Shown: positions 1 to 62,997 of the stretch, one piece after another
Numbering within the stretch: the first letter of the stretch is position 1
How the letters are laid out: each line of letters starts with the position of its first letter
Assembly (NCBI GenBank): GCA_041744215.1
Contig: JBGTLG010000038.1
Coordinates: 1 to 62,997 of the forward strand
Source of the DNA: Fimbriimonadales bacterium
GTDB taxonomy: Bacteria > Armatimonadota > Fimbriimonadia > Fimbriimonadales > ATM1
DNA length: 62,997 bases
Direction: 5' to 3'
Made by a program: the position numbers and the translations under genes
Notes under the pieces: model-generated
Databases searched by the model: none
Seen by the model: only the letters and a program-made list of their open reading frames with translations
What the model was told of the DNA's origin: nothing

Positions 1-89
1 ACATAGTAATCGCGCGTTTTTCATGCGCGGTCGCGCGTCGGCGTCATTTGGTCGCGTGTCGAGGCGAAAAAGGCGCGTGCCACCGGCCC

Positions 90-123
90 TGTGACGCGTG
101 TCACAGCCGTTGTGACACGCGCC
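90..123. repeat. Overlapping palindromes: TGTGA-N6-TCACA (CRP/FNR-type consensus, 90-105) and an 11-bp perfect inverted repeat CGCGTGTCACA/TGTGACACGCG (95-105/111-121)
   Basis: Read directly: tgtgacgcgtgtcacagccgttgtgacacgcgcc. Function unknown (operator or REP-like element). Confidence 0.5.
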
Positions 124-231
124 ATCCTCCCGTCGCCGCCCGCGAGGGAGTTCGACCCGACCGATTCCCGGATCATCCTCGGCTTCAAAGGGCCCGGTTG
201 TTGCCAAGATCGAGAGCGGTAGCATGGCGGG

Positions 232-1044
232 ATGGAGTCTCTGCCTTCGCCGAATCCCGAAGCGGAAGCCCGCCGCCTGGCAGCCGAGTGGAGGCTGCAA
301 CTCGGTGAGGCGATGCGCGGCGGAATGTGTGCGCTCGTGCTTGCGGCTACCGCGGCAGATGGTGCTGAGGTCGTGCTGAAGATTCCAAAACGTGAGACGG
401 AGGAGCGGCACGCGGCACAGTATCTGAGCGCATTCGCCGGGCACGGCGGCGTTCCAGTCTTGAAGGAAGACTCGGATACCGGCTCGGTTCTGATGCCGCG
501 CCTGCGGCCGGGAACCGACCTCACAGGTGTCGACGAGCGCGAAGCAGTGGAGATTTGCGCCCGCCTCATTCTCCGCATTCGCTCCGCGCCCCAAATGGCG
601 GCGCCACATCTGGAGACGTGGTTCTCTGCACTCGATCCGGCAGCTGACGATCCTCTTGTATCGCTTGCAGCGACCGTTTCCCGGCGGCTCCTCAGCACCG
701 CCGACCGCGATTGTCTTTTGCACGCGGACCTGCACCATTTCAATATTCTTCGCTCCGGCGACGAATGGGTCGCAATCGATCCGAAAGTGATGCGCGGCGA
801 CCCGTCGTTCGAAACAAGCGCATTTATGCGTAACCCGATAGACAATGTGCCCGGCGCAGACGTGATGGCGGAACGCATCGCTCGGTTTTCGGAGACTCTC
901 GGCGATCCGCCGGACCGCATCTGGGGCTGGGCGTTCGCTCAAACCGCGCTCAGCAGCGTATGGTCGCCGGGCACATCCGACTGGCGCGACGCTGCAGAAG
1001 CGATCTATGAAGCGGGCAGAGTCCTGGGCCTCGATTCTTGGTAA
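232..1044 (+). CDS. Aminoglycoside/hydroxyurea resistance kinase family (APH(6)/StrB-like phosphotransferase)
   Basis: VVLKI, Brenner motif LLHADLHHFNIL, WVAIDPK...GDP typical of APH(6); TAGCAT box 6 nt upstream of ATG. Confidence 0.8.
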   Translation: MESLPSPNPEAEARRLAAEWRLQLGEAMRGGMCALVLAATAADGAEVVLKIPKRETEERHAAQYLSAFAGHGGVPVLKEDSDTGSVLMPRLRPGTDLTGVDEREAVEICARLILRIRSAPQMAAPHLETWFSALDPAADDPLVSLAATVSRRLLSTADRDCLLHADLHHFNILRSGDEWVAIDPKVMRGDPSFETSAFMRNPIDNVPGADVMAERIARFSETLGDPPDRIWGWAFAQTALSSVWSPGTSDWRDAAEAIYEAGRVLGLDSW

Positions 1045-1124
1045 AGCGCGAGGCCGGGGCTCTTCAGTATCGACGCCTGTCGATGCGATCATCTCTGCCG
1101 GCCTAGCTTCGGTACACTCAGTCG

Positions 1125-1823
1125 ATGATCACCATTCGCAGGTCGGCTGAGCGCGGCCACTTCGATTTTGGCTGGCTCAGCACCTACCACACGTTCTCGT
1201 TTGGCAACTACCGTGACCCCGACTGGATGGGTTTTCGGACGCTCCGAGTGCTGAACGAAGACTTCGTTCAACCGGGCCAAGGGTTTGGTGAGCACGGGCA
1301 CCGCGATATGGAGATCGTGTCGTATGTCGTCTCCGGCGCTTTGCAGCACTGGGACGATATGGGCAATGGCTCGACGATCACACGCGGGCGGGTTCAGCGC
1401 ATGACCGCAGGGCGCGGTGTCAAGCATGCAGAAAAGAACGGCTCCGAAAGCGAAGTGACGCACCTCATCCAGATTTGGATCATGCCCGAGTCTTACGGAC
1501 TCGATCCTGGGTACGAAGAAAAGGATATCCCCGACGAAGCAAAGAAGAATGTGTTGAAACAGATCGCGGCGAGAGAGCCCGAAGCCGACGCGGTGAAAAT
1601 CAATCAAGATGCTTCGATCTATGCGTCAATCCTCGATGGTGGCGTTTCCCTAACACCCACACTCAATCAAGGAAGACACGGATGGCTGCACCTGATCACT
1701 GGCGCGGTTTCGGTAAATGATGAAGACCTCAAGCCTGGGGATAGCGCGGGCATCAGCGACGAGAGCGAGATTCACATCCACGCAAAGGAACCGAGTGAGA
1801 TACTCTTTTTCGATCTGTCTTAG
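1125..1823 (+). CDS. Pirin family protein (YhhW-like bicupin)
   Basis: GWLSTYHTFSF, GFRTLRVLNED, HGHRDMEIVSYV, QRMTAGRGVKHAE, LIQIWI motifs. Confidence 0.93.
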   Translation: MITIRRSAERGHFDFGWLSTYHTFSFGNYRDPDWMGFRTLRVLNEDFVQPGQGFGEHGHRDMEIVSYVVSGALQHWDDMGNGSTITRGRVQRMTAGRGVKHAEKNGSESEVTHLIQIWIMPESYGLDPGYEEKDIPDEAKKNVLKQIAAREPEADAVKINQDASIYASILDGGVSLTPTLNQGRHGWLHLITGAVSVNDEDLKPGDSAGISDESEIHIHAKEPSEILFFDLS

Positions 1824-3339
1824 CGCGCTGATTCTGCTCGGTTGCGACCCATCGCAGTCTGAAGCCATAGTGCAAACACCGCGCGTCGAATCTCTTCCGG
1901 CTGTCGATGCGCCCGAGCAGGACCCGCCGCCGCCGATCGGAGCGCTGGGCACTGCGGGCGACCCAACTGCGTGGAGTCCAGCGAGCGATTTCGGCAAGCC
2001 GATCAATCGAGACTTCGCGGGCATTACCTGCTTCCGTGGCAATGCGCAGCGCAATTACTACGGTGACGGGGCAATCCCTGCTGGCAACTTGCGCGTTCTT
2101 TGGCGCCTCCCGATTGGCTCCGTCGACGGATACTGGACGGGGATCGGTTGGACGGGCCAACCGCTCGCGATCGAGTGGCCCGAGCAAACACGAAAGTGGA
2201 TGAACTTCACCGAGCAGCCTGGCCCGCGCACAGAGATTATCGTTGGCGCGCTCGACGGCCAAGTGCACTTTGTCGATGCGGACACCGGCAGGCGCAGTCG
2301 AAAGCCGCTCAAGATGCCTGCGCCTTATCCAGTCAAAGGAACTGTTACGGTCGATCCGCGTGGGTATCCGTTGCTGCTTGTCGGGCCAGGGATGAATCGT
2401 GGTCAAACCGGTTACCGCATTTTCTCGCTGATCGATTTCAAGGAGCTTTACAATATCAGAGGAATTGATTCAAGCGCGCCTCGAGGCTGGCCGGCGTTCG
2501 ATGCAAACGGAATCGTGCTCCGCGACACGCTTCTCCAGGTCGGCGAGAACGGGATGTACTACCAAGTCACACTCAACTCGTCTTGGGATTCAGACACTGG
2601 CAACCTTAAGATCGATCCTGAGGTTCATAAGATCAGAGTGACCGCAGCAGGAATCGAAAGCAGCGTTTCGGTCTGGGGCGACTACGCGTACTTCGGCGAC
2701 AATGTTGGTGGACTTTGGCGGATCGCCTTGGACTCCCCAAGCGAAGCCCAGAAGGTTGCCACTCTTGGCGATGACAGTGACAGCACAATCACGTTCGACA
2801 ACAACGGCGCGTTCTATGTCGGCATCCAAGTAGATAAGCTCGCGGGCAGGGGTGGGAAAGGCAAGCTGTTCAAATTCGATGCGATGGGAATGAAACCGCT
2901 TTGGACTTACTCATTCACAGCAGGTTCGATAGCGAAAGTTGAGGGGAGGAACGCGATAAACGGAGGGGTGCTTTCAACCGTCGCGCTTTCGGTTGAGCAC
3001 GACCTGGTTTATCTCACTACCACCCATCACCCTAGGATTGGCGGCGGATACCTAATCGCGTTGGAGCGGGAGACTGGGAAGACGCGCTGGCAAATGAAGA
3101 TGCGGGGATATGGTTGGAGTTCGCCGCTCGTGCTTGGAGACCGAGTACTCGCAATCGACAGCGGCGGCAACGTGTTTGTTCGTGATGCGAGTACCGGTGA
3201 TTCGCTACTGACCAATTCGGCGGGCGTTAAGATCGAGTCGATTGCGCTTGGCAGCACCGTCGAAGCATCGCCCATCGTTTGGCGAGAGAAAATCTACATC
3301 GGAGTGCGCGGTGGCGCGCTCATCTGTCTCGGTAACTGA
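1795..3339 (+). CDS. PQQ-like beta-propeller lipoprotein
   Basis: Probable GTG start at 1795 after AAGGAA; lipobox ILLGC; TCFRGN..R and WTGIGWTGQP motifs; repeated D/E..TG...W and SSP/ASP blade motifs. Confidence 0.75.
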   Translation: MRYSFSICLSALILLGCDPSQSEAIVQTPRVESLPAVDAPEQDPPPPIGALGTAGDPTAWSPASDFGKPINRDFAGITCFRGNAQRNYYGDGAIPAGNLRVLWRLPIGSVDGYWTGIGWTGQPLAIEWPEQTRKWMNFTEQPGPRTEIIVGALDGQVHFVDADTGRRSRKPLKMPAPYPVKGTVTVDPRGYPLLLVGPGMNRGQTGYRIFSLIDFKELYNIRGIDSSAPRGWPAFDANGIVLRDTLLQVGENGMYYQVTLNSSWDSDTGNLKIDPEVHKIRVTAAGIESSVSVWGDYAYFGDNVGGLWRIALDSPSEAQKVATLGDDSDSTITFDNNGAFYVGIQVDKLAGRGGKGKLFKFDAMGMKPLWTYSFTAGSIAKVEGRNAINGGVLSTVALSVEHDLVYLTTTHHPRIGGGYLIALERETGKTRWQMKMRGYGWSSPLVLGDRVLAIDSGGNVFVRDASTGDSLLTNSAGVKIESIALGSTVEASPIVWREKIYIGVRGGALICLGN

Positions 3340-3352
3340 TAGGAGAAAGGAA

Positions 3353-3682
3353 ATGATAAAGGGTGTTCACGCGATGTACTACTCACCTGTTGCGGCAGAA
3401 TTGAGGTTGTTCTTTCGCGACGTTGTGAAAATGCCGTGCATCGACGCTGGCGAGGGATGGCTGATCGCCACAGCGCCGGAAGGCGAGCTTGGCTTTCATG
3501 AGGAAGACGAAACTAAGCCTGCGATATCGCTTTTCTGCGATGACATCCGTGCGACCGTCGCGGATCTCAAATCACGCGGGGTGGAGTTCTCGTCGGGGAT
3601 CGAAGATCACGGCTACGGACTGGTGACGTTCTTCAAGGCGCCCGGCGATCTTGAGATACAGCTTTATCAGAAGAAATACTGA
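3353..3682 (+). CDS. VOC/glyoxalase family protein
   Basis: SD AGGAG/AAGG before ATG 3353; FF.DV, CDDIRATVADLKSRGVEF, DHGYG...F..P.D..IQLYQ. Confidence 0.85.
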   Translation: MIKGVHAMYYSPVAAELRLFFRDVVKMPCIDAGEGWLIATAPEGELGFHEEDETKPAISLFCDDIRATVADLKSRGVEFSSGIEDHGYGLVTFFKAPGDLEIQLYQKKY

Positions 3683-3718
3683 CCCAGCAGTTTGCCTTTC
3701 AATTGGCCGCAAGAGTCG

Positions 3719-4072
3719 CTACGGTTTTGCGCCTGCTCGAATCCAGGACTCGATTTTCGCCGCGTCTCCAGACTTCATCGGGTTCCCAGGAGGCATTTGT
3801 GGTTTTGCCAGACCTTTTATGCGCCTCAAAAGCAGACTCTGAGCCGGCCGCCCAGCGATTACAGCCTTACCGCTGACGCCGCCCTTCATCACCGCCTCAT
3901 GGGTGTCTAGCCTCAACCCGCCGGCAGGTGATCTAGCTCCGTGGCAAGACACGCACTGCGCCACCAATATTGGCCTCACAGACCCAAAGGTGTCGGTTGG
4001 CGTCTGAGGCGCGCCCGCGCCAATAAACAATGAGACGAACAAGAGCATAAAAGCCGGTCCGAGCGTACGCAT
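3719..4072 (-). CDS. Secreted mono-heme c-type cytochrome (planctomycete cytochrome C-like domain)
   Basis: Signal peptide, CVSCH heme motif, GGLRLD, GG.SG, MPP axial Met, I..WI..GA C-terminus; start placed at ATG 4072. Confidence 0.8.
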   Translation of the reverse strand: MRTLGPAFMLLFVSLFIGAGAPQTPTDTFGSVRPILVAQCVSCHGARSPAGGLRLDTHEAVMKGGVSGKAVIAGRPAQSLLLRRIKGLAKPQMPPGNPMKSGDAAKIESWIRAGAKP

Positions 4073-4119
4073 GGTACACATCATACGCTCGAACCGACCC
4101 AGGAGTGCCGGCGAGTTTG

Positions 4120-4992
4120 CTACCGTCGAGAAGCGGAGGGCGTCGAATTGACGCTCGGGTTCGAAGTCAAGTTGGCCGCGTTCGTGCCGTCGGTGTTCAT
4201 ACGCCACACGTCAAAGTTACCTCCGCCAGCGTACGCTTGCCAAACGACGGCCTGGGAGTTTGATGTGAACTTGGGCGCCCAGTTTGGGCCACCGTTATCG
4301 GTGAACTGCGTCGGATCTGTGCCGTCCAGATTCATGATCCAGACGTCGAAGTTGCCACCCTCGTCCGAAATGTACGCGATCTTTCCATTGTTAGGACTTA
4401 TAGCGGGGAAGTAGTTGTATCCACCGGTGTTTGTGAGTTGTGTTAAACCGATTTCCGTGCCACCGGCGTTGATCCTGTAAATCTCATAGTTGCCGGATCG
4501 ATTGCTGCCAAAGTAGATGAGATTTCCATGACCCCAAAACGGTGCGGAGTTGTCTGCTGACACACTCGTTAGCCGGATCACGTTCGAACCATCGCTGTTC
4601 ATCTGGTAAAGGTGATTCTGGTCGCCTTGATGGCTTACCCAAACGATCTTTGTGCCGTCTGGGCTCCAGCAAGGTTGGCGATCATCCGATCCGCTCACAG
4701 TCAACCTCTGGACATTCGAACCATCAAAGTTCATCACGTATATCTCGAAGTTCCCATCGCGGTCGCTCACGAACACAATATGCTCGCCGTCGGGGCTAAG
4801 CATTGCCTCTTTGTCGTCGAAACCGTTGGTTGTGATTTGAGAAAGATCGCCACCAGTAAAGTTCATCACGAATATCTCGTTATCTCCGTCTCGATCCGAG
4901 ACGAAGACAATCTTCGTGGGCTTGATTCCGACGCAGGCCGCACCTATGGCTATGGCCGCTGCTGCCAGCGCGATTGCGAGTTTCGCTTTCAT
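4120..4992 (-). CDS. TolB-like (PD40/WD40) beta-propeller lipoprotein
   Basis: Lipobox GAAC; repeated SPDG..I.F.SDRDG..EI..MN.DG....LT blades. Confidence 0.85.
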   Translation of the reverse strand: MKAKLAIALAAAAIAIGAACVGIKPTKIVFVSDRDGDNEIFVMNFTGGDLSQITTNGFDDKEAMLSPDGEHIVFVSDRDGNFEIYVMNFDGSNVQRLTVSGSDDRQPCWSPDGTKIVWVSHQGDQNHLYQMNSDGSNVIRLTSVSADNSAPFWGHGNLIYFGSNRSGNYEIYRINAGGTEIGLTQLTNTGGYNYFPAISPNNGKIAYISDEGGNFDVWIMNLDGTDPTQFTDNGGPNWAPKFTSNSQAVVWQAYAGGGNFDVWRMNTDGTNAANLTSNPSVNSTPSASRR

Positions 4993-5057
4993 CCGGTCCT
5001 CCAGGTACCCGCGCAGGGCCGCTGCCCCGCAAATTTACGGTTAATCCTGTTATGGCC

Positions 5058-6875
5058 TTATGAAGCGCTTTCCTCAGTCCAAAGCCGCTCAAACTCCCCC
5101 ACAAGACCGTCCAGCACAGCAAATCCCCCGTCCCAGAAGGCCGGATCCTGCAGATCCACGCCGACCACGTCCATCTGCTCTTGCGGGGTCACGGAGCCAC
5201 CCAGCGACAGCATCCGGTTGTACTTTTCCGCAAACTCGGGACCCTCCACTTTGGCGCGCTGATACAGCGAGAGGACGAGCAGCTCGCCGAAAGAGTAGGC
5301 GTAAACATAAAACGGCACGGCGAAGAAGTGGCTGACGTACCCCCACCAGCACTTGTGCTGCTCACCGAGTTTGACGGAACTCCCGAACATCTCCTGCACG
5401 GTCTCTTGCCAAACATCTCCGAACTCGTCTGCCGAGAGTTCACCTTGCTCTCTCCGCATTGTGTGGCACTTTTGCTCGAATCGAAACATTGCCGCCTGCC
5501 GGAAGATCGTCGCGAAAATCCCTTCTATCTTTTCTGCATACAAGGCAAGCTTATCTTTCGGGTCTGCCTTTTCTACGAGCGATTCGAAAACAAGCATCTC
5601 TGCAAAGGTGCTCGCGAGCTCAGCCATAGGAAGTGTGGGCTGGTAGTTGAAGAGAGTCTGCTTCTTCGAGAGGCTGGCGTGGACTCCGTGGCCGAGTTCG
5701 TGCGCAAGAGTCATAACGTCATCCATCTTGTTCATGTATGACATCAGCATAACTGGGTGCGTATCTGGTGTGTTACCACTGCAAAATGCACCACCAGTCT
5801 TTCCGGCCCTCGGCTCGGCGTCAATCCAATTCTTGGCGAAGAACTCCTCTGCTAAGTAGCGCAGCTCAGTTGAGAATCTTCCAAATGCGTCAAGGACCAT
5901 AGACTTCGCCCTGTCCCATTCAACCGTTTCTTTAGTGTCGAACAGAGGGGCATAGCGGTCGATATGTGTAAGTTCGGGCAACTTGAGGATTTGCCTTTTC
6001 AGGTTATAGAACCTCTCGACCAGGCGGTAGTTTGCAGCGCACTTCCCGACCACCAACTCCACAGTCTCGGGATCGAGCTCGTTGGCTAGATGGCGGTGCG
6101 CGTCGGGGGTCGGAAAGCCCCTCAAATCGTCGTCGATCTTCCGGTCCTGGAGCAGCGTGTTGAAAGTGAAGGTAATCACGCGCTGCAGATCGAGCAATCC
6201 CTGAGAGAAGGCGTCCGCTGCAGCTTGACGAAGCGCGCGATTTGGCGATCGCAACAAGTCAAGCACTTCGGTCTGCGTCAAATCCTCGATCTCATCGCTT
6301 CCCGGTCTCTTCAGTTTGAAGACGTGATTGGACGTGATCTCGTCGTGGAGGCGGACCCATGCGCGCGTTCCAACGTTTGCAGTCTTCTCAAGAATCACCT
6401 CTTCCTTCTCAGATAAACGGTATGGCGACATAAGCCTCGCTTTCTGCAAGTAGTGGCTGTAAGCACTTAGCACGGGATCCGCGAGCAGTCGATCCGCAAC
6501 GCCTGTCGGCAGCGCCTGTATCTCCAGCTCAAAGAACATCATCTTCACTTGAAGTTCACTTGCCCACTCCATCGCTTTCTGGAGAAATGCTCCAAGTTTA
6601 GGATCACCGGTATTCGTTGAAAACACGAGATAGGCAAAGTCGATGACTTTGCTTAGCTCGTTGTAGATCGCCTCGGCCTCGCGCGTCGCTTCGAGTAAGA
6701 GTTGCGCCGAAACTTGGGAAGTGTTGATTCGGTCACGGTAGCTTTCGGCAAACCGATCTGCCTGTTGGTGAAGCGCTGCTATTGACGCTTCAATCTTGGG
6801 ATCATCAACGCCAGAAAAGAGTGCGGATAGGTCCCATCGGACCTGCGGGTAGTCGGGTGCGGCTGTAGTGGTCAT
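5058..6875 (-). CDS. pepF: Oligoendopeptidase F (M3B)
   Basis: WDLS.L N-terminus, GK.GGAF, TLAHELGHGVH zinc motif, AE.AS.F.E, PFYVYAYSFG. Confidence 0.92.
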   Translation of the reverse strand: MTTTAAPDYPQVRWDLSALFSGVDDPKIEASIAALHQQADRFAESYRDRINTSQVSAQLLLEATREAEAIYNELSKVIDFAYLVFSTNTGDPKLGAFLQKAMEWASELQVKMMFFELEIQALPTGVADRLLADPVLSAYSHYLQKARLMSPYRLSEKEEVILEKTANVGTRAWVRLHDEITSNHVFKLKRPGSDEIEDLTQTEVLDLLRSPNRALRQAAADAFSQGLLDLQRVITFTFNTLLQDRKIDDDLRGFPTPDAHRHLANELDPETVELVVGKCAANYRLVERFYNLKRQILKLPELTHIDRYAPLFDTKETVEWDRAKSMVLDAFGRFSTELRYLAEEFFAKNWIDAEPRAGKTGGAFCSGNTPDTHPVMLMSYMNKMDDVMTLAHELGHGVHASLSKKQTLFNYQPTLPMAELASTFAEMLVFESLVEKADPKDKLALYAEKIEGIFATIFRQAAMFRFEQKCHTMRREQGELSADEFGDVWQETVQEMFGSSVKLGEQHKCWWGYVSHFFAVPFYVYAYSFGELLVLSLYQRAKVEGPEFAEKYNRMLSLGGSVTPQEQMDVVGVDLQDPAFWDGGFAVLDGLVGEFERLWTEESAS

Positions 6876-6885
6876 GAGAAGTTGC

Positions 6886-6961
6886 TGGCGCCCTCGGAGG
6901 GATTCGAACCCCCGACGCCCGCCTTAGGACGGCGGCGCTCTATCCCCTGAGCTACGAGGGC
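6886..6961 (-). tRNA. tRNA-Arg(CCT), encoded CCA
   Basis: Reverse complement folds: GCCCTCG acceptor, GCTC/GAGC D-stem, CCGCC-GTCCTAA-GGCGG anticodon arm, GGGGG-TTCGAAT-CCCTC T-arm, ends GCCA. Confidence 0.95.
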
Positions 6962-6987
6962 GGGGCAAAGAGGATACCCGCCGAGGC

Positions 6988-7314
6988 TTACTTTGCCTCG
7001 GCTTTTGTTGCAGGCTTGTGGGGTTCGCGAGTGTTGATTACGCCTTGCTCAAGTCTGCGCTTTTGGCGGAGCAACATCGCTTCCCGCGCCATTTCCAGGT
7101 GGTACAGAGCCTGGGCGTTCTCCTCGCACGCAAGGTCGCGGCCTTGAAAGTCGAGCAGCTTCTGGACGAGTACTTCTATCACGTCCTCCACTCGGCATCC
7201 GTTGACCCCGACTTCGGGCACCGGGCCGTGTTGAAACGTGATCTTGATGTACGGTGTCTCAATCTCCGCGTCCGTCCCGTCCATGCTTCTAAATTTCTCC
7301 ATGTTTTCGCTCAT
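6988..7314 (-). CDS. Tad1-like (Acb2/Tad1 superfamily) small protein, putative signalling-nucleotide binding protein
   Basis: SD AGGAG; motif I.FQ.GP..E.GVNG...EDVI......L..FQ....AC.ENA.AL.HLE.A......R...R...GV matches my recollection of the Tad1 core. Confidence 0.7.
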   Translation of the reverse strand: MSENMEKFRSMDGTDAEIETPYIKITFQHGPVPEVGVNGCRVEDVIEVLVQKLLDFQGRDLACEENAQALYHLEMAREAMLLRQKRRLEQGVINTREPHKPATKAEAK

Positions 7315-7405
7315 TTGTCTACTCCTGCCGATCTTCTTGTTTGCATATTAGACCATAACCTCAGTCTCGCTGTGGCGGTACATAATAAGCCTTACGCCGC
7401 CTTTT

Positions 7406-8221
7406 GTGTCCATGAGCCCAGAGCCGAACCTCAACCTGTCCGACGACCAAATCCGGGACTACCGCGAGAACGGCTATCTCACGATTGAGTCTTTCACAAC
7501 CGTCGCGGAACTTGAGTGGATGCGAGAGATTTATGATCGGCTGTTTTCTGAGCGCGCTGGGCGCGAACGAGGTGACGAATTCGACCTTGCGGGCCCTGAC
7601 ATCGACGGTGAGGTCCAGCGGCTTCCTCAAATCTTATCGCCATCCAATCATGCGCCGAAACTCAAGGAAACACTCGCGTTTGCGAATGCGGATGCTATCG
7701 CGAAGCAAATCCTCGGGGAGTGCGGCAGTTGCGCCGGCGACCACGCAATTCTCAAGCCTGCTCGATATGGTTCAGAGACGCCCTGGCATCAGGACGAAGC
7801 CTACTGGGATCCGTCGCTCGACTATGATTCCTTCAGCGTCTGGATTCCCCTTGATGGCGCGACGATCGAGAGCGGTTGCTTGCACTTTGTTCCGGGCAGC
7901 CATCTTGGAGAGGTATGTGAACACCGCCCGATCGGCGGTGACCCGTGCGTCCACGGGTTAGAAGCTGTAGAGCCAACCGTCACAGGGGCCATTCCGTGCC
8001 CCCTCGCCCCTGGCTCGGCCACGATCCACCATAATCGTACGCTACACTATGCGGGTCCAAATCATACGGATCAGCATCGCCGCGCTTACATACTCATGTG
8101 TGGGTCTCAGGCAACACCGAGAGCGACTCCACGATCGTTCCCGTGGAAAGAGATTCAAAAAACGGAGCGGGCAAGGCGAGCCCAGTCCGCGCAACAAAAG
8201 GAGAGCAAGAATGAAAATTGA
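7406..8221 (+). CDS. Phytanoyl-CoA dioxygenase (PhyH) family Fe(II)/2OG oxygenase
   Basis: ENGYL, TPWHQDEAYW (HxD), VWIPLD.AT..SGCL.FVPGSH, H.RTLH..GPN.T...RRA; start 7406 or 7412. Confidence 0.9.
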   Translation: MSMSPEPNLNLSDDQIRDYRENGYLTIESFTTVAELEWMREIYDRLFSERAGRERGDEFDLAGPDIDGEVQRLPQILSPSNHAPKLKETLAFANADAIAKQILGECGSCAGDHAILKPARYGSETPWHQDEAYWDPSLDYDSFSVWIPLDGATIESGCLHFVPGSHLGEVCEHRPIGGDPCVHGLEAVEPTVTGAIPCPLAPGSATIHHNRTLHYAGPNHTDQHRRAYILMCGSQATPRATPRSFPWKEIQKTERARRAQSAQQKESKNEN

Positions 8222-8666
8222 CATCGTCGAAGTGCCTCGGCAAAACGTTGTATTCGGTCGGGCTACGTGCAGCCACTCGGAGATCGGGCCCACGCTGATG
8301 CAGGTACTTCCCAGCGTGGCGAATCAGTTGGAGCGCGCAGGCGCAGAAATGGCTGGGCCACCCTTCTGCCGTTACACAGCTTGGCGCGAGAACGATTGCG
8401 ACATTGAAGGCGGCTGTCCGGTGATTGGAGAGGTTCAGGAAGGCGGGGAAGTGTTCGTAGGTACTCTCGGAGGGATGCGAGCCGTAATGGGCGAGTACAA
8501 CGGGCCGTACGAGGGCCTCGGTGGCGCGCACGAGGCGATCAGAGCGTATATCGCAGAAAACGGCTTCGAAGCGAACGATGCGCCGTTCGAAATCTATATG
8601 ACAGATCCAGAAGAAGAACCCGACCCCTCGAAATGGATCACGCACGTGTACTGGCCGATCGCCTAA
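8211..8666 (+). CDS. GyrI-like small-molecule binding domain protein
   Basis: SD AGGAG, ATG 8211 overlapping PhyH end; AGPPF.RY, GPYEGL..AHEAI..YI..NG, FEIY.TDP. Confidence 0.85.
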   Translation: MKIDIVEVPRQNVVFGRATCSHSEIGPTLMQVLPSVANQLERAGAEMAGPPFCRYTAWRENDCDIEGGCPVIGEVQEGGEVFVGTLGGMRAVMGEYNGPYEGLGGAHEAIRAYIAENGFEANDAPFEIYMTDPEEEPDPSKWITHVYWPIA

Positions 8667-8671
8667 ACAAA

Positions 8672-9229
8672 CTAGCTAAGTTGTGAGTGCCGAAAGCAGT
8701 CGGTGGTGTGGTCGTTAACCATCCCGATTGCTTGCATTAATGCATAACAAACTGTCGACCCAACGAACTTGAACCCTCGCGCTTTGAGTGCTTTGCTCAT
8801 GGAATCTGACTCGGTCGTTCGTGCTGGAAGGTCGGCGAGTCTTGTCCACCTGTTTTGAATCGACCTGCCATCCGTGAACTGCCAGAGGTACGTGTCGAAG
8901 GAACCAAACTCACTCTGCAATTCCAGCACCAACTGCGCATTGATGACTGTGGAGATGATCTTCCCGCGGTGGCGAACGATGCTCGCATCTCCGACGAGCC
9001 GCTCGACGTCCGACTCCGTAAACTTCGCAACAAGCCTGGGATCAAATCTGGCAAAGGCTTCACGGTAGCCGTCGCGCTTTCTCAAAATCGTGTCCCAACT
9101 CAGCCCAGCTTGCGCGCCTTCGAGCGTAAGCATTTCAAACAAGTGAGCATCATCATGCGACGGCACTCCCCACTCAGTATCGTGATACTCAATGGCGGCG
9201 GCGTTAGATGCCCAAGCGCATCGTATCAT
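8672..9229 (-). CDS. tag: DNA-3-methyladenine glycosylase I
   Basis: RCAW, YHDTEWG, LEGAQAGLSW, FKFVG, GMVNDH..DC. Confidence 0.95.
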   Translation of the reverse strand: MIRCAWASNAAAIEYHDTEWGVPSHDDAHLFEMLTLEGAQAGLSWDTILRKRDGYREAFARFDPRLVAKFTESDVERLVGDASIVRHRGKIISTVINAQLVLELQSEFGSFDTYLWQFTDGRSIQNRWTRLADLPARTTESDSMSKALKARGFKFVGSTVCYALMQAIGMVNDHTTDCFRHSQLS

Positions 9230-10518
9230 CTTATACCGGCAGCACGAAGGGAATGCCCACTGTTTCGCAAGTGGTGCTCAAGACTAAAGATCTCATTGAT
9301 CTCTTGACTCGTGAGGCGCGAAGCAACGTCGGGATCGTTTGCAATCTCGGACTTGAAGTCTGCACCATCCCACGCATTCGCAGCGTTGCGCTGAGCAACT
9401 TTGTACGCGTCTTCGCGCAACATGCCTTTCCCGATCAAGGCCACCATCACGTGCTCGCTGAACACAAGCTGCCCCATTTTTTCGAGATTCTGTCGCATGT
9501 TATCGGGGAACACGATCAATCCGCTGAGAATCGTGGTCATGCGATTCAACATAAAATCAAGTAGTTGGCAAGAGTCGGGGAAGACGATTCGCTCAATGGA
9601 CGAGTTTGTGAGATCGCGCTCATGCCATGTTGCGACGCTCTCCATCATCGCGTGCGCATTTCCGCGCAGCACTCTCGCCAGCCCGCAGACTGTCTCACTG
9701 TTCCAGGGGTTGCGTTTGTGCGGCATGGCACTTGATCCGGTCTGCCCCGAGTGAAATGCTTCCTGAACCTCCTGGATCTCCGTGCGCTGCAGATTTCTGA
9801 GCTCCGTCGCATATCTTTCTAACGACGCTCCCACGAGCGCCAACGTCATCATGAGGCTTGCGTGACGGTCGCGGTTGATGATCTGGGTGCTTACAGGATC
9901 CGCTGCTAATCCTAGCAATTCGCAGACTCGCGCCTCCACCGCAGGATCCGTGTGTGCATGGATTCCTACGGCGCCACTTACCTTTCCGACGCTAATGTCA
10001 TCTTTGCATTGGCGAATTCGCTCGATGTCACGACGCACCTCTGCGTACCATCCCGCAAGCTTGAACCCGAAAGTGATCGGTTCGGCGTGAATGCCGTGCG
10101 TACGACCTATCGCAGGCGTCTCGGCATGATCAATCGCCAGTCGTTTGATCTGGCTGCACAACTTCTCAGCACTATCAACAACAACGTCGCACGAATCCCT
10201 AAGCATCATCCCGAGCGCAGTGTCAATGACATCATAAGAAGTTACACCGAAGTGGACGTACTTCCCATCCTCCCCGACGTTTTCTGCGACGTTGCGAACG
10301 AACGCCATCAAATCGTGTCGCGTCTCTTTCTCGATTTCGTCGCACCTGGCCAAATCGAAGCGCGCGCGTTCAACTATCGCGGCATACGCTGCTGTTGGGA
10401 TGTTGCCAGCCTCCGAATGGGCTCGGCAGATTGCAAGCTCGACTTCTAGCCACTTGCCATACTTCGATTCACGACTCCATATGGCCGTCATCGCGGGTGT
10501 ACAGTACCGATCTATCAT
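9226..10518 (-). CDS. purB: Adenylosuccinate lyase
   Basis: MIDRY, GRTHGIHAEP, GSSAMPHKRNP, WHERD. Confidence 0.97.
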   Translation of the reverse strand: MIDRYCTPAMTAIWSRESKYGKWLEVELAICRAHSEAGNIPTAAYAAIVERARFDLARCDEIEKETRHDLMAFVRNVAENVGEDGKYVHFGVTSYDVIDTALGMMLRDSCDVVVDSAEKLCSQIKRLAIDHAETPAIGRTHGIHAEPITFGFKLAGWYAEVRRDIERIRQCKDDISVGKVSGAVGIHAHTDPAVEARVCELLGLAADPVSTQIINRDRHASLMMTLALVGASLERYATELRNLQRTEIQEVQEAFHSGQTGSSAMPHKRNPWNSETVCGLARVLRGNAHAMMESVATWHERDLTNSSIERIVFPDSCQLLDFMLNRMTTILSGLIVFPDNMRQNLEKMGQLVFSEHVMVALIGKGMLREDAYKVAQRNAANAWDGADFKSEIANDPDVASRLTSQEINEIFSLEHHLRNSGHSLRAAGIR

Positions 10519-10542
10519 GGACCGTACAGCGTACCCCGCGAG

Positions 10543-11469
10543 CTACAAAGTGCCCATCTCTCGGAGACAGAACTCGGATGGGAGCTCTTTAAAATCGAAT
10601 GTGAAATTTGGGCTGTCAGGGCTACACTCGCCGAGAAAGTTTTCGTCAGCATCCAATATTGCGACAGGCTGGGAACCTGATACCCACCACGCATGAACAT
10701 CTGACTGGTCATCTCCCGAATCAACGTGTGTAATCCGAATTGTGAAAATCTCAGGGTTTGCGATCACCGTGTAGTTCTTTGTTTGGTCATAAGCTGCGCG
10801 GTCCTCGGCGGCCATGAGACGCTGCTCAGCCAACGACAATCGCTCAGGCATCTCGATCCAAGCCTTACCGTAGACGACCTTCAGGCTTCTCGGACCCATG
10901 TAGAAGACGCGCGTCGTCAGCAGCGATCGTGCAACTGCCGCCATCGCATCAACGTACAGTTCCTGTGCGCCGAGGGGCAGAGTGTCTGATGCGGCAAACA
11001 GCGTCTTAATGTCAACGTTTGCGGCGGTCCTCCCGGCTCCACGACTCTTCCACGATCCATCAATGTTGACCGAGGCCTTTCGAATAGCTCGGGCGTAGTT
11101 CTGGCGGACGGTGACGATTCGAAGGCCTTGTGACTCGGCGACCTCCGACAACTCTCGTCCTAGCCAGTGATGCTGATACAGCGTGTCTCTTAAGAGCGGC
11201 TCGTCGATGCCCTCGATAAGCTTGGCAATCGCCAGAGGAGACTCCGGCCTGTCAGAAGTGCCGCTCACCTTAGCACCGGCGCACGCTGCCAGAGCGGCAA
11301 TCTCCCCCCGCTTGCGGTCATTCGTCGTTTTGGAGATTAAGTTGGCACCTTCGGCATCGAGAACCTCCCTCGCAGCAACGGTCAGCGCTCCCAGGTCTGT
11401 CCCGTAAGTGTTAGCGATAAGGCGTAGCGCGTTGGCGTGCTGCCGCAAAAGCAGTTCCGAGGGTTCCAA
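10543..11469 (-). CDS. Hypothetical protein with a sigma70 region-4-like HTH and an unknown C-terminal domain
   Basis: Probable TTG start 11469 after AGGAG; segment LRDTLYQHHWLGRELSEVAESQGLRIVTVRQNYARAIRKA resembles ECF region 4. Confidence 0.5.
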   Translation of the reverse strand: MEPSELLLRQHANALRLIANTYGTDLGALTVAAREVLDAEGANLISKTTNDRKRGEIAALAACAGAKVSGTSDRPESPLAIAKLIEGIDEPLLRDTLYQHHWLGRELSEVAESQGLRIVTVRQNYARAIRKASVNIDGSWKSRGAGRTAANVDIKTLFAASDTLPLGAQELYVDAMAAVARSLLTTRVFYMGPRSLKVVYGKAWIEMPERLSLAEQRLMAAEDRAAYDQTKNYTVIANPEIFTIRITHVDSGDDQSDVHAWWVSGSQPVAILDADENFLGECSPDSPNFTFDFKELPSEFCLREMGTL

Positions 11470-11482
11470 TTTATCTAGTCTC

Positions 11483-12727
11483 CTATCTTCCGACGTCCCG
11501 GCGGTAGTGCCAGTTCTCGTTGAATCTGCCGTCAATTGTTCCATAGACAAGATCTGCTGCCTCTGAGGTACTCGACCCGAGGGCGGTTACGTTTAGGACG
11601 CGTCCGCCCGAACTGACGATTCGAGACCCGTCATAGGAAGTTCCTGCATGATAGATTATCACGTTTTCACAATCTTGAGTCGAAGGGACGGGTATTGAAC
11701 GCGTGTACTCTCCCGGATACCCTGGAGCTGACAGGACGACGGTCACCGCAGTCTCGGCGGCCACCTCCAGCTTAGGGAGCGCGCCACCGGTGGCTGCCGC
11801 CATCAAGACCGCAGCGAGATCGCTCTTGATCCGAGGCAAAGTCGCCTGAGTTTCAGGATCTCCGAACCTGGCGTTGTACTCTAATGCGCGAGGGCCGTCT
11901 TCCGTGACCATCAAACCTGCGTAGAGCGTGCCGATGTAGGGTGTGCCTCGTGCCGCGAACTCCCGCAGGATCGGAGATATGAACAGATTCGCCCAACTAG
12001 TGAAAGTGGACTCGTCAATCCCTGGAGCCGGGGAAACCGCCCCCATGCCGCCAGTGTTGGGTCCCCTGCCTCCATCGAGCGCTGCCTTGTAGTCCTGTGC
12101 GCTCGGCAGAACGCAATACTGTTCACCGCTACAAATCGCGATTAGGCTGACCTCGTTCCCGCGTAGCCGTTCTTCGACGAGAATCACCTCTCCCGCTACG
12201 CCGAACTCGCGTCCGACGAGCATCCCGTGGGCTGCCCTGATCGCTTCCTCGGCTCCCTCGGGAACTACCACACCCTTGCCGAGCGCCTCGCCGCTCACCT
12301 TCACAACTACCTCGCGCCCCGCCGCAGACTCCTTCTCGATATACTCCTTAGCCGCCCCAAAGTCGCTGAAGGTCGCGTAACCACCGGTTGGCACGCCGCA
12401 CTCCTCCATCATCTGTTTGGCAACCGCCTTGCTGCCTTCAATCTGGGCACACACTGCGCTCGGGCCATAGACGGCGACCCCCTCGGCGCGGAGCCGATCG
12501 GCCATGCCTGCGATCAGCGGCCGCTCTGGCCCAAAAACAACGAGATCGATGTTATCGTCACGGCAGATCGCGGTTAGATGGTCTCCGTCTACCAGCGATC
12601 CTTCGCGAAGCGTAGCGACTGACGCGATGCCTGGGTTCCCTGGGACCGCAAACACCTCGGCCGTCTGGGCGAGCTTCCAGCAGAGCGCGTGTTCGCGCCC
12701 ACCTGAGCCCACAACCAGCACCTTCAT
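11483..12727 (-). CDS. purD: Phosphoribosylamine-glycine ligase
   Basis: MKVLVVGSGGREHAL, GPNTGGMGA, EYNARFGDPE, SGGRVL. Confidence 0.97.
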   Translation of the reverse strand: MKVLVVGSGGREHALCWKLAQTAEVFAVPGNPGIASVATLREGSLVDGDHLTAICRDDNIDLVVFGPERPLIAGMADRLRAEGVAVYGPSAVCAQIEGSKAVAKQMMEECGVPTGGYATFSDFGAAKEYIEKESAAGREVVVKVSGEALGKGVVVPEGAEEAIRAAHGMLVGREFGVAGEVILVEERLRGNEVSLIAICSGEQYCVLPSAQDYKAALDGGRGPNTGGMGAVSPAPGIDESTFTSWANLFISPILREFAARGTPYIGTLYAGLMVTEDGPRALEYNARFGDPETQATLPRIKSDLAAVLMAAATGGALPKLEVAAETAVTVVLSAPGYPGEYTRSIPVPSTQDCENVIIYHAGTSYDGSRIVSSGGRVLNVTALGSSTSEAADLVYGTIDGRFNENWHYRRDVGR

Positions 12728-14112
12728 TCGTGGCCTCGATCCCAGTTTGTAAACAGCGTGTGGGCCGGAACAAAAGCTAAGTGAACCATCCTCGACGGGC
12801 CATTTCGGTTCTTTGCCACATTCACTTCGACGTCGACCGGTTTTCGGGTGTCGAGCGGTACCCTGACCCCTTCTTCGCTGTCGCCGCGTGCGTAATAGTC
12901 CTCTCGGAAGAGCAGCATGACGACATCCGCGTCCGCTTCAATGGATCCAGATTCCCGCAAGTCGCTCATGATCGGGCGCTTGTCGGGTCGCGATTCGACG
13001 AGCCGCGATAACTGTGAGAGGGCGAGAATCGGAACATCCAGTTCTTTTGCGAAGTTCTTCAGCGATCGCGCAATCTCTGAAATCTGTTGCGCGCGATTCT
13101 CTCGAGGGTTCGGCGCGCGCATGAGTTGCAGGTAATCAACTACAACTAATGCGAGGTTTCCATTCCGTGCCTTAAGCCGTCGGCACTTAGCACGCATATC
13201 GAATGGACTGAGGTCGGATGTATCATCGATGTAAATGTTTAGGTTGAATAGCCGCTCGACGCCTTGCACCAGATTCTGATACTCATCTTCAGGAATGCGG
13301 TTTCGCTTCAAGACGTTGGAGTCAACGCGGCCATGTGTGCAAACCAAACGTCGCGTCAGCTCTATTGCCGACATCTCCATACTAAAGATCGCGACTGTTC
13401 CAGCATTCTTGCGCGCTGCGTTGACGGCGAAGGACAGAGCCAAGGAGGTCTTGCCTACTGCGGGGCGGGCAGCAAGGATGACGAGGTTGCCTGGATAAAA
13501 TCCGGTCAATGTTTCATCTAACTCGTGAAAACCTGTACTTAGTCCGTGCAGGGCCTCGCCGGTTTCCAGCACACGGTCAATCTCTGTGAACACCTGGTTT
13601 GCTAACTCGTTGATCCCAACGAAATCGTTACCGATTCGCCGCTGAGCTACGTCAAAAACTGCCTTCTCGGAGAGGTCGACTTTTACGCGTACGTCCTTTT
13701 CGGGATCGTGGACTATTTTTACGATCTCTTGGCCAGCGTTCTGCAAACCACGAAGTGTTGCAAGGTCAATGACAATCTGTGCGTAGTACTCTGCATTTGA
13801 CGCAGTAGGCACTGCTTCGCCCAATTGCATAAGATATTGTGCGCCGCCAATCTTGTCGAGTGCGTTCCTTGCCTCCAATTCTGCTTTCACGGTAACTGCA
13901 TCGACCTGCCGCATGCTGTTGGCGACACCCAGCATCGCCCGAAAAATCTCGCGGTGGATGGGACTGTAAAAGTCGGATTCGGTTAAGCGTACAAGAAGTT
14001 GCCCAGCAGCTTCTTCACTCATCATCATTGAGCCGAGTGCGGCCGCCTCCGCTTGTTCATCGTGCGGAGGAAGGCGGTCATAAAGCCCGCCTGAGAAAGA
14101 ATCTGTTGCCAC
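12724..14112 (-). CDS. dnaB: Replicative DNA helicase
   Basis: PPH...AE, AARPAVGKT Walker A, VDYLQLM, ALSQLSR, DLRESGSIE, KNRNG; no intein. Confidence 0.97.
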   Translation of the reverse strand: MATDSFSGGLYDRLPPHDEQAEAAALGSMMMSEEAAGQLLVRLTESDFYSPIHREIFRAMLGVANSMRQVDAVTVKAELEARNALDKIGGAQYLMQLGEAVPTASNAEYYAQIVIDLATLRGLQNAGQEIVKIVHDPEKDVRVKVDLSEKAVFDVAQRRIGNDFVGINELANQVFTEIDRVLETGEALHGLSTGFHELDETLTGFYPGNLVILAARPAVGKTSLALSFAVNAARKNAGTVAIFSMEMSAIELTRRLVCTHGRVDSNVLKRNRIPEDEYQNLVQGVERLFNLNIYIDDTSDLSPFDMRAKCRRLKARNGNLALVVVDYLQLMRAPNPRENRAQQISEIARSLKNFAKELDVPILALSQLSRLVESRPDKRPIMSDLRESGSIEADADVVMLLFREDYYARGDSEEGVRVPLDTRKPVDVEVNVAKNRNGPSRMVHLAFVPAHTLFTNWDRGHE

Positions 14113-14119
14113 GCCGTAA

Positions 14120-14710
14120 CTATTCGGCGTCGGCGTTCGTTTCTACTTCTTTTTCTTGAGCAGATTCACTCGAAACTTGCGGCTCCACAGGTGCTGCCTC
14201 TGTCTCGACTTCGTCCATGTCCTCGAGTCGCTCAACCGGGATCTCTATGCCGAGGTTGCCCTCTTCATCGGCTACTTCGAGTTTGATGGCAGCGTCAACC
14301 GTTCGATGCAGATCGAGAGAGACGTCGTAGACACCTATTCGCTTAATCGGATGCATTAGCAGGACGGCTCTCTTATCGACGTCTACTGCCAGGGTTTCCT
14401 TGATTCCATCTGCTATGTCGGCTGAGGTGATCGCGCCAAACAACTTCGGTGAGCCTTTCGCGGTCTTCCCAACCAGTCGGATCGTCTTTCCGCTGATCTT
14501 TTCGGCGAGAGCAACCGCGCCAGCTTTGGTTGACTCTAACTCCGCAACAAGCTTGGCGTTCTGCCTCTCGAGGAGGGCGATCGTGCCTTTCGTCGCCGGC
14601 ACTGCAATACCGCGAGGGAAAAGGAAGTTGCGCGCGAAACCGTCTGCAACATTCACCACCTGCCCTTCTTTGCCAACTTTTGGCAGGGTCTGATTCAAAA
14701 TCACTTTCAT
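14120..14710 (-). CDS. rplI: 50S ribosomal protein L9 with acidic C-terminal tail
   Basis: MKVIL, V.DGFARNFL.P, KLFGAIT. Confidence 0.95.
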   Translation of the reverse strand: MKVILNQTLPKVGKEGQVVNVADGFARNFLFPRGIAVPATKGTIALLERQNAKLVAELESTKAGAVALAEKISGKTIRLVGKTAKGSPKLFGAITSADIADGIKETLAVDVDKRAVLLMHPIKRIGVYDVSLDLHRTVDAAIKLEVADEEGNLGIEIPVERLEDMDEVETEAAPVEPQVSSESAQEKEVETNADAE

Positions 14711-14714
14711 CTTC

Positions 14715-16115
14715 TTATCGCCTCACGCCAACGCCAATGAGGGCGCCATTCGCCCCAAACAGGTCGTTAACTCCGAAGTAGGTGTACCATCCCTGGGTCA
14801 GCCCGATGCGAGCCCGGATGTCGAACTGGAGGCTGTTCGGGTCGAACAAATCCCCGCTAACCGAAACCCCCGGGAGGACGCGCCAGTCTACCCCAACACC
14901 CGGCTTAGAGGCGAAGATTCCGTACCGTAGGTCGCCGTACCTCAGTGAGTTCCCGTATTGGAGCGTCAGCCTGTTCGACTCCGTTGCGTCATACACGCCA
15001 CCAAAAACGAACGAGTCGTGCGTCAGTGGGTAACGAACAGAAACATCCGTTTGGAACGCGCCCTTCGTCAGGTTTCTGCCTGTCTCAAGCCCAAGACTTG
15101 GGCTGGGCAGTTTGAGGTCCTGCGGAAGCCGGTCGACGAAGTCACTGACTTTGGAGAGAAGCTTTCTGGCTTCGTCGGCTATCTGCTGTGCGCTGTCGGC
15201 GAGCGCGATTGCTTTGTGACTGACGACTGCGCCATCGGCGGTGATCTTCTCGGCATTTTCGGCGATCTTCGTGCCGGTCCGCGTTATGTCCTCCACGTTT
15301 CGCATCGTCGTGTCGATCGCAGCCCTTAAGCTTGGGTCAGAAACGAGCGCGCCCATCTCGGCCACCATCTGCTCGGCGCTGGACGCGGTTTGAGAAAGCG
15401 TCGAGAGCAGTAGCGCGACCTCCTCTCGTAATCCCGGGTCGCCGATCATTTCGGTCATTACGGCGATCCCTTTTCGCATATCCTCGACCGCGAGGGATGC
15501 GTTTACGAGCGCGCTTCTAAGGGTCCCGCGGTTCTCCGCGATCAGCCCACGAGCGTCGGACATTATCAGGCCAACCTGCTTGATCGTCGTCTCGGTGGTC
15601 GCGAGAAGCGAATCCAATCGTGACCTCAAACCGTCGTCACCGAGCAAGTCGCGAATTGCCTCGAGATTATCGTTCAGCGCGGCAAGGGTCCTGTCGCCCT
15701 CCGGGAGGAGTGTCTGAAGAAGCCCTGCTTTCATCCCGCGCAGAGTGCCACCGACCGCTTTCTTGCCTGATTCAGTTCCTCTTTCCGAGACGATGTCAAC
15801 ACGCTGCTCCCCAATGCTTAGTAGGCTTGTAGGGATGAGAACAATTGCGTCATCCGGAACGAAAGTACCCGGGACGACATCGAGCCTCATTCGCGCGCTC
15901 CCGGGACCCAACAGGGACACTTCCTCAATAGTGCCCACTTTGACGCCTGCCATCGTCACAATTGCGCCTGGCTGAATGTTGCCCGCGTCGGCGAACTCCG
16001 CGTAGTAGGTGTCCCCCGGCTTTGCAAAGAGGCTGCTCCCGATGAGACTGTAGCCGACAACCACGAGGGCCACGAAAAGTACGACGAACAACCCAACTTT
16101 CAGCGCTGACTGCAT
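14715..16115 (-). CDS. Long MCE/MlaD protein (TM-MCE-helical stalk-C-terminal beta region)
   Basis: ALKVGLFV TM anchor, F.DA..I.PGA.V..AGVKVG.I MCE motif, long coiled coil, C-terminal amphipathic beta strands. Confidence 0.85.
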   Translation of the reverse strand: MQSALKVGLFVVLFVALVVVGYSLIGSSLFAKPGDTYYAEFADAGNIQPGAIVTMAGVKVGTIEEVSLLGPGSARMRLDVVPGTFVPDDAIVLIPTSLLSIGEQRVDIVSERGTESGKKAVGGTLRGMKAGLLQTLLPEGDRTLAALNDNLEAIRDLLGDDGLRSRLDSLLATTETTIKQVGLIMSDARGLIAENRGTLRSALVNASLAVEDMRKGIAVMTEMIGDPGLREEVALLLSTLSQTASSAEQMVAEMGALVSDPSLRAAIDTTMRNVEDITRTGTKIAENAEKITADGAVVSHKAIALADSAQQIADEARKLLSKVSDFVDRLPQDLKLPSPSLGLETGRNLTKGAFQTDVSVRYPLTHDSFVFGGVYDATESNRLTLQYGNSLRYGDLRYGIFASKPGVGVDWRVLPGVSVSGDLFDPNSLQFDIRARIGLTQGWYTYFGVNDLFGANGALIGVGVRR

Positions 16116-16159
16116 TCTCGGCTCCTTGCTAGTAAAGACAGTCTACTAGGGCAGAAGGA

Positions 16160-16217
16160 AGCGAGCGGTGCTCGATGGAATTTTTGGCGGGTACCACCTT
16201 CTATCGCACCGCTCGCT
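16160..16217. terminator. Intergenic stem-loop (12-bp perfect arms AGCGAGCGGTGC/GCACCGCTCGCT); possible terminator or processing site
   Basis: Inverted repeat read directly; no strong U-tract. Confidence 0.4.
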
Positions 16218-16229
16218 CGCTTCGTACGC

Positions 16230-18101
16230 CTATCTGCCGGCCAACTCAGCTGCTTTCTTCTTGATTGCGTCAGTCTTTCCGTGCTTCGACAGCACGCTCA
16301 GGGAAGCTTTCGGCATCGGATCGCAGAACTTCTCCACACACTCAAGCGCCAACTCGACTTCTTTGTTGTCACTTGATGCCAGCGAAGCATAAGGCACGCC
16401 AACTTTTCCCTTGATCGAGGTGGTGCTCGTCCGAAGTTTTGTGAGAAAGCCAAGGGCGCCCATCCGGGTATCGCCGTCAGCCGCCAGGAACATCACAGAG
16501 AACAACCGAGTCAAGTGTTCCATGTCCTCGGCTTCGCCCGACGAGACAAGATCGCTAAGTTCCTTAGGAACGCGCTCCATCCACGCTCGCATCGCTTTCG
16601 CATGCTTTTGCGACATCGTCGCGGCGAACCACGCAAACGAATTGTTCTCTGCGAATGGGGATGCCAGGAGCGAAGGGTCAAACAGCTTCGCATTGGACAG
16701 ATCGCTGTCGGCGAGTCCGCCGAGCGACGCGACGTCGAACAGCCCATTCACGTATCGGCTTGTCGAGACTGGAGGGATCAGCCGCTTGTTAATGTCCGAG
16801 AGGGACGCCTTGTCTGTATAGATCCACGTCCTTGCCTGCATCCAAGGACCTCGGAATCGCGACCGCTCGGTCAAGTCCATGAGTCCTCGCAACACCGGAT
16901 CAGGGTTGTAGTAAGGGTAGTACTTGACGCCTTCCTCCGGTTCTTTCATATCCATGTTGACGCAGTGGGTCATCACGTCCATTTGCTCTAGTTCGTGAAA
17001 GTCGATCCCTGCGATCGGGCCGAGGAAGTTGTGCTTGAAGCTAAGGTAGCTTGACATCAACTGGTAGCCGCTTCGATCCGGAGCGAAAAGCGTACCGGAC
17101 GGAATCACGAATTCAGAGCCACACTGCACATCGCCGAGGAGGGATGGGTTGCCTGGGAACTTCAGGCTGTTCATGTCTTCTCCGCGAAGCGTCGCGCCTT
17201 CGAACATGTTGCGAATCTGGTTGATTCCTAACCCTGATCTCGCCATGATGTTGGTCGTGAACTCGGACCCGTATTGATCGGTCGCGTCGCGCAGGTACCT
17301 GGTGAAGTCAGCCTGATACTGAAGTTTCGGAGAATAGGCTTTCCACGGCAGAGTTAGTCCGCCGACACCGAGCTTGTTCTTGTATTCGTCAGTAAAGCTG
17401 ACACCTCCGAGGGTGTACGTAATCGGATCGTCCGTGCCTTTGTCGAATGCAGTTGCGTCAGGGATGTATCGCTCTGAAATCAGCGGATTCAATCGCGGAA
17501 CCTGCCAATCCCCCATCGGGAGAATCACGGTGCCGATCGTGGTGGTGGTGGTGTCATTCAGGGACGGGTATCTGATCTCCTTCTGCAAATCGTACTGCAT
17601 CTCATAGCGGTAAACGTCAAACCCGTATCCGCGAGTCGTCCAGCCATTCGCACGAAGGTCGAGCGAGGGATTGATTCGGTGGCTGCGCGCCGCAAGCGCC
17701 GTCGACAGAGCTTTATTGCCGGTGTGCCAATGGGAACTTGCGGACGATGACCCATAGATCGTCGACGCTGGGCCGGTAAGCACTTCAACCTTCTCAAGTG
17801 CCTCCAAAGTCAAGAGAGGGTCGGGAGGATTGACAAGAATCCCGTCCAGTCGAATATCAGGAGTGGGCATTCCGGGCCGCAAGGTGATCATTGGCCCGGG
17901 CACGCTCTCTCTCGTCACTGTCCCATAAACCTGGCTTACAGCCTTGTACTTAACCAGCGCGTCGACCACTTTCGAGGGGTCAGACCCGTGCGGGATACGC
18001 TCAATCAGTTCACCGCTTATCATGGTTACGTTCGCGGGGCCAAATGGCTCGCGCAGTCCAACCGGCGCGACGGCGAGAATGCAAAGACTCAAATGCAACA
18101 T
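16230..18101 (-). CDS. Secreted multidomain hypothetical protein (TonB-plug-like segment, putative Cys/Gln thioester-like domain, helical C-terminus)
   Basis: SD GGAGG before ATG 18101; hydrophobic N-terminus; LDGI.V...LEKVEVLTGPASTIYGS plug motif; HCVNMDMKEP...MQARTWIYTD. Confidence 0.6.
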   Translation of the reverse strand: MLHLSLCILAVAPVGLREPFGPANVTMISGELIERIPHGSDPSKVVDALVKYKAVSQVYGTVTRESVPGPMITLRPGMPTPDIRLDGILVNPPDPLLTLEALEKVEVLTGPASTIYGSSSASSHWHTGNKALSTALAARSHRINPSLDLRANGWTTRGYGFDVYRYEMQYDLQKEIRYPSLNDTTTTTIGTVILPMGDWQVPRLNPLISERYIPDATAFDKGTDDPITYTLGGVSFTDEYKNKLGVGGLTLPWKAYSPKLQYQADFTRYLRDATDQYGSEFTTNIMARSGLGINQIRNMFEGATLRGEDMNSLKFPGNPSLLGDVQCGSEFVIPSGTLFAPDRSGYQLMSSYLSFKHNFLGPIAGIDFHELEQMDVMTHCVNMDMKEPEEGVKYYPYYNPDPVLRGLMDLTERSRFRGPWMQARTWIYTDKASLSDINKRLIPPVSTSRYVNGLFDVASLGGLADSDLSNAKLFDPSLLASPFAENNSFAWFAATMSQKHAKAMRAWMERVPKELSDLVSSGEAEDMEHLTRLFSVMFLAADGDTRMGALGFLTKLRTSTTSIKGKVGVPYASLASSDNKEVELALECVEKFCDPMPKASLSVLSKHGKTDAIKKKAAELAGR

Positions 18102-18413
18102 ATCGTTCTTCCCTCCAAAGAGCTTCAAGCATTGTACAGGATGAATCATCAGATTGCCCATTCAAGCACGCGGAGCTACGCAGCTCTGCGCCTTTTTTCA
18201 GCCCGGGTTGTTGGTTCGCGGTTGGTTGACTTTAACGCCGCTTGCGGCCTATCGCCAGATGACTACCAGGGAACCGAACGCTGAGACCGGCTCACATTTT
18301 CCGCCAGGAGCGCAGGGAGTGGCCACAAGAAAAAACGGAGGTCACAACGGCGAAACCCGAAGAGGTGGCGCCTGTCGCTCAATCTGAGGCCGAATCAACT
18401 AACCATGACCAAC

Positions 18414-19529
18414 CTATCGCAAGACTTGCTTCGCTATGATCATCCGCTGAATCTCGCTCGCTCCCTCGCCGATCTCTGTCAACTTTGCGTCGCGCCAAAG
18501 CTTCTCGATCAAATAGTCAAACGTCATACCGCGTCCGCCATGAACCTGCAGCATCCGATTCGTCACATTTCGCGCCGCCTCGCTCGCAAACAACTTGCAA
18601 TACGACGCCTCCTTAACAATCGACATACCCTGGTCATACATCCAAGCCGCCTTGTGGACGAGCAAACGCGCGGCCTCCACCTCCATCGCGCTGTCCGCAA
18701 TGAGATTCTGAACAGACTGCATATCTGCGAGACGTCGATTGAACTGTTCGCGCTCCTTGCTGTATTCGATCCCGGCTTCGAGAGCTTTCTCTGCGATGCC
18801 GAGTGCCATGGCCCCAATCCCAACTCGTCCCCGAAACAGCAATCCTGTCACGTCTTCAAACGAACCTGGGGTGTGCCAGGCGACTGCATCGTTCATTTTG
18901 AAACGCAGCGTGTACGAAGCGGAAACACCCGTCGTCGGTATGCGCCCAAGGTCTTCAAATCCAGGCTGATCCTTCTCCATGAGAAAACCGCTCAGGTTCT
19001 TCTCATCGACCCGCGCGATGATGATGAACAGCTTCGCGAATCCGCCGTTCGTTATGAACATCTTTTCGCCGTTCAGGTGAAAGTAGCCCGGGCGGTCAGG
19101 AATTGGCGTGGCTGTTGTTTTAACCCGTCGTGCATCGCTCCCAGCATCGGGCTCAGTCAATCCCCACGCGAGAGGGATGTCGCCAGACAAAACTCCAGGA
19201 AGATACTTAGCGCGCTGAGCTTCGTCCGCAAAGAGTTCGAAGTGGGCAACGCAAAGCGCATTAATCGCTGCGACGTTCATTGCGAGAGCGGGATCGCCCT
19301 TTGCGACTATTCGGCACATCTCCGCATAAGTCGCACACGAGTATCCGCGCCCGCCGAGCTCCTTTGGAAGCACGCACGAGGTCACGCCCAATTCGGCGGT
19401 ACGCTTCCAAATGTTGTCAGGGAAAGTCGACTTCTCCCAAGCTCGGGTGCAGGGTGCGACTTCGGCGTCAACCCACTCGCTAACCGTCTTCAAAAACTTG
19501 CTCTCTTCTTCGGTGAAGTTCAAAATCAT
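18414..19529 (-). CDS. Acyl-CoA dehydrogenase
   Basis: LTEPDAGSDA, LNGEKMFITNG, REQF, QVHGG.G, RDAKLTEIGEGASEIQR; start at MILNF after AAGGA. Confidence 0.93.
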   Translation of the reverse strand: MILNFTEEESKFLKTVSEWVDAEVAPCTRAWEKSTFPDNIWKRTAELGVTSCVLPKELGGRGYSCATYAEMCRIVAKGDPALAMNVAAINALCVAHFELFADEAQRAKYLPGVLSGDIPLAWGLTEPDAGSDARRVKTTATPIPDRPGYFHLNGEKMFITNGGFAKLFIIIARVDEKNLSGFLMEKDQPGFEDLGRIPTTGVSASYTLRFKMNDAVAWHTPGSFEDVTGLLFRGRVGIGAMALGIAEKALEAGIEYSKEREQFNRRLADMQSVQNLIADSAMEVEAARLLVHKAAWMYDQGMSIVKEASYCKLFASEAARNVTNRMLQVHGGRGMTFDYLIEKLWRDAKLTEIGEGASEIQRMIIAKQVLR

Positions 19530-19584
19530 TGGAGATTTCCTTGGAACGCCGCGCCGTTGCGGCCGCCCGCAATGATACATGAAT

Positions 19585-19860
19585 CTATCGGTCGACGCCT
19601 ACAACGAAGCCCACCAAGGCTGGATCGGGAGGCACAGACTGAATCTGAATGTCGTCCACACGCCCTGGACCGGCCCTGAGCCGGTCGATCAACTCATCGA
19701 AGACCTGGCGCTCTTCCACCTGAACCATCAACTCGACGGCGCCGTCGCGGCGATTCCACACCTCGCCGCCGATACCGCGATTTGAAGCTTCATGGAGTGC
19801 GAAATTTCGGAATCCGACACCTTGCACTCGGCCGCGAACCACAACGCGAGCAGCGATCAC
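19585..19860 (-). CDS. acyP: Acylphosphatase
   Basis: V.GRVQGVGFR, G.V.N..DG.VE, GP. Confidence 0.93.
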   Translation of the reverse strand: MIAARVVVRGRVQGVGFRNFALHEASNRGIGGEVWNRRDGAVELMVQVEERQVFDELIDRLRAGPGRVDDIQIQSVPPDPALVGFVVGVDR

Positions 19861-20708
19861 ACCGCAGAGTATGACTCTCTGCTGCGAAGAACTTCACCCC
19901 GAATCCACCCGCGCAATTCTCCGCAGAGCTCTTCATTGAGGTCTAGGTTGAAAAGTGCTCCGAGATCCGGCTCTACGGAGCTGTGCGCGGACTGGTTGGT
20001 AAACCCTGCTTGGTGTGCGATGCCGTTCGCGACGTTTAGAATCCGCGCCGCATCCTGATTGGACTCGGCTTCCGCCGGGTTTCGGTGATGCGTTATTGCG
20101 TCGACTATCCGGTCGCCGAGTCGCCACTGCCGCGCCATAACGCCGCCAATGTCAGTTGAGTCGAAGCCAAGCACCGAAACCTCGGCTCTAACTTCGTCAA
20201 TGTCGTGCTGCCGGATGAGATGCAGAATCTTGTCTAACTCATCGGGACAGTGCCGCTCAAGACCGAGCCAACCCATGTCGTGCAGCAGCCCGATCATGTA
20301 GTACTCCTCTGCACTCGCAGGTGCTAGCTTTTTGGCGATAGCGCGAGCGAGAATGGCTGTAGCGATCGAGTGTTGCCAAAACGCTCCTCGATCGAAGAGC
20401 TTGCTGTGCTGTGTCGAAAGAGTCTGTTGGTAAGCGACACTGATCACAATGTTGCTCACCGTTTTCATGCCCAGTACTGCAATCGCCGCAGTCACCGATT
20501 GCACAGGATTCCGGAGGCCATAGTAACTGCTGTTCGCTGCTTTCAGTAGCTTTGCAACAATCGCAGGCTCGCCGCGAAAGACGGTCTCGAGCTCCGCAGA
20601 AGAGACATTGGGGTCCGACATTTTTCGGATGACACCCAACATAACTTGCGGTAAAGCGGAGAGATTCTCGCTGCGCGAGATCTTTATCGTAAGGCTAGCC
20701 AGTTCCAC
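19857..20708 (-). CDS. HDOD domain signalling protein
   Basis: LPQV, P.IVAKLLKAANS.YYG, AI.VLG, FWQHSIA.A, GLLHDMG, LA..W-like and HH..P motifs. Confidence 0.9.
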   Translation of the reverse strand: MELASLTIKISRSENLSALPQVMLGVIRKMSDPNVSSAELETVFRGEPAIVAKLLKAANSSYYGLRNPVQSVTAAIAVLGMKTVSNIVISVAYQQTLSTQHSKLFDRGAFWQHSIATAILARAIAKKLAPASAEEYYMIGLLHDMGWLGLERHCPDELDKILHLIRQHDIDEVRAEVSVLGFDSTDIGGVMARQWRLGDRIVDAITHHRNPAEAESNQDAARILNVANGIAHQAGFTNQSAHSSVEPDLGALFNLDLNEELCGELRGWIRGEVLRSRESYSAV

Positions 20709-20742
20709 CGCATCCTATTTTCGGCGGATTGGGCCCTCTGAT

Positions 20743-21849
20743 TTAGGCGATTTCAGCGGCTTCAGGTTCTTCTTCGGGAACTACTGGCTCGATTTGGTCG
20801 CGGTCGATCACCGACTTGAGCGAAACGAGCGCCACTTCAACCTGGTCGTCATCGGGCTCTCGGGTCGTCAGGTACTGGGTACCCAGCCCTGGCGCAAACG
20901 CGATGTTGACCCATCGTTGGTCGCGAAACTTGCCGGCGATCCGCAGAAGTTCGTAAGCGGTACCTGCGACGAAGGGGATCAGCGCCAATTCGACCAGCAC
21001 GCGAACAGCGACATTGAAACCCAGGAATGTGCTTTCCCCGAGAGGATAGCGCGGAACGAACGTGAAGAACGCAAGCGAAAGAATGATGACGATGATGGCG
21101 AAGCTCGTGCCGCAGCGAGGATGCAGCCGCGATTGCTTCTGGCAACTTTCCATCGTTAAAGGCTGATCGTGCTCCAACGCATTGATCGCCTTATGCTCTG
21201 CGCCATGATACTTGTAGATCTCCCGGATGTCTTTCATCAAGCCAATCAACCCGATGTAGGCGAGGAACAGGACGATCTTCACGCATTCCGCTATGAAGTT
21301 CTTCATCGTCGAACTCCCAACACCGATCTTCGCAGACAACTCTGCGATGTAGTTCGGGAGTGCGCTGAAAAGCAGCAAACCTAACAGCAGCCCAACCACC
21401 ATCGTCGCTATGATTGCGTTCCGCATCTTTTGTGGGCTGATCTCATCTTTCGGCAACGGATCTGCTGCGGCCGCAGTTTCGGCGTCCAAAGGAGTGTCCG
21501 CACGCTTTGAGTCCGAGGTCAGCCGCTCCACGTACTCCACCACCTCACTCGACTTCTCAACCTCTGCGTCTTCGGCCGGCTGATAACGGGGGTCCATTTG
21601 AATCTCCGACGAGATCCGCAGTGCTCGATTTCCGAGAAACAACGCGTCAAGGATTCCGAGTGAGCCGCGCAGAAATGGAGCCTTCAACCATCCCTGCTTC
21701 CCGATCCACGTCTTCTCCATCGCCTCTGCATGGAGCACGATCTTGCCGTTCGGTGCGCGGCAGGCTACGGCCCAGTGCTTGGGAGATCGCATCATAACGC
21801 CGTCGATGACGGCCTGACCGCCGTACTGGAGATATTCGCCTTTGGGCAT
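20743..21849 (-). CDS. DUF1385 (YqhQ-like) membrane protein
   Basis: GGQAVIDGVMMR, PFLRG, YHGAEHK, RLHPRCGTSF, Q.LTTREP. Confidence 0.92.
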   Translation of the reverse strand: MPKGEYLQYGGQAVIDGVMMRSPKHWAVACRAPNGKIVLHAEAMEKTWIGKQGWLKAPFLRGSLGILDALFLGNRALRISSEIQMDPRYQPAEDAEVEKSSEVVEYVERLTSDSKRADTPLDAETAAAADPLPKDEISPQKMRNAIIATMVVGLLLGLLLFSALPNYIAELSAKIGVGSSTMKNFIAECVKIVLFLAYIGLIGLMKDIREIYKYHGAEHKAINALEHDQPLTMESCQKQSRLHPRCGTSFAIIVIILSLAFFTFVPRYPLGESTFLGFNVAVRVLVELALIPFVAGTAYELLRIAGKFRDQRWVNIAFAPGLGTQYLTTREPDDDQVEVALVSLKSVIDRDQIEPVVPEEEPEAAEIA

Positions 21850-22075
21850 GAGTTATAGGAGTATATCGGTTCGCAGCCGGAAGTGCGGGAGGCAGGTGCG
21901 GGGGAAAGAAGAGAATTCACCGCCCGATTTCCTGTTCGACGATTCCGTCGACAACCAAGAGAACCGTCGCAACACCAGAATCGGACCAATTGTAGGACGT
22001 CAGGAACTGGCTAACCGAAAGGCGCCTCGCGACGCCGCCGTCGACAATCTCTAGATCCTAATCAGCTGTCGCCGC

Positions 22076-24109
22076 TCACGGCGCAGGAGCATGTTCCGGA
22101 TGCATCTCCTCCGATCGCGTTCGATACTTTTCGAACCACGCATATAGATAGAGTTGCTGAGCTAGTTGACGCGAAGGACGACGCCAGCCATGATATTCCT
22201 CCGGCATCCTGACGAGCAGCGTCTCCTTCTTGAGCATCTTCAATGCGCGGTAATACTCTTCGCTCTGTGCCATCGGAGTTCGCAAGTCCGCCTCGCCAGT
22301 CATTACCAGCACAGGTGTGCTGACCCTATGTACGTAACTTAGCGGCGACCTGCGGGCATATTCCACCGGGTCTTCCCACGGGAACGCTTCGAACTGGTAG
22401 TACCACGACGGGCCGTCCGTCGTTCCGACGAACGAATGCCAGTTAATGACGGGTCTCATGCTGCACGCGGCAGCGAATCTATCTGTGTGTCCCACGATCC
22501 ATGCGGTCAGCACGCCACCGCCGCTGCCCCCGCAAACGAACAGATTGCGTTCGTCTATCCATCCTTTCGCGAGCGCAGTATCGACTCCCGCCATCAAGTC
22601 GTCGTAGTCCCGCCCCGGATAAGAGAATTGGATCCCGTTTACGAAAGCCTGACCGTATCCTGTGCTCCCCCGCGGATTAGTAAACAGCACGGCGTAGCCC
22701 ATCGCGGCCCAGTTTTGCCATGCCCAATTCCATCCGACCCCATACATCGACCAGGGTCCTCCGTGAATCCAGAGCACCATCGGATACTTTTTGGTCGGAT
22801 CGAAATCGATCGGCTTGACGAGCCACCCTTGTACTCGCAAACCGTCGCTCGATTCATACCAAAGCTCCTCGATATCGGCAAGTTTCTTCCCGTCGAGAAC
22901 GTCCTCGTTGACGTCGACGAGCACACTGGTTCTGTCAGGAGTTCGTATGTCGAATGTCGTGAGTACGCCGGGCCTCTTCCAATGCGATACAACCGACACG
23001 GCTCTCCCATTTCTTGCGAGCGAGAATCCAGATACTTGGTGCGCGCCCTGCGTAACTTGACGCATATCACCGCTCAGGCTTACAAACCGCACGTTCGTCG
23101 CACCGTGTTCGCCAACCGTGAAGTACACACCGCTGTTATCCCATGCCCAAGTTACATTTCCAGGGGAACTGGAGAGATCGCCTGCCAGCATGCGCTTGCT
23201 GCCGCCGTTCTTGTCCATAAGATAAAGGCTGGACAGGTGGCTCGTGTAATTCCGCTGGTCGAAGCCCGTGTACGCTATCCACTGTCCATCCGGCGAAACT
23301 TGATGGTTGCCGTCTGGCCCCAGGCGGTCGGTGAGCGCTACGGCCGTTTTCGTTTCAACGTCGAACGCGTAGATTTCTGTGTCTCCACGAAGATGCTCCG
23401 CATCAGGCTTTCGAATCGCTGATACGTAAATCGTCTTTCCGTCAGCAGACCATTGCGGATTCGCGTGGTTAAAGTCGCCGGTTGTAATCTGCTTCGGCGT
23501 ACCCCCCAGTCGCGCGTCGATGATAAACACGTGTGTCCATCCAACCGGACGGTAGCCTGCGCCGTCTGCCGCCCAAGAGAGTCTGCTCTCGACGATCGCT
23601 CCGCGCGCCCATTGCGCCCCCGTCGGTCTCTCCGGGAGCTTAATGGCGAGTGGCGATTCAGTTTGCGGTACGAATGATGTGAAGGCGAGGTGCGTTCCGT
23701 TATGAGACCACGTAACGCTACCGATGCCCCGCTCGAAGTTGGTCAGCTTCGCAACCTCGCGGGTATCAAGCCACATCACGTAGAGCTGCGACGTGCCATC
23801 GCGATCGCTAATCATTGCGACGCGCTTTCCATCGGGTGAGAAAACCGGAGACGAATCCCGCCAACTCCCTTCCGTAAACTGCCGGACCCGCTCGCCTCGC
23901 GAATCGGTGATCCAGAGGTTGCTTGACGGCGCGTCGCGCATTTTGTCGATCGATGTTCGCGTGAAGATGATGTTCGCTCCATCCGGGGAGATGGTGGGAC
24001 TCCCTCCGGATTCGAAGTCCATAAAGGTCTCTTTGGTGATGAGGTCGCTCTGGGCAGCGACTCCCACCTGCAGGGCGAGCGCGACGACTAATGCTGAGGT
24101 TGCCTTCAT
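22076..24109 (-). CDS. S9C serine peptidase (acylaminoacyl/dipeptidyl peptidase-like) with beta-propeller
   Basis: Signal peptide, SPDG repeats, IHGGP, NPRGSTGYG, GGSGGG nucleophile, GEADLRTP, EYH. Confidence 0.92.
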   Translation of the reverse strand: MKATSALVVALALQVGVAAQSDLITKETFMDFESGGSPTISPDGANIIFTRTSIDKMRDAPSSNLWITDSRGERVRQFTEGSWRDSSPVFSPDGKRVAMISDRDGTSQLYVMWLDTREVAKLTNFERGIGSVTWSHNGTHLAFTSFVPQTESPLAIKLPERPTGAQWARGAIVESRLSWAADGAGYRPVGWTHVFIIDARLGGTPKQITTGDFNHANPQWSADGKTIYVSAIRKPDAEHLRGDTEIYAFDVETKTAVALTDRLGPDGNHQVSPDGQWIAYTGFDQRNYTSHLSSLYLMDKNGGSKRMLAGDLSSSPGNVTWAWDNSGVYFTVGEHGATNVRFVSLSGDMRQVTQGAHQVSGFSLARNGRAVSVVSHWKRPGVLTTFDIRTPDRTSVLVDVNEDVLDGKKLADIEELWYESSDGLRVQGWLVKPIDFDPTKKYPMVLWIHGGPWSMYGVGWNWAWQNWAAMGYAVLFTNPRGSTGYGQAFVNGIQFSYPGRDYDDLMAGVDTALAKGWIDERNLFVCGGSGGGVLTAWIVGHTDRFAAACSMRPVINWHSFVGTTDGPSWYYQFEAFPWEDPVEYARRSPLSYVHRVSTPVLVMTGEADLRTPMAQSEEYYRALKMLKKETLLVRMPEEYHGWRRPSRQLAQQLYLYAWFEKYRTRSEEMHPEHAPAP

Positions 24110-24206
24110 CCGGCAAGGGTTCGACCTGATGGCCGCGCTGTCCTGCCTGTCAGCCGAACGTCCGCAGAGCGAGTTGCATAGAAGGTACGCAGGTTAGAAT
24201 GGCTCG

Positions 24207-26051
24207 GTGGCGTATCTGATCGGAACCGCGGGCCATGTGGACCATGGCAAGACGACGCTCATTGCAGCGCTCACTGGGATTGACGCGGATCGGCTACCCG
24301 AAGAGAAAGCGAGGGGTATGACGATCGACATCGGCTTCGCCCACATCGACCTGGACGGGATCGGGCGGGTAAGCCTCGTCGATGTGCCCGGCCACGAGCG
24401 GTTCATCAAGAACATGCTGGCTGGCGCATCGGGAGTTGATGTCGCGATGCTGTGCGTGGCGTCGGACGAAGGCGTGAAACCGCAGACGCGCGAACACTTC
24501 GACATCATACGCCTGTTAGAAGCTCGCGCCCTCGTCGTCGCTCTGACAAAGTGCGACGCCACGGATGACGAAACTCAGTCGATTGCGGAACTAGACGTCA
24601 GCGCTCTGCTTGAGGGAACGCAATTCGCTGGAGCTCCCATTGTTCGCGTGTCTGCAGTCTCGGGGCTGGGCCTTGATGCTTTGAAACTGGAGTTGGCCCG
24701 GACTATGCTGAGGCTCGGCGCGAGGGAAGAAGAGGGTGGTTGGTTCTTGCCAATCGACCGCGTGTTCACGGCGCCTGGGCATGGCACGGTCGTCACTGGA
24801 ACGTTGGCCCGGGGTCGCGTCTTGCCGGGATCCGAGGGTGAGTTGATGCCCGGCACGAAACGTCTCCGAATCCGTGGGGTCCAAGTCCACGGCTCGGCGG
24901 CGGAGTTCGCCGAAGCGGGCCAGCGCACTGCGCTGAATGTGACTGGCGCAAAGCGGGAGGACTTACACCGAGGGCAGGCAATCGGCTCGCCGGGATCCCT
25001 GGTGGAGTCTCAATGCCTGAATGTCCGCGTTACGCCACTAGCCGAGATCAAGCACGGTCAGAGGATCCGACTTCACGTCGGTAGCGGGGAGTTTATTGGG
25101 AAGATCCACCTCTTCGATCTCGCCCCAGGATTTGGACAGATTCGGCTGGAAGAACCCCTTGCGTGCGCTCGGGGGCAGCGCGGGGTACTGCGGCGGTACT
25201 CCCCGCCCGATGTGCTTGCCGGGGTCGAAATTGTGACTCCGATCTCAAAACCGAGGAGAAAGAACGACCGGGAGGTCATCGAGCTCTTGACTGAGCAGTC
25301 GGACTCGGCTGGGATCGTGGACGAGATCTCGAGGCGGCCCGCTGGTGCACTGACCTCAGATGTGTGCGAAGCCTTGGGTCGAACTCCTCAAGAACTGGGG
25401 GACGACTTCGAGCGGCTCAAGGGCCAAGGAGCGATCCTCGGGTTTGCTGGGATGTGGCTGACCCAGGCGTCATATCTTGGAGTGGCGGAGAGAGTCAGGG
25501 CCGCGACCCTTGCGGTTCACGAAGCAGCCCCGCGTAACCCTTCTGCCCCGAAGGCGGGGGTGCTAAAGGAGTCTGGGCTTGGATGGCCCCCCAAGTCGTT
25601 CGACCGTCTGATTGCGCTGATGGCCAGCGAGGGGCTGATCGTGCTTCACGGCGCAGAGGTTCGGCACCCCGATTTTCGGGTAAGGCTCTCCGATAAGCAA
25701 CAGGCGTTGCTCGACAGGATTCTGGCCGAAATGCAGTCGAAGGGCGCCATCGCGCCGAGCGCAAGGGAAATCGGCGAGGCATTGGCGGTGCCGCCGCAAG
25801 CTGTGGAGGAGATGTGGAGGTTGGGTGTCGCGACCGGCAGAATGATCCGTGTGGACGAGGGTCTGTACTACACCATCGAGACGCTTGAGGAGATCAAGGC
25901 AATGGTCAAGGGCCTCGGCGAGAGATTTACTGTTGCGGATTTCCGCGATGCAACAGGTTCCTCTCGAAAGTACGCCCTACCACTCTTGATCTACTTGGAT
26001 GAACTGAAGTTCACACGGCGGGTCGGAGATGAGCGCATCGTGCTCAAGTGA
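24207..26051 (+). CDS. selB: Selenocysteine-specific elongation factor
   Basis: [48 protein letters not shown]-terminal winged helix [12 protein letters not shown]....TRR.GD.R. Confidence 0.95.
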
Positions 26052-26082
26052 CGAGATGGCGCCACCTAGAGATCGTCCCGGT

Positions 26083-26088
26083 TATAAT
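26083..26088 (+). promoter_or_regulatory. Consensus -10 box TATAAT upstream of 26118
   Basis: Perfect TATAAT ~30 nt before SD AGGAGG/GTG; no clear -35. Confidence 0.45.
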
Positions 26089-26117
26089 GGGCTCAACCAT
26101 TGTCAGGAGGCAGGTAA

Positions 26118-26447
26118 GTGGAGAACGAAGACGGTGTAGTCGCCCCGAAAAAGAAGTCTAATCCAGTCTTGGCAGCAGTTTTGGTGCTTGTGATCGTAGG
26201 TGCCTTGGCGTTCCTCTATTTCTTCGGAATGAGGGAGAGCTACGAGCAGATTGCGCTTGACTTGGAAGGTGGGATCCCGGCGGCGGATGTCGTCAAGCGA
26301 ATGGGCGAGCCGAAGGAAAAGAAGCCGTACCGCGAGGACCAGGAAGTTTGGTTCTACGAGCGCACGTTCCCTCGCTATGAGGCTCTCTACCTCGTGTTCG
26401 AGGATGACGGCACCCTGATGTACGCCTCGGACGAGGAGCCGGAGTAG
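26118..26447 (+). CDS. Single-pass membrane protein with SmpA/BamE-like fold motif
   Basis: SD AGGAGG; TM helix; G....DV...MGEP.....W.Y......L.F..DG.L pattern. Confidence 0.6.
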   Translation: MENEDGVVAPKKKSNPVLAAVLVLVIVGALAFLYFFGMRESYEQIALDLEGGIPAADVVKRMGEPKEKKPYREDQEVWFYERTFPRYEALYLVFEDDGTLMYASDEEPE

Positions 26448-26534
26448 GCGGGGCTTCTCCAACGCAGGTTGGATCGCCCGAGGCCAGCTGGCTATATAGA
26501 TGACCGCGCCATGCCAGTCCTTTAAGGTCAACCT

Positions 26535-26975
26535 ATGCGGGCGGTGATTCAGCGGGCAGGGTCTGCGTCCGTTTCCGTAGCTGGCGAGGTGATCGGCGCA
26601 ATCGATCGCGGCCTCGCGGTCTTCGTCGGAGTGTCCAGATCCGACTCCGAATCGCAGTGCAAGTGGCTGGCGGAAAAAGTTATGGGTCTTCGAGTCTTCG
26701 AGGATACGGAAGGGAAGATGAACTTGAGCTTGGCTGAAGTCGGCGGTGGCGCGCTGCTGATCCCGAATTTCACGGTCTGCGGGGACGCTTCGAAGGGACG
26801 TCGGCCGAGCTTTGAGGGTGCCGCTGCCTTCGATGACGGTAAGCGCCTTTTCGAAAGGTTCGTCGCGTTCTGCCGAGAATCGGGACTTCGAATCGAAGTC
26901 GGGGAGTTTGGTGCCGACATGGAAGTGAGAGTCATGAACGATGGCCCAGTCACTTTGATCATAGTGTCTCCTTGA
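26535..26975 (+). CDS. dtd: D-aminoacyl-tRNA deacylase
   Basis: MRAVIQR, RVFED..GKMN.S, NFT, KGRRPSF, GEFGADM, NDGPVT. Confidence 0.95.
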   Translation: MRAVIQRAGSASVSVAGEVIGAIDRGLAVFVGVSRSDSESQCKWLAEKVMGLRVFEDTEGKMNLSLAEVGGGALLIPNFTVCGDASKGRRPSFEGAAAFDDGKRLFERFVAFCRESGLRIEVGEFGADMEVRVMNDGPVTLIIVSP

Positions 26976-27029
26976 GCCTTTGTGACCCACAACCCAGCGT
27001 CTAGCGGGTTTGTAGCGTCGGGCCGCCCC

Positions 27030-27059
27030 TTGACAAGGGGAACCGAGATCGGTCACAAT
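27030..27059 (+). promoter_or_regulatory. sigma70-type promoter of the ribosomal supercluster (TTGACA-N18-CACAAT)
   Basis: Perfect -35 at 27030-27035, near-consensus -10 at 27054-27059. Confidence 0.65.
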
Positions 27060-27183
27060 CCGCCTCCGCACATAGCCCAGGCTATGGGTGGAAAATCTCA
27101 ATCGTCGGAGGGAGGACCCAGAAAATCAGGGAACTCATAATCTAAGAACGACCCCGGCCCATGTGGCCGAGCATCTTCGAAGC

Positions 27184-27220
27184 CCCTCCCGCGTGTCCCG
27201 GCGAGAGGGTTTTTTTGTTT
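27184..27220 (+). terminator. Intrinsic terminator/attenuator in the rpsL leader
   Basis: CCCTC.CGC...GCG.GAGGG hairpin followed by TTTTTTTGTTT, ~30 nt before the rpsL start. Confidence 0.6.
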
Positions 27221-27251
27221 CCTGGAGCCCGCAAACGAGGTAATCGAACGT

Positions 27252-27632
27252 ATGCCGACAGTCAACCAGTTGGTCCGAAGAGGGCGCAAGCAGACGAGTA
27301 AGAAGTCAAAGTCTCCTGCGCTCAAAAGCAACCCGCAGCGACGCGGGGTGTGTACGGTCGTCCGAACGGTGACGCCGAAGAAGCCGAACTCAGCGATGCG
27401 TAAAGTCGCACGTGTTCGCTTGACCAACGGAGTTGAAGTCACAGCCTACATTCCCGGTGTGGGGCACAACTTGCAAGAGCACTCGGTTGTGCTGGTGCGA
27501 GGTGGTCGTGTCAAGGACCTGCCCGGCGTTCGATATCACATCGTTCGCGGAACCCAGCAGACGTCGGGGACGAGCAATCGGATGCAAGGTCGAAGCAAGT
27601 ACGGAACCAAGAGACCAAAGGCAGCGAAGTAG
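27252..27632 (+). CDS. rpsL: 30S ribosomal protein S12
   Basis: [32 protein letters not shown]. Confidence 0.99.
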
Positions 27633-27644
27633 CGAGGTCGAGCC

Positions 27645-28115
27645 ATGTCAAGAAAGCGAACAAATTACAAGCGAAACATCTCTCCGGACGCCGTTCATGG
27701 TTCTGAACTCGCGCAGAGGTTTATCAATCGACTTATGTTGGATGGCAAGAAAGTGAAAGCCGAGCAGATTTTCTACGGCGCGCTTTCTGTTTGCGAAGAG
27801 AAAGAGAGCAAGCCAGGAATCGAAGTCTTCGAAAAGGCACTGCAAAACTGTATGCCGATCACGGAAGTTCGTCCGCGACGCGTCGGAGGCCAGACGTACC
27901 AGGTTCCGTCCGAGGTGCGCCCTGCCCGCCGCAGAACACTTGCGATTCGCTGGATGGTTGGCAATGCTCGAAAACGAAGCGGCCGCTCGATGGTTGAGAA
28001 ACTGAGCGGTGAGTTCTTAGACGCCTTCAACGGACAAGGACCAACTGTCAAGAAAAAAGAAGACACGCACAAGATGGCAGAAGCAAACAAAGCCTTCGCC
28101 CATTTCAGATTTTAG
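27645..28115 (+). CDS. rpsG: 30S ribosomal protein S7
   Basis: RRVGGQTYQVP, HKMAEANKAFAHFR. Confidence 0.99.
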   Translation: MSRKRTNYKRNISPDAVHGSELAQRFINRLMLDGKKVKAEQIFYGALSVCEEKESKPGIEVFEKALQNCMPITEVRPRRVGGQTYQVPSEVRPARRRTLAIRWMVGNARKRSGRSMVEKLSGEFLDAFNGQGPTVKKKEDTHKMAEANKAFAHFRF

Positions 28116-28136
28116 AACGACGCTAAAAGAAGATCG

Positions 28137-30248
28137 ATGCCCCGCACCCACGCACTGGACGTAACCCGCAACATCGGAATTGCCGCTCACATCGACGCCG
28201 GCAAGACGACAACGACTGAGAGAATTCTTTTCTACTCGGGCCGTTTGCACCGCATGGGTGAAGTTCACGATGGCGCCGCAACGATGGACTGGATGGAACA
28301 GGAGCAGGAGCGCGGGATTACGATTACTTCTGCCGCAACAACCACATTTTGGCGAGACCATCGAATCAACATCATTGACACTCCGGGACACGTCGACTTC
28401 ACAGTCGAGGTAGAGCGATCACTCAGAGTTCTTGACGGAGTGGTCGCGGTCTTTTGTGCGGTCGGAGGTGTACAGCCTCAGTCGGAGACGGTCTGGCGTC
28501 AGGCAAACAAGTACGGTGTCCCGCGGATTGTTTACATCAACAAGATGGATCGACTCGGCGCCGACTTTTTCGGCGTCGTTGAGAAGATTCGCGCGCGCTT
28601 GGGCTGCAACGGCGTCCCGATTCAGGTGCCGATCGGTGCTGAAAGCAATTTCGAGGGATACGTTGATCTTGTGCGCATGAAGGCAATCGTTTACAAAGAC
28701 GATTTGGGTAAAGAGTACGACGAAGTCGACGTGCCAGAAAGCGTGTTGCAGATTGCCGCCGAATACCGCGAAAAGATGATTGAGGCGTGCTCCGACGTGA
28801 ATGAGGAGATCATGGTTCGATTCCTCGAAGGTCAAGAGATCGGCGAGGCGGACCTGCGCGACGCGCTTCGGAAAGGAACGCTTCAAAACAAAATTGTCCC
28901 GATCATCTGCGGGTCATCGTTCAAGAACAAAGGTGTCCAAGCGTTGCTGGATTCGATTATCGATTACCTGCCGAGTCCGCTCGACGTCGGGTCAGTCACA
29001 GGTATCGACCCAGAAACGGATGCGGAATTGGTTCGTGATCCAGACGATAATGCGCCGTTCACTTCGCTTGCATTCAAGATCATGAGTGACCCCTATGTTG
29101 GGCGACTCACATACATCAGGATTTACAGTGGAACCCTCAAGAAGGGTACTGCTTATCTCGTCTCGTATCGCGACCCGCAAACCAACGAGTTTAAGACTCG
29201 CAAAGAGCGAGTGGGACGCATCCTGCAAATGCACGCAAACAGTCGAGAAGATCTGGAGGAGTCGTTTGCTGGCGACATAGTAGGCGTCATTGGACTCAAC
29301 GACGTTACTACCGGCTATACGATTTGTGACACCAGCAATCCAATAGTTCTGGAAGCAATCAAGTTTCCCGAGCCTGTTATCTCGATTGCGATCGAACCGA
29401 AGTCTCGAGCTGACCAAGAGAAACTTGGTCAGAGCCTTCAACGCCTCGCGCAAGAAGACCCAACGTTTCGCGTGAGAACCGACTCCGAAACAGGTCAAAC
29501 GATCATCAGCGGAATGGGTGAGCTGCATCTCGAAATAATCGTGGATCGACTCGGCCGAGAGTTTGGCGTTAGCGCGAATCAAGGGCGACCGATGGTAGCG
29601 TACAAGGAGACGGTGCGCAGGCACGTCAAAGCCGAAGGAAAGTACATTCGGCAGAGTGGCGGTTCAGGGCAGTACGGACACATTTGGATCGAACTCGAGC
29701 CACTTCCTCCTGGAGGCGGCTTTGTGTTTGAAAACAAGCTGAGCGGCGGCGCCATTCCAAGAGAATACGTACCTGCCGTCGAAAAAGGAATTCGCGAAGC
29801 AATGGAGTCGGGTGTCCTCGCCGGTTATCCGGTGGTGGACGTGAAAGTAACTCTCGTCGACGGCTCGTATCACGAAGTCGACTCGAGCGAGATTGCTTTC
29901 AAGCAAGCGGCGCTCATCGGTTTCCGCGAAGCAATGAAACAAGCTGGGCCAACACTGAAGGAGCCGATCATGGCTGTGGAGATAACCACACCCGAGCAAT
30001 ATCTCGGGGACGTGATGGGCGACGTGCAGTCGAGGCGCGGTCGGATTGAGGGCACCGAACCTTCAATCGGCGGGGTTCAGATTGTGAAATCTTTGATCCC
30101 GCTTGCGGAAATGTTCGGGTACGTGACGTCGTTGCGATCCCTGACGCAGGGCAGGGCAGCGCCGAGCGTGACGCCATCGCACTATGAGGATGTCCCTCAA
30201 GGCGTGGCAGACGAAATTATTTCAAAAGCCCAAGGCGGCAGAAACTAA
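28137..30248 (+). CDS. fusA: Elongation factor G (canonical)
   Basis: [47 protein letters not shown]. Confidence 0.99.
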
Positions 30249-30260
30249 ACGAGGTGATCC

Positions 30261-31463
30261 ATGGCCAGAGCTAAATTCGAGAGAACCAAACCGCACGTCA
30301 ACATCGGAACGATCGGTCACGTCGACCACGGAAAGACGACGCTGACTTCAGCGATCACAAACGTGTTGGCGGCGAAGGGTCTCGCACAGAAAAAGAAGTA
30401 CGAAGAAATCGATGCAGCGCCCGAAGAGAAGGCGCGCGGCATCACGATCAACATCTATCACGCCGAATATGAGACGGATACGCGGCACTATGCCCACGTC
30501 GACTGTCCAGGCCACGCCGACTTCATCAAGAACATGATCACCGGTGCGGCACAGATGGACGGTGCAATTCTCGTCGTGTCGGCGACAGACGGCCCGATGC
30601 CGCAAACGCGCGAGCACATCCTCCTTGCACGACAGGTCGGCGTTCCCCATATCGTGGTTTTCATGAACAAGTGCGATATGGTCGACGATGAAGAGTTGCT
30701 CGAAGTTGTCGAGCTTGAGATCCGTGACTTGCTCAGCAAGTACGACTTCCCGGGCGACGATGTCCCGGTCATCCGCGGCTCGGCGCTCAAGGTCATGGAG
30801 CAAGACCCCATCAACTTGGACGATCCTTGGACGAAGAAGATCCTTGAGTTGATGGAAGCGGTTGACAACTTCATTCCGACCCCAGAGCGCGATACCGAGA
30901 AGCCATTCTTGATGGCTGTTGAGGACGTGTTCACCATCACAGGACGTGGCACCGTTGCAACGGGTCGCGTAGAGCGAGGACAGCTCAAGTCGATGGAAGA
31001 AGTCGAAATCATTGGGCTCAAAGAAGAGAGTCGAAAGACGGTCTGCACAGGTATCGAGATGTTCCGCAAACTGCTCGACTACTGCCAGGCTGGCGACAAC
31101 GTCGGACTACTGCTTCGAGGCGTCGACCGCGAGCAGATCGAGCGCGGAATGGTCGTTGCTAAACCCGGCTCGATCAAGCCGCACACGAAGTTTGAGTCCG
31201 AGGTCTACGTGTTGTCGAAGGAAGAAGGCGGGCGACACACTCCGTTCATCTCCGGCTACCGACCTCAGTTCTACTTCCGCACGACCGACGTTACTGGCGA
31301 GCTTCGCTTGCCGGAGGGCGTCGAGATGTGTATGCCGGGAGACAACATCACCATGTCGGTTCAGTTGATTCAACCGATTGGGATGGAGCAGGGCTCCAAA
31401 TTCGCGATTCGTGAAGGCGGCCGAACCGTCGGAGCCGGAACCATCACGAAGGTGTTCGAATAG
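30261..31463 (+). CDS. tuf: Elongation factor Tu
   Basis: [33 protein letters not shown]. Confidence 0.99.
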
Positions 31464-31465
31464 AA

Positions 31466-31518
31466 TCGAGTGACGAGAGCTGGGAGAAATCTCCCGGCTC
31501 TCGACACTTTTCACTCGA
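31466..31518 (+). terminator. Long hairpin between tuf and rpsJ (terminator/attenuator/processing site)
   Basis: CGAGAGCTGGGAG-aaat-CTCCCGGCTCTCG then acac-TTTT; outer TCGAGTGA/TCACTCGA arms. Confidence 0.6.
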
Positions 31519-31527
31519 GACAAATAC

Positions 31528-31839
31528 ATGAGAAACGACAGAGTTCGAATAAAGCTAAAGGCGTACGATCACCGCGCGCTTGACCAATCGGCACAAAAGA
31601 TCGCCGAGACAGTGAAGCGCACCGGCGCACGTCTTTGCGGGCCAATCCCGCTGCCGACAAACATCCGGCGCTACTGTACGATTCGTGGCCCACACATCGA
31701 CAAGGAGTCGATGGAGCACTTTGAGATTCGGATCCACAAACGCATCATCGATATCTTGGATCCAACAAACAAAACAATCGATGCCCTCATGCGCTTGGAC
31801 TTGCCGAGCGGCGTCGACATTGAGGTGAAGCAAGCCTAA
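31528..31839 (+). CDS. rpsJ: 30S ribosomal protein S10
   Basis: [32 protein letters not shown]. Confidence 0.99.
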
Positions 31840-31946
31840 CGGCAAGCCGCCACAGAAGCCTCGGAGCAGCCGTCGAGCAACCCCGACTTAGAGCGGGCAA
31901 GGCCAGAGTCAGACGAGTACCTGCGTATGAGGCAAGGAGAACATTT

Positions 31947-32570
31947 GTGATAACCGGAATAGTTGGAAGAAAAGTCGGTATGACCCACCTCTTTACAGAG
32001 GGGGGCGCCGCACAGCCGGTCACTGTTATACAGGCCGGTCCGGTGTTCGTTACGCAAGTAAAGACGGCTGAGACTGATGGTTATGATGCAGTCCAAGTTG
32101 GATTCGAAGAAACTAAGCCTCGAAAGCTGACGTTCCCGGAGGCAGGGCACCTCAAGAAGGCCGGAACGGGCCCCTTGAAGGTGTTGCGAGAGTTTCGATG
32201 CCCCTCGAATGGGATTGAAGTTGGCCAGAAGATCACGGTCGACATCTTCGAGCCAGGCGAGGATGTGAGAGTCGTTGGCACGAGCAAAGGCCGAGGGTTC
32301 GCTGGCGCCGTAAAGCGCCACCATTTTCGCGGCCAGCACATGACTCACGGATACATGACCCATCGGCGGCCGCTGTCAAGTGGCGCAACAGGACCACAGA
32401 GAGTCTTCAAGGGCAAGCGGGGCCCTGGTCACATGGGTGACGAGACCGTCACAGAAGTCGGCCTCAGAGTTGTTCAAGTGGATCCGGAGCGAAACCTGAT
32501 CCTTGTTAGTGGGAGCGTACCGGGCGCGCCCGGCGGACTCGTAAAGATTTTGAAGGCGGGTAAGAACTAA
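31947..32570 (+). CDS. rplC: 50S ribosomal protein L3
   Basis: GRKVGMT, DGYDAVQVG, GTSKGRGF.G, RVFKG, GSVPG. Confidence 0.98.
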   Translation: MITGIVGRKVGMTHLFTEGGAAQPVTVIQAGPVFVTQVKTAETDGYDAVQVGFEETKPRKLTFPEAGHLKKAGTGPLKVLREFRCPSNGIEVGQKITVDIFEPGEDVRVVGTSKGRGFAGAVKRHHFRGQHMTHGYMTHRRPLSSGATGPQRVFKGKRGPGHMGDETVTEVGLRVVQVDPERNLILVSGSVPGAPGGLVKILKAGKN

Positions 32571-33223
32571 TGACAACCGTCAAAATAGTCGACAGCAAAG
32601 GAAAGGAAAAAGGCAGCGTGGACCTTCAGGTCTCCGCTGATGTAAAGCAGTCGGTGCTCCATCGTGCCGTCGTTGCGGAAGAGGCGAACAAGCGTCAAGG
32701 GACGCAGAAAGCCAAGACCCGAGCAGAGGTTCGCGGCGGAGGTCGCAAGCCCTACAGGCAAAAGAAGACCGGTCGTTCACGGCAAGGCTCGATCCGCTCT
32801 CCTCTGCACCGAAAGGGCGGAGTGGTGTTTGCGCCTGTACCCCGCGACTACGATAAGAAGGTGAATCGTAAGGAGCGAAGGCTCGCTCTGCAGACGGCGC
32901 TTGCAACTCAGGCAGATGCCGGCAAGCTGATCGTTGTAGACAAAATCGAGTTCTCGGAGCCGAAGACGAAAGACGCAGTCGCGCTGCTAACGGCAGTTGG
33001 AGCTAACTCGCGTCGTGTACTCGTCATCCTGCCTGCTTACGACGAGATCGCGTTAAAGGCGTTTCGCAATCTTCCAAATGTCGAAGTCCGAACGGCGCCA
33101 ATCCGAGCAAAGGAAGGCGAGCCGGTTCGATCACAAGGATTTAGCACCCGCGACCTTCTCGTCGCGCATCAAATCGTCGTCGCGAAAGACGCGTTAACGG
33201 CAATTCAGGAGGCTTGGGCGTGA
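32570..33223 (+). CDS. rplD: 50S ribosomal protein L4
   Basis: RQGT..KTRAEVRGGGRKPYRQK.TGR.RQGS, PKTK, RNLP. Confidence 0.98.
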   Translation: MTTVKIVDSKGKEKGSVDLQVSADVKQSVLHRAVVAEEANKRQGTQKAKTRAEVRGGGRKPYRQKKTGRSRQGSIRSPLHRKGGVVFAPVPRDYDKKVNRKERRLALQTALATQADAGKLIVVDKIEFSEPKTKDAVALLTAVGANSRRVLVILPAYDEIALKAFRNLPNVEVRTAPIRAKEGEPVRSQGFSTRDLLVAHQIVVAKDALTAIQEAWA

Positions 33224-33537
33224 GTAAGAACGCTACTGACATCATCCTCGGTCCCCACCTGACCGAGAAGACGGTTCGCCTCGGTGAAGGCGGCAAGTTT
33301 GTGTTCTGGGTACATCCTGACGCGAACAAGATCGAAATCGCGAAGGCAATAGAGTCGATTTACAACTCCGGAAAGAAGAAGGACAAGGACAAGATCACGG
33401 TGCTCAAAGTGAACGTGATGAACCAGAAAGGGAAGCTGAAGCGCGTCTCGTTCAAGTCCAAAGGCCACCGGCCCGATCGCCGCAAAGCGATCATCACACT
33501 TGAGCCGGGTCAGATCCTGGAGGGCTTTGGAGTCTAA
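33220..33537 (+). CDS. rplW: 50S ribosomal protein L23
   Basis: GTG 33220 after AGGAGG, overlapping rplD stop; P.LTEK, F.V...ANK.EI..A.E, KAI.TL. Confidence 0.95.
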
Positions 33538-33539
33538 CC

Positions 33540-34373
33540 ATGGGAACAAGAACTCATAAACCGACATCTGCTGGCCGGCGACACCTCATCAGCTCGGATT
33601 ACGCCGAAGTAACCAAGTCAAAGCCCGAGCCGACGCTCACGTCCGGAATCTCCAAGTCGGGCGGTCGAAACCATACGGGTCGGACGACAGCGCACTGGCG
33701 TGGTGGCGGCAACAAACGGCGCTATCGAATGATCGATTTCCGTCGGCAGAAAGATGGAATAGCGGCGAAAGTTGCCGCAATCGAATACGATCCAAATCGT
33801 ACAAGCCGAATCGCACTGTTGCACTATGTCGACGGCGAAAAGCGCTATATCATCGCACCGGCTGGGCTTGAAGTAGGCCAAACGATTATGAGTGGGCCAG
33901 AGGCGGACATCCGCACTGGCAATTGTCTTCCGCTAAACAATATTCCGCTTGGCTCGCAAGTTCACAACATCGAATTGCAGCCTGGGAAAGGCGGGCAGCT
34001 CGCGAGGGCTGCGGGCATGTCAGCGCAAGTGATGGCAAAAGAGCACGGCTACGTGACGCTCCGACTGCCGAGCAATGAAATGCGCCGCGTGATCGGAACG
34101 TGCAGAGCGACCCTCGGCGAGGTCGGCAATGCACAGCACGAAAACGAAGTCCTCGGCAAGGCCGGAAAGAACAGGGCAAAGGGCCGCAGGCCTCATGTGA
34201 GGGGCGTGGCAATGACCCCGAGGGATCACCCGCATGGCGGCGGCGAAGCCAAATCTCCGGTTGGAAGAAAGAAGGGCCCAGTAGATCGATGGGGCAATAA
34301 GGCTTTGGGGCAGAAGACGCGACGAAACAAGCGCAGCGACAAGTTCATCGTTCGGCGCAGAGGTAAGAAGTAA
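33540..34373 (+). CDS. rplB: 50S ribosomal protein L2
   Basis: [26 protein letters not shown]. Confidence 0.99.
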
Positions 34374-34648
34374 TGGGAAGGAGCATCAAGAAGGGTCCAT
34401 TCGTAGACTCCCACCTGATCAAGAAGGTGGATCGGCTCAACGCGGGCGGCCAAAAGGTGATCATCAAGACCTGGTCGCGGCGAAGCACGATCGTTCCGGA
34501 GATGATCGGGCATACATTTGCAGTTCACGACGGTCGCAAGCACACGCCGGTTTATGTCACTGAAAACATGGTCGGTCACAAACTCGGTGAGTTTGCTCCG
34601 ACACGGACATACCGCGGCCACGCCGGTGACAAATCGAAGGTGAAATAA
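34373..34648 (+). CDS. rpsS: 30S ribosomal protein S19
   Basis: [28 protein letters not shown]. Confidence 0.99.
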
Positions 34649-34649
34649 G

Positions 34650-35351
34650 ATGAGACTCGTTTGGTTTTTGGCTGGCGCTCTCATACTGTCGATGGGTTAC
34701 TCCCCAACGGCAGCGCATCAGGACGCGCCGCTGAAAGTCAAACTCCAGCGAGTCTACAAGGCCGGAGAAAGCCAGGACTACACGTTTGTAATAGAGTTTG
34801 ACGAGGGAGAGTCGGTCAAGCTCGAAGGCGCATTCAACCTCACGATCCAAAAGCTGGCGGACGGCGGAAGCGCAGAGATCGTTGAGAAGGTCACCAAACT
34901 GAAAGTCACCTTTGGCGGCGAATCGCTTGATGAGCAAGAACTCCCAGAACCCGAAACATTGACCTACGGCCCCAACGGGCTCCCTACCGAGCTGACAGAC
35001 GAGTACGACTTGATGAGCGTTCTCTCATACCTCGGCGGATGGCTCCCCAACACAGAAGTAGAGTTGGGCGGAACTTATGAGTTCAAGTGGATCCCAGGTC
35101 GGACGTCGATCAGAGCAGAAGGAAAGGCCACGCTGATCGCCACGGGTCGCCTATTCGAAGAGCGTGTTGCGAAAATCGAGATGGAAATCTCTTGCGCAGG
35201 CGATGCAGACATGGGCAGTTCCAAGACGGCGTTGACGAGCTACCTCAATCTCGAAACGGGCAAGATCGTGCGCATCGTTGGAACGTCGGACCTGTCCGCG
35301 GGTGGAGAAACCGCTACGATCAAGTTTGACTTCAAGAAGGTGAGATCATGA
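34650..35351 (+). CDS. Secreted beta-rich hypothetical protein inside the S10 operon (paralog A)
   Basis: 233-aa ORF starting 1 nt after the rpsS stop; Sec-type signal peptide; alternating hydrophobic beta strands. Confidence 0.8.
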   Translation: MRLVWFLAGALILSMGYSPTAAHQDAPLKVKLQRVYKAGESQDYTFVIEFDEGESVKLEGAFNLTIQKLADGGSAEIVEKVTKLKVTFGGESLDEQELPEPETLTYGPNGLPTELTDEYDLMSVLSYLGGWLPNTEVELGGTYEFKWIPGRTSIRAEGKATLIATGRLFEERVAKIEMEISCAGDADMGSSKTALTSYLNLETGKIVRIVGTSDLSAGGETATIKFDFKKVRS

Positions 35352-36049
35352 GATCACTTCTCAAGCTTATGCCGCTCGCCCTCTTCACTTGCGCGTATGC
35401 CGCGACTCAGGATTCAATCACGTTCGATCAAAACTGGAAGGTTGGCGGTGGCGACACACAGCGGATTGGTATGGCGATGACTTTGCCTGTCGGTGACGTT
35501 GTCGTCACCATGGTTTCTACACAGAAGGCACTCAAGGTTCATGAAAACGGAGACGCAGATGTTGAGACTTCGCTTGCCGACATGGTGGTATTGCTAAACG
35601 GAAACAAGATGGACGTGCCTGGCGCCGGCAGCAGCCCGAGAACCGTGACTCGAATGAACCGAGTGGGCATGCCCCTGGAGCGGCCGCAGAGTGCCGGACG
35701 CGGAATGGGTCTGGAGTTCATCGCATTTGCCTGCGTGGTTGTCGACAAGAAGATGAAAGCGGGCGAAGTCGCGACAATCGACTACGCAAGTTCCGCTGAG
35801 CCAAAGGTCCGAATCAAGGGCGTAACGACTATCGAGAGCATCGCAGACGGGACGGCCAAAGTCGTCGGTAGGTACCAAGTTTGGGCTGACCCAGCAGACG
35901 AAAAGCCGATGCAAGTGGCAATGACGCACTGGATTCGGGTTTCGGACAGCAAGTTTATGAAATCGGAAGGCACGTTCACAGATGTGCCTTCACAGCAGGG
36001 GATAGCGATCTCAGCTGTTCAGTACACGATGGAATTGATCGAGAAGTAG
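35348..36049 (+). CDS. Secreted beta-rich hypothetical protein inside the S10 operon (paralog B)
   Basis: 233-aa ORF, ATGA overlap with the previous gene; signal peptide ending AYA; same motif skeleton as paralog A. Confidence 0.8.
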   Translation: MRSLLKLMPLALFTCAYAATQDSITFDQNWKVGGGDTQRIGMAMTLPVGDVVVTMVSTQKALKVHENGDADVETSLADMVVLLNGNKMDVPGAGSSPRTVTRMNRVGMPLERPQSAGRGMGLEFIAFACVVVDKKMKAGEVATIDYASSAEPKVRIKGVTTIESIADGTAKVVGRYQVWADPADEKPMQVAMTHWIRVSDSKFMKSEGTFTDVPSQQGIAISAVQYTMELIEK

Positions 36050-36058
36050 GAAAGCCAA

Positions 36059-36616
36059 ATGGAAGTTCGAGCAGTAGGAAAGAAGATTCGAGTCCAGCCG
36101 CGCAAAGTGCGGTTGGTCGCCGATGAGATACGAGGCAAACACGCTGTGCTTGCCCTCGCGCAGCTTCGATACCACCCAAGCAAGAGCGCGCGCATGTTGC
36201 ACAAGGTGCTACACAGCGCGGTTTCGAATGCGATTGAGAATGACGGGCTCGGCGCAGAGAATCTCGTTGTCGCTGGAATCAAAGTTGACGAGGGTCCCAG
36301 TTTCAAGCGCATGCGACCCCGGGCAATGGGCCGTGGCAATGTGATCATCAAGCGCAGCAGTCACATTACTGTTACCCTGCGCGAAGGGGCTCCGTTCGAG
36401 CTGCCAAAGTCGAACGCTAAGCCAAAGCCCAGACCAAAGTTTGATGCGCCAAAGACCAAGAAGGAACCTGCGAAAGCGAAGCCGGCGACAGCAGAGGCCG
36501 CCCCGTCCGAGGAAACCAAAGACGTGATCGAGGCAGACACTGAGGTCACGACAAGCGCGGAACCGGCGGGTGAATCTGCTGAGCCACAAGAAGAAGCAAA
36601 GGGAGACGAATCGTAG
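36059..36616 (+). CDS. rplV: 50S ribosomal protein L22 with long C-terminal extension
   Basis: [30 protein letters not shown]; ~70-aa Lys/Pro then Glu-rich tail. Confidence 0.98.
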
Positions 36617-37431
36617 TGGGACAGAAAGTACATCCGATCGGATTTCGAGTCGGTGTCATTCGTGATTGGGATAGTCGCTGGTATGCCTCGAAGAAGGATT
36701 ACCCAGCGCTCCTCAAGAGCGATCACGCGATTCGGTCATTCATCAAGCGGAAGCTCGGTCTTGGAAACATCAGCCGAGTGGACATTGAGCGCGCAGCAAA
36801 CAAGGTTCGAGTTACGCTGTTCACAGCGAGGCCCGGCGCGGTCATCGGTCGTGGCGGTCGAGGCATTGATGAGTTGACACAAGACCTGCAAAGGGTTGTC
36901 GGCAAGCTCGACAAAGATGCACGCGTCCACGTGAATGTCAGTGAAGTTCGGCAAGCGGAACTGGATGCCCAACTCGTAGCCGAGAACATTGCACAACAAC
37001 TTGAACGCCGCATCTCGCACCGACGTGCAATGCGGCAATCGATTACCCGCGCGTTACGAATGAATGGCCGCGGCATCAAAATCATCGTATCTGGGCGACT
37101 GAACGGCGCAGAGATTGCGCGCAGAGAAACCGAAAAGGTCGGAAAGATTCCTCTCCACACACTTCGTGCCGACATTGACTACGGCATCGCAGAAGCAAAG
37201 ACGACGTACGGTGTGATCGGGGTCAGAGTGTGGGTCTACAAGGGAGAGGTACTTCCGGAGCGCATTGGCCCCGATCCGACTTCGAGGGAACGCCCCGCTC
37301 GGAAGAAGCCTGCGCCGGAGCAACCAGCTGCTGAGACTCCGACTCCAGCAGAAGAGACGGTGCCTGCGCCAGAAGCAACAGCGAGCGTTGAAGCTTCAGA
37401 ACAGGAGGTGAGCGCGAATGTTGATGCCTAA
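36616..37431 (+). CDS. rpsC: 30S ribosomal protein S3 with C-terminal extension
   Basis: [39 protein letters not shown]. Confidence 0.99.
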
Positions 37432-37951
37432 GCGCGTCAAGCATCGAAAGGTCACTCGAGGCCGCAGAAAGGGAACCTCGAAAGGCGCAAGCAGATTGGA
37501 TTTTGGCGACTACGGGATTCAAGCGCTCGAGGCGGCCTGGATAACCAACCGCCAGATAGAAGCATCACGTATCTCGATGACCCGCTACATCAAGCGTGGC
37601 GGAAAAGTCTGGATCCGGATCTTTCCTGATAAGCCATACACAAAGAAACCTGCGGAAACACGAATGGGCTCAGGTAAGGGCTCTGTCGAAGGCTGGGTCG
37701 CTGTCGTAAAGCCTGGACGAATTCTTTTCGAAATGTCCGGAGTCCCTCAGGACGTCGCAAAAGAAGCGATGCGTCGCGCGAGTCATAAGCTGCCGATCCG
37801 AGTGAAGTTTGTAACCCGCGCTGACTTCCCGGATCACGCAGAAGTTGTGGAGGCCGAAGAGGGCGTAATGGCGCCCGAACCGCCAAAGTTCGTAGTGGAG
37901 CGGCAAGCAAAACAGAACGACACACCAGAGCAACCTGAGGAAGAAGCATGA
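37418..37951 (+). CDS. rplP: 50S ribosomal protein L16 with acidic C-terminal extension
   Basis: [31 protein letters not shown]. Confidence 0.99.
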
Positions 37952-38154
37952 AGAACTTGAAGGCGAAAGATTTGAGAAGCAAGTCCGATGGCGACTTGGA
38001 AGTGATGTTGGCAAAAGAACAGCAAGCGCTATATGACATGCGCAAGAAGGCGGGCTTTCGTGATCTGAAAGACACGACCAGCCTTAAGGTTCAACGACAC
38101 AACATTGCTAGGCTTCATACCGTCATAGCCGAGAAACAGAGAGGAAGCAATTGA
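37948..38154 (+). CDS. rpmC: 50S ribosomal protein L29
   Basis: Size and position; KAKDLR, IARL.TV..EK. Confidence 0.93.
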
Positions 38155-38423
38155 TGGAGCAACAAAGCACAGAGAGCCGAAACGCTCGCAAAATCCGGGT
38201 TGGCCTCGTGGTGTCAAACAAGATGGACAAAACAGTGGTCGTCAGCGTACAGCGGCAGGTGCAGCATCCGCTCTATAAGAAGACGGTGCGTCGAAGCAAT
38301 AGCTTTAAGGCGCACGACGAGATTGGCTGCGATGTTGGAGACAGTGTCGAAATCATGGAGACGCGCCCGATCAGCAAGGAAAAGCGCTGGCGCGTAACAC
38401 GGATCCTGGAGAAGGTGAAGTAG
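38154..38423 (+). CDS. rpsQ: 30S ribosomal protein S17
   Basis: [32 protein letters not shown]. Confidence 0.98.
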
Positions 38424-38464
38424 CGAGCGATCGCAAAGCGAAGGATTGACAAGCGGAGATCACG

Positions 38465-38833
38465 ATGATTCAGCAGTATTCAAGACTAAAGGTTGCCGAC
38501 AACTCTGGAGCGCGCGAAGTAATGTGTATTCGTGTGCTAAAGGGTTCGCAGCCGCGCTACGGAAAGATCGGCGACGTCTTTGTCGGCTCGGTCAAAACGG
38601 TGACGCCCAATATGCCGGTAAAAAAGGGTGATGTAATCAGAGCCGTCATCGTTCGTACTAAGCACGCGACTCGCCGTGGCGACGGTAGCACCGTGCGCTT
38701 CGACGACAATGCATGCGTTCTTCTGAACGCACAAAACGAGCCACGAGGGACGCGAATTTTTGGCCCTGTCGCGCGCGAACTGCGCGATAAGGAGTTCATG
38801 AAGATCGTGTCACTCGCGCCGGAGGTTCTCTAA
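38465..38833 (+). CDS. rplN: 50S ribosomal protein L14
   Basis: [35 protein letters not shown]. Confidence 0.99.
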
Positions 38834-38836
38834 TCA

Positions 38837-39202
38837 ATGGGATCACAGATAAAGCTTAAGATCAAGTCAGGAGACCGTGTCCTCATCATCACAGGTAAGG
38901 ACAAAGGGCAGCAAGGTCGCGTCATAAGCGTCGATCCTAAGCACCATACACTCCTTGTAGAAGCGCTGACGAAAGACAAACAGGGCGTTGCGGCGCCGCT
39001 AAACGCTGTGACCAAGCACCGCAAGGCTAGAAACCCGCAGGAGCAGGGGGAAAAGACTCGCATTCCCGCCCCGCTTCACATCAGCAAGGTCATGCTGATT
39101 GATCCTGACAGCGAGAAGCCGACGCGTGTCGGTCGCCGCCTTGAAAATGGCAAGCTCGTGCGCTATGCCAAGGCAACGAAGAAAACGATTCACAGCGACT
39201 AA
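38837..39202 (+). CDS. rplX: 50S ribosomal protein L24
   Basis: KOW motif [20 protein letters not shown]. Confidence 0.97.
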
Positions 39203-39213
39203 GAGAAACGACG

Positions 39214-39801
39214 ATGGCTAAAGAAAAGACAGCAACCGCCGCTCCAGCAACGCCGCCGCGTAGCAGACTTCGCGATTACTATCGCGATAACGTGCTGCCC
39301 GAGCTCGTCAAGGAGTTCGAGTATACGACGCCGATGCAGGCGCCACGCCTCGAAAAGATCGTGGTGAACATGGGGGTTGGACAGGCACTAAAAGAAGCCA
39401 AGCTTCTTGAAAACTCCGTGCGAGATCTAACGATCATCGCCGGGCAGAAGCCGGTCGTCACAACCGCGAAGAAAGCCATCTCGAACTTCCGATTGCGCGA
39501 AGGCAACAAGATTGGTTGCAAGGTCACCCTTCGAGGCGAGCGGATGTATCACTTCCTTGACAAACTAATCACAGTGGTCCTGCCGAGACTGCGTGACTTC
39601 CAGGGGCTTAGCGCGAAGTCATTCGACGGGCGCGGAAACTATGCGCTTGGACTAAAAGAGCAACTCGTGTTCCCTGAGATCAACTACGACACTTTTGACA
39701 GAATTCGCGGCATGGACATTGTGATTTGTACAACCGCTAAGACCGATGCGGAGGCGCGGTCATTCCTCAAGAAAATGGGGATGCCGCTTCGAGAGAAGTA
39801 A
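39214..39801 (+). CDS. rplE: 50S ribosomal protein L5
   Basis: [38 protein letters not shown]. Confidence 0.99.
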
Positions 39802-39823
39802 CTGAGAAGGAGGAATCGAGAAC

Positions 39824-41890
39824 TTGGACTATAAGGCTGAGAACATCCGAAACGTTGCAATCGTTGGACACGGCGGAGCAGGAAAGACGACACTTGTCGA
39901 GCAGCTGCTCTTCACTGCCGGCGCGATTGACCGTCTCGGCTCGGTCGATCAAGGAACAAGCCACTCCGATTTCGATGCACAAGAAGTTCGCCGGAAAATT
40001 AGCCTCAGTGCTGCAGTGCTTCCGCTCGAGTGGAAGGGTTGCAAAATCAATCTCATCGATGTTCCGGGATATCCGGACTTTATTGGTGACCTCTACGGTG
40101 TTGCTCGAGTGGTGGAGGCGATGATTATTGTCACGCCCGCCCAAGATACGCTCGACGTTGGATTCGATACAGCGTGGGACATCGCCGAACAACAGGGACT
40201 GACGCGACTTATCTTCGTCAACAAAATGGATCGGGATAATGCGGACTTTCCCGGTCTAATGAAGACATTCGAGTCTCGGTACGGGGTCAAAGTTGTTCCG
40301 ATTCAGGTGCCCGTTGGGCAACAGACCGGATTCGAGGGGGTCTACGACATTCTCGAGGAGAAAGTTTACAGTGGAGGCTCAAAAGACGCAAAGGTTGCGC
40401 CGCCTTCCGAGCAAATGCACGCCGATGCAGAGCCGCAGATAGAAAAGATGATGGACGCGGCGGCAGAAGGTGATGACGACTTGGCGCTCAAGTATTTAGA
40501 AGGCGAGTCGTTGAGTGAAGAAGAGATTGAGCACGGACTCGAAGTCGGAGCAGAGGATGGGAAAGTGTTCCCCCTACTCATGGGAAGTGCGCTGCACGGA
40601 ATTGGCATCCAATCTCTGCTTGATCACATCGTGGGACTGGTACCGAGTCCCAGCACAAAACCAAAAGAGCACGACGGCAAAGAGATCGCTCCCGATCCAG
40701 CGGCGCCCTTGAGCGCGTTCGTTTTCAAAACCACTGCGGACCCCTATGTGGGCCGCATCAACTACGTTCGTGTGATGACTGGCACGTTGAAGTCTGATTC
40801 GCCACTCAGAAACAGCGGTAATGACGAGAACGAGCGAATAGGATCGCTGTCGTTCCCGTTTGGCAAAGAGGTGAAATCGGCGTCAGGAGTGATCGCCGGG
40901 GACATCGCCGCGTTGGCGAAGCTTCAACACACTCGAACGGGCGACACACTTTGCGACCCTAAATCGCCAGCAACATACGATCCGATCAAGTTTCCTGAAC
41001 CCATTTATCGTGTAGCTATCGTCGCCAAAACGAAAAACGACGAAGATAAGCTGGGTGCAGCGATAACGAGAATTGCTGACGAAGACTTGACGTTTTGCCA
41101 TCATCGAGACGGAGAACTCCACCAGGACCTTATTGAAGGGATGGGCGACGTTCATCTCGACTCGGTCATCGAGAAGCTGCGCGACAAGTTTGGCGTCAAC
41201 GTAGAAACGAGTGAGGCGAAGATCGCCTTCCGAGAAACCATAAAAGCCCCCGCGAAGGCACAAGGCAAGTACAAGAAGCAATCGGGCGGACGTGGACAGT
41301 ACGGCGATTGTCATGTAGAGCTTTCGCCGCTACCTCGTGGTAGTGGTTTCGAATTCAGCGATAGCGTCGTGGGCGGATCAATCCCAAAGAACTACCTGCC
41401 GGCGATCGAGAAAGGCATCGTCGATGCAATGACCAAGGGCTTCCTCGCGGGCTACCAAGTGGTGGATGTGAAAGCAAACGTCTTTCACGGTAGCTACCAC
41501 GATGTCGACTCGAGCGAAATGGCGTTTAAGTCTGCTGGCGCGCTCGCCTTCAAGAACGCAGCGGAACAAGCGCAGCCGACAATACTCGAACCGATTCTCT
41601 ATGTTGAAGTCGACGTCCCAGAAGAATACACAGGCGACGTTATGGGCGACCTAAACACCCGTCGTGGCCGACCCATGGGTATGGAAATGGTTGGCTCAGG
41701 CCGGCAACGAATCATGGCTGAAGTCCCAATGGCGACGATGACTAAATACGCCCTCGACTTACGGTCCATAACCAAGGGACGAGGCCGATTTCGAGTCGAG
41801 TTTCGCCGGTACGATGAGGTTCCACACAACGAGCAGCAAGCTCTAATCAACGAGTTCAAGAAACGTAAAGCGGAGGTAGCCGAGGACTAA
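39824..41890 (+). CDS. Second, divergent elongation factor G (EF-G2/EF-G II type) inside the spc operon
   Basis: TTG start after AAGGAGG; GHGGAGKTT P-loop, switch I RKISL instead of RGITI, DVPG, NKMD, KKQSGGRGQYGD, GSYHDVDSSEMAFK. Confidence 0.93.
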   Translation: MDYKAENIRNVAIVGHGGAGKTTLVEQLLFTAGAIDRLGSVDQGTSHSDFDAQEVRRKISLSAAVLPLEWKGCKINLIDVPGYPDFIGDLYGVARVVEAMIIVTPAQDTLDVGFDTAWDIAEQQGLTRLIFVNKMDRDNADFPGLMKTFESRYGVKVVPIQVPVGQQTGFEGVYDILEEKVYSGGSKDAKVAPPSEQMHADAEPQIEKMMDAAAEGDDDLALKYLEGESLSEEEIEHGLEVGAEDGKVFPLLMGSALHGIGIQSLLDHIVGLVPSPSTKPKEHDGKEIAPDPAAPLSAFVFKTTADPYVGRINYVRVMTGTLKSDSPLRNSGNDENERIGSLSFPFGKEVKSASGVIAGDIAALAKLQHTRTGDTLCDPKSPATYDPIKFPEPIYRVAIVAKTKNDEDKLGAAITRIADEDLTFCHHRDGELHQDLIEGMGDVHLDSVIEKLRDKFGVNVETSEAKIAFRETIKAPAKAQGKYKKQSGGRGQYGDCHVELSPLPRGSGFEFSDSVVGGSIPKNYLPAIEKGIVDAMTKGFLAGYQVVDVKANVFHGSYHDVDSSEMAFKSAGALAFKNAAEQAQPTILEPILYVEVDVPEEYTGDVMGDLNTRRGRPMGMEMVGSGRQRIMAEVPMATMTKYALDLRSITKGRGRFRVEFRRYDEVPHNEQQALINEFKKRKAEVAED

Positions 41891-41939
41891 AGGGTAAAAT
41901 CCGCCTTTGTGCCTCCTGTCCGGAGCAAAAACAAGCAAC

Positions 41940-42125
41940 ATGGCAAAACAATGTTTGATCGTCAAGCAGAAGCGTCGCCCGAAGTTCAAATCGCGCGGCT
42001 ACAACCGCTGCAGCATCTGCGGACGCCCGCGTGGTTATTTCCGCGACTTCGGCGTCTGTCGCATATGTCTACGTGAGTTGGCCCTGCGGGGCGTACTCCC
42101 CGGCGTTACAAAATCGAGTTGGTAA
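41940..42125 (+). CDS. rpsZ: 30S ribosomal protein S14, zinc-binding (type Z)
   Basis: 61 aa; RCSICGRPR...[16 protein letters not shown]. Confidence 0.97.
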
Positions 42126-42131
42126 ACCGAG

Positions 42132-42527
42132 ATGCATAGTGATCCAATAGCAGACCTTTTGACACGAATTCGGAATGGCTACCATGCCCGAAAGGCTTCG
42201 GTGGACTCTCCGAACAGCAAAATCCGCGAAGAGATCGTCAAGATTCTCAAAGCGGAGGGCCTCGTTTCGGATTTCGAAGTTGTCAAGGAAACACAGTTTC
42301 CTACTCTCCGTGTGCATCTCCGTTACGATGCGCGCCGGAAGCCGGTGATGCGCGAGATATCCCGTGTTAGCAAGCCGGGACTTAGAATCTACAAGGGTGC
42401 TGGCGAGATTCATCCGATTCGCAGCGGCATCGGCACGCAGATCGTATCGACGAGCCAAGGCTTGATGACCGACCGAGAAGCGCGCAAGCGGAAGATTGGC
42501 GGCGAAGTTCTCTGTGAGGTTTGGTAA
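42132..42527 (+). CDS. rpsH: 30S ribosomal protein S8
   Basis: DPIADLLTRIRN, SKPGLRIY, STSQG, GGEVLC.VW. Confidence 0.99.
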   Translation: MHSDPIADLLTRIRNGYHARKASVDSPNSKIREEIVKILKAEGLVSDFEVVKETQFPTLRVHLRYDARRKPVMREISRVSKPGLRIYKGAGEIHPIRSGIGTQIVSTSQGLMTDREARKRKIGGEVLCEVW

Positions 42528-42529
42528 GA

Positions 42530-43084
42530 ATGAGTCGAATAGGAAACAAGCCGATCCCCGTTCCCGCAGGTGTCACAGTCACGGTCGAGCCAGACAACCG
42601 CGTGTCCGTGAAAGGGCCGAAGGGCGAGCTGAGCGAGCAGATAAATCGCGATATGAAGATTGTTCAAGAAGAAGGCGTCATTAGAGTTGAGCGTCCAAGT
42701 GAGCAGTCGCGGCATCGATCGCACCACGGCTTGGCCCGAACTCTTATTGCCAACATGGTCGCAGGGGTCAGCGAAGGTTACGCCAGGAGACTCGAGATTC
42801 ACGGAGTCGGTTACCGCGCTCAACTCGAAGGGAAGGACCTCGTCTTGAGCGTTGGATACTCGCATCCCGTTCGAATCGAGCCGCGCGAAGGTGTCGCGTT
42901 TGAAGTAGGCCAGGAAGATCGTTCGAGGATCGTCCGAGTCGCTGTCTCAGGCATCAGCAAGCAGGTCGTAGGGCAGATGGCCGCAGACATCAGAAGCGTT
43001 CGAAAGCCCGACCCATACAAAGGAAAGGGAATACGCTACGAGGGCGAAGTAGTCAAGCTCAAACAGGGCAAGCGTGCAACGTAA
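42530..43084 (+). CDS. rplF: 50S ribosomal protein L6
   Basis: [35 protein letters not shown]. Confidence 0.99.
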
Positions 43085-43101
43085 GGAAACAGATTCAAGT
43101 C

Positions 43102-43455
43102 ATGGCAGTTAAAACAAGACAAGACCAACGTGTGATGCGTCACAAGCGCATTCGACGGCATCTCCGCGGAACAACGGAGCGGCCGCGACTCGCTGTGTTC
43201 AGGAGCTTGCGCCACATCAGCGCACAGCTTATTGATGACACGCAGAGCATTACCTTGTGCGCAGCTAGCAGTCTCGAAGAGGGCGTCGGAAACGGCGGCA
43301 ACGTAACGGGCGCAAAGGCGGTTGGCGAGTTGATTGCCAAGCGTGCTGCTGAGAAGGGCATCAAATCCGTCGTTTTCGATCGAGGCGGGTATCGCTACAG
43401 CGGACGAGTTGCCGACTTGGCAGACTCCGCAAGAAAAGCGGGATTGGAGTTCTAA
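43102..43455 (+). CDS. rplR: 50S ribosomal protein L18
   Basis: [31 protein letters not shown]. Confidence 0.99.
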
Positions 43456-43457
43456 CC

Positions 43458-44033
43458 ATGCGAAGAGCAAGTGCCCCCCAGCGAAGACAAGACGCAGACA
43501 GCGGCTTTGATGTGCGCGTTGTCCAAACGAATAAGGTCTCGAAAACCCACAAAGGCGGCAAGACGATGTCGTGGAGCGTTCTCGTGATCGTAGGCGACGG
43601 ACAAGGGAAGGTCGGAGCCGGAATGGGCAAGGCACGAGGTATTCCAGATGCGATTCGCAAAGGCGAAGAGGCAGCGAAGCGGGCCATGTTTAGCATCCCG
43701 ATGAATGGCCATACGATTCCGCACCAAGTTCTGGGTATGGAAGGCGCGACCAAAGTGATGTTGCGCCCCGCATCCCCTGGTACTGGAGTTGTGGCTGGTG
43801 GCTCAGTGCGCCAGATTTTAGAGGCGGCAGGCCTCCACGATGTGCTCGCAAAAACGCTCGGCAGTCGCAACGCTGTCAACTGTGCATGGGCGGCCGTCGA
43901 TGCGCTGAAACAACTCGTCACGCCGAAGGATCGCGCGGCGCAACGAGGTATGGAGCTAAAGGATATCGCCCCCTGGTTCGCGACGAAGCAAGAAGAGGTG
44001 CAAGAAGTTGAAGCTTCAAGTGAAGTTAGTTAG
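43458..44033 (+). CDS. rpsE: 30S ribosomal protein S5
   Basis: KGG, VGDG.G.VG.G.GKA, PASPGTGVVAGG, K.LGS.N. Confidence 0.98.
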   Translation: MRRASAPQRRQDADSGFDVRVVQTNKVSKTHKGGKTMSWSVLVIVGDGQGKVGAGMGKARGIPDAIRKGEEAAKRAMFSIPMNGHTIPHQVLGMEGATKVMLRPASPGTGVVAGGSVRQILEAAGLHDVLAKTLGSRNAVNCAWAAVDALKQLVTPKDRAAQRGMELKDIAPWFATKQEEVQEVEASSEVS

Positions 44034-44202
44034 AAGCCCAATCGGAAACAACAAGCGAAATCGCCGTACAGTAGAAGCGCTGGGTCTTCGTAAACTTAAC
44101 CAAGTCGTGATTCACGACGATTCCGCGTCGATACGCGGAATGCTTCATGCCGTGCAACATATGGTCGAAGTCCGACCCCTGGAGGAAAGCAATGCTTCAT
44201 GA
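44008..44202 (+). CDS. rpmD: 50S ribosomal protein L30
   Basis: TTG after GAGG; LVRSPIG, T..ALGL.K, GM...V.H.V. Confidence 0.96.
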   Translation: MKLQVKLVRSPIGNNKRNRRTVEALGLRKLNQVVIHDDSASIRGMLHAVQHMVEVRPLEESNAS

Positions 44203-44629
44203 ATTGAAACCCGAAAAGGGAAGCACTAAGCGTATTCGACGGATCGGACGAGGCATCGGCAGCGGCAGCGGAAAGACGTCGGGCAGGGGATCGAAGGGCC
44301 AGAAGTCGCGAACGAGTATTCACCCAGCGTTCGAGGGCGGGCAAACACCGATCCAGCGAAGACTTCCCGTAAAGAAAGGCTTTCGAAACCCGAATCACAA
44401 GGAGTATGCGGTGCTCAACGTCAGCACGCTTGAGGCCAAGTTCGAGTCGGGCGCCGATGTCAATCCTGAGACGGTGGCTAAGAAGGGACTGATCGGCAAC
44501 CCGAAAGACGGACTTAAGATTTTGGGGCTTGGCGACGTCAAGAAGAAGCTTAAGGTTTCTGCACACGCGTTCAGCAAATCGGCCGAAGAAAAAATCAAAA
44601 GTGCAGGTGGAGAGGTCGTTGTTCTGTGA
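44192..44629 (+). CDS. rplO: 50S ribosomal protein L15
   Basis: ATG 44192 after GGAGG; GRGIGSGSGKTSGRG.KGQ.SR, FEGGQTP, KILG.G. Confidence 0.98.
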   Translation: MLHELKPEKGSTKRIRRIGRGIGSGSGKTSGRGSKGQKSRTSIHPAFEGGQTPIQRRLPVKKGFRNPNHKEYAVLNVSTLEAKFESGADVNPETVAKKGLIGNPKDGLKILGLGDVKKKLKVSAHAFSKSAEEKIKSAGGEVVVL

Positions 44630-45921
44630 AGCTTGCTGATACCATAAAAGCTGCTTGGGCGGAACCAGAGCTCAGGCAACGCATCCTGTTCATTTTTTTT
44701 ATGTTCGGGGTGTTTACAGTTGGCCTCCACATCCAAGTGCCGTTTGCGTCTCAAGACGTTGCGGATGCTATCGCCAAGCGACTTGAAGATCCGGGCTTCC
44801 TCCAGCTGCTCAACCAGTTTTCAGGCGGGGCGCTGAAACGTGTTTCCATCTTTGCGCTCGGGTTGAACCCTTACATAACATCTTCGATCATCATGCAATT
44901 GATGACGGTCGCAATCCCGCAGTGGAAGAAGGACATGTCCGAGGGCGGCCAATACGAGCGCATGAAGCGGGCTCAACGCACTCGTTTTCTAACTCTGGTG
45001 CTTTGTATCGTTCAGGGATTTGGATTCCTGGCGATGTTTGGAGTTAACCTCCCCGTACTCGATCGCATGCTGGTCGTAACGACCTGGACTGCAGGAGCCA
45101 TGATGGTCCTCTGGCTTGGCGAACAGATTCAGGAGAAGGGAATCGGCCAAGGCGTGTCGCTCATGATCTTCGCCGGAATCGTCGTCTCGTTTCCGACACA
45201 GGTGCAGTTGCTCTACGCGGAAGCGACGGGACAAGGCAACGCATTCGGCGTCGCAGTGCTTGTCCTGCTGTTCCTCGCCATGACGATGTTCATTGTTTAC
45301 TTCACGCAGGCACAGCGAAGAATCGCAATACAGCATATGCGGCGAAATGTGGGCGGAAAGATGGTGGCGGGCGGATCGTCCTCCTACCTCCCTATTCCCG
45401 TTAATGCTGCTGGCGTGATCCCGATCATCTTTGCAGTCTCGCTGGTCTATCTGCCGAGCCAGTTTGCAAACTTCGGCGCGCCAGGGTCTGCATGGCACAC
45501 AGTTTGGACTAACGTCGCGCAATGGTTCAGCCCACAGACGAGCGCGTTCATCTACCAAACGATCATCGGCACGATTGTCTACGCGTTCATGATCTTCTTC
45601 TTCACGTATTTCTACACAGCGATTCAGTTCAACGTGGAAGATATCGCAAATCAGTTGAAGCGAAGTGGCGCGTACATCCCAGGAATTCGACAGGGGCAGC
45701 AAACGGAGAAGTTTTTGGATGGCGTTATCTCGCGAATAACTTTCGTCGGCGCAGCATTCCTGGCGTTCGTTTCGCTCGTCCCATACTGGGTGCCCGCGAT
45801 CACGGGTATCACTGCGTTTAGCTTCATTGGCGGAACCTCGCTCCTGATTATCGTCAGCGTCGTCTTGGATCTGATGCGCCAGATTGAGGCAAATCTAATC
45901 ATGCGGGGCTATGCTAAATAG
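44626..45921 (+). CDS. secY: Preprotein translocase SecY
   Basis: SIFALG.NPYITSSII.QL, WLGEQI...GIG.G.S, AGVIPIIFA, IPGIR.G, GGTSLLI.V.V. Confidence 0.98.
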   Translation: MKLADTIKAAWAEPELRQRILFIFFMFGVFTVGLHIQVPFASQDVADAIAKRLEDPGFLQLLNQFSGGALKRVSIFALGLNPYITSSIIMQLMTVAIPQWKKDMSEGGQYERMKRAQRTRFLTLVLCIVQGFGFLAMFGVNLPVLDRMLVVTTWTAGAMMVLWLGEQIQEKGIGQGVSLMIFAGIVVSFPTQVQLLYAEATGQGNAFGVAVLVLLFLAMTMFIVYFTQAQRRIAIQHMRRNVGGKMVAGGSSSYLPIPVNAAGVIPIIFAVSLVYLPSQFANFGAPGSAWHTVWTNVAQWFSPQTSAFIYQTIIGTIVYAFMIFFFTYFYTAIQFNVEDIANQLKRSGAYIPGIRQGQQTEKFLDGVISRITFVGAAFLAFVSLVPYWVPAITGITAFSFIGGTSLLIIVSVVLDLMRQIEANLIMRGYAK

Positions 45922-45923
45922 TT

Positions 45924-46577
45924 ATGCCCGCGCGCCGAATCGTACTCGTTGGCCCTCCAGGAGTTGGTAAGGGAACCCAAGCCAAGCTCATATCGTTGCG
46001 CAAGAATCTCCCAATTCTCGCGACCGGCGACTTGCTGCGAGCTGCGGTTTCCGCGGGTTCAGAACTAGGCAAGCAAGCGGCGAGCTACATGAGCCGAGGA
46101 GACCTTGTTCCTGACGAAGTGATGATAGGAGTGGTCGCAGAACGCCTCAGCAAACCCGAAATGAGCAAGGGTTTTTTGCTAGACGGATTTCCACGGAATG
46201 TCGCGCAAGCGGAGGCGCTGGACAAGGCTCTCGCCGCCGCCGGCCAGAAGATTGACGCAGTGCTTGCATTCGTTGCTCCGACCGCTACCGTAGTTGAACG
46301 GATCGCGGGCAGGCTCAACTGTCCCAATTGTGGATCGGTCTACCACGAAAAAGCGAAGCCACCCCGAGAAATGGGGCTGTGCGACGTATGTTCGTCTCCG
46401 CTAATCGTGCGTGAGGACGATCAGCCTGACGCAGTTCGGCAGCGACTCGCCGTCTACGAGGCGAGCACCGCACCTTTGTTTGAATACTATCGCTCTTCAG
46501 GAGTGCTGCGAGAAGTCGACGCGACCGGCGATGTTGAAGATGTTTACGCGTCGATCGAGGGGGCGCTGGCGAAATGA
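45924..46577 (+). CDS. adk: Adenylate kinase (zinc-lid type)
   Basis: GPPGVGKGTQ, TGDLLR, LDGFPR, CPNC...CDVC lid, REDD. Confidence 0.98.
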   Translation: MPARRIVLVGPPGVGKGTQAKLISLRKNLPILATGDLLRAAVSAGSELGKQAASYMSRGDLVPDEVMIGVVAERLSKPEMSKGFLLDGFPRNVAQAEALDKALAAAGQKIDAVLAFVAPTATVVERIAGRLNCPNCGSVYHEKAKPPREMGLCDVCSSPLIVREDDQPDAVRQRLAVYEASTAPLFEYYRSSGVLREVDATGDVEDVYASIEGALAK

Positions 46578-47329
46578 TCGTTCTCAAAAAACCGCCTGAA
46601 GCCGAAGCGATGCGCGAGTGTGGGCGTGCAGCCGCAAGCGCGATGCGGAAGATGTCTGAAGCAATCCGTCCAGGCGTGACAACCGCAGAACTTGATCAGA
46701 TTGGCGAACTTGCCCTCGCTGAGAACGGCGCAACGGCTTCGTTCAAAGGCTACCGAGGATATCCGGCTGCAGTCTGTATCTCAGTGAATGACGAAGTCGT
46801 GCACGGAATTCCATCTGACCGCGCCCTCGTCGAGGGTGACATCGTGACCCTCGACATCGGTGCTTACAAGAACGGGTTTCACACAGACCATGCCGCAACC
46901 TTCCCCGTAGGCGAGATATCTGCGGCTGCAAAGCGACTTATCAGTATCACCCAAGAGAGCTTGAACCAAGGCATAGCCCAAGCCAAACCTGGGAAGAGAA
47001 TCAGCGACATCAGTCACACCGTCCAAACATACGTAGAAAAGAACGGCTACTCGATAGTGCGCGACTTGACTGGCCATGGAATCGGCCGAAACCTCCACGA
47101 GGACCCCTCCGTCCCCAACTTTGGCAAACCCGGCGCAGGCCCCAGGATTCAGGCCGGCATGACCTTTTGCATCGAACCAATGGTGTGCGCGGGCAAGTAC
47201 CGCGTCAAGACCCTGGATGACCATTGGACGGTGGTAACCGCCGACGGTAGCCTCGCCGCCCACTTCGAGCACACGGTTCTTGTGACCGAGTCGGGGCCGG
47301 AGTTGCTGACCAGTTGGGATAACCTATAA
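46574..47329 (+). CDS. map: Methionine aminopeptidase type I
   Basis: [33 protein letters not shown]. Confidence 0.98.
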
Positions 47330-47336
47330 GGAATCT

Positions 47337-47585
47337 ATGGCGCAAAGACACCGAAAAGTGAAGACAAGCGACAAAGAGCGGGGACTGGAGGTTGAGGGCG
47401 TTGTCCTTGAACGATTGCCAGGCGCCTCGTTCCGAGTCAAGTTGGAGACCGGCAACGAGATCCTCGCCCATATCAGCGGCAAGATGAGAATGTACTATAT
47501 TCGCATCCTGCCTGGAGATAAGGTCAAGGTTGAGCTGACTCCCTACGACCTGAGCAGGGGGCGAATAACGTACCGTTACAAGTAG
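47337..47585 (+). CDS. infA: Translation initiation factor IF-1
   Basis: [33 protein letters not shown]. Confidence 0.99.
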
Positions 47586-47605
47586 CCGATTCAGCGTAGA
47601 AAAGC

Positions 47606-47635
47606 TTGAATCGAGGCCGAGGCCAAGGGTATACT
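47606..47635 (+). promoter_or_regulatory. Internal sigma70-type promoter for the rpmJ-alpha operon segment (TTGAAT-N18-TATACT)
   Basis: -35 at 47606-47611, -10 at 47630-47635, in the 126-nt infA-rpmJ spacer. Confidence 0.6.
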
Positions 47636-47711
47636 CACCCCTTGTGTCTGCCGGGCAAAACAACCTGCCGGCGGGCATTTCCAACGCCGGGTCCTCACTA
47701 GGATAGACGAA

Positions 47712-47825
47712 ATGAAAGTTCGAACAAGCGTCAAGAAAATGTGCGAGAAGTGCAAAATCATCCGCCGGAAGGGCGTGGTGAGGGTCTTGTGCGTTAACCC
47801 CAAGCATAAGCAGAGGCAAGGGTAG
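47712..47825 (+). CDS. rpmJ: 50S ribosomal protein L36 (not in the supplied ORF track)
   Basis: Translated by hand: [37 protein letters not shown]. Confidence 0.98.
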
Positions 47826-47836
47826 GAGGATAGGAT

Positions 47837-48214
47837 TTGGCTCGAATTGCAGGCGTTGACCTTCCCCGAGACAAGAAAGTGGAGTACGCGTTGCCGTATA
47901 TCTACGGCGTCGGACTGACGTCCTCACGCGCGATTTGCCAGAGTGCTGGCGTCGACCCAACCAAGAAGATTCGCGACCTCTCCGACCAGGACGTGGCCCA
48001 CCTGAGAGAAATCATCGAGCGCGATTACCAGGTCGAGGGAGATCTAAAGCGCGAAGTCCAAGGCAACATCCGACGGTTGATGGAGATCGGATCCTACCGT
48101 GGGCTTAGGCATCGGCGAGGGCTGCCAGTAAGAGGGCAAAACACTCGTCACAACGCCCGAACTCGAAAGGGTAAGCCGAAGACCGTCGCCGGCAAGAAGA
48201 AAGTCACGAAGTAA
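47837..48214 (+). CDS. rpsM: 30S ribosomal protein S13
   Basis: [37 protein letters not shown]. Confidence 0.99.
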
Positions 48215-48229
48215 CGGACAAGAGGATCA

Positions 48230-48622
48230 ATGGCTCGAAAACCAACCGGAAAACAGAAACAGCGACAGGTGCGGCAAGTCTTGCACGGCGTCGCTCATAT
48301 TAAGTCGACGTTCAACAACACGATCGTCACGATAACAGACAAGCAGGGGAACGTGCTTTGTTGGTCGAGTTCAGGCCGCGTAAATTTCAAAGGCAGCAGA
48401 AAAGGTACTCCGTTCGCCGCGCAAGTCGCTGCAGAGGATTGTGCCAAGCGATCCCAAGATTACGGAATCAAGCGAATCGACATATGGGTGCAGGGTCCAG
48501 GCGGCGGACGCGAGACCGCAATTCGCGCTCTCCAAGCGAGCGGACTCGACGTGGTGACGATTCGCGACGTAACGCCGCTGCCTCACAACGGGTGTAGGCC
48601 ACCAAAGAAGCGCCGCGTCTAA
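48230..48622 (+). CDS. rpsK: 30S ribosomal protein S11
   Basis: [38 protein letters not shown]. Confidence 0.99.
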
Positions 48623-48639
48623 GCAGATAAGGAACATCA

Positions 48640-49278
48640 ATGTCAGTCATTTGGGAATCTCGATGCCGATACTGCCGTAGGGCGGGCCAAAAGCTCTTTT
48701 TGAAGGGTGAGCGCTGCTACACGCGCAAATGCGCGATGGAAAAGGACTCGCGGAAGAAGCCGCCTGGCCAGCATGGCGATGACGCAATGCGCAGAAAAGT
48801 GACCGAGTTTGGCGAACAGCTCCTCGAGAAGCAGAAGCTAAAGCGCATGTACCAGTTGCGGGAAGGGCAATTCGCTGATTACATGACTGAAGCGACGCGT
48901 CGACGAGGCGTTACGGGCGAGAACATGCTCCAGCTTCTCGAGATGAGACTTGACAACGTCGCATACAGACTGGGATGGGCTTCGAGCCGCGGCATGGCGC
49001 GCCAACTCGTCAGTCACCGATTCTTCACCGTCAACGGACGGCGGGTCAACATTCCCAGCTATCAACTCAGGCCAGGCGATGTTGTTGGCCTGCATGATAG
49101 CAAGCGAGAAACAACTTACGCAAAGAGTGCTATCGAAAGGGTCAATACAACAACGTTATCCCCGTGGCTAACGATGGACACTCAAACTTTTGAAGGCAAA
49201 GTTCTCCGAGCCCCAACGCGCGGAGAAATCGACTCAGACGTGAACGAACAGCTCATCGTTGAGTTCTACACAAGGTAA
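48640..49278 (+). CDS. rpsD: 30S ribosomal protein S4 (4-Cys type)
   Basis: CRYCRR...LFLKG.RC...KC, PGQHG, EKQK, LE.RLDNV, EQLIVEFY. Confidence 0.99.
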   Translation: MSVIWESRCRYCRRAGQKLFLKGERCYTRKCAMEKDSRKKPPGQHGDDAMRRKVTEFGEQLLEKQKLKRMYQLREGQFADYMTEATRRRGVTGENMLQLLEMRLDNVAYRLGWASSRGMARQLVSHRFFTVNGRRVNIPSYQLRPGDVVGLHDSKRETTYAKSAIERVNTTTLSPWLTMDTQTFEGKVLRAPTRGEIDSDVNEQLIVEFYTR

Positions 49279-49281
49279 AAG

Positions 49282-50274
49282 ATGGCACAAGTCCAAACAC
49301 TCGAATTAACGGAAACGTACGGCAAGTTTGTTCTCGCTCCCCTCGAGCGCGGATACGGGCAAACAATCGGCAACTCGTTGCGGCGCATGTTGCTGGGATC
49401 CATACCAGGCGCGGCAGTCACTGCAGTGCGCGTTGAGAAGGTCCTCCACGAATTCGCTCCGATTCCTGGAGTGAAAGAGGATATGAACGAACTTCTTCTC
49501 AATCTGCGCGATCTTGCGATCAAAGTGAATCGCGATCGACCGCCGGTTGAAGACTTCGAGTTGCTGATCGACGTTAAAGGGAAGGGGGTCGTAACCGGTT
49601 CAGACATTCAGTGCCCGCCGGAAGTCGAAGTAGCCAATCCAGAATGCTATCTCTGCACAATTTCAGATGCGAAAGCGAGTTTCTACGCGGAGCTTTTCGT
49701 AGGTTGGGGTACGGGCTACGTCCTTCCTAATCGCCACGAAAAGTACAAGGGCACAATCGGATTAATCACGACAGGCTCCCAATTCACTCCCGTGAAAAAA
49801 GTGAACTACACCGTCGAAGCGACACGCGTAGGCCAGCGCACCGACTTCGAGCGGCTGACGCTTGAGGTATGGACTACGGGCGCAATGTCACCCAACGAGG
49901 CGATCACACACTCTGCGGAGATCCTCGACAAGTACGTTAAGATGTTCTTCGCGTTGACCACAGACGGCATGGACCTTGGCCTGAATGACGTCGATGATGA
50001 CATGCCCGAACTCGACGGCGTACCCGAAGTCCGAGTTGAGGAAATGGAGTTTAGCCAGAGAACATTCAACTGCCTGCGCCGGGCCAACGTTGAGAATCTG
50101 CGCGACATCTTGCGGTACACAGAAAGCGACCTGCTCGCGATTCGAGGATTTGGAAAGAAGGCCCTCGACGAAGTCAGAGACAAGCTTGCAGAGCGCGGTT
50201 ATCAGATGAAGATCGGCAAGGGAGTACCGAGAATCGACGCATTTGATGACGACGAGGACGAAGAGGACCTGTAA
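49282..50274 (+). CDS. rpoA: RNA polymerase alpha subunit
   Basis: PLERGYG.T.GNSLRR.LL, HEF..IPGVKED, RVGQRTD, RT.NCL, FG.K. Confidence 0.99.
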   Translation: MAQVQTLELTETYGKFVLAPLERGYGQTIGNSLRRMLLGSIPGAAVTAVRVEKVLHEFAPIPGVKEDMNELLLNLRDLAIKVNRDRPPVEDFELLIDVKGKGVVTGSDIQCPPEVEVANPECYLCTISDAKASFYAELFVGWGTGYVLPNRHEKYKGTIGLITTGSQFTPVKKVNYTVEATRVGQRTDFERLTLEVWTTGAMSPNEAITHSAEILDKYVKMFFALTTDGMDLGLNDVDDDMPELDGVPEVRVEEMEFSQRTFNCLRRANVENLRDILRYTESDLLAIRGFGKKALDEVRDKLAERGYQMKIGKGVPRIDAFDDDEDEEDL

Positions 50275-50291
50275 ACGAAGAGGAATCGCTC

Positions 50292-50723
50292 ATGCGGCAT
50301 AAAGTAGATCGACGAAAACTTGGATTACCGGGAGACCAGCGCATGGCGCTGCTCCACAATCTTGCGCGTCAGCTTATTCGACACGGATACGTTCGCACGA
50401 CTGCCGGTCGGGCACGAGAGCTGCGTCGAATCGTCGAGCCTCTCATCACGCTGGCTAAGAGCGACACCGTTGAGGCGCGAAGACGAGCGCGCAGAATCCT
50501 AGTAGGCCATAGTAGCGCTTCGTCAGCGTATCGGCGAATTGGGCTTACAACGGAGCAGCAGGCAGAGCAATCGCTCATAAACGGCGAAGACCTCGTCAAG
50601 CACCTGTTCGACAGAGTTGGACCGAAGTACAAAGATCGGCCAGGTGGCTATACGAGAATGACAAAAACAGGAAGGCGGCTCGGAGACGGCGCGCCGACGG
50701 CCGTCATAGAACTCGTAGACTAA
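50292..50723 (+). CDS. rplQ: 50S ribosomal protein L17 with internal insertion
   Basis: MRH....KLG, LITLAK, RPGGYTR, R.GD.A. Confidence 0.98.
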   Translation: MRHKVDRRKLGLPGDQRMALLHNLARQLIRHGYVRTTAGRARELRRIVEPLITLAKSDTVEARRRARRILVGHSSASSAYRRIGLTTEQQAEQSLINGEDLVKHLFDRVGPKYKDRPGGYTRMTKTGRRLGDGAPTAVIELVD

Positions 50724-51506
50724 TTGACACGAATCAAACTCGTCGTAGAATACGACGGTACCGACTTTTGCGGATGGGCTGAGCAGCGAAACGCTCGCAC
50801 AGTCCAAGGCACCTTGAAAGATTGTATCACTCGGGCAACCGGTGAAAGCGTGGACATCAGAGGCGCAAGCCGAACGGACTCTGGTGCGCATTCGCTGGGC
50901 CAAATCGCAGACTTCGAGTCTGGGGTTTCGATTGAGCCAAAGAAATGGGCAGCCATCCTCAATCGATTGCTTCCAATCGATGTTCGCATTGCGAGGTCGG
51001 AGAAGGTGCGAGCTGATTTCCATTCACGCTTCTTCGCACGGAGCCGGACGTACTTGTATCGAATCTCAGAGTGGAGCCGCGTCCAGCCGATGAGAAGCAG
51101 GTACGTGTTCGAAGGAGGACATTCGATTGACATAAGCGCGATGCGGAAGAGTGCAGAGGCGCTGCTCGGTGAAAACGACTTCCTCGCGTTCGCAGAAGAG
51201 TTGCAGAATGTTGAGAATACAAGGCGAAACGTTCTCCGGTGTGCAATTCGCAAGACGAGCGACGAGGTTAGAATCGAGATTGAAGCGACGGCGTTCCTAA
51301 GGGGGATGGTCCGAAGGATTAGCGGAGGACTCTTCGAAGTCGGAAGGGGACATAGAACGGTCGAGAGTTTCGGTCGGTTGCTCGACGAGGCCGCCCGAGA
51401 CGACGAGCAGTGGCCAGTTGTGCTTCCCGCGAGGGGACTGACGCTAAAAAAGGTTTACTACGGTGAACCGCTAAGAGATTTGAGAACAGAACTTGCCGAG
51501 GAGTAG
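50724..51506 (+). CDS. truA: tRNA pseudouridine(38-40) synthase
   Basis: YDGT.F.GW, TVQ, ASRTDSGAH, FH.RF, FLRGMVR, A.GL.L. Confidence 0.96.
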   Translation: MTRIKLVVEYDGTDFCGWAEQRNARTVQGTLKDCITRATGESVDIRGASRTDSGAHSLGQIADFESGVSIEPKKWAAILNRLLPIDVRIARSEKVRADFHSRFFARSRTYLYRISEWSRVQPMRSRYVFEGGHSIDISAMRKSAEALLGENDFLAFAEELQNVENTRRNVLRCAIRKTSDEVRIEIEATAFLRGMVRRISGGLFEVGRGHRTVESFGRLLDEAARDDEQWPVVLPARGLTLKKVYYGEPLRDLRTELAEE

Positions 51507-51547
51507 TATCGGCAATGACAATAACAGTACGACAAGAGAGAACAAAT

Positions 51548-51979
51548 ATGGGCACCTATGCCGTAAAACCGAAAGAAATCGAGCGGAAATGGTTCGTGGT
51601 TGACGCCACAAACCAACCCGTGGGCCGTTTGGCGTCGTCTGTCGCGCGCGTGTTGCGCGGCAAGCACAAGCCAACCTTTGCCTACAACGCGGATGTCGGA
51701 GACCACGTCATCGTCATCAACGCGGACAAGGCAGTCCTTACCGGCAACAAGCAAGACGAGTTAGTGTACTGGCACTCGCTCTACCCAGGCGGCATCAAAA
51801 GCATCAGCCGCGGCAAGCTACTTAAGACAAACCCAGAGAGGCTGATTCGCAAGGCCATTTGGGGAATGCTGCCGAAGCACACGTTGGGTCGGCAGGTGTA
51901 CAGAAAGCTCAAAGTGTATCCGGGCCCTGAGCATCCGCACTCCGCCCAAAACCCAGAAGTCATGAAGGTGGGTGGCTAA
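51548..51979 (+). CDS. rplM: 50S ribosomal protein L13
   Basis: W.VVDA, GRLAS, LRGKHKP, GDHVIVINA, GMLP, HPH.AQ.P. Confidence 0.99.
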   Translation: MGTYAVKPKEIERKWFVVDATNQPVGRLASSVARVLRGKHKPTFAYNADVGDHVIVINADKAVLTGNKQDELVYWHSLYPGGIKSISRGKLLKTNPERLIRKAIWGMLPKHTLGRQVYRKLKVYPGPEHPHSAQNPEVMKVGG

Positions 51980-51980
51980 G

Positions 51981-52373
51981 ATGGCAGTCGAACAATACTA
52001 CGCAACCGGGCGAAGAAAGAACGCGATCGCCCGCGTGTGGATCACTGCTGGCAGCGGCAATGTCGAGATCAACGGCAAGCCGATGAAGGAGTACCTCGGC
52101 AGGCCCGTGCTCTCCATGATGGTGGAGAGTCCGCTCAAACAAGTGGGCCTCGACGGAAAGATCGACGTAAAGGCGGTCTGCCATGGCGGAGGAATCGCGG
52201 GTCAGGCAGGAGCCGTGAAACTCGGTATCGCCCGCGCCGTGATCGAAATGGCGCCGGACCTCCGGTCCCCGCTTAGAAGAACAGGATTTCTAACACGCGA
52301 CCCGCGCGTCAAGGAAAGGAAGAAGTACGGTCGCAAGCGAGCGCGGCGTGGCTTCCAGTTCGTCAAGCGCTGA
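51981..52373 (+). CDS. rpsI: 30S ribosomal protein S9
   Basis: TGRRK.AIARV, GGG..GQAGA, LTRDPRVKERKKYG. Confidence 0.99.
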   Translation: MAVEQYYATGRRKNAIARVWITAGSGNVEINGKPMKEYLGRPVLSMMVESPLKQVGLDGKIDVKAVCHGGGIAGQAGAVKLGIARAVIEMAPDLRSPLRRTGFLTRDPRVKERKKYGRKRARRGFQFVKR

Positions 52374-52394
52374 ACACAGCGTATCCGAAGATAT

Positions 52395-52428
52395 CGGGCG
52401 CGAACCTGGTCAAGCAGGTTGGCGCCCG
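52395..52428 (+). terminator. Hairpin closing the ribosomal supercluster
   Basis: CGGGCGC.AACCTG-gtcaag-CAGGTT.GCGCCCG; no U-tract. Confidence 0.45.
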
Positions 52429-52445
52429 TCGTCTATATGAGAGTC

Positions 52446-53699
52446 ATGGAAACCGGTGCCGTCCGAAGAAAGCCGTTGCTCTTCCGGCCCGAGGTTTCTG
52501 GGCTGCTTGTGATCGCGCTATGCGCAGAACTGGGCGTGGCTGTCCTCAATGTTTCCGCAATGCCGGTCTACCTGACCCTCGGCAGGGGCTTCTCAGCCTT
52601 CACTGTGGGGGTCGCTTTGGGTGCATTCCTCCTAAGCGAAGCCCTTTTCAAGTCTTACACAGGCGCGCTTGCCGACAAGATTGGACGACGCCCGTTTCTC
52701 ATCGCCGCGCCATGCATTTGGATCGCGACACCGATCTTAACTCTCTGGGTGCCTGAGTCGTGGGGCAACGGAGCAATTGTCGCGATCATCGGGCTCCGTG
52801 TATTGGATGGGGTGGCTGCTGCAATGCTTTGGCCCTCTGCCTACGCAGCAATAGCAGAGGCAGTCCAAGAGGACGAAAAGGGGAAGGCACTGGCTCTGCT
52901 CAATGGCTGCTTTATGGTGGGATTAGCGCTGGGGCTCCCGCTCGGGGGAATGGTGAACGTACGAACAGGAAGTTTGGAGGCGAGCTTCTTCCTCGCCTCC
53001 GGACTGTTCGTTCTCGCAGCAATAGCTGCGATTCAGTTTGCACGCGGTCAGATGCGTCGAGATGGAAAAGAGGGTGTTTCGCACGACGGCCACGCCCTCA
53101 AGGATCTGATTGTCTGTGTGCGCACTGTTCCACTCATCCTCCTGACTGCCTTCGTTATCTTTCTCGGTGTTGGGTTGCCCATGGCTATCGTAAAGCTGTT
53201 TGCGCAGCGTGTCTTCAGCCTGAACGAAGAACAGTTTGGATTCCTCGTGTTGCCGGCTGCGCTTGCAATGGCCTTTCTTAGCTGGCCGATGGGTGCTTGG
53301 GGCGAACGCATGGGAAGGGACAAAGCGGTGAGAGTCGGACTCGCACTCTGCGCATTCGGCGTCTGGATGATAGCGCTGGGCGAATGGTTGCCCGCTTTCA
53401 GAACGCTCGTCGTTATCGCCGGTGCGGCTGTCATGGTCGGGGTTGGGTTTTTGCTCGCGCTCCCTGCCTGGTATGCAACGGTAAGTGCAATCAACCCCAA
53501 ACGATCGGGCACCTACTTGGGGGCAGTTATGACGGTGCAAGGATTGGGCGCGATCGTGGGACTCCTAATCGGATCAGAGAGATACGACGTCAATCCTTAC
53601 TTACCCTTCATCCTTTGCGCGGTCGCAGTGAGTGTCGGTTTCGCACTTTCCCTTGTGTCTACCCGCAGGGCAGTTCCGCCGAACACGTCACCCGCTTAG
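52446..53699 (+). CDS. MFS transporter
   Basis: About 12 hydrophobic segments, GALADKIGRR motif A, LRVLDG, G.WGERMGR; start 52437 or 52446. Confidence 0.92.
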   Translation: METGAVRRKPLLFRPEVSGLLVIALCAELGVAVLNVSAMPVYLTLGRGFSAFTVGVALGAFLLSEALFKSYTGALADKIGRRPFLIAAPCIWIATPILTLWVPESWGNGAIVAIIGLRVLDGVAAAMLWPSAYAAIAEAVQEDEKGKALALLNGCFMVGLALGLPLGGMVNVRTGSLEASFFLASGLFVLAAIAAIQFARGQMRRDGKEGVSHDGHALKDLIVCVRTVPLILLTAFVIFLGVGLPMAIVKLFAQRVFSLNEEQFGFLVLPAALAMAFLSWPMGAWGERMGRDKAVRVGLALCAFGVWMIALGEWLPAFRTLVVIAGAAVMVGVGFLLALPAWYATVSAINPKRSGTYLGAVMTVQGLGAIVGLLIGSERYDVNPYLPFILCAVAVSVGFALSLVSTRRAVPPNTSPA

Positions 53700-54871
53700 C
53701 GCATGACCAACTGAATTCCGACAGTGCAGGGCTCTTCACCCAATCCCGAACCGATCGAAACGTGCGTGGGGGCTCTGCCGCGATTCTCCGGGTTGTGTGA
53801 CGAGTTGTCGTAGCGAACATCAAGAATGACCGATGTTCCCGCGACTAGCCTCACAGGCTCCTCAAAGCGATACGCCCCAATCCACTGCGAGCTCCATCCG
53901 TCAAGGTGCAAGAGCCGCAAAATCTCACCGTCCGGAGTGACGGCGGTGACCGTTATCTCCGCGGCCAAATCGCGGAGTTCAGGAAAGAGGGCGAGGACGT
54001 CTGCGTCGAACGGCAAAACAAGCCGGTTACCTGTCGCGAACATCGGTGACGGTGGAATGGTGCCGGCAGTAAGGCTCAGGCTCACCGTACTCGGCTCGCT
54101 TGCGCCTGTTCCGAAGTACACCCCGATCTCGAATCCGGCGGACTCCTTCCGTCCCGAAGGCTGAATGAAAGCGTGCGCAACCAAGAACCTTGTTCTTCCC
54201 AAGTCGAAAACAGATCCAGGAGGCAGCAGCGGCGAGCGATACCCGAAAGCCCACGCTCCGAGGATCGCAGATGTCGGAAGAGTGGCAGGCCCTGCAGTCC
54301 TCCCGGATGTCGGCCCCTCCGTCGATATCTGAACGTGCCGAACGACGTGTGGCGCAATCGGCCTGATGTCAAAGCCACGGACCCTGCGGCCTGCAGGAAT
54401 CGCTATGGGAATCTGAAAGGCGCGCCAGTGGGGAACATCGTCGGGTTGGACCTCCGGTGATTCGGGCAAGGCAAGGATGAGATCAGGGGGTCCGTTTGGC
54501 CACGGCGTATCCGGCGCGACCGGATGCTCCGTAACGAGTGCGCCTTTCTCCTGCTTCCCGGTGGCCCAATGGTGAATCCGCTCAATCTCTTCTGGGGTGA
54601 CGGCTGGCGTCGTAGAGAATCTCCCCTCATCGCTGGTGGCACGGTCAGGTGGCATCAGTTTGGTAATGAGCGCGTTCGCAATCTGATTCGCGCGCTTTTG
54701 TGCGTCTTCATATGTACGCAGAGAGAACGGGGCTGGCCCACCCGGACGGTGGCACGGCGCGCACTTCATGCGCAAAACAGGTTCCACGTCAGACGAGAAT
54801 GTCGGTTCTCGCACCTGGAAGCTCGACGACATTGCTGCCGCTAACAGAACCGCCGCAAGGACGAGTTTCAT
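53696..54871 (-). CDS. Secreted heme-c + copper type II monooxygenase-like protein, apparently lacking Cu ligands
   Basis: Signal peptide, PTFS.DV.P....CAPCHRPGG.APFSL, MPP, G.PDL, W...W...Y.F..P..L..G, YDNS..NP. Confidence 0.72.
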   Translation of the reverse strand: MKLVLAAVLLAAAMSSSFQVREPTFSSDVEPVLRMKCAPCHRPGGPAPFSLRTYEDAQKRANQIANALITKLMPPDRATSDEGRFSTTPAVTPEEIERIHHWATGKQEKGALVTEHPVAPDTPWPNGPPDLILALPESPEVQPDDVPHWRAFQIPIAIPAGRRVRGFDIRPIAPHVVRHVQISTEGPTSGRTAGPATLPTSAILGAWAFGYRSPLLPPGSVFDLGRTRFLVAHAFIQPSGRKESAGFEIGVYFGTGASEPSTVSLSLTAGTIPPSPMFATGNRLVLPFDADVLALFPELRDLAAEITVTAVTPDGEILRLLHLDGWSSQWIGAYRFEEPVRLVAGTSVILDVRYDNSSHNPENRGRAPTHVSIGSGLGEEPCTVGIQLVMR

Positions 54872-54875
54872 AAGC

Positions 54876-55454
54876 TTAGCGGTCAATCACTGGGATGTCG
54901 CAGCCAATCGACTTCGTTACAGGAACAGTTACAGGATTACCGCTTAAGACTTCATCAAGCGCGATTCGAAGATCTTGCCGAGTCGGCTTCTCACGCGGTC
55001 TGCCGTGCTCGACGTACGTGTCATCGATACGCCCTCGATACTTAAGAACACCGTCAGAGCCAATAATCGCCGCCTGAGGTGTAATCGTTGCACCGAGTGC
55101 TTTTACAATCAAGTGTTTGTCGTCATACACACCCGGGATGGAGATGTCGAAGTCCTTACGATGCTCAACGACTTCTTCGCGATCCAAATAGGGGTCCACG
55201 TACGCGAGCAAAAACGCAACTTCTCGTTTGCCAAACTCCATAGCGATCCTTCTCATTTCCGGCACGTACCTATTTGCAATCGGGCAATCGATCGTAACGA
55301 AGAAGATGACCGTCGCGGCTGCTTCAGGTGACGGAACGACATGCTGAATACCATCAAGATCGCTCAACTTCGGCAATTGAACCGGGATTGTCGGAAACGG
55401 CGGCTCCTGAGGGGTTGGTGCTAGCAGGACGATCGAAACCAGGCAGAGCAGCAT
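54876..55454 (-). CDS. Secreted redoxin/thioredoxin-like protein
   Basis: CPIANRY.P, GA..TP.A, YRGRIDD, L..ALD.VL.G, GC.I. Confidence 0.85.
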   Translation of the reverse strand: MLLCLVSIVLLAPTPQEPPFPTIPVQLPKLSDLDGIQHVVPSPEAAATVIFFVTIDCPIANRYVPEMRRIAMEFGKREVAFLLAYVDPYLDREEVVEHRKDFDISIPGVYDDKHLIVKALGATITPQAAIIGSDGVLKYRGRIDDTYVEHGRPREKPTRQDLRIALDEVLSGNPVTVPVTKSIGCDIPVIDR

Positions 55455-55458
55455 AATC

Positions 55459-56901
55459 TTATAGACGTGTTTGTCCCCTGTCAGTGTTTCCACCCTTCGC
55501 CGCAGTACGGGGCTGTTCCAAGATAGCGTCGGCGATCGCTCCCGAGAAACCCCACGGGTGCGCAGTTTCAGCGCGGACTTTCACGAGTGAGCCCTTCAGA
55601 TTGGGATCACCCGGGAAGTGCATGGTGCGGTTCTGCCGTGTCAGTCCCTTAAGTAGCGTACGGTCCTTCTCAGAGACGCCTTCAACCAATACTTCGAAAC
55701 TGCGTCCCACATGAGATTCATTGATCTTCAAGGTGATGTCGTTCTGTAACGCGATCAGATCGTTGAGTCTTTGCTTCTTAATGCCATGTGGAATCTGGTT
55801 CCCAGATTCGCAAGCAGGAGTCCCCGGCCTCGGCGAATACGCAAACATGAACGCGCCGTCAAACCGAAGCTGCTCCATAACTTGCATCGTGTTCTGGAAC
55901 TGTTCATTAGTCTCCCCTGGAAAGCCTACGATCACGTCGGTGGTGATTGACATCCCGTCGACTTCCCTCAATCGATAGAAGATGTCAGTGAAAGATTCGA
56001 CAGTGTAAAGTCGTCGCATCTGCTGTAGCACGTCGTCGTCGCCGCTCTGGAGCGGAAGGTGACAGTGCTCCATAACTTGCGGTACTTCGCTGTGTGCGCT
56101 GATTAGGTCATCGCGAAAGTCTCGCGGGTAGGGCGAAGTGTATCGTATGCGTTCTATCCCCGGAATCGCAGCGGTCAGTCGCAGGAGCTTCGCAAAGGGA
56201 ACCTTGCCCTCGAACAGATTCTTGCCATAAGAGTTTACGGTTTGACCGAGTAACGTCACTTCCTTCGTTCCGCGTTCGGCGAGCGATGTGATTTCGCGAA
56301 GTATCTCCATCGTCGGACGGCTGCGTTCTCGGCCGCGCGTTGTTGGAACAATGCAAAACGTGCAGAACTTGTCGCATCCGTACTGTATCGGAACAAACGC
56401 CTTCAGCTTTGCATTTCTGCCAACCCATCGGCTGGGCACGTCGGTAACGATCGCGCCCTTGCGTTCCGGCAAGCTCAGACGCTTCTGAAACTTGCGTCCT
56501 TGCTTAGCTTCCCGAACAAGTGTAGGCACTTGCTCAATTTGCGCGGTGCCGATAACGAAATCAACGAATGGCGCACGCTGACGGATCTCGTCGGAACGAA
56601 GTTGCGCCATACAGCCGCACACGCCAACAACCATCTCCGGACGAGTCTCCTTCAATAGCCTCAGCTCGCCAAGTAGGCTGAACGCTTTGTCCTCCGGCTT
56701 CTTACGCACACTGCAGGTGTTCAGCAACACTACGTCTGCATCCTGAATCGTTGGGGAGGGGACTAATCCCAGCTTTTGCAGACCAAGTTCAATCTGCTCG
56801 CTGTCTTCCACGTTCATTTGACAGCCCCACGTTACGACCTTGAACGTCCCCGTTGCCCGGGGCGCATCAGCCGTAGCGCGAAGTGTCTGATCGGCGATCA
56901 T
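55459..56901 (-). CDS. miaB: tRNA-2-methylthio-N6-dimethylallyladenosine synthase
   Basis: TWGCQMN..DSE, NTCSVR, GCMAQ, GCDKFCTFCIVP radical-SAM motif, LLGQ.VNSY, C-terminal TRAM. Confidence 0.96.
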   Translation of the reverse strand: MIADQTLRATADAPRATGTFKVVTWGCQMNVEDSEQIELGLQKLGLVPSPTIQDADVVLLNTCSVRKKPEDKAFSLLGELRLLKETRPEMVVGVCGCMAQLRSDEIRQRAPFVDFVIGTAQIEQVPTLVREAKQGRKFQKRLSLPERKGAIVTDVPSRWVGRNAKLKAFVPIQYGCDKFCTFCIVPTTRGRERSRPTMEILREITSLAERGTKEVTLLGQTVNSYGKNLFEGKVPFAKLLRLTAAIPGIERIRYTSPYPRDFRDDLISAHSEVPQVMEHCHLPLQSGDDDVLQQMRRLYTVESFTDIFYRLREVDGMSITTDVIVGFPGETNEQFQNTMQVMEQLRFDGAFMFAYSPRPGTPACESGNQIPHGIKKQRLNDLIALQNDITLKINESHVGRSFEVLVEGVSEKDRTLLKGLTRQNRTMHFPGDPNLKGSLVKVRAETAHPWGFSGAIADAILEQPRTAAKGGNTDRGQTRL

Positions 56902-56913
56902 GGGAGAAGCAAT

Positions 56914-56946
56914 ATTGTACCGGGGAGGCCAAGGTGGCAGTACAAT
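56914..56946. promoter_or_regulatory. Back-to-back TACAAT -10 boxes for divergent miaB and MerR-TOBE genes
   Basis: ATTGTAC (56914-56920) and GTACAAT (56940-56946), 12-13 nt from each ATG. Confidence 0.55.
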
Positions 56947-56959
56947 CGGTGACCGTTCC

Positions 56960-57382
56960 ATGAGACACCCCGACAAGCTGACACGGGCGGAGGCCGCGGC
57001 CGCCTTGGGCATTAGCGCCAAAACTCTCGCAAGCTGGGAAAGGTCGGGCAAGATCGCGCCCCCGGAAAGAGACCACCGGGGCTGGCGTCTCTACGAACGC
57101 AAGCTGATCCTAGACATGCGTCGCAGGCTGCTTGGTGGTGATGAAACCGACCAGCCCAGCCTCGAACTGCCCGGGATGGAGCTAAGTGCCTTGAATCGCA
57201 TCGCGGGCATGATCAAGGAGATTTCTGGCGACGGCGTGATGTGCGAGGTCGTTCTCGCAATCGCTGACGACAGTCCCCTGACGGTCGTCGTACCTCGTTC
57301 GAGCGTCCGACGATTGGGCTTGAGGGTAGGAGACCGGGTCACGGCGGTCATAAACGCCACCGACATCATGCTGGCTCGATAA
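56960..57382 (+). CDS. MerR-type HTH + TOBE domain regulator (molybdate-sensor-like architecture)
   Basis: EAA..LGIS..TL..WE..G.I.P.R...GWR.Y; SA.N.I.G.I, LGL..GD.V.A.I.AT.I TOBE motif. Confidence 0.85.
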   Translation: MRHPDKLTRAEAAAALGISAKTLASWERSGKIAPPERDHRGWRLYERKLILDMRRRLLGGDETDQPSLELPGMELSALNRIAGMIKEISGDGVMCEVVLAIADDSPLTVVVPRSSVRRLGLRVGDRVTAVINATDIMLAR

Positions 57383-57387
57383 AGTTG

Positions 57388-57735
57388 CTACTCGTCGATC
57401 GGACTGAAGTGGACCACCGTTACGAGGTGTTCGGGCGAGATTTGGTCGTTGTATATTCGTCCCAGTAGGGCAATCACGTCCTCATGAGAACGGAACTCAG
57501 GGTTTTCACGCTCGATCTCGCGGCGGCTCAACTCGCTGATAGTCTTCACTTCGGCTCGGTCGATAACCGCCGCAAAGAGCTTCTGACGTCTCCCAAAACG
57601 CTGACCGATCGTGATCCAAACGATCTCGCCGTCTTGGTACTTGGATCGCTTGTCCCCAAGTCGAATAGTGAGCGTCTTGCGATTCGCCCGAAGGACGTCC
57701 AGGTAGAGGTCGGAATAGAAGTTCAGTGCGTACAT
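57388..57735 (-). CDS. ASCH domain (PUA-like) protein
   Basis: K..T.R motif (RKTLTIRLGDK), G..V.I, LS..E...E, V.VV.F; start at MYALNF. Confidence 0.75.
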   Translation of the reverse strand: MYALNFYSDLYLDVLRANRKTLTIRLGDKRSKYQDGEIVWITIGQRFGRRQKLFAAVIDRAEVKTISELSRREIERENPEFRSHEDVIALLGRIYNDQISPEHLVTVVHFSPIDE

Positions 57736-57881
57736 GCTGGGGACCGTCGCCTTAGTTTTCCACATTCGGCCCGAATCTTCCTGCATTTCGGTCTGAATCG
57801 GCAGATTTACGCGACCGACAATGAACAAATGGGCTGTGTGGGGAGTCTTCAATGCAGGATTCCTAATCCGAAGGAGGAAAA

Positions 57882-58067
57882 ATGGTCGTTCAGGAAGAAA
57901 CCTCTCGGCCAACGCTAACTCTCACGGAGGAGGAGGCTTTGGCTCTGCTCATCATGTGCATGTTGAGTCCTGCCAAGTTGGACGAGACAGCCGAGCGCGC
58001 GCTTGAAAAACTTGCTGGATTCTGCAAGGCAACGCAATACTATATAGTTGAATCGCAGGGCGAGTAG
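57882..58067 (+). CDS. Small hypothetical protein (61 aa)
   Basis: Strong SD AAGGAGG, fills the intergenic gap, followed by a terminator hairpin. Confidence 0.6.
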   Translation: MVVQEETSRPTLTLTEEEALALLIMCMLSPAKLDETAERALEKLAGFCKATQYYIVESQGE

Positions 58068-58088
58068 CCTTAACCGTAGCGTGCAATT

Positions 58089-58124
58089 GAAACCCCGCTT
58101 CATTCGAAGGGGGGTTTCGTGTTT
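58089..58124. terminator. Probable bidirectional intrinsic terminator
   Basis: GAAACCCC.CTTC-attc-GAAG.GGGGTTTC-gtgttt between convergent genes. Confidence 0.65.
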
Positions 58125-60762
58125 AGGAGCCCCGAAGCAGCAACTCGACTGCTCTCGCGATGTCCGCCACTCGAAACGGCGAGTGGAGCAAGAATGCATG
58201 CCCCGCGCGATCGATGGCGCCACCGCCCGATTTGCGGTCCCTGTCAACGATCAGGAGCACCCGCATGTTCGGGAACGCCGCCCTCGCTTTTTGCAGGAGC
58301 TCACCTGCCTCAGTGTTGCCAGCCTCGTCGGGCGCGACGAGAAGCTGGAATCGGTGTGCATCGAGCATCCGAGAGGCCCCTCGAACGGACGAGGCAGTTG
58401 TGACCTGAAAGCCCAACTTGAGGAGGCAATCCGAAAGACGCTGCGCCTGTTCCCGGTCGGCATGAAAAACAAGCGTACTCATCCCTGCGAATGGAGTCGA
58501 TTGCGCGCCTCGGTCACCCTGATCAAAAGCGACTGGCAGGTAGATAACCACGTCCGTTCCTTGATCCGGTGCCGTCGACAGCTTGATCGTCCCTCCATGA
58601 TTCGCAATAACCCCATGACAAACAGCAAGTCCGAGTCCCGTGCCGCGACCCACGGGCTTCGTCGTGAAGAACGGCTCGAATGCTCGCGCAGCAACGTCTT
58701 CGGTCATCCCCTCGCCGATATCTTTCACCGAGATCGTCGCATAAGATCCAGAGTCCATGACTTCGCTGACCGCCGGAACTCCGGCGACGTGGACGTTCGC
58801 AGTCGATATCCTTAGAGTCCCGCCTTTCGGCATCGCATCTCGGCCGTTGAGAACAAGGTTGATGAGCACTTGCTCCAACTGAGTGCTGTCGGCATCAACG
58901 AGCGCAAGATCATCTGCAAGCTTCAGTTGTAAATCAATCGAATCCCCAAGGAGTCGCTCCATGAGGTCCTTCATCGATTCAATAAGTGCGTTGAGGTCCG
59001 TGATTTCGCGCTGGCTTACTTTCTGTCTTGCGAAAGTGAGCAGCTGACCTGTAAGCCCCGACGCTTTGTCGGCCGCCTTCATCAGTCCTGCAAGGTGAGG
59101 CTTAGCTGACTCTGGTAAGTCCGGATCCCTCTCTATGAGCTCGCCAAACCCAATGATCGCCGACAACATGTTGTTGAAGTCGTGCGCAATCCCACCAGCG
59201 AGTCTGCCGATTGCCTCCAACTTCTGGGTTTGAAGAAGCTGCTCCTCCAAGATACGGTTCTGCGTAATGTCAAGCAAGACTCCAGTCAGCCTAACGGGCA
59301 CGTCACCTTCGGCAATCACCGAGACAATATCTCGCACCCAGACGGTCGAACCATTCTTGGCAATGAGCCGATACTCCATCTCGTGGTCTTCGCAAGCGTT
59401 CTCTTTCGCAAGTGCATACCGAGAAATGCGATCACGGTCGTCCGGATGCAGCGCCTTGCGCCAAAAGCCAAGCTTGTGCCAATCCTTATGCGGATACCCC
59501 AACAGATACTCTGCAAGCGGCGATACGTACGTAAACTGGCGGGATACCGGATCGAAATCGTAAGCTACAAGCCTCAGTCCCTCCACAAGTGATCGAAACC
59601 GTCGTTCACCCTGCGCAAGCTGCCGCTGCGCGCGTACACGCTCGGAGACATCCTGACAAATCACCGAGACCGCGACGACTTCGTGCGCTTCCACAATCGG
59701 CGCAAAGCTGATGTCGAGGTGCATCGTAGTCCCACGAAAGTCAAAGTCCTGTTCAACGCGGAATGACTCTCCCAGGAACGCCCTGTCCAACCGCTCCCGA
59801 AATCGCTTCGCCGAATCCTGCGGAATGAACGAGAATGGGTTTGCTCCAGATTCGAACGGCTGCCCAGTGTACGCTTCCATCGCATCTCTCGTAGCGCGGT
59901 TTGCGGTCAACACTCGTCCTTCGCGGTCAATGGCGAGTACCCAGTCAGGACGGCTCTCGATGACTGCGACCAACTTCGCCTCCGAGCTTCTCGCTTGGCT
60001 CTCTGCTTCGCGCCGGCTGGTTAGATCACGAGCTACCAATTGAATAGCCAAGTTTCCCTCGAAGGTGCAGGTTGTTCCTGTGACCTCAACCTCAACCGAG
60101 CTTCCATCAAGCCGTATCAGTGTCTCTTGGAGTGGCGGCGCAACTCCGCCTTCCTTGAGCAACTTCGTGATTCGTTCCGAAACCCTCGCTCGGTCATCAG
60201 CATGAACGAACCGCATGACGTCTTGACCTATCAGCTCGTCGGCAGATGACGCACGCATGAGCCGAACACCTGCCTCATTCACAAAGACCACCCGACCACC
60301 TTGATGGATTACGATCATGTCGGGAAACAAGTCGACTAACTTGTGATACTGCTCATCCCGCTGCCGAATACGTTCCCTTGTCTCCCACTCGTCGGTTACG
60401 TCGCGCAACACGCACAGCACGCGCTCCGCATCGAGATACGTTGTTCGAGACTCTAAACGGCGCACTTTCCCAAGAACATCAGCTTCATACTCAAGAGTCG
60501 CCGGAACGCCAGTATCCATAACGCCCTGATAAATCGCGGATTTCTCTCGCGCGACTTCGCTGGGCAGTATGTCGGTCAAGTTCCTTCCAACGACGTCCGC
60601 TGCGCCATGCGGGAAGAGGGCATTGCTTGTGCTGTAGTACTCTTGAATCGTTCCGTCGCGCGAGATCACGAACAGCATATCGGGATGAGCTTCGACAAGC
60701 GCGCGGAGTCGCTTCTCACTCTCTGCTAAACGTTCTCGTTCGTCCGATTGATTAGCTTCCAT
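58123..60762 (-). CDS. Cytoplasmic 4xPAS hybrid histidine kinase with degenerate receiver domain
   Basis: Four PAS repeats, GGIAHDFNNML H-box, NL.LNGRDAM N-box, D.G.GM, FEPFFTTK, GTGLGL. Confidence 0.92.
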   Translation of the reverse strand: MEANQSDERERLAESEKRLRALVEAHPDMLFVISRDGTIQEYYSTSNALFPHGAADVVGRNLTDILPSEVAREKSAIYQGVMDTGVPATLEYEADVLGKVRRLESRTTYLDAERVLCVLRDVTDEWETRERIRQRDEQYHKLVDLFPDMIVIHQGGRVVFVNEAGVRLMRASSADELIGQDVMRFVHADDRARVSERITKLLKEGGVAPPLQETLIRLDGSSVEVEVTGTTCTFEGNLAIQLVARDLTSRREAESQARSSEAKLVAVIESRPDWVLAIDREGRVLTANRATRDAMEAYTGQPFESGANPFSFIPQDSAKRFRERLDRAFLGESFRVEQDFDFRGTTMHLDISFAPIVEAHEVVAVSVICQDVSERVRAQRQLAQGERRFRSLVEGLRLVAYDFDPVSRQFTYVSPLAEYLLGYPHKDWHKLGFWRKALHPDDRDRISRYALAKENACEDHEMEYRLIAKNGSTVWVRDIVSVIAEGDVPVRLTGVLLDITQNRILEEQLLQTQKLEAIGRLAGGIAHDFNNMLSAIIGFGELIERDPDLPESAKPHLAGLMKAADKASGLTGQLLTFARQKVSQREITDLNALIESMKDLMERLLGDSIDLQLKLADDLALVDADSTQLEQVLINLVLNGRDAMPKGGTLRISTANVHVAGVPAVSEVMDSGSYATISVKDIGEGMTEDVAARAFEPFFTTKPVGRGTGLGLAVCHGVIANHGGTIKLSTAPDQGTDVVIYLPVAFDQGDRGAQSTPFAGMSTLVFHADREQAQRLSDCLLKLGFQVTTASSVRGASRMLDAHRFQLLVAPDEAGNTEAGELLQKARAAFPNMRVLLIVDRDRKSGGGAIDRAGHAFLLHSPFRVADIARAVELLLRGS

Positions 60763-60848
60763 TGGCGGGTACCGTCAAAATGCGCAAACGCCTGGCAGAT
60801 TATGGTCTGCCAGGCGTTCCTTTTGCTGAGATGATTGTACGCTGGATA

Positions 60849-61991
60849 TTACTGACGGTCTTTCATCTGAATGTACGGCCTCAGGCTCTCGCCCGCATAG
60901 ATGCTTTTGGGCCGCATGATTCGATTGTCGTCGAGTTGTTCGATCATGTTCGCGCACCAGCCAGTAATGCGGCTGATCGCGAAGATCGGTGTGTAGAGAG
61001 GAATGGGGATTCCAAGCGAGTAGTACGCATAGGCGGCAGGGAAGTCGACATTCGGGAAGAGATTCTTTTCTTCCTTCATGACGCGCTCGCAGATATCTGC
61101 GACCTCCGCCCACTTCTCATTGCCGCTTCGGCGAGCGGCTTCTTTGCCGAGCTCGCCCATGATCCCGGCGCGACTGTCGCTGACTCGATACTCGCGATGA
61201 CCGAATCCCATGATCTTCTTCTTGTTGGTAAGTGCGTCTCGAATGAACGGCTCCGCATTTTCGACGCTGCCAATCTCCATCAGCATCTCCATCGCCTTCT
61301 CGTTCGCTCCGCCATGCAGATTGCCCTTAAGAGTTCCGATAGCCGAAACAACACCGCTGTAGATGTCGCTCAACGAAGATACCGTCACGCGCGCAGCGAA
61401 TGTCGATGCGTTGAAACCATGCTCCGCATAGAGAACGAGCGACGTGTCGATCGCCTTCCAAGCGAACTCCTCTGGCTTAGCGCCATTCAACATGTAAAGG
61501 AAGTTCTGCGCGATGTTCAGTGATGGGTCTGGCTTGATGACATCCTGATCATGAGCGATTCGCCAACCGTTCGCGACGAGGTTGCCCATCTTCGCGGTCA
61601 TCCGGACAGCTTTGTGAAGGTTTGCGCCCCGATCCGTCGGAGAGGCGTCGTACTCAGAATCGCTCGGCGCCAAAGCAGCGACCGCGACTTTGAGCCGATC
61701 CATCGGATGCGCGTTCTTCGGAGTCGAGCGAAACACATCGTAGATGTAGTCGGGTACCGCGTACTCTGCGGCAAGAGTCTCCTTGAAGTTGATTAGGTCG
61801 CCTTCCGTCGGAAGCGAGCCATACAACAGCAAGTACGCAGTCTCCTCAAAGCTCCCTTGCTTCGCGAGTTCATGAACGTCGTACCCACGGTAAATCAGTC
61901 GCGACGCCTTGATGTCGATGTCGCTAATCGTCGAAACCCCGGCGATGACTCCTTCGAGCCCGGGGCTGTAGTTCGGCGCGGTAGTTGACAT
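60849..61991 (-). CDS. prpC: Citrate synthase family, probable 2-methylcitrate synthase
   Basis: GLEGV.AG, YRGY, YAEHGFNASTF, G.LHGGANE, GFGHR.Y, PNVDF; directly downstream of prpB. Confidence 0.8.
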   Translation of the reverse strand: MSTTAPNYSPGLEGVIAGVSTISDIDIKASRLIYRGYDVHELAKQGSFEETAYLLLYGSLPTEGDLINFKETLAAEYAVPDYIYDVFRSTPKNAHPMDRLKVAVAALAPSDSEYDASPTDRGANLHKAVRMTAKMGNLVANGWRIAHDQDVIKPDPSLNIAQNFLYMLNGAKPEEFAWKAIDTSLVLYAEHGFNASTFAARVTVSSLSDIYSGVVSAIGTLKGNLHGGANEKAMEMLMEIGSVENAEPFIRDALTNKKKIMGFGHREYRVSDSRAGIMGELGKEAARRSGNEKWAEVADICERVMKEEKNLFPNVDFPAAYAYYSLGIPIPLYTPIFAISRITGWCANMIEQLDDNRIMRPKSIYAGESLRPYIQMKDRQ

Positions 61992-62008
61992 GTGTCTTCG
62001 TACTCTCC

Positions 62009-62908
62009 TTAGGATTCGGTTTTCTCGGCTTCTTCGGCGAGTTGCCGATCCAGCGATTCATACGCCGGGTAGTCGATCAATTCATATAGCTCCGCCCGCG
62101 TCCGCATTCGGTCGAGGATTCCGGCCTGGGAGCCGTCGCGCAAAAGCGCCTCATACGCCTCGCCAACCGCCTTCAGCATCACCCGAAAAGCGGTCATCGG
62201 GAAGATAACCAGAGTGTACCCAAGCCCCCGAAACTCCTCCAAACTGATGAGCGGCGTCTTCCCAAACTCCGTCATGTTCGCCAACAGCGGCCCAGGCACG
62301 CCCTCCCGAAACGCCGCAAACTCCTCCTTGCTCTGAAGCCCCTCCGGGAACACACAGTCCGCACCAGCAGCCACATACCGACGGCCGCGCGAGATCGCAT
62401 CCTCCAAGCCCGTGACCCCCCGCGCGTCCGTCCGAGCAATGATCATAAACGCAGGGTCCCGCCTCGCCCAAACCATCGCGCGGATCTTCGCATCCATCTG
62501 ATCCGGAGAGTCCACCGCCTTCCCGTCCAAATGACCACACCGCTTCGGGCTCACCTGATCCTCAACGTGCAGCCCCGCCAAACCAGCCCGCTCATACTCG
62601 CGCACAGTCCGAACCGCGTTCATCGTCTCGCCAAACCCCGTGTCCGCATCCGCAATCACAGGCAGCGACACCGCCCCGCACACATAACCAGCCTGCCGCG
62701 CCATCTCCCCCAAAGTCATGAGAGCGATATCCGGCATGGCCAGCATCGAATTCGTAACCCCAGCGCCAGACAAATACAAACCCTGCGCTCCACAACTCGC
62801 CGCCAATCGAGCCGTAATCGCGTCATAAACGCCCGGCAAAGCAACCGTCCCTGCCGCCATCGCCTCCCTGAGCCGCCGACCCGGCGAGTCCAAATCTGAT
62901 TCAATCAC
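62009..62908 (-). CDS. prpB: 2-methylisocitrate lyase
   Basis: YLSGA, DADTGFG, EDQV.PKRCGH..GK, IARTDA, LANMTEFGKTP. Confidence 0.93.
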   Translation of the reverse strand: MIESDLDSPGRRLREAMAAGTVALPGVYDAITARLAASCGAQGLYLSGAGVTNSMLAMPDIALMTLGEMARQAGYVCGAVSLPVIADADTGFGETMNAVRTVREYERAGLAGLHVEDQVSPKRCGHLDGKAVDSPDQMDAKIRAMVWARRDPAFMIIARTDARGVTGLEDAISRGRRYVAAGADCVFPEGLQSKEEFAAFREGVPGPLLANMTEFGKTPLISLEEFRGLGYTLVIFPMTAFRVMLKAVGEAYEALLRDGSQAGILDRMRTRAELYELIDYPAYESLDRQLAEEAEKTES

Positions 62909-62963
62909 AACCGAAGCCTACCCAAACCGAAACCGACCCCACCCCAACTCCAACCCGCCACCA

Positions 62964-62997
62964 TACTCTCGGCACTCTCTCGGCAATATCTCGGCAA
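62964..62997. repeat. Short degenerate tandem repeat (about 11-nt period, core TCTCGGCA x3) running off the window edge
   Basis: actctcggcac/tctctcggcaa/tatctcggcaa read directly. Confidence 0.5.

Follow-up and report, generated by a model that had tools for sequence, protein, structure and literature searches.

Is a Tad1-like gene that sits among bacterial housekeeping genes the remnant of a virus or a gene of the cell, and, in the latter case, what would its product bind? The question is posed by a locus in a Fimbriimonadales bacterium of the phylum Armatimonadota, which an earlier note, written from the DNA letters alone, had described as a host-encoded Tad1-like nucleotide sponge in a nonprophage setting. 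By the account of the Tad1 discovery paper, all homologues reside in phages or prophages (10.1101/2022.05.03.490397), and a later survey, as its text describes it, assembled nearly 8,600 Tad1, Tad2, and Acb2 sponge homologues from phage and prophage genomes only (PMC12393519). The available supplementary files of that survey contain no Armatimonadota names, in tables that may not list taxa, and our literature search found no published description of host-encoded, nonphage Tad1 homologues. What is new here is a Tad1 homologue that is host encoded, shortened at its N terminus, and without the trinucleotide site. The stretch of DNA analyzed, referred to below as the window, comprises 62,997 nucleotides (contig JBGTLG010000038.1).

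A Tad1-like gene in the core chromosome

The 108-codon open reading frame (ORF), its Shine-Dalgarno sequence, and the peptide quoted in the earlier note are present exactly as described, and the placement of the gene between PhyH and tRNA-Arg/pepF, on the 5' side of the tRNA, agrees in coordinates and strands (Table 1). The Tad1-like gene occurs once in the window and is oriented toward the 5' end of the tRNA-Arg(CCT) gene, which begins 26 nt downstream of its stop on the same strand and is the sole tRNA that ARAGORN detects in the window. The hairpin at the end of the reading frame is predicted to fold with an RNA free energy of -23.6 kcal/mol (z = -4.2). A sigma-70 promoter scan of positions 6700 to 7600 returned no sites, and no riboswitch or other known RNA besides the tRNA was found around the gene. 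An opposite-strand ORF at 7018..7488 (+) overlaps the Tad1-like gene and is longer; it was treated as spurious. That the Tad1-like gene might itself be a chance ORF, or be read on the wrong strand, is ruled out by homology, by a start kept in 81 of 81 sequences, and by the ratio of nonsynonymous to synonymous substitution (dN/dS), all given below.

Table 1. Coordinates of the Tad1-like gene, its predicted elements, and adjacent features in the window
Feature	Position	Strand	Remarks
Tad1-like gene	6988..7314	-	ATG start; 108 aa; stop 6988..6990; ORF list and Tad1 matches
Shine-Dalgarno AGGAG	7322..7326	-	7 nt before ATG; read from sequence
Beta-hairpin, residues 17-26	7237..7266	-	Predicted secondary structure (AlphaFold2)
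Helix alpha1, residues 42-57	7144..7191	-	Predicted; carries K52 (CbTad1 R78), F56 (CbTad1 F82)
Helix alpha2, residues 64-89	7048..7125	-	Predicted; carries E64, N66, Y71, A79, R83, R87
N66 codon (CbTad1 N92, which reads the adenine Hoogsteen edge)	7117..7119	-	81/81 in the clade; 146/147 family representatives
R83 to R87 codons (CbTad1 R109, R113)	7054..7068	-	81/81 in the clade; 147/147 family representatives
GC-rich 8-bp hairpin, stop codon in loop	6980..7002	.	No U-tract on the coding strand
tRNA-Arg(CCT)	6886..6961	-	ARAGORN; Rfam tRNA 58.8 bits; context only
M3 oligoendopeptidase (pepF-like)	5058..6875	-	10 nt past tRNA-Arg
PhyH	7406..8221	+	Divergent from the Tad1-like gene, other flank

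The surroundings are those of a cellular chromosome. The window has a G+C content of 56% and carries the S12-S7-EF-G-EF-Tu-S10 ribosomal cluster together with genes for SecY, purB, purD, dnaB, L9, SelB, and citrate synthase; it also encodes a protein with a planctomycete-type cytochrome c domain. No phage family or integrase was detected among the 42 window proteins scanned, in line with the statement of the earlier note that such genes are missing nearby. PADLOC returned no defense gene (no TIR, SIR2, or CD-NTase family) in 33 window proteins, a set drawn from 72 called ORFs with ribosomal-operon, short, and antisense ORFs omitted. The window is core chromosome and the Tad1-like gene is not prophage borne, and the host-encoded setting first read from the letters therefore holds.

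The window protein is a homologue of Tad1

The resemblance to Tad1 that the earlier note had proposed is borne out by searches of several kinds. In a phmmer search of 177,635 PDB sequences, CmTad1, from a Clostridioides mangenotii prophage, matches the window protein at an E value of 7.2e-9 (8KBB), phiKZ gp184 (8Y6V chain I) at 2.1e-7, and five more Tad1 sequences, including CbTad1 (7UAV) from a Clostridium botulinum prophage, at 5.5e-5 to 7.3e-5. A profile made from 38 members of the clade described below finds CmTad1 at 2e-11, gp184 at 4.2e-9, and CbTad1 at 1.7e-8, with all Tad1 matches between 2e-11 and 2.1e-8. Among the PHROGs, phrog_2428 matches at an E value of 7.9e-20; PHROGs assigns no function to that family. 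One phage match, from Bacillus phage SPG24, is annotated as Tad1. Precomputed Pfam assignments give the Acb2/Tad1 hairpin domain, PF24729 (as PF24729.3), to each of the 120 homologues listed, the 99%-identical P0001 among them, and 28 of 30 Atlas hits share it. Our local Pfam copy, which apparently does not include the PF24729 model, gave no match for the window protein or four homologues, and neither did a local NCBIfam scan of the window protein. Since automatic annotation already recognizes the domain, the family assignment is not new: UniRef already names OP10G_4590, a relative treated below, an Acb2/Tad1 hairpin protein.

The alignments begin at about residue 46 to 51 of the Tad1 chains, so that part of the Tad1 N terminus is absent from the window protein, as the earlier note had suspected, and the motif pattern that the note gave for Tad1 agrees with the CmTad1 and CbTad1 alignments. 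CmTad1 (8KBB, 8KBC, and 8KBD) is the best match in both sequence and fold, with 33% identity over 78 aligned columns and a query-normalized TM score (TMq) of 0.63, and the two proteins share the FQ.G, NG, C.EN, and R...R motifs. CmTad1 has about 25 more residues at its N terminus and is prophage encoded, whereas the window protein is shorter and chromosomal. In gp184, it is residues 156 to 226 that match, with the same A-C-E-E-N motif as the window protein, and gp184 therefore also lacks the cA3-binding Arg; it is reported to be a 230-aa, virion-packaged, minor protein of the inner capsid surface with a long N-terminal part (PMC11297242). The likeness to Acb2, the phage anti-CBASS sponge, is to the Pfam-defined helical-hairpin domain, seen here via the family name only. 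The phmmer search matched 14 PDB sequences at E values up to 10, and none of them is an Acb2 chain.

An AlphaFold2 model of the window protein has a pLDDT of 81.6 and a pTM of 0.66. Two long helices are predicted, and the N-terminal sheet is predicted with two clear strands; it is shorter than beta1 to beta4 of Tad1, which may leave the pocket incomplete. Over the first 20 residues, the pLDDT is 55 to 78, with a mean of 55 for residues 1 to 10. A Foldseek comparison of the model with the PDB, which the earlier note had proposed, returned Tad1 entries only through rank 17 (TMq, 0.50 to 0.66; probability, 1.00) before reaching noise, the first listed match after them having an E value of 0.73; Acb2 is not among the PDB matches listed. 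In BFVD, the top match comes from Vibrio phage VP-1 and is named an "Acb2/Tad1 hairpin domain-containing protein" (E = 5.3e-6; TMq, 0.70). Sequence, profile, and predicted fold thus agree that the window protein is a genuine Tad1 homologue.

The window protein is also predicted to form a Tad1-like dimer. Cofolding of two copies scores 0.54 versus 0.15 for the best control, with at least 90% contact agreement between runs and a partner pLDDT of 66; of proteins solved as same-chain pairs, 20 of 30 attained the mark for a dimer, which this score passes, compared with 1 of 23 among those solved as single chains. The predicted interface consists of the self-paired strand 20-27 together with alpha1 and alpha2, with contacts 24-24, 23-25, 25-25, 73-73, and 76-76. 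This architecture matches the published Tad1 dimer, described as a head-to-tail pair joined at a strand-strand seam and in a four-helix bundle (10.1101/2022.05.03.490397). As Tad1 complexes have already been solved, the pass is a likeness rather than independent proof, and it may reflect memory of the solved Tad1 structures.

Evidence for vertical inheritance within Armatimonadota

To which lineage does the gene belong? A word-indexed search yielded 273 homologues, and the best 120 of these are 50 to 99% identical to the window protein; the named sources among these 120 are all Fimbriimonadaceae or Armatimonadetes, and some of the contigs are 1.3 to 2.6 Mb long. Among 1.84 billion cluster representatives, searched exhaustively, there are 1989 relatives at E values up to 0.001, of which only three are members of the window protein's own clade and the next are 46 to 52% identical. 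Scanning a single genome for each GTDB species gave 104 confirmed stretches; 80 were kept and 24 were not. The 80 kept loci come from 71 assemblies, nine of which hold two copies, and by label they divide into 72 from Armatimonadota, 5 without a phylum label, and 3 with other labels (L008, L029, and L038). The last three look like binning errors, as their neighborhoods match those of Armatimonadota loci.

The reading frame is intact in all 81 sequences (the 80 loci and the window), with the same conserved N terminus and start; the gene is thus not strain specific, which the earlier note had named as grounds for refutation. Pairwise dN/dS has a median of 0.20 (interquartile range, 0.16 to 0.24; maximum, 0.63) as calculated from 855 usable pairs out of 3240, those without saturation at synonymous sites. 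In a tree with 42 outgroup representatives, Armatimonadota form one group of 82 rows (SH-aLRT, 90), in an unrooted family tree of 103 columns that is poorly resolved, and the synteny groups map onto its subclades. The gene also diverges in step with most flanking genes. The Spearman correlation is 0.86 with the leuB-like Iso_dh neighbor and 0.56 with the GH38 neighbor, and in neither case did any of 999 permutations reach as high a value; for a 375-aa neighbor it is 0.49 (1/999) and for a 291-aa neighbor 0.52 (6/999). A response regulator neighbor shows no codivergence (r = 0.19; 160/999).

These data bear on the reading that comes first to mind, given that all characterized Tad1 proteins are reported to come from phages or prophages (10.1101/2022.05.03.490397) and that a tRNA gene adjoins the window copy, namely, that it is an anti-defense gene that a decayed prophage or other mobile element left behind and that does nothing for the cell. 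We consider this very improbable, and it is largely refuted. The ORFs are intact throughout and under constraint, their divergence tracks that of the flanking housekeeping genes, and no phage gene is seen in the window or around the 80 related loci. In the window, the gene lies on the 5' side of the tRNA, and only 2 of the 80 loci have a tRNA within 150 nt. The phage relatives in the INPHARED set are distant, with all 182 records below 60% identity and the best at 46%. A tRNA-linked island was likewise rejected, as there is no integrase, no insertion at the tRNA 3' end, and no recurrent tRNA adjacency. Taken together, the intact ORFs, dN/dS, neighborhoods, tree, codivergence, and distance of the phage relatives indicate that the Tad1-like gene is a vertically inherited cellular gene under purifying selection in a monophyletic, Fimbriimonadia-type clade of Armatimonadota. 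Its conservation in a chromosomal clade suggests that the fold, hitherto linked with phages, also has a role in the cell.

Neighborhoods of the related loci

The gene has been relocated by rearrangement and has been duplicated in one lineage. The idea that it would be found in synteny with pepF and tRNA-Arg across relatives did not stand: among the 80 loci, only L001, the 89%-identical nearest relative, shares the pepF, PhyH, and tRNA flanks, and elsewhere the gene lies in other housekeeping contexts. The neighbor table covers 78 loci, without L012 and L035, both of which do count in the analyses of conservation, dN/dS, and the tree. A GH38 alpha-mannosidase lies immediately upstream in the largest group (19 of 78 loci). 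In seven loci, the next gene downstream is the leuB-like Iso_dh gene, on the opposite strand, in a conserved block that includes hisS further along, and other recurrent contexts include an M14 peptidase upstream (7 loci), DUF6941 upstream (5 loci), and dinB, infC, and others.

No partner gene is common to all loci and no conserved neighbor indicates a pathway; a common operon partner was rejected, the GH38 group being the largest. Inspected by eye, the 60 nt upstream of the gene are not alike between groups and hold no shared regulatory motif. We scanned 240 neighbor proteins, made up of 59 representatives of recurrent families and 181 of the 185 others within three genes. The four omitted are L001 ORFs, three of which match window genes already scanned, while the fourth (L001:4660-5184, minus strand) is antisense to the L001 counterpart of a GyrI-like gene. 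Among these 240 proteins, there is no integrase, terminase, capsid, portal, or tail protein, and there is no member of the TIR, SIR2, or CD-NTase families. A pair of genes for a cytosine methylase and an HNH protein adjoins the Tad1-like gene in L015 and L017.

Pocket residues kept, lost, and gained

The published ligand contacts of Tad1 were mapped onto the window protein via HMMER alignments, with the numbering offset checked on 13 CbTad1 and 11 CmTad1 residues. In CbTad1 (7UAV, 7UAW, 8SMD, and 8KBE to 8KBH), mutation of F82, N92, R109, or R113 is reported to abolish binding of gcADPR and 2',3'-cGAMP. R109 and R113 are described as providing adenine stacking and phosphate binding (10.1101/2022.05.03.490397). 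We find F82, N92, R109, and R113, together with G55, to be identical in the window protein, where they align with F56, N66, R83, R87, and G30, respectively. CbTad1 R78 and F87 are conservatively replaced by K52 and L61. These residues are strongly conserved in the clade: G30 is invariant in all 81 sequences, position 52 is Lys or Arg in 79, and position 56, the counterpart of the Phe that stacks on adenine in CbTad1, is Phe in 72 and His in 9 (for N66, R83, and R87, see Table 1). Compared with CbTad1, the window protein is also extended at its C terminus, in a tail that carries the invariant His99.

Other contacts are not kept. The gcADPR ribose-ribose contacts of CbTad1 are lost or unalignable, with R57 replaced by V32, N122 replaced by R96, and the H29 region unaligned, which amounts to 3 of the 11 published gcADPR contacts. 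The residues for cyclic trinucleotides are also replaced. CmTad1 is reported to form a hexamer via R88, T95, Q98, E99, M102, W103, and K106 and to bind cA3 via R88 and T95 (10.1101/2023.11.15.567273); in an ungapped profile alignment, these seven positions are E64, Y71, E74, M75, E78, A79, and L82 in the window protein. R88 and T95 correspond to R90 and T97 in CbTad1, and position 64 is acidic in 64 of the 81 clade sequences. The Trp that the earlier note found missing is the one at the hexamer interface (CmTad1 W103), which is Ala79 here. Such loss is common, as the cA3-site Arg is present in 36 and the interface Trp in 55 of the 147 nearest family representatives. The clade thus offers a natural variant in which the adenine/phosphate pocket is kept and the trinucleotide site is lost, and it raises the questions of which nucleotide is bound and whether the host uses the protein to tune signaling.

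A further set of residues is particular to the clade. R9, D12, G13, R59, and H99 are fixed in all 81 sequences, and R41 is present in 69. In the wider family, 110 of the 147 representatives have Gly at position 59, and most have Gln or Thr at position 41. The loops in which positions 41 and 59 lie are described as surrounding the ligand pocket of Tad1 (10.1101/2022.05.03.490397), and extra arginines there may point to a more negatively charged ligand. The N-terminal M1 and M5 are likewise found in 81 of 81 sequences and, with R9, D12, and G13, form a conserved, clade-specific N terminus without a counterpart in solved Tad1 proteins.

A conserved N terminus of this kind, together with the presence of the same domain in an inner-capsid protein of phiKZ, could also be accommodated by a Tad1 fold reused without a nucleotide, as a protein-binding adaptor or small regulator. 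We regard this as decidedly unlikely, for the invariant residues are those that hold adenine and phosphate in CbTad1, and they are also invariant across the 147 diverse representatives, the pattern expected from selection for ligand binding.

Proposed role

Given what is kept and what is replaced, our preferred reading, to which we assign a probability of about 0.6, is that the window protein is a cellular, vertically inherited Tad1-type dimer that binds an adenine nucleotide, probably neither gcADPR nor cA3. Within the Acb2/Tad1 hairpin family, it falls in the Tad1 branch, and its gene stands alone without a fixed partner. Two chains would pair as in Tad1, through the modeled strand-strand seam and four-helix bundle, and each pocket at the ends of the dimer would take up a single nucleotide with an adenine base. 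N66 would recognize the base, on which F56 and R83 would be stacked, and the phosphates would be bound by R83, R87, and K52. Binding would then lower, or relay, the free concentration of the nucleotide in the cell. With the trinucleotide residues replaced, the linkage residues lost or unalignable, and clade-specific arginines gained, gcADPR and cA3 are less likely ligands than another adenine nucleotide, which may carry more phosphates.

The earlier note had put forward two roles, a domesticated sponge for the host's own immune messengers and, as the alternative, a protein that binds a different nucleotide. In the first, the protein would take up gcADPR or cyclic di- and trinucleotides of the Thoeris and CBASS systems, thereby setting an activation threshold and avoiding autoimmunity. 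The retained Tad1 fold and adenine/phosphate contacts are compatible with such a role, CbTad1 is reported to bind cyclic dinucleotides in the same pocket as gcADPR (10.1101/2023.11.15.567273), and a host-side regulator has a reported precedent in type III CRISPR, the ring nuclease Csx15 (PMC13148439). We nevertheless judge this role unlikely. The cA3 site is replaced (E64 and Y71) and the gcADPR linkage contacts are lost or unalignable, and gene linkage lends no support, with no TIR, SIR2, or CD-NTase protein among the 240 neighbors and no PADLOC match in the 33 window proteins. Defense systems usually spread patchily, unlike this gene, which is retained across its lineage in housekeeping contexts. 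Binding of a different nucleotide, which is also the preferred reading here, fits the residue pattern better than does buffering of immune signals.

Other Tad1-type subfamilies in Armatimonadota

The clade of the window protein is not the only one in the phylum. Its closest outgroup is a form of 226 to 229 aa with an N-terminal extension, which has two members, one of them (P0124) on a 1.36-Mb contig of an Armatimonadetes metagenome-assembled genome. A third subfamily, of about 116 aa, has 116 members, the named ones all from Fimbriimonas; its C terminus is a conserved acidic tail that closes with the motif D-F-S-A-T-G. Residues F27, Q28, G30, G36, N38, G39, C63, E65, N66, R83, R87, and H99 are common to all three subfamilies. 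Chromosomal Tad1-type proteins are therefore a trait of the phylum Armatimonadota rather than an accident of one genome.

A broader reading, which we offer tentatively and consider improbable, is that at least three chromosomal Tad1-type subfamilies serve Armatimonadota as receptors for, or buffers of, a second messenger of the cell's own, an adenine nucleotide, and that phage Tad1 descends from, or shares an origin with, such proteins. If this were true, phage Tad1 sponges would not be a purely viral invention.

The third subfamily includes OP10G_4590 (P0327), encoded on a 5.23-Mb contig of Fimbriimonas ginsengisoli Gsoil 348. As this strain is in culture, the protein is open to experiment, which makes work on a relative of the window protein feasible. 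Like the window protein, OP10G_4590 lies on an Armatimonadota chromosome, and it is 43% identical to it, with the same invariant pocket residues and His99. It differs in its N terminus and in carrying the acidic D-F-S-A-T-G tail, which the window protein lacks.

A Tad1-like domain at the C terminus of larger proteins

The Tad1-like domain forms the C terminus of phiKZ gp184, comprising residues 156-226 (PDB 8Y6V chain I). This segment matches the 108-aa window protein with an E value of 2.1e-7 and the profile built from the Armatimonadota clade with an E value of 4.2e-9, and an A-C-E-E-N motif is common to gp184 and the window protein. The sections of the paper that describe gp184 as a minor protein of the inner capsid, within the vertex complex, make no mention of Tad1 (PMC11297242). 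A sponge-like domain packaged in a virion would be of interest.

Several homologues from the sequence searches likewise exceed the length of the window protein. In the long form (P0123 and P0124; 226-229 aa), the entire 108-aa module lies C-terminal to a basic extension of ~125 aa; P0124 comes from an Armatimonadetes MAG contig of 1.36 Mb. A 201-aa representative (P0131) has a Tad1-like C terminus preceded by an N-terminal region of ~100 aa, which, judging by eye, may be MazG-like. Within the clade itself, the 178-aa member P0004 contains a partial internal duplication of the module, with three matched stretches; either a tandem duplication or a chimeric assembly may account for it.

A sister Armatimonadota subfamily of ~116 aa (P0125-P0129 and P0270-P0384), which includes OP10G_4590 of Fimbriimonas ginsengisoli (P0327), keeps a C-terminal tail consisting of R-T-E-D, a few residues, D-F-S-A-T-G, and then A/G/S. 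This tail is absent from the window protein.

The Acb2/Tad1 hairpin domain, PF24729, is listed by precomputed annotations and by the ESM Atlas, while a local Pfam-A scan returned no match for the window protein or for four homologues. The Pfam-A copy scanned apparently does not contain the PF24729 model.

Transcription and gene neighborhood

The Tad1-like gene, tRNA-Arg(CCT), and pepF lie on one strand and are tightly packed, with gaps of 26 nt and then 10 nt within window positions 6875..7002. On the coding strand, a stable hairpin at the stop codon of the Tad1-like gene (see the table) lacks a U-tract. Together, these features suggest cotranscription with RNA processing.

Features in the window and at related loci (L-numbers)
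Feature	Location	Strand	Remarks
Stable hairpin	window 6980..7002		stop codon of Tad1-like gene in loop; z = -4.2
335-aa ORF	window 10543..11550	-	between purB and purD
C-5 cytosine methylase + HNH endonuclease	L015:6350-8025		between Tad1-like gene and infC; also in L017
GGDEF plus HD protein	L073:3849-5948		directly upstream of Tad1-like gene
Adenylate/guanylate cyclase-TPR protein	L047:8581-11250		two genes downstream of Tad1-like gene

The methylase and HNH pair is absent from L013, although that locus is otherwise syntenic, and the pair therefore looks like a small restriction-modification insertion. The two nucleotide-signaling enzymes are single cases, neither of them repeated at another locus. 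The 335-aa ORF found no match in a Pfam family search; its counterpart in the nearest relative, L001, occupies the same position with 45% identity.

Three loci carry MAG record titles from elsewhere, namely Methyloversatilis (L008), Methanoregulaceae (L029), and Archangium (L038). Their neighboring genes match those of Armatimonadota loci (L007, L026, and L069/L076, respectively), and all three are probably binning contamination.

Follow-up and report, generated by a model that had tools for sequence, protein, structure and literature searches.

The known thioester domains (TEDs) are carried by Gram-positive stalks that have LPXTG anchors, and in one of them, SfbI, the thioester is formed by the pair Cys109/Gln261. 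A second family, the alpha-2-macroglobulin/complement type, is marked by an adjacent CGEQ motif in a helical toroid domain, within proteins of more than 1,500 aa. For TEDs, the pairs Cys296/Gln467 and Cys88/Gln292 are given in excerpts of PMC6194298, and in the TIE adhesin of pLS20 it is Gln256 that forms the bond (PMC8092201). According to passages of PMC4450167 and PMC6194298, the Gln that forms the bond belongs to a strand motif of its own, PhiQzetaPhiPhi; the TQxxPhiW motif is on a helix, its Gln and Trp just form hydrogen bonds to the Cys backbone, and mutagenesis showed both to be dispensable for the bond. TED matches are described as occurring "exclusively in Gram-positive bacteria" in a passage of PMC4450167, and bacterial thioester domains are framed as Gram-positive in part of PMC13685950. 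Our literature search turned up no publication on a diderm TED or on a permuted one.

The window, i.e., the whole stretch of DNA analysed here, comprises 62,997 nucleotides of contig JBGTLG010000038.1 from a Fimbriimonadales bacterium. One gene on its minus strand is best explained as encoding an exported protein of three modules: a Plug-derived module, a TED-like centre and a repeat tail. This architecture (a Plug without a barrel, a thioester-like domain and HEAT-like helices) had been outlined in the first-pass annotation and is supported by the data given below. The gene and the regions of its product are as follows.

16230..18101, minus strand: whole gene, 623 codons plus stop (open reading frame list and translation)
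18054..18101, minus strand: hydrophobic N-terminus MLHLSLCILAVAPVGL, a probable export signal lacking a basic n-region (sequence; pLDDT of the model)
17739..18038, minus strand: Plug-derived domain, residues 22-121 (Pfam PF07715, six-frame search, BLASTP)
17340..17738, minus strand: beta-rich middle region, residues 122-254 (DSSP of the full-length model)
16707..17210, minus strand: thioester-domain-like core, residues ~298-465 (core model, VIA-align search)
16233..16784, minus strand: armadillo/HEAT-like repeat tail, residues ~440-623 (VIA-align, family profile)

At E<=1e-3, the homologue search returned 15 proteins with the query counted, and a wider search extended the family to 252 cluster representatives. 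The family was found only in Fimbriimonadales (Armatimonadota); one of ten distant members carried a name, Armatimonadetes bacterium.

The N-terminus is hydrophobic from residue 1 and contains zero basic residues; residues 1-14 have a pLDDT below 50 in the full-length model. It is probably an export signal, as the first-pass annotation had read it; export is also favoured by canonical signal peptides, which are present only in more distant family members. The designation "surface protein" is not supported, as the 623-aa protein has no LPXTG, PEP-CTERM, lipobox or barrel that could serve as a surface anchor; after export it may reside in the periplasm, the outer membrane or the medium.

Pfam PF07715 matches residues 22-121 with E 1.8e-5 and 25.6 bits (cut-off 23.9), is found at E<=1 in 10 of the 14 close homologues (best 1.9e-8), and reaches 41.3 bits in P0025, a more distant member. 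The six-frame search gave 29.4 bits for the Plug at this locus, the sole Plug match in the genome. In BLASTP against TonB-dependent receptors of related genomes, the plug region alone aligns (best E 2e-9), and the profile of the close family has one match only among PDB sequences, a receptor plug at E 1. At the level of sequence, the Pfam and BLASTP matches establish that the N-terminal module derives from the plug of a TonB-dependent receptor and is real but diverged; the plug signature noticed at first reading is confirmed, also by the profile search proposed for it.

The homology to receptors covers the N-terminal 100 residues, including the stretch E-V-L-x-G-P-x-S-x-x-Y-G, whereas the 22-strand barrel and the C-terminal aromatic residue of receptors are missing here, as had been remarked: Pfam PF00593 has no match in the 623-aa protein, which ends in Arg (...AELAGR). 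Searches of the organism's own genome (93.2% complete) for the receptor barrel, TonB_C and ExbD found none of the three, and the plug therefore cannot act here as a TonB-gated cork.

The middle region contains very long predicted strands (153-178 and 183-214, DSSP of the full-length model). It has no family match in Pfam or NCBIfam, and ESM Atlas gave no usable match for residues 125-300. It should be noted that structure searches with the full model were filled by the C-terminal ARM/HEAT repeats and were uninformative on residues 1-300.

For the tail, residues ~440-623 match ARM/HEAT structures in VIA-align with Z 8-9.6, and the family profile matches designed armadillo proteins with E 2.1e-18, in accordance with the HEAT-like helices originally described at this end; Pfam HEAT_2 appears only below threshold, in some members.

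The core was modelled with high confidence (pLDDT 93.1, pTM 0.89) as eight short strands followed by a three-helix bundle, which may correspond to the small six-stranded barrel packed on a three-helix bundle of TEDs. When 48,161 solved chains were searched with VIA-align, TED structures took ranks 1-6, 9 and 16; the Z values of 3.1-4.9 are low by the tool's own guidance, and the weight lies solely with the clustering of TEDs at the top ranks. The first six, at Z 3.8-4.9, were 5dcq_D (FNE adhesin), 5a0g (CpTIE-TED), 2xi9 (Cpa), 6fwv (BaTIE), 5a0l (SfbI-TED) and 5a0n (PnTIE-TED), and the other two were 6fx6 (SaTIE) and 6fwy (EfmTIE86); together with the pLS20 TIE, these were our TED comparators. 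The TED matches align 94-111 residues over both barrel and helices with an rmsd of 2.7-4.2 A, at low Z, and unrelated structures align 64-83 residues, of the barrel only. The TED alignments end short of the Gln that forms the bond in TEDs, which is why the Gln strand of the core has no direct match. As modelled, the core is a beta-barrel plus three-helix domain whose best structural matches are TEDs; the putative thioester domain of the first-pass annotation gains support from these six best matches and from conserved residues of the TED type. The Foldseek comparison with TED and Plug structures that had been recommended came back blank, with nothing in the PDB at E<=1e-3 for either the full or the core model, and ESM Atlas gave only unnamed clusters below 0.9 for residues 290-500.

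The residues concerned lie in three motifs of the core.

17049..17102, minus strand: Gln motif PSGTLFAPDRSGYQLMSS, with the Gln347 codon at 17061-17063 (alignment, profile match, couplings)
16938..16967, minus strand: Cys motif HCVNMDMKEP, residues 379-388, with the Cys380 codon at 16962-16964 and Pro388 (alignment, model)
16812..16850, minus strand: helix motif GPWMQARTWIYTD, residues 418-430, with the Gln422 codon at 16836-16838 and Trp426 (alignment, model)

In an alignment of 160 relatives at <=50% identity, the sole invariant residues are Cys380, Pro388, Gln422 and Trp426 (160/160 each), so the likeness of the Cys and QxxxW motifs to TEDs pointed out earlier is borne out, as is the conservation of the Cys and Gln in homologues. 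Cys380 is the only conserved Cys, and conserved Gln columns occur only at 422 and 347, the latter being Q in 134 of 135 sequences. No Gln is conserved downstream of residue 422 in the family alignment.

Cys380 ends a predicted strand (374-380) in the models and lies in a motif of the type [YFL]C-hydrophobic-hydrophilic, as in TEDs. It is followed by L, M, I, T, A or V and then, at position 382, by N, E, Q or D in 153 of 160 sequences, and the residue before it is hydrophobic and rarely aromatic (L in 43, A in 34 and H in 30 of 159). This single invariant strand-end Cys in a Cys-hydrophobic-polar context is shared with TEDs, including the Pro at +8 seen in the pLS20 TIE. Gln422 and Trp426 lie within predicted helix 419-430 of the full-length model, on the middle helix adjoining Cys380, where the invariant QxxPhiW motif corresponds to the TQxxPhiW of TEDs; Gln422 is preceded by D in 118 sequences and by T in 12. 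The third motif places a strand Gln in the context Y-Q-x-M, compared with YQRLM in the pLS20 TIE. The motifs of the core fit [YFL]C-Phi-zeta, TQxxPhiW and Phi-Q-zeta-Phi-Phi as these are defined in passages of PMC4450167 and PMC6194298.

The strand Gln is placed differently from that of TEDs. It lies 33 residues before the Cys instead of 150-200 after it, i.e., upstream of Cys380 and not C-terminal to the helices. Since the Gln strand precedes the Cys strand, we infer a chain order circularly permuted relative to known TEDs.

None of the TED models in Pfam or NCBIfam recognises the protein at E<=10 or the 14 homologues at E<=1. In hhalign, the comparison with the class II TED profile reached a probability of 0.8% over the whole domain, and slices came to 22% at most. 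Such blank searches say little, since even a true class II TED profile retrieves no solved TED at E<=0.01. When the core alignment was split, the best local match of the part before the Cys was the bond-Gln motif of the pLS20 TIE (P 9.6e-4), and the part from the Cys onward matched the TIE Cys-x7-Pro motif (P 0.02).

Couplings were estimated by a home-made mean-field DCA on 134 sequences (Neff 120, weak). At this depth, they connect the Gln strand with the segment after Cys380 (G345-M385, R343-M385 and S351-M383) and the Cys segment with the QxxxW helix (H379-T425, N382-D430, M383-A432 and E387-T429), and they show a coherent three-helix-bundle pattern.

The helix Gln of TEDs does not form the bond, and Gln347 is the only other conserved Gln; on this basis, a permuted thioester between Cys380 and Gln347 is the best reading of the modelled core, one that we hold tentatively, at a little less than an even chance. 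The original pairing of Cys380 with the Gln of the QxxxW motif gives way to upstream Gln347 as the candidate.

The strongest alternative, which we consider somewhat unlikely, is that the core is related to TEDs in fold and forms no thioester, with Cys380 acting as an enzyme nucleophile, as a redox or ligand thiol or in a structural role, and with the partner bound non-covalently. The low Z to TEDs, the absence of TED HMM matches and a context wholly unlike that of known TED proteins would all be in line with it. On the other hand, no His, Asp/His pair or second Cys is conserved (at Cys327, just 50 of 95 sequences have C), and the invariant positions coincide exactly with the TED site, two Gln included. 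The idea of a cysteine protease or transglutaminase was not retained, since the core has no catalytic partner, His or other, that is conserved across the 160 relatives; His379 is H in only 30 of 159.

It is improbable that the resemblance to TEDs is convergent or accidental and that the core represents a new fold family with its own chemistry. The best Z is 4.9, compared with the 7-8 typical of models without real matches in this search, Foldseek is blank, and hhalign remains below 1% for the whole domain. However, of the 48,161 chains, the first six are all TED entries, as are eight of the first 16, which would hardly come about by accident; the motifs match independently of the fold, and the failure of a true class II TED profile to find solved TEDs deprives the blank sequence searches of much of their force.

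A thioester between Cys380 and Gln422 of the QARTW motif, as first paired, is very unlikely. Gln422 is indeed invariant, and the Cys380 segment couples with its helix, but Gln422 is in a predicted helix, its TED equivalent only hydrogen-bonds the Cys backbone and is dispensable according to passages of PMC4450167 and PMC6194298, and a second conserved Gln, borne on a strand, exists.

That the gene is a TonB-dependent receptor in decay, without its barrel, is suggested by the Plug match and by a product of 623 aa, not far from the 630-680 aa of receptors in related genomes; this reading is contradicted by the conservation data and was rejected with near certainty: the frame is intact, the 252 cluster representatives share a strongly conserved non-receptor core, receptor similarity stops at the end of the plug, and the rest is modelled confidently as other domains.

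If Cys380 and Gln347 do form the permuted thioester, the protein could work as follows. After export, the core would form the internal bond with release of ammonia, while the neighbouring helix would keep the Cys backbone in place through Gln422 and Trp426, as happens in TEDs. The thioester would then be open to attack by a primary amine on a target, and the target would end up linked to Gln347 through an isopeptide bond. Differing among paralogues, the N-terminal half may set the place or the target, and the constant repeat tail may bind a common partner. Extended to the whole protein, this would give a circularly permuted thioester "harpoon" in a diderm envelope protein, in which the plug, taken from a lost TonB-dependent receptor, docks into or onto an outer-membrane partner, the armadillo tail holds a common partner, and Cys380-Gln347 ties the complex to an amine of the cell's own envelope (e.g., peptidoglycan or an envelope protein) or of prey or substrate. 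We regard this full scheme as speculative and, taken as a whole, improbable.

Known TEDs differ from this protein in several further respects: the host phylum here bears an outer membrane, isopeptide or ester domains forming a stalk are absent, as is LPXTG, and the domain is in mid-protein, between the Plug-derived module and the ARM/HEAT repeats. With the alpha-2-macroglobulin/complement type, including periplasmic A2M of Gram-negatives, it would share, by analogy, export in a diderm and putative covalent target capture through Cys and Gln. In contrast to that type, the CGEQ motif is absent from the 623-aa sequence, Cys and Gln are separated by 33 or 42 residues, and the domain is of the barrel-plus-helix kind. 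The same genome encodes a small TED-like PEP-CTERM protein (at G000:C26), to which the core shows no similarity in pairwise BLASTP.

If the bond forms, thioester chemistry would extend to a phylum with an outer membrane, and the site would prove to accept a different order of the chain, a property of use in designing covalent protein tags. It would also mean that a receptor plug has found a second use outside a barrel. If the harpoon reading is true, it would represent a new way of covalent envelope linking and the first case of permutation within the TED fold.

Related loci were sought with the 14-row alignment. Conservation of neighbouring genes does not reach past close kin, and the gene is flanked by housekeeping genes (e.g., gyrB, proS, tpiA, icd and ftsH); an operon partner was rejected on these grounds. 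Upstream of the gene, two signals can be seen.

18131..18160, minus strand: promoter-like TGGGCA-18-TACAAT (consensus match only)
18112..18116, minus strand: Shine-Dalgarno sequence GGAGG, 10 nt before the ATG (from sequence)

The GGAGG makes a good ribosome-binding site. The promoter-like site is weak, since one site was found and 1.0 is expected in shuffles. The reading frame is open over 16230..18161 on the minus strand, with the stop codon at 16230-16232; the ATG at 18101 gives the 623-aa product, and homologues use the same start Met.

The gene for P0001, the protein under study, lies among the following features of the contig:

16230–18161, minus strand: open frame (ORF list)
18101, minus strand: start ATG, with GGAGG ten bases upstream
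17340–17738, minus strand: part encoding residues 122–254 of P0001
14715–16115, minus strand: gene for a 466-aa MlaD-domain protein (PF02470, E 2.5e-11), 114 bases downstream of the P0001 gene
18169–18190, plus strand: terminator-like GC-rich hairpin and T-run, between the acyl-CoA dehydrogenase and P0001 genes

A weak promoter-like site precedes the ATG, the equivalent methionine is the start in all close homologues, and translation gives 623 residues; the finding sits on a real minus-strand gene. The window is core chromosome, with an acyl-CoA dehydrogenase gene upstream and the genes for the MlaD-domain protein, ribosomal protein L9, and DnaB downstream. When the family loci were compared, the flanks held housekeeping genes and no neighbour was conserved beyond close kin; the family has no operon. 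The MlaD-domain protein has a long C-terminal extension rich in glycine and aromatic residues, and its pairing with P0001 is not kept in relatives. It should be noted that the hairpin is on the plus strand, although both genes around it are on the minus strand.

A word-indexed search returned 15 proteins, query included; among 1.84 billion representatives, a profile retrieved 252 matches at E ≤ 1e-3, 133 of them at E ≤ 1e-30. Full-length similarity is restricted to the closer members, the remainder aligning over residues ~300–620 only, and in some members the N-terminal half is swapped for other modules: a pilus-secretin-type N domain (T2SS-T3SS_pil_N) in P0088 (812 aa) and DUF6765 in P0103 and P0114 stand ahead of the common core. 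A paralogue in the same genome (G000:C4:106086–108098, plus strand, outside the window; 671 aa, identical to P0128) shares all three motifs (VQDM, LCLNMFKREP, and GPWDQVRMWIVTD) and the repeat tail, with a Cys/His-rich N-terminal half replacing the Plug-derived one. One related genome carries two members as a same-strand tandem pair (G034:C9:391537–395337). Of 41 near relatives, 14 were found to have the family; a phylum-wide sample of 301 genomes yielded 11 carriers, each of them in one of two families of the host's own order. All related loci (24/24) came from metagenome-assembled genomes of Armatimonadota, most of which bear the label Fimbriimonadales or Fimbriimonadaceae. The family is restricted to one lineage.

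We aligned 161 proteins to the family model and found Cys380, Pro388, Gln422, and Trp426 in 160/160 of the covering sequences; the same four columns are invariant in a separate MAFFT alignment of 148 sequences. In the family-model alignment, Gln347 is kept in 134/135 sequences and Gly418, Asp430, and Tyr450 are nearly invariant. Cys380 is the sole conserved cysteine, columns 347 and 422 are the sole conserved glutamines, and His379 is not conserved (H in 30/159).

The full-length model of P0001 reached pLDDT 84.1 and pTM 0.82, and a model of residues 255–485 built from the 148-row alignment reached 93.1 and 0.89. The core runs from three helices through eight short strands to a three-helix bundle; Cys380 ends the seventh strand, and Gln422 and Trp426 lie on the second helix of the bundle. 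A VIA-align comparison with 48,161 chains placed 5dcq_D (FNE, which we take to be a TED protein), 5a0g, 2xi9, 6fwv, 5a0l, and 5a0n at ranks 1–6, 6fx6 at rank 9, and 6fwy at rank 16, all eight being thioester-domain (TED) structures. Their Z scores of 3.1–4.9 are low and by the tool's own rating inconclusive alone; the TED-like reading comes from the fact that TEDs top the ranking with alignments spanning barrel and helices (94–111 residues, model 44–211), whereas unrelated matches cover the barrel only. The core appears TED-like and carries TED-type invariant residues.

By analogy with TEDs, the bond partner of Cys380 should be a strand glutamine, and the sole candidate is Gln347, in G-Y-Q-L-M, 33 residues before the cysteine. 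Home-made mean-field couplings (134 sequences, Neff 120) gave a sensible three-helix-bundle pattern. They connect the Gln strand with the segment just after Cys380 (G345–M385, R343–M385, S351–M383) and with the next strand (Y346–V392, Y346–Y394), and the Cys segment with the QxxxW helix (H379–T425, N382–D430, M383–A432, E387–T429). Thus, the three motif segments seem to come together, which is needed for a TED site; the couplings do not say which glutamine bonds.

As a reference we used the experimentally studied pLS20 TIE adhesin, for which PMC8092201 gives Cys68 and a modelled Gln256, and aligned 20 of its collected relatives. Whole-domain hhalign was not significant (probability 0.8%), and its single local match aligned the Gln347 motif with the bond-Gln motif of TIE. 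When the core was split, the part before Cys380 matched the TIE Gln motif (P 9.6e-4, probability 22%) and the part from Cys380 onward the TIE Cys-x7-Pro motif (P 0.02); both scores are weak and owe part of their signal to the invariant residues.

We tentatively favour, at slightly under an even chance, a Cys380–Gln347 thioester in permuted chain order, by which an exported P0001 may covalently capture an amine-bearing target. Among the reports surveyed, mostly at abstract level, none described a bacterial TED in a diderm or a permuted TED. A TED-like fold that forms no thioester is rather unlikely. An unrelated new fold is improbable given the TED-led ranking. Foldseek gave nothing significant for the full-length or core model. 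In a control for sensitivity, even a true TED profile failed to retrieve any solved TED by sequence at a threshold of E ≤ 0.01, so blank HMM searches weigh little.

The first-pass annotation had paired Cys380 with Gln422 of MQARTWIYTD. TEDs have three motifs according to Walden et al. 2015 (PMC4450167) and Miller et al. 2018 (PMC6194298). The first holds the bond cysteine ([YFL]C-Phi-zeta, on a strand). The central helix bears the second, TQxxPhiW, whose Gln and Trp form hydrogen bonds to the Cys backbone and are not required to make the thioester. A separate strand motif, PhiQzetaPhiPhi, supplies the glutamine of the bond. MQARTWIYTD therefore corresponds to the helix motif and does not provide the bond partner, and a Cys380–Gln422 thioester, for all the invariance of both residues, is very unlikely.

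The N-terminal module is Plug-derived, as that annotation had recognized: Pfam Plug covers residues 22–121 (25.6 bits against a curated cut-off of 23.9, E 1.8e-5), the domain is also hit in 10 of the 14 close homologues at E ≤ 1 (1.9e-8 for the strongest), and a more distant member scores 41.3 bits. In BLASTP against three TonB-dependent receptors of related genomes, family N-termini aligned with the plug region alone (best E 2e-9) and not with the barrel. The absence of a barrel also held, since barrel models gave no match in P0001 and its last residue is Arg. The P0001 gene is the sole Plug match in its genome (93.2% complete), and searches there for a receptor barrel, TonB_C, and ExbD came back empty. 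The plug has therefore persisted as a domain after its receptor context disappeared. Receptor barrels occur in 14/41 related genomes and in 0/3 of the own genus. That P0001, with its Plug module and conserved core, is simply a decayed receptor can be dismissed.

The HEAT-like C-terminal helices were borne out: residues 440–623 match ARM/HEAT repeats by structure (Z 8–9.6), and the tail matches designed armadillo proteins by sequence profile (E 2.1e-18). Residues 122–254 are modelled as very long strands of 26–32 residues with alternating polar and hydrophobic positions, and weak Foldseek rows for the full-length model include pore-forming toxins in the pore state. From residue 1 onward, the N-terminal stretch of P0001 is hydrophobic and lacks basic residues, whereas canonical signal peptides are seen in distant members; the proposed surface location is backed by no anchor signal in P0001.

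The genome also encodes a small protein outside the window (G000:C26, L009 ~1180–1845, plus strand) with TED-like motifs in canonical order (FCVD, LQLVLWE, SQSFV), a PEP-CTERM-like tail (VPEP...RRRRKA), and a weak Pfam TED match (12.2 bits). This makes it the genome's second thioester-like protein, of a different build from P0001. Pairwise comparison found no similarity between it and the P0001 core, and the P0001 family differs from it in motif order, size, partner domains, and the absence of a sorting tail.

Follow-up and report, generated by a model that had tools for sequence, protein, structure and literature searches.

A conserved pair of genes encoding predicted exported beta-barrel proteins at the rpsS-rplV junction of the S10 operon in a Fimbriimonadales lineage

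In a lineage of the Fimbriimonadales, a gene order that ranks among the most fixed in bacteria, that of the S10 operon, shows a conserved break between rpsS and rplV, where two adjacent genes (here designated A and B) have become fixed. The order rpsS-A-B-rplV was found in the 62,997-nucleotide stretch of DNA analyzed here (the window) and in all three related loci retrieved (L001, L002, and L003), all of which are from Fimbriimonadales MAGs. This conserved, coupled insert indicates that the S10 order can break and be re-fixed. Our preferred reading, which is tentative and which we hold with slightly less than even confidence, is that A and B may be Sec-exported soluble barrels that are carried along within the S10 operon as passengers with coupled translation and that probably bind a hydrophobic component of the envelope.

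The ORF list of the window shows the rpsS-rplV junction split by two 233-aa ORFs, A and then B, with 1 nt between rpsS and A, a 4-nt ATGA overlap between A and B, and 9 nt between B and rplV; the coordinates and geometry given in a preliminary description of this DNA were thus reproduced. The features of the locus are as follows:

34373..34648, + strand: rpsS, ribosomal protein S19 (Pfam Ribosomal_S19, E 2.3e-38), the gene 5' of the insert, with stop codon TAA
34637..34643, + strand: AAGGTGA, Shine-Dalgarno-like motif for A, in the last codons of rpsS (K-V-K), 6 nt 5' of the A ATG; putative ribosome binding site
34650..35351, + strand: ORF A, 233 aa, acidic (mature pI 4.68), predicted beta-barrel-like, family A side (from ORF list, profile, and model)
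34650..34715, + strand: putative Sec signal peptide of A, residues 1-22, ending T-A-A and followed by HQD (-3/-1 rule; predicted cleavage)
35337..35343, + strand: AAGGTGA, Shine-Dalgarno-like motif 5' of B, located within the final codons of A (K-V-R)
35348..36049, + strand: ORF B, 233 aa, Met-rich (6.05 %), predicted beta-barrel-like, family B side; its start overlaps the A stop (ATGA)
35348..35401, + strand: putative Sec signal peptide of B, residues 1-18, ending A-Y-A and followed by ATQD (predicted cleavage)
36047..36054, + strand: B stop codon and AGGA-containing spacer 5' of the rplV start (from sequence)
36059..36616, + strand: rplV, ribosomal protein L22 (Pfam Ribosomal_L22, E 6.6e-34, residues 5-108 of 185), with a Pro/Ala/Glu-rich C-terminal extension, the gene 3' of the insert

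A and B share the strand of the S10 operon genes, leave no room and show no signals for separate transcription, and are spaced by operon-like gaps (+1, -4, and +9 nt). The close coupling initially proposed, without a promoter, terminator, or mobile-element scar, held up in that spacings, motif scans compared with shuffles, and a repeat search found nothing of this kind above chance. Specifically, promoter-like sites in positions 30000-42000 numbered 3 (vs. 4.4 +/- 2.0 in shuffles), with none detected by motif scan within 34373-36058, and terminator-like sites in the same 12-kb region numbered 13 (vs. 15.9 +/- 4.3 in shuffles), with a single weak hairpin within B (35492-35509). GC content is uniform, at 0.53-0.58 over A and B as compared to 0.515-0.60 over positions 31000-39999, and no repeats flanking the pair were found, the only repeats being short, two-copy, and of chance type. 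A phage, defence, or viral origin of the pair was considered and rejected, as neither PHROGs nor PADLOC yielded a match (0 each, the latter at E<=0.1) and a Foldseek search of viral models yielded none at E<=1e-3 (best TMq 0.29). A and B would hence be carried on the S10 mRNA, having no promoter or terminator of their own, and their translation would be coupled to that of rpsS, of each other, and of rplV, with Shine-Dalgarno-like motifs placed within the final codons of the gene before; the K-V-R at the C-terminal end of A, which encodes the motif for B, is invariant in 9 of 9 close A relatives. A shared mRNA and coupled translation imply that A and B would be made together and in proportion to ribosomal proteins, and expression of both may be high. 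The codon-usage log-ratio is +0.022 for A and +0.008 for B, with a mean of +0.010 +/- 0.011 for ribosomal and elongation factor genes and -0.012 +/- 0.013 for the background; this signal is small, and the codon bias of the organism is very weak overall.

The three related loci were retrieved through an A-profile search of genome contigs, and gene context thus covers four genomes from one order. Across the window, L001, L002, and L003, respectively, the gap between rpsS and A is +1, +1, -4, and -4 nt and the gap between B and rplV is +9, +9, -1, and +9 nt; the gap between A and B is -4 nt (ATGA) in all four genomes. A and B are 233 and 233 aa long in both the window and L001, 237 and 230 aa in L002, and 238 and 231 aa in L003. 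Identity to the window copy in L001, L002, and L003, respectively, is 62, 39, and 39 % for A and 41, 32, and 19 % for B, as compared to 91, 79, and 76 % for rplB across the same genomes. These comparisons argue for purifying selection on the A/B pair, which has been kept although the A and B sequences diverge far more than rplB; the mere 19 % identity of B in L003 is consistent with a less constrained role of this protein. Within A, residues 162-177 and 196-207, which form surface hairpins, carry most of the invariant columns among nine close relatives.

Misassembly and presence in a single strain, concerns raised in the preliminary description, are ruled out by the occurrence of the same order in three diverged MAGs (with A at 62, 39, and 39 % identity). 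More generally, an assembly or annotation artefact, i.e., a chimeric contig or spurious ORFs, is exceedingly improbable; while the window and the three loci were judged at the level of assembled contigs, the gene order and junction geometry are shared by three MAG records that have different contig-naming prefixes and in which every gene has diverged, composition is uniform, and each ORF has hundreds of relatives and a structural model with pLDDT >90. A and B are thus genuine genes, and more than chance ORFs, based on their presence in 3 of 3 loci, 814 relatives, and pLDDT values that exceed 90 for both.

While BLASTP did not detect similarity between A and B (E 0.36), profile-profile comparison by hhalign supported their paralogy, as had been suspected from the outset, with a probability of 98.6 % and E 8e-16 for profiles of 9 and 5 sequences, and a probability of 100 % and E 8e-41 over 211 columns for profiles of 60 and 102 sequences. 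A and B hence appear, from their sequences, to be ancient paralogs that arose through an early duplication. A FastTree phylogeny of 162 rows split 60 from 102 rows with a support of 100, with all four known A proteins on one side and all four known B proteins on the other; in an IQ-TREE phylogeny of 76 rows, 21 of 22 A-labelled rows were on one side, and the AU test did not reject their forming one clade (p 0.863). An internal tandem duplication was also considered and rejected, as comparison of the N-terminal with the C-terminal half of the 150-row alignment by hhalign gave a probability of 0.9 % and E 0.058.

Neither A nor B matched a Pfam or NCBIfam family at E<=1, and a combined A and B profile matched 814, 302, and 63 representatives at E<=1e-3, 1e-10, and 1e-30, respectively; the two proteins thus seem to belong to a large family of ~230-aa proteins that match no Pfam or NCBIfam model at the cut-off of that model. 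The taxonomic evidence that links this family to Armatimonadota consists only of the three Fimbriimonadales loci and the "commonest" taxon labels of Atlas clusters. Among 150 aligned members, only four Gly and one Ala columns are conserved at >=90 %, and no catalytic signature was found among the conserved columns. No fused A-B proteins were found at 542-2000 aa (the single-protein searches covered lengths up to 408 aa), and each of the best 150 of the 814 profile matches has one matched stretch; the longest matched protein among these 150 is 309 aa, a length that results from upstream ORF extension. Additional family members were not found nearby, as the family HMM matched only the four A and four B proteins among 759 six-frame ORFs from the window and the three loci.

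Ribosomal operons are already known to harbor non-ribosomal passengers. The spc and alpha operons provide textbook examples, namely secY, adk, map, and rpoA; window ORFs at 44626-47329 and 49282-50274 match these genes in length and order and are labelled by position and length only, with Pfam confirming none of them. Known passengers, which include protein export genes, are co-transcribed with ribosomal protein genes, an arrangement that A and B resemble. Coenye and Vandamme reportedly addressed the S10/spc/alpha organization in 2005. A 113-genome survey, in the portion of its text that was accessible, describes the S10, spc, and alpha region as conserved in most genomes (PMC2837039). In the accessible portion of a more recent paper on Gammaproteobacteria and Bacilli, Brandis (2021) explained 77 of the 115 alterations of the cluster by the insertion of genes (PMC8046335); the four insertion events analyzed there were tusDCB, bfd-bfr, and ilv-leu between operons and nrdHEF within the rpoBC operon, with none described inside S10. 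Unlike the cases described in that portion of the paper, the A/B insert splits the rpsS-rplV junction itself and encodes predicted exported paralogs. Literature searches found no paper on Armatimonadetes and the S10 operon and nothing related on Armatimonadota and LolA, and among the matches listed for genes inserted at rpsS/rplV, none was relevant as judged by title or the start of the abstract.

One explanation for the persistence of the pair is that the rpsS-rplV spacer received a duplicated gene for an exported protein, which has been tolerated there as a passenger, with a function unrelated to ribosome synthesis or growth rate, since its removal, or the acquisition of signals of its own, would disturb translation of rplV and downstream genes. 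We consider this explanation unlikely. The ribosomal cluster in the window does contain another insert besides the pair (an EF-G paralog, located between rplE and rpsN), which suggests general tolerance of inserts in this lineage, and L001 has a long ORF at the EF-G paralog position, known by position and length only; the fast divergence of B (41, 32, and 19 % identity) and the size of the family (814 representatives at E<=1e-3), for which the ribosomal-operon context was seen in four genomes, also fit a tolerated passenger. However, in all four genomes both genes are intact, of similar length, and closely coupled even where A identity falls to ~39 %, the ATGA overlap is retained in each, and A keeps the strongly conserved surface hairpins described above.

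With regard to protein localization, signal peptides were called with a home-made heuristic (hydrophobic core and -3/-1 rule) rather than a trained predictor. By this heuristic, A has a hydrophobic 10-mer with KD 2.52 from residue 3 and B has an N-terminal hydrophobic 10-mer with KD 2.0; residues 1-20 have AlphaFold pLDDT values of 49-54 in A and 58-62 in B. Neither protein has an acidic residue ahead of the end of the 10-mer, and both have small residues at -3/-1, ahead of HQD in A and of ATQD in B; both also combine an N-terminal positive residue, a hydrophobic core, and small -3/-1 residues with the absence of a lipobox Cys, as expected for Sec export and signal peptidase I. The heuristic thus bears out the early suggestion of signal peptides followed by QD, and an N-terminal hydrophobic 10-mer was found in 151 of 157 family proteins; the six proteins without one are two truncated fragments, three ORFs with upstream extensions, and one borderline case. 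A small-x-small motif followed by Q[DEGS] is present in 95 of these 157 proteins. A lipobox-like motif is present in only 8 of 157 family members, which argues that A and B are not lipoproteins. A and B are thus likely exported via Sec signal peptides, as judged from these sequence features. The mature part of A contains 16.6 % D+E and 1.4 % Met, whereas Met makes up 6.05 % of the mature part of B (B clade median 4.2 %, maximum 13.8 %); GRAVY medians for the family are -0.33 and -0.37, and the median number of Cys residues is 0, in line with soluble, Cys-poor proteins.

AlphaFold models of A and B (mean pLDDT 91.7 and 90.6, respectively; pTM 0.85 for both) place the two proteins in an all-beta architecture, as anticipated in the preliminary description, with single compact, barrel-like domains of 11-13 strands and one short central helix. 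An integral outer-membrane beta-barrel was considered and rejected; such barrels have an outward hydrophobic belt and a C-terminal aromatic residue, whereas A and B have GRAVY values of -0.30 and -0.14 and C-termini of Ser and Lys, respectively, and the best porin-like match (4ghb) has a TMq of 0.24. No solved structure of a sequence relative was found (best E 0.63). Foldseek against the PDB yielded nine matches at E<=1e-3 for each of A and B (best E ~2e-4), and most of the chains listed, weaker matches included, are lipid-handling beta structures (among them LmcA, YmcC-like proteins, MTP/vitellogenin/ApoB barrels, the LolA superfamily, RseB, and LprG); the lists also contain unrelated chains, e.g., DynF and the dehydratase domain of a polyketide synthase. 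By TM-score, the top structural matches are LmcA and the N-terminal barrels of large lipid transfer proteins, with TMq 0.40-0.54 (Foldseek probability 1.00, E ~2e-4 to 2e-3). Specifically, A matches LmcA (7n3v_A; E 1.7e-4, TMq 0.40), MTP (6i7s_G; TMq 0.49), and vitellogenin (9enr_A; TMq 0.50), and B matches ApoB (9bd8_A; E 2.2e-4, TMq 0.48; 9bd1, TMq 0.54). Identity of these proteins to A and B is 7-12 %, with an rmsd of 6-10 A and TM of at most ~0.5, and the MTP, vitellogenin, and ApoB barrels are, unlike A and B, domains of very large eukaryotic proteins; the likeness of the A and B models to LmcA and large-lipid-transfer barrels appears to be weak and architectural, without demonstrated homology. 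Mycobacterial LmcA is described, in the accessible portion of the report on its structure, as a beta-barrel of elongated shape that contains two cavities and may bind lipid (PMC8972800).

The suggestion that A and B are "LolA/DUF6263-like" was partly supported, with sub-threshold matches to DUF6263 and Foldseek TM-scores of only 0.17-0.25 to LolA-type chains. LolA/LolB, RseB, LprG, DUF1329, and YmcC-like proteins, which serve as carriers of lipid or lipoprotein acyl chains, are exported bacterial proteins of ~200 aa that combine an antiparallel beta-sheet or barrel with a short helix, as predicted for A and B; chains of this LolA-superfamily type in the Foldseek lists of A and B are 3buu, 9tp6, 8t5j, 3bk5, 3m4w, 3mh8, 4z48, 3fzx, and 2in5. 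However, TMq was 0.17-0.33 for LolA-type and YmcC chains, superposition on LolA, LolB, RseB, and LprG chains (3buu, 9tp6, 8t5j, 8cgm, 3m4w, 2p4b, and 3mh8) gave TMq 0.17-0.27 against a TM criterion of ~0.5, and no LolA or LolB model in Pfam or NCBIfam matched A or B at E<=1. LolA and LolB are a structurally related pair, and LolB is a lipoprotein, whereas A and B lack a lipobox. As for DUF6263 (PF19777), a family without assigned function for which no paper was found, neither A nor B matched the profile even at E<=1; it is, however, the sole Pfam family that recurs among the relatives (8 of 148, E 2e-4 to 7e-3), with scores of 16.5-21.5 bits, none of the 148 reaching the gathering score of 26.7 bits. 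All eight of these matches belong to the B side, and in every one it is the C-terminal half that aligns, in a single register, with positions 84-185 of the 196-position profile. In an Atlas feature search, DUF6263 clusters appeared at rank 3 for A (score 0.94) and made up 29 of 30 named matches for B (scores 0.90-0.93); the DUF6263 clusters listed are 229-284 aa long, as compared to 233 aa for A and B. These data may point to a remote, superfamily-level link between A/B and DUF6263, at a sub-threshold level.

Because the fold matches are weak, a carrier function rests on loose resemblance, and a somewhat unlikely alternative is that A and B have a structural or protective role in the envelope, where they would be abundant, e.g., as a periplasmic or surface matrix, a scaffold, or a chaperone-like holdase for unfolded envelope proteins, with the S10 site ensuring very high, growth-matched expression. 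The present data fit the carrier reading and this alternative alike. The operon site and coupling are common to both, the family lacks conserved polar or catalytic residues, and the lipid-carrier matches are too weak to fix a ligand class; in addition, B is Met-rich, with up to 13.8 % Met in its clade, and Met richness is a trait of flexible hydrophobic binding surfaces. By contrast, the models are single compact domains without repeats, coiled coils, or self-assembly features, and an internal duplication was rejected.

Under our preferred reading of A and B as exported soluble barrels, both proteins would be exported via Sec, followed by removal of the signal peptide. Armatimonadota are diderm, so the destination would be the periplasm, where a hydrophobic constituent of the envelope (e.g., a lipid, a glycolipid, or a lipidated protein) may be bound within the barrel and perhaps shuttled. 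A and B would have non-identical jobs and may cooperate; a predicted complex of A residues 23-233 and B residues 19-233 scored 0.00 in two runs against a mark of 0.32, a score that speaks neither for nor against binding. In a more far-reaching version of this reading, which we regard as quite unlikely, A and B would act, in analogy to LolA/LolB or LmcA, as the two components of a periplasmic shuttle that moves a hydrophobic building block of the envelope, with synthesis hard-wired to that of ribosomes via the S10 position and envelope growth hence matched stoichiometrically to translational capacity; the EF-G paralog in the spc operon and an MlaD-domain gene beside rplI would then represent a wider habit of building accessory functions into ribosomal operons.

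The S10 position suggests that A and B are probably made in ribosome-like amounts, which marks their family as a promising candidate for a role of importance in the envelope of Armatimonadota, a phylum with few cultured members. If coupling to growth is true, the locus would represent a simple natural design that matches envelope supply to translational capacity; if it is false, the locus would still provide a clean case of passengers that lock into essential operons. Over the whole window, Rfam at the gathering threshold found only one tRNA (6889-6961). In the same lineage, an MlaD-domain gene abuts rplI.

The S10 operon of the window lies on the + strand and reads rpsJ, rplC, rplD, rplW, rplB, rpsS, A, B, rplV, rpsC, rplP, rpmC, rpsQ, with rplN, rplX and rplE continuing the series downstream of rpsQ; within this series, Pfam was used to check rpsS and rplV only, and the other names come from translations and position. 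A and B are located at the rpsS-rplV junction as follows.

Features at the rpsS-rplV junction of the window
34373-34648, + strand: rpsS (Pfam Ribosomal_S19, E 2.3e-38)
34637-34643, + strand: AAGGTGA motif for A, inside the final rpsS codons, 6 nt to the A start codon
34650-35351, + strand: ORF A, 233 aa, starting 1 nt past the rpsS stop
35337-35343, + strand: AAGGTGA motif for B, inside the final A codons, 6 nt to the B start codon
35348-36049, + strand: ORF B, 233 aa, starting in an ATGA overlap with the A stop
36059-36616, + strand: rplV (Ribosomal_L22, E 6.6e-34), starting 9 nt past the B stop

The preliminary description, which had reported two 233-aa frames with this 1-nt, ATGA and 9-nt geometry, was right in every checkable detail. 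Its further statement that no promoter, terminator or mobile-element scar is visible agrees with a simple scan of 12 kb, in which neither promoter-like sites (3 vs 4.4 +/- 2.0 in shuffles) nor terminator-like sites (13 vs 15.9 +/- 4.3) exceeded the shuffles and no promoter-like site was found between rpsS and rplV. GC content is even (0.53-0.58 across A and B; 0.515-0.60 over the profiled 31000-39999) and no repeats flanking the pair were found; the region gives no hint of a mobile element or of independent transcription. At the junctions of the window and of three related Fimbriimonadales loci (L001, L002 and L003), the Shine-Dalgarno-like motifs of both A and B lie within conserved C-terminal Lys-Val-Lys/Arg codons of the gene before; the K-V-R end of A, where the B motif is located, does not vary among 9/9 close relatives of A. 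Since these motifs lie inside conserved codons, the protein-level conservation of the Lys-Val-Lys/Arg ends may partly represent an RNA-level constraint for translational coupling. At the other end of the insert, the last 26 nt of B, together with its stop codon and the spacer, are similar to the initial 24 nt of rplV (window 36029-36082; 22 matches, one 2-nt gap), with a local score of 17 that was reached in 0/2000 shuffles, the next best score among 30 gene starts being 11. L001 (p 0.44) and L002 (p 0.42) show no such similarity, and L003 a borderline one (p 0.038); a remnant of a duplicated 5' end of rplV, gene conversion at this site or chance could account for it.

A word-indexed search identified six relatives of A (39-64 % identity) and one of B (86 %). 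When one genome per species was scanned with a profile of A as query, 83 pattern matches yielded three confirmed loci, all in Fimbriimonadales MAGs (L001, L002 and L003), and each of the three has the order rpsS-A-B-rplV, with the rplV start of L003 seen 9 nt past B, close to the contig end. The genomic context of A and B is drawn from four genomes of a single order.

Junction gaps and identity of window proteins to those of the three loci
rpsS to A gap (nt): window +1, L001 +1, L002 -4, L003 -4
A to B gap (nt): window -4, L001 -4, L002 -4, L003 -4
B to rplV gap (nt): window +9, L001 +9, L002 -1, L003 +9
rplB identity to L001/L002/L003: 91 % / 79 % / 76 %
rpsS identity to L001/L002/L003: 92 % / 85 % / 85 %
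A identity to L001/L002/L003: 62 % / 39 % / 39 %
B identity to L001/L002/L003: 41 % / 32 % / 19 %

The insert is old and changes at a far higher rate than the adjoining ribosomal genes, with B changing faster than A. Despite this divergence, the four genomes retain both frames at similar lengths along with the geometry of their coupling, which argues for purifying selection and rules out misassembly or a single-strain accident, both among the circumstances under which the initial reading was to be given up; an artefact is very unlikely.

The proposed paralogy of A and B was decisively supported by profile-profile comparison, although BLASTP detected no significant similarity between them (E 0.36). 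Nine A-type vs five B-type sequences gave a probability of 98.6 % (E 8e-16, 213 columns) and 60 vs 102 sequences gave 100 % (E 8e-41, 211 columns), the latter alignment being collinear from the signal peptide through the C-terminus. A combined profile of 12 sequences, searched against 1.84 billion representatives, matched 814, 302 and 63 proteins at E<=1e-3, E<=1e-10 and E<=1e-30, respectively; the top 150 of the 814 measure 160-309 aa and contain one matched stretch each. Within the 63-kb window and the loci, no further members were found, as the 8 of 759 six-frame ORFs that match are the four A/B pairs. A FastTree phylogeny of 162 rows (the window pair, the three locus pairs and the collected family proteins P0002-5, P0007, P0009 and P0010-P0157, without the 211-aa fragment P0006) split into 60 and 102 rows (local support 100), one side containing the four known A proteins and the other the four B proteins. 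In a quick IQ-TREE analysis of 76 rows (the 8 pair members and 68 of the 70 best hits, two below 200 aa being dropped), 21 of 22 A-labelled rows grouped on one side, with the family protein P0077 outside; a single A clade was not rejected by the AU test (p-AU 0.863), and the tree constrained to one A clade gained 34.9 log-likelihood units over the short unconstrained search. The duplication is therefore much older than the four genomes compared.

With regard to known families, neither A nor B had a Pfam or NCBIfam match at E<=1. Among the relatives, the only recurrent Pfam signal was DUF6263 (8/148, E 2e-4 to 7e-3), with all eight matches being B-side proteins whose C-terminal half aligned to profile positions 84-185; the 26.7-bit cut-off was reached by 0/148, and the family is not a DUF6263 member by Pfam's rule. 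In a language-model Atlas, a DUF6263 cluster from Armatimonadota ranked third for A (0.94), and 29 of 30 named hits for B were DUF6263 clusters (0.90-0.93), and for the three listed the commonest taxa were Armatimonadota, Gemmatimonadota and Planctomycetota. On the basis of the sub-threshold matches and the Atlas hits, we regard A, B and their relatives as probably belonging to a DUF6263-like superfamily, of which they would form a distant branch. To our knowledge, DUF6263 has no assigned function, and no mention of it was found in the literature searched.

Export signals, called by a heuristic, fit the claim that A and B carry signal peptides: an N-terminal hydrophobic 10-mer is present in 151/157 family proteins, the other six comprising two fragments that are truncated, three ORFs whose called start lies upstream and a single borderline protein, and small residues at -3/-1 followed by Q[DEGS] within two residues occur in 95/157, with a lipobox-like Cys in only 8/157. 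The mature sequences are hydrophilic, with a median GRAVY near -0.35, and most lack Cys; the A side is acidic and the B side near neutral (median pI 4.98 and 7.03), and median Met content is 2.5 % on the A side vs 4.2 % on the B side (6.05 % in window B). Across 150 aligned members, only four glycines and one alanine are conserved at >=90 %, a pattern that is not enzyme-like. Confident AlphaFold2 models of A (pLDDT 91.7, pTM 0.85) and B (pLDDT 90.6, pTM 0.85), built with 150-row alignments, bear out the predicted all-beta character: each is a compact domain of 11-13 strands with a single short helix near residues 121-129, and low confidence is limited to the signal peptide.

Foldseek against the PDB returned nine matches at E<=1e-3 per model, all weak; with weaker listed matches included, most are lipid-handling beta structures, alongside unrelated chains (a polyketide-synthase dehydratase domain, DynF). 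A weakly matched M. smegmatis LmcA (E 1.7e-4, TMq 0.40), described as a beta-barrel of elongated shape that contains two cavities, may bind lipid and is similar to CD36 and LIMP-2 (PMC8972800). The other weak matches include the microsomal triglyceride transfer protein, vitellogenin and ApoB barrels (TMq 0.42-0.54), YmcC-like exported proteins (TMq 0.26-0.33), and LolA-superfamily proteins, RseB, LprG and DUF1329 (TMq 0.17-0.28); no solved structure related by sequence was found. The family thus resembles lipid-handling barrels, a likeness that falls short of demonstrated membership in the LolA or large-lipid-transfer groups, and of the initial "LolA/DUF6263-like" guess, the DUF6263 part gains from the sub-threshold profile matches and the Atlas hits, whereas the LolA part is not favored by its low TMq values.

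From their position, expression of A and B other than on the S10 transcript is hardly possible. Each start codon overlaps the stop before it or lies right next to it, with Shine-Dalgarno-like motifs in the final codons of the upstream gene, and the codon-usage scores (A +0.022, B +0.008) place both with the ribosomal genes within a very weak bias (ribosomal and EF genes +0.010 +/- 0.011; 27 other window genes -0.012 +/- 0.013, on average). A and B would thus be co-transcribed and translationally coupled with ribosomal proteins and, therefore, presumably abundant at levels scaling with growth; one of the two main rival readings, a locked-in passenger whose function is unrelated to growth coupling, is improbable. 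After export by Sec and cleavage, A and B may act in the periplasm as soluble barrels with a hydrophobic envelope component as their ligand. The deep split and the differing charge and Met content suggest two non-redundant roles, for example successive steps, separate ligands, or the two halves of one complex. As for this account, its genomic and structural part is highly probable; the carrier function is tentative, with chances somewhat short of even, and the other main rival, abundant structural or chaperone-like envelope proteins, is unlikely, if slightly less so than the passenger.

Non-ribosomal genes are familiar in ribosomal operons (e.g., secY, adk, map and rpoA in the spc and alpha operons). 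For the ribosomal cluster of Gammaproteobacteria and Bacilli, the available text of one study places three of four analysed insertion events between operons and the fourth, nrdHEF, inside the rpoBC operon (PMC8046335). A literature search covering few subscription papers found neither the A/B family nor any insert at the rpsS-rplV junction described. A and B form an insert within S10 that is both unusual and conserved, and that consists of two paralogs of a large family matching no Pfam or NCBIfam model.

A second EF-G paralog (688 aa, window 39824-41890, + strand; all five EF-G domains above Pfam cut-offs), extra to the canonical fusA at 28137-30248, sits in the spc operon between rplE (39214-39801) and a short S14 gene (ORF 41907-42125); in L001, an ORF of at least 512 aa with an open 3' end (11164-12699) occupies the same place after rplE and is likened to it by position. 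Counting the A/B pair and the EF-G paralog, non-canonical inserts in this lineage's ribosomal cluster number at least two. Long Pro/Ala/Glu-rich C-terminal extensions past the Pfam domains were seen in rplV (185 aa, 36059-36616), rpsC (271 aa, 36616-37431) and rplP (177 aa, 37418-37951), and also in L001 and L002; in rplV, the L22 match is limited to residues 5-108 and the tail has a weak TonB_N-like hit (E 0.064). Another envelope-lipid gene adjoining a ribosomal protein gene encodes a 465-aa MlaD-domain protein of the lipid-transport MCE family (14715-16115, - strand), which ends 4 nt before rplI (L9; 14120-14710, - strand), followed by dnaB. Finally, a SelB-type selenocysteine elongation factor (24207-26051, + strand; Pfam SelB-wing_3 and Beta-barrel_SelB) implies that the organism uses selenocysteine.
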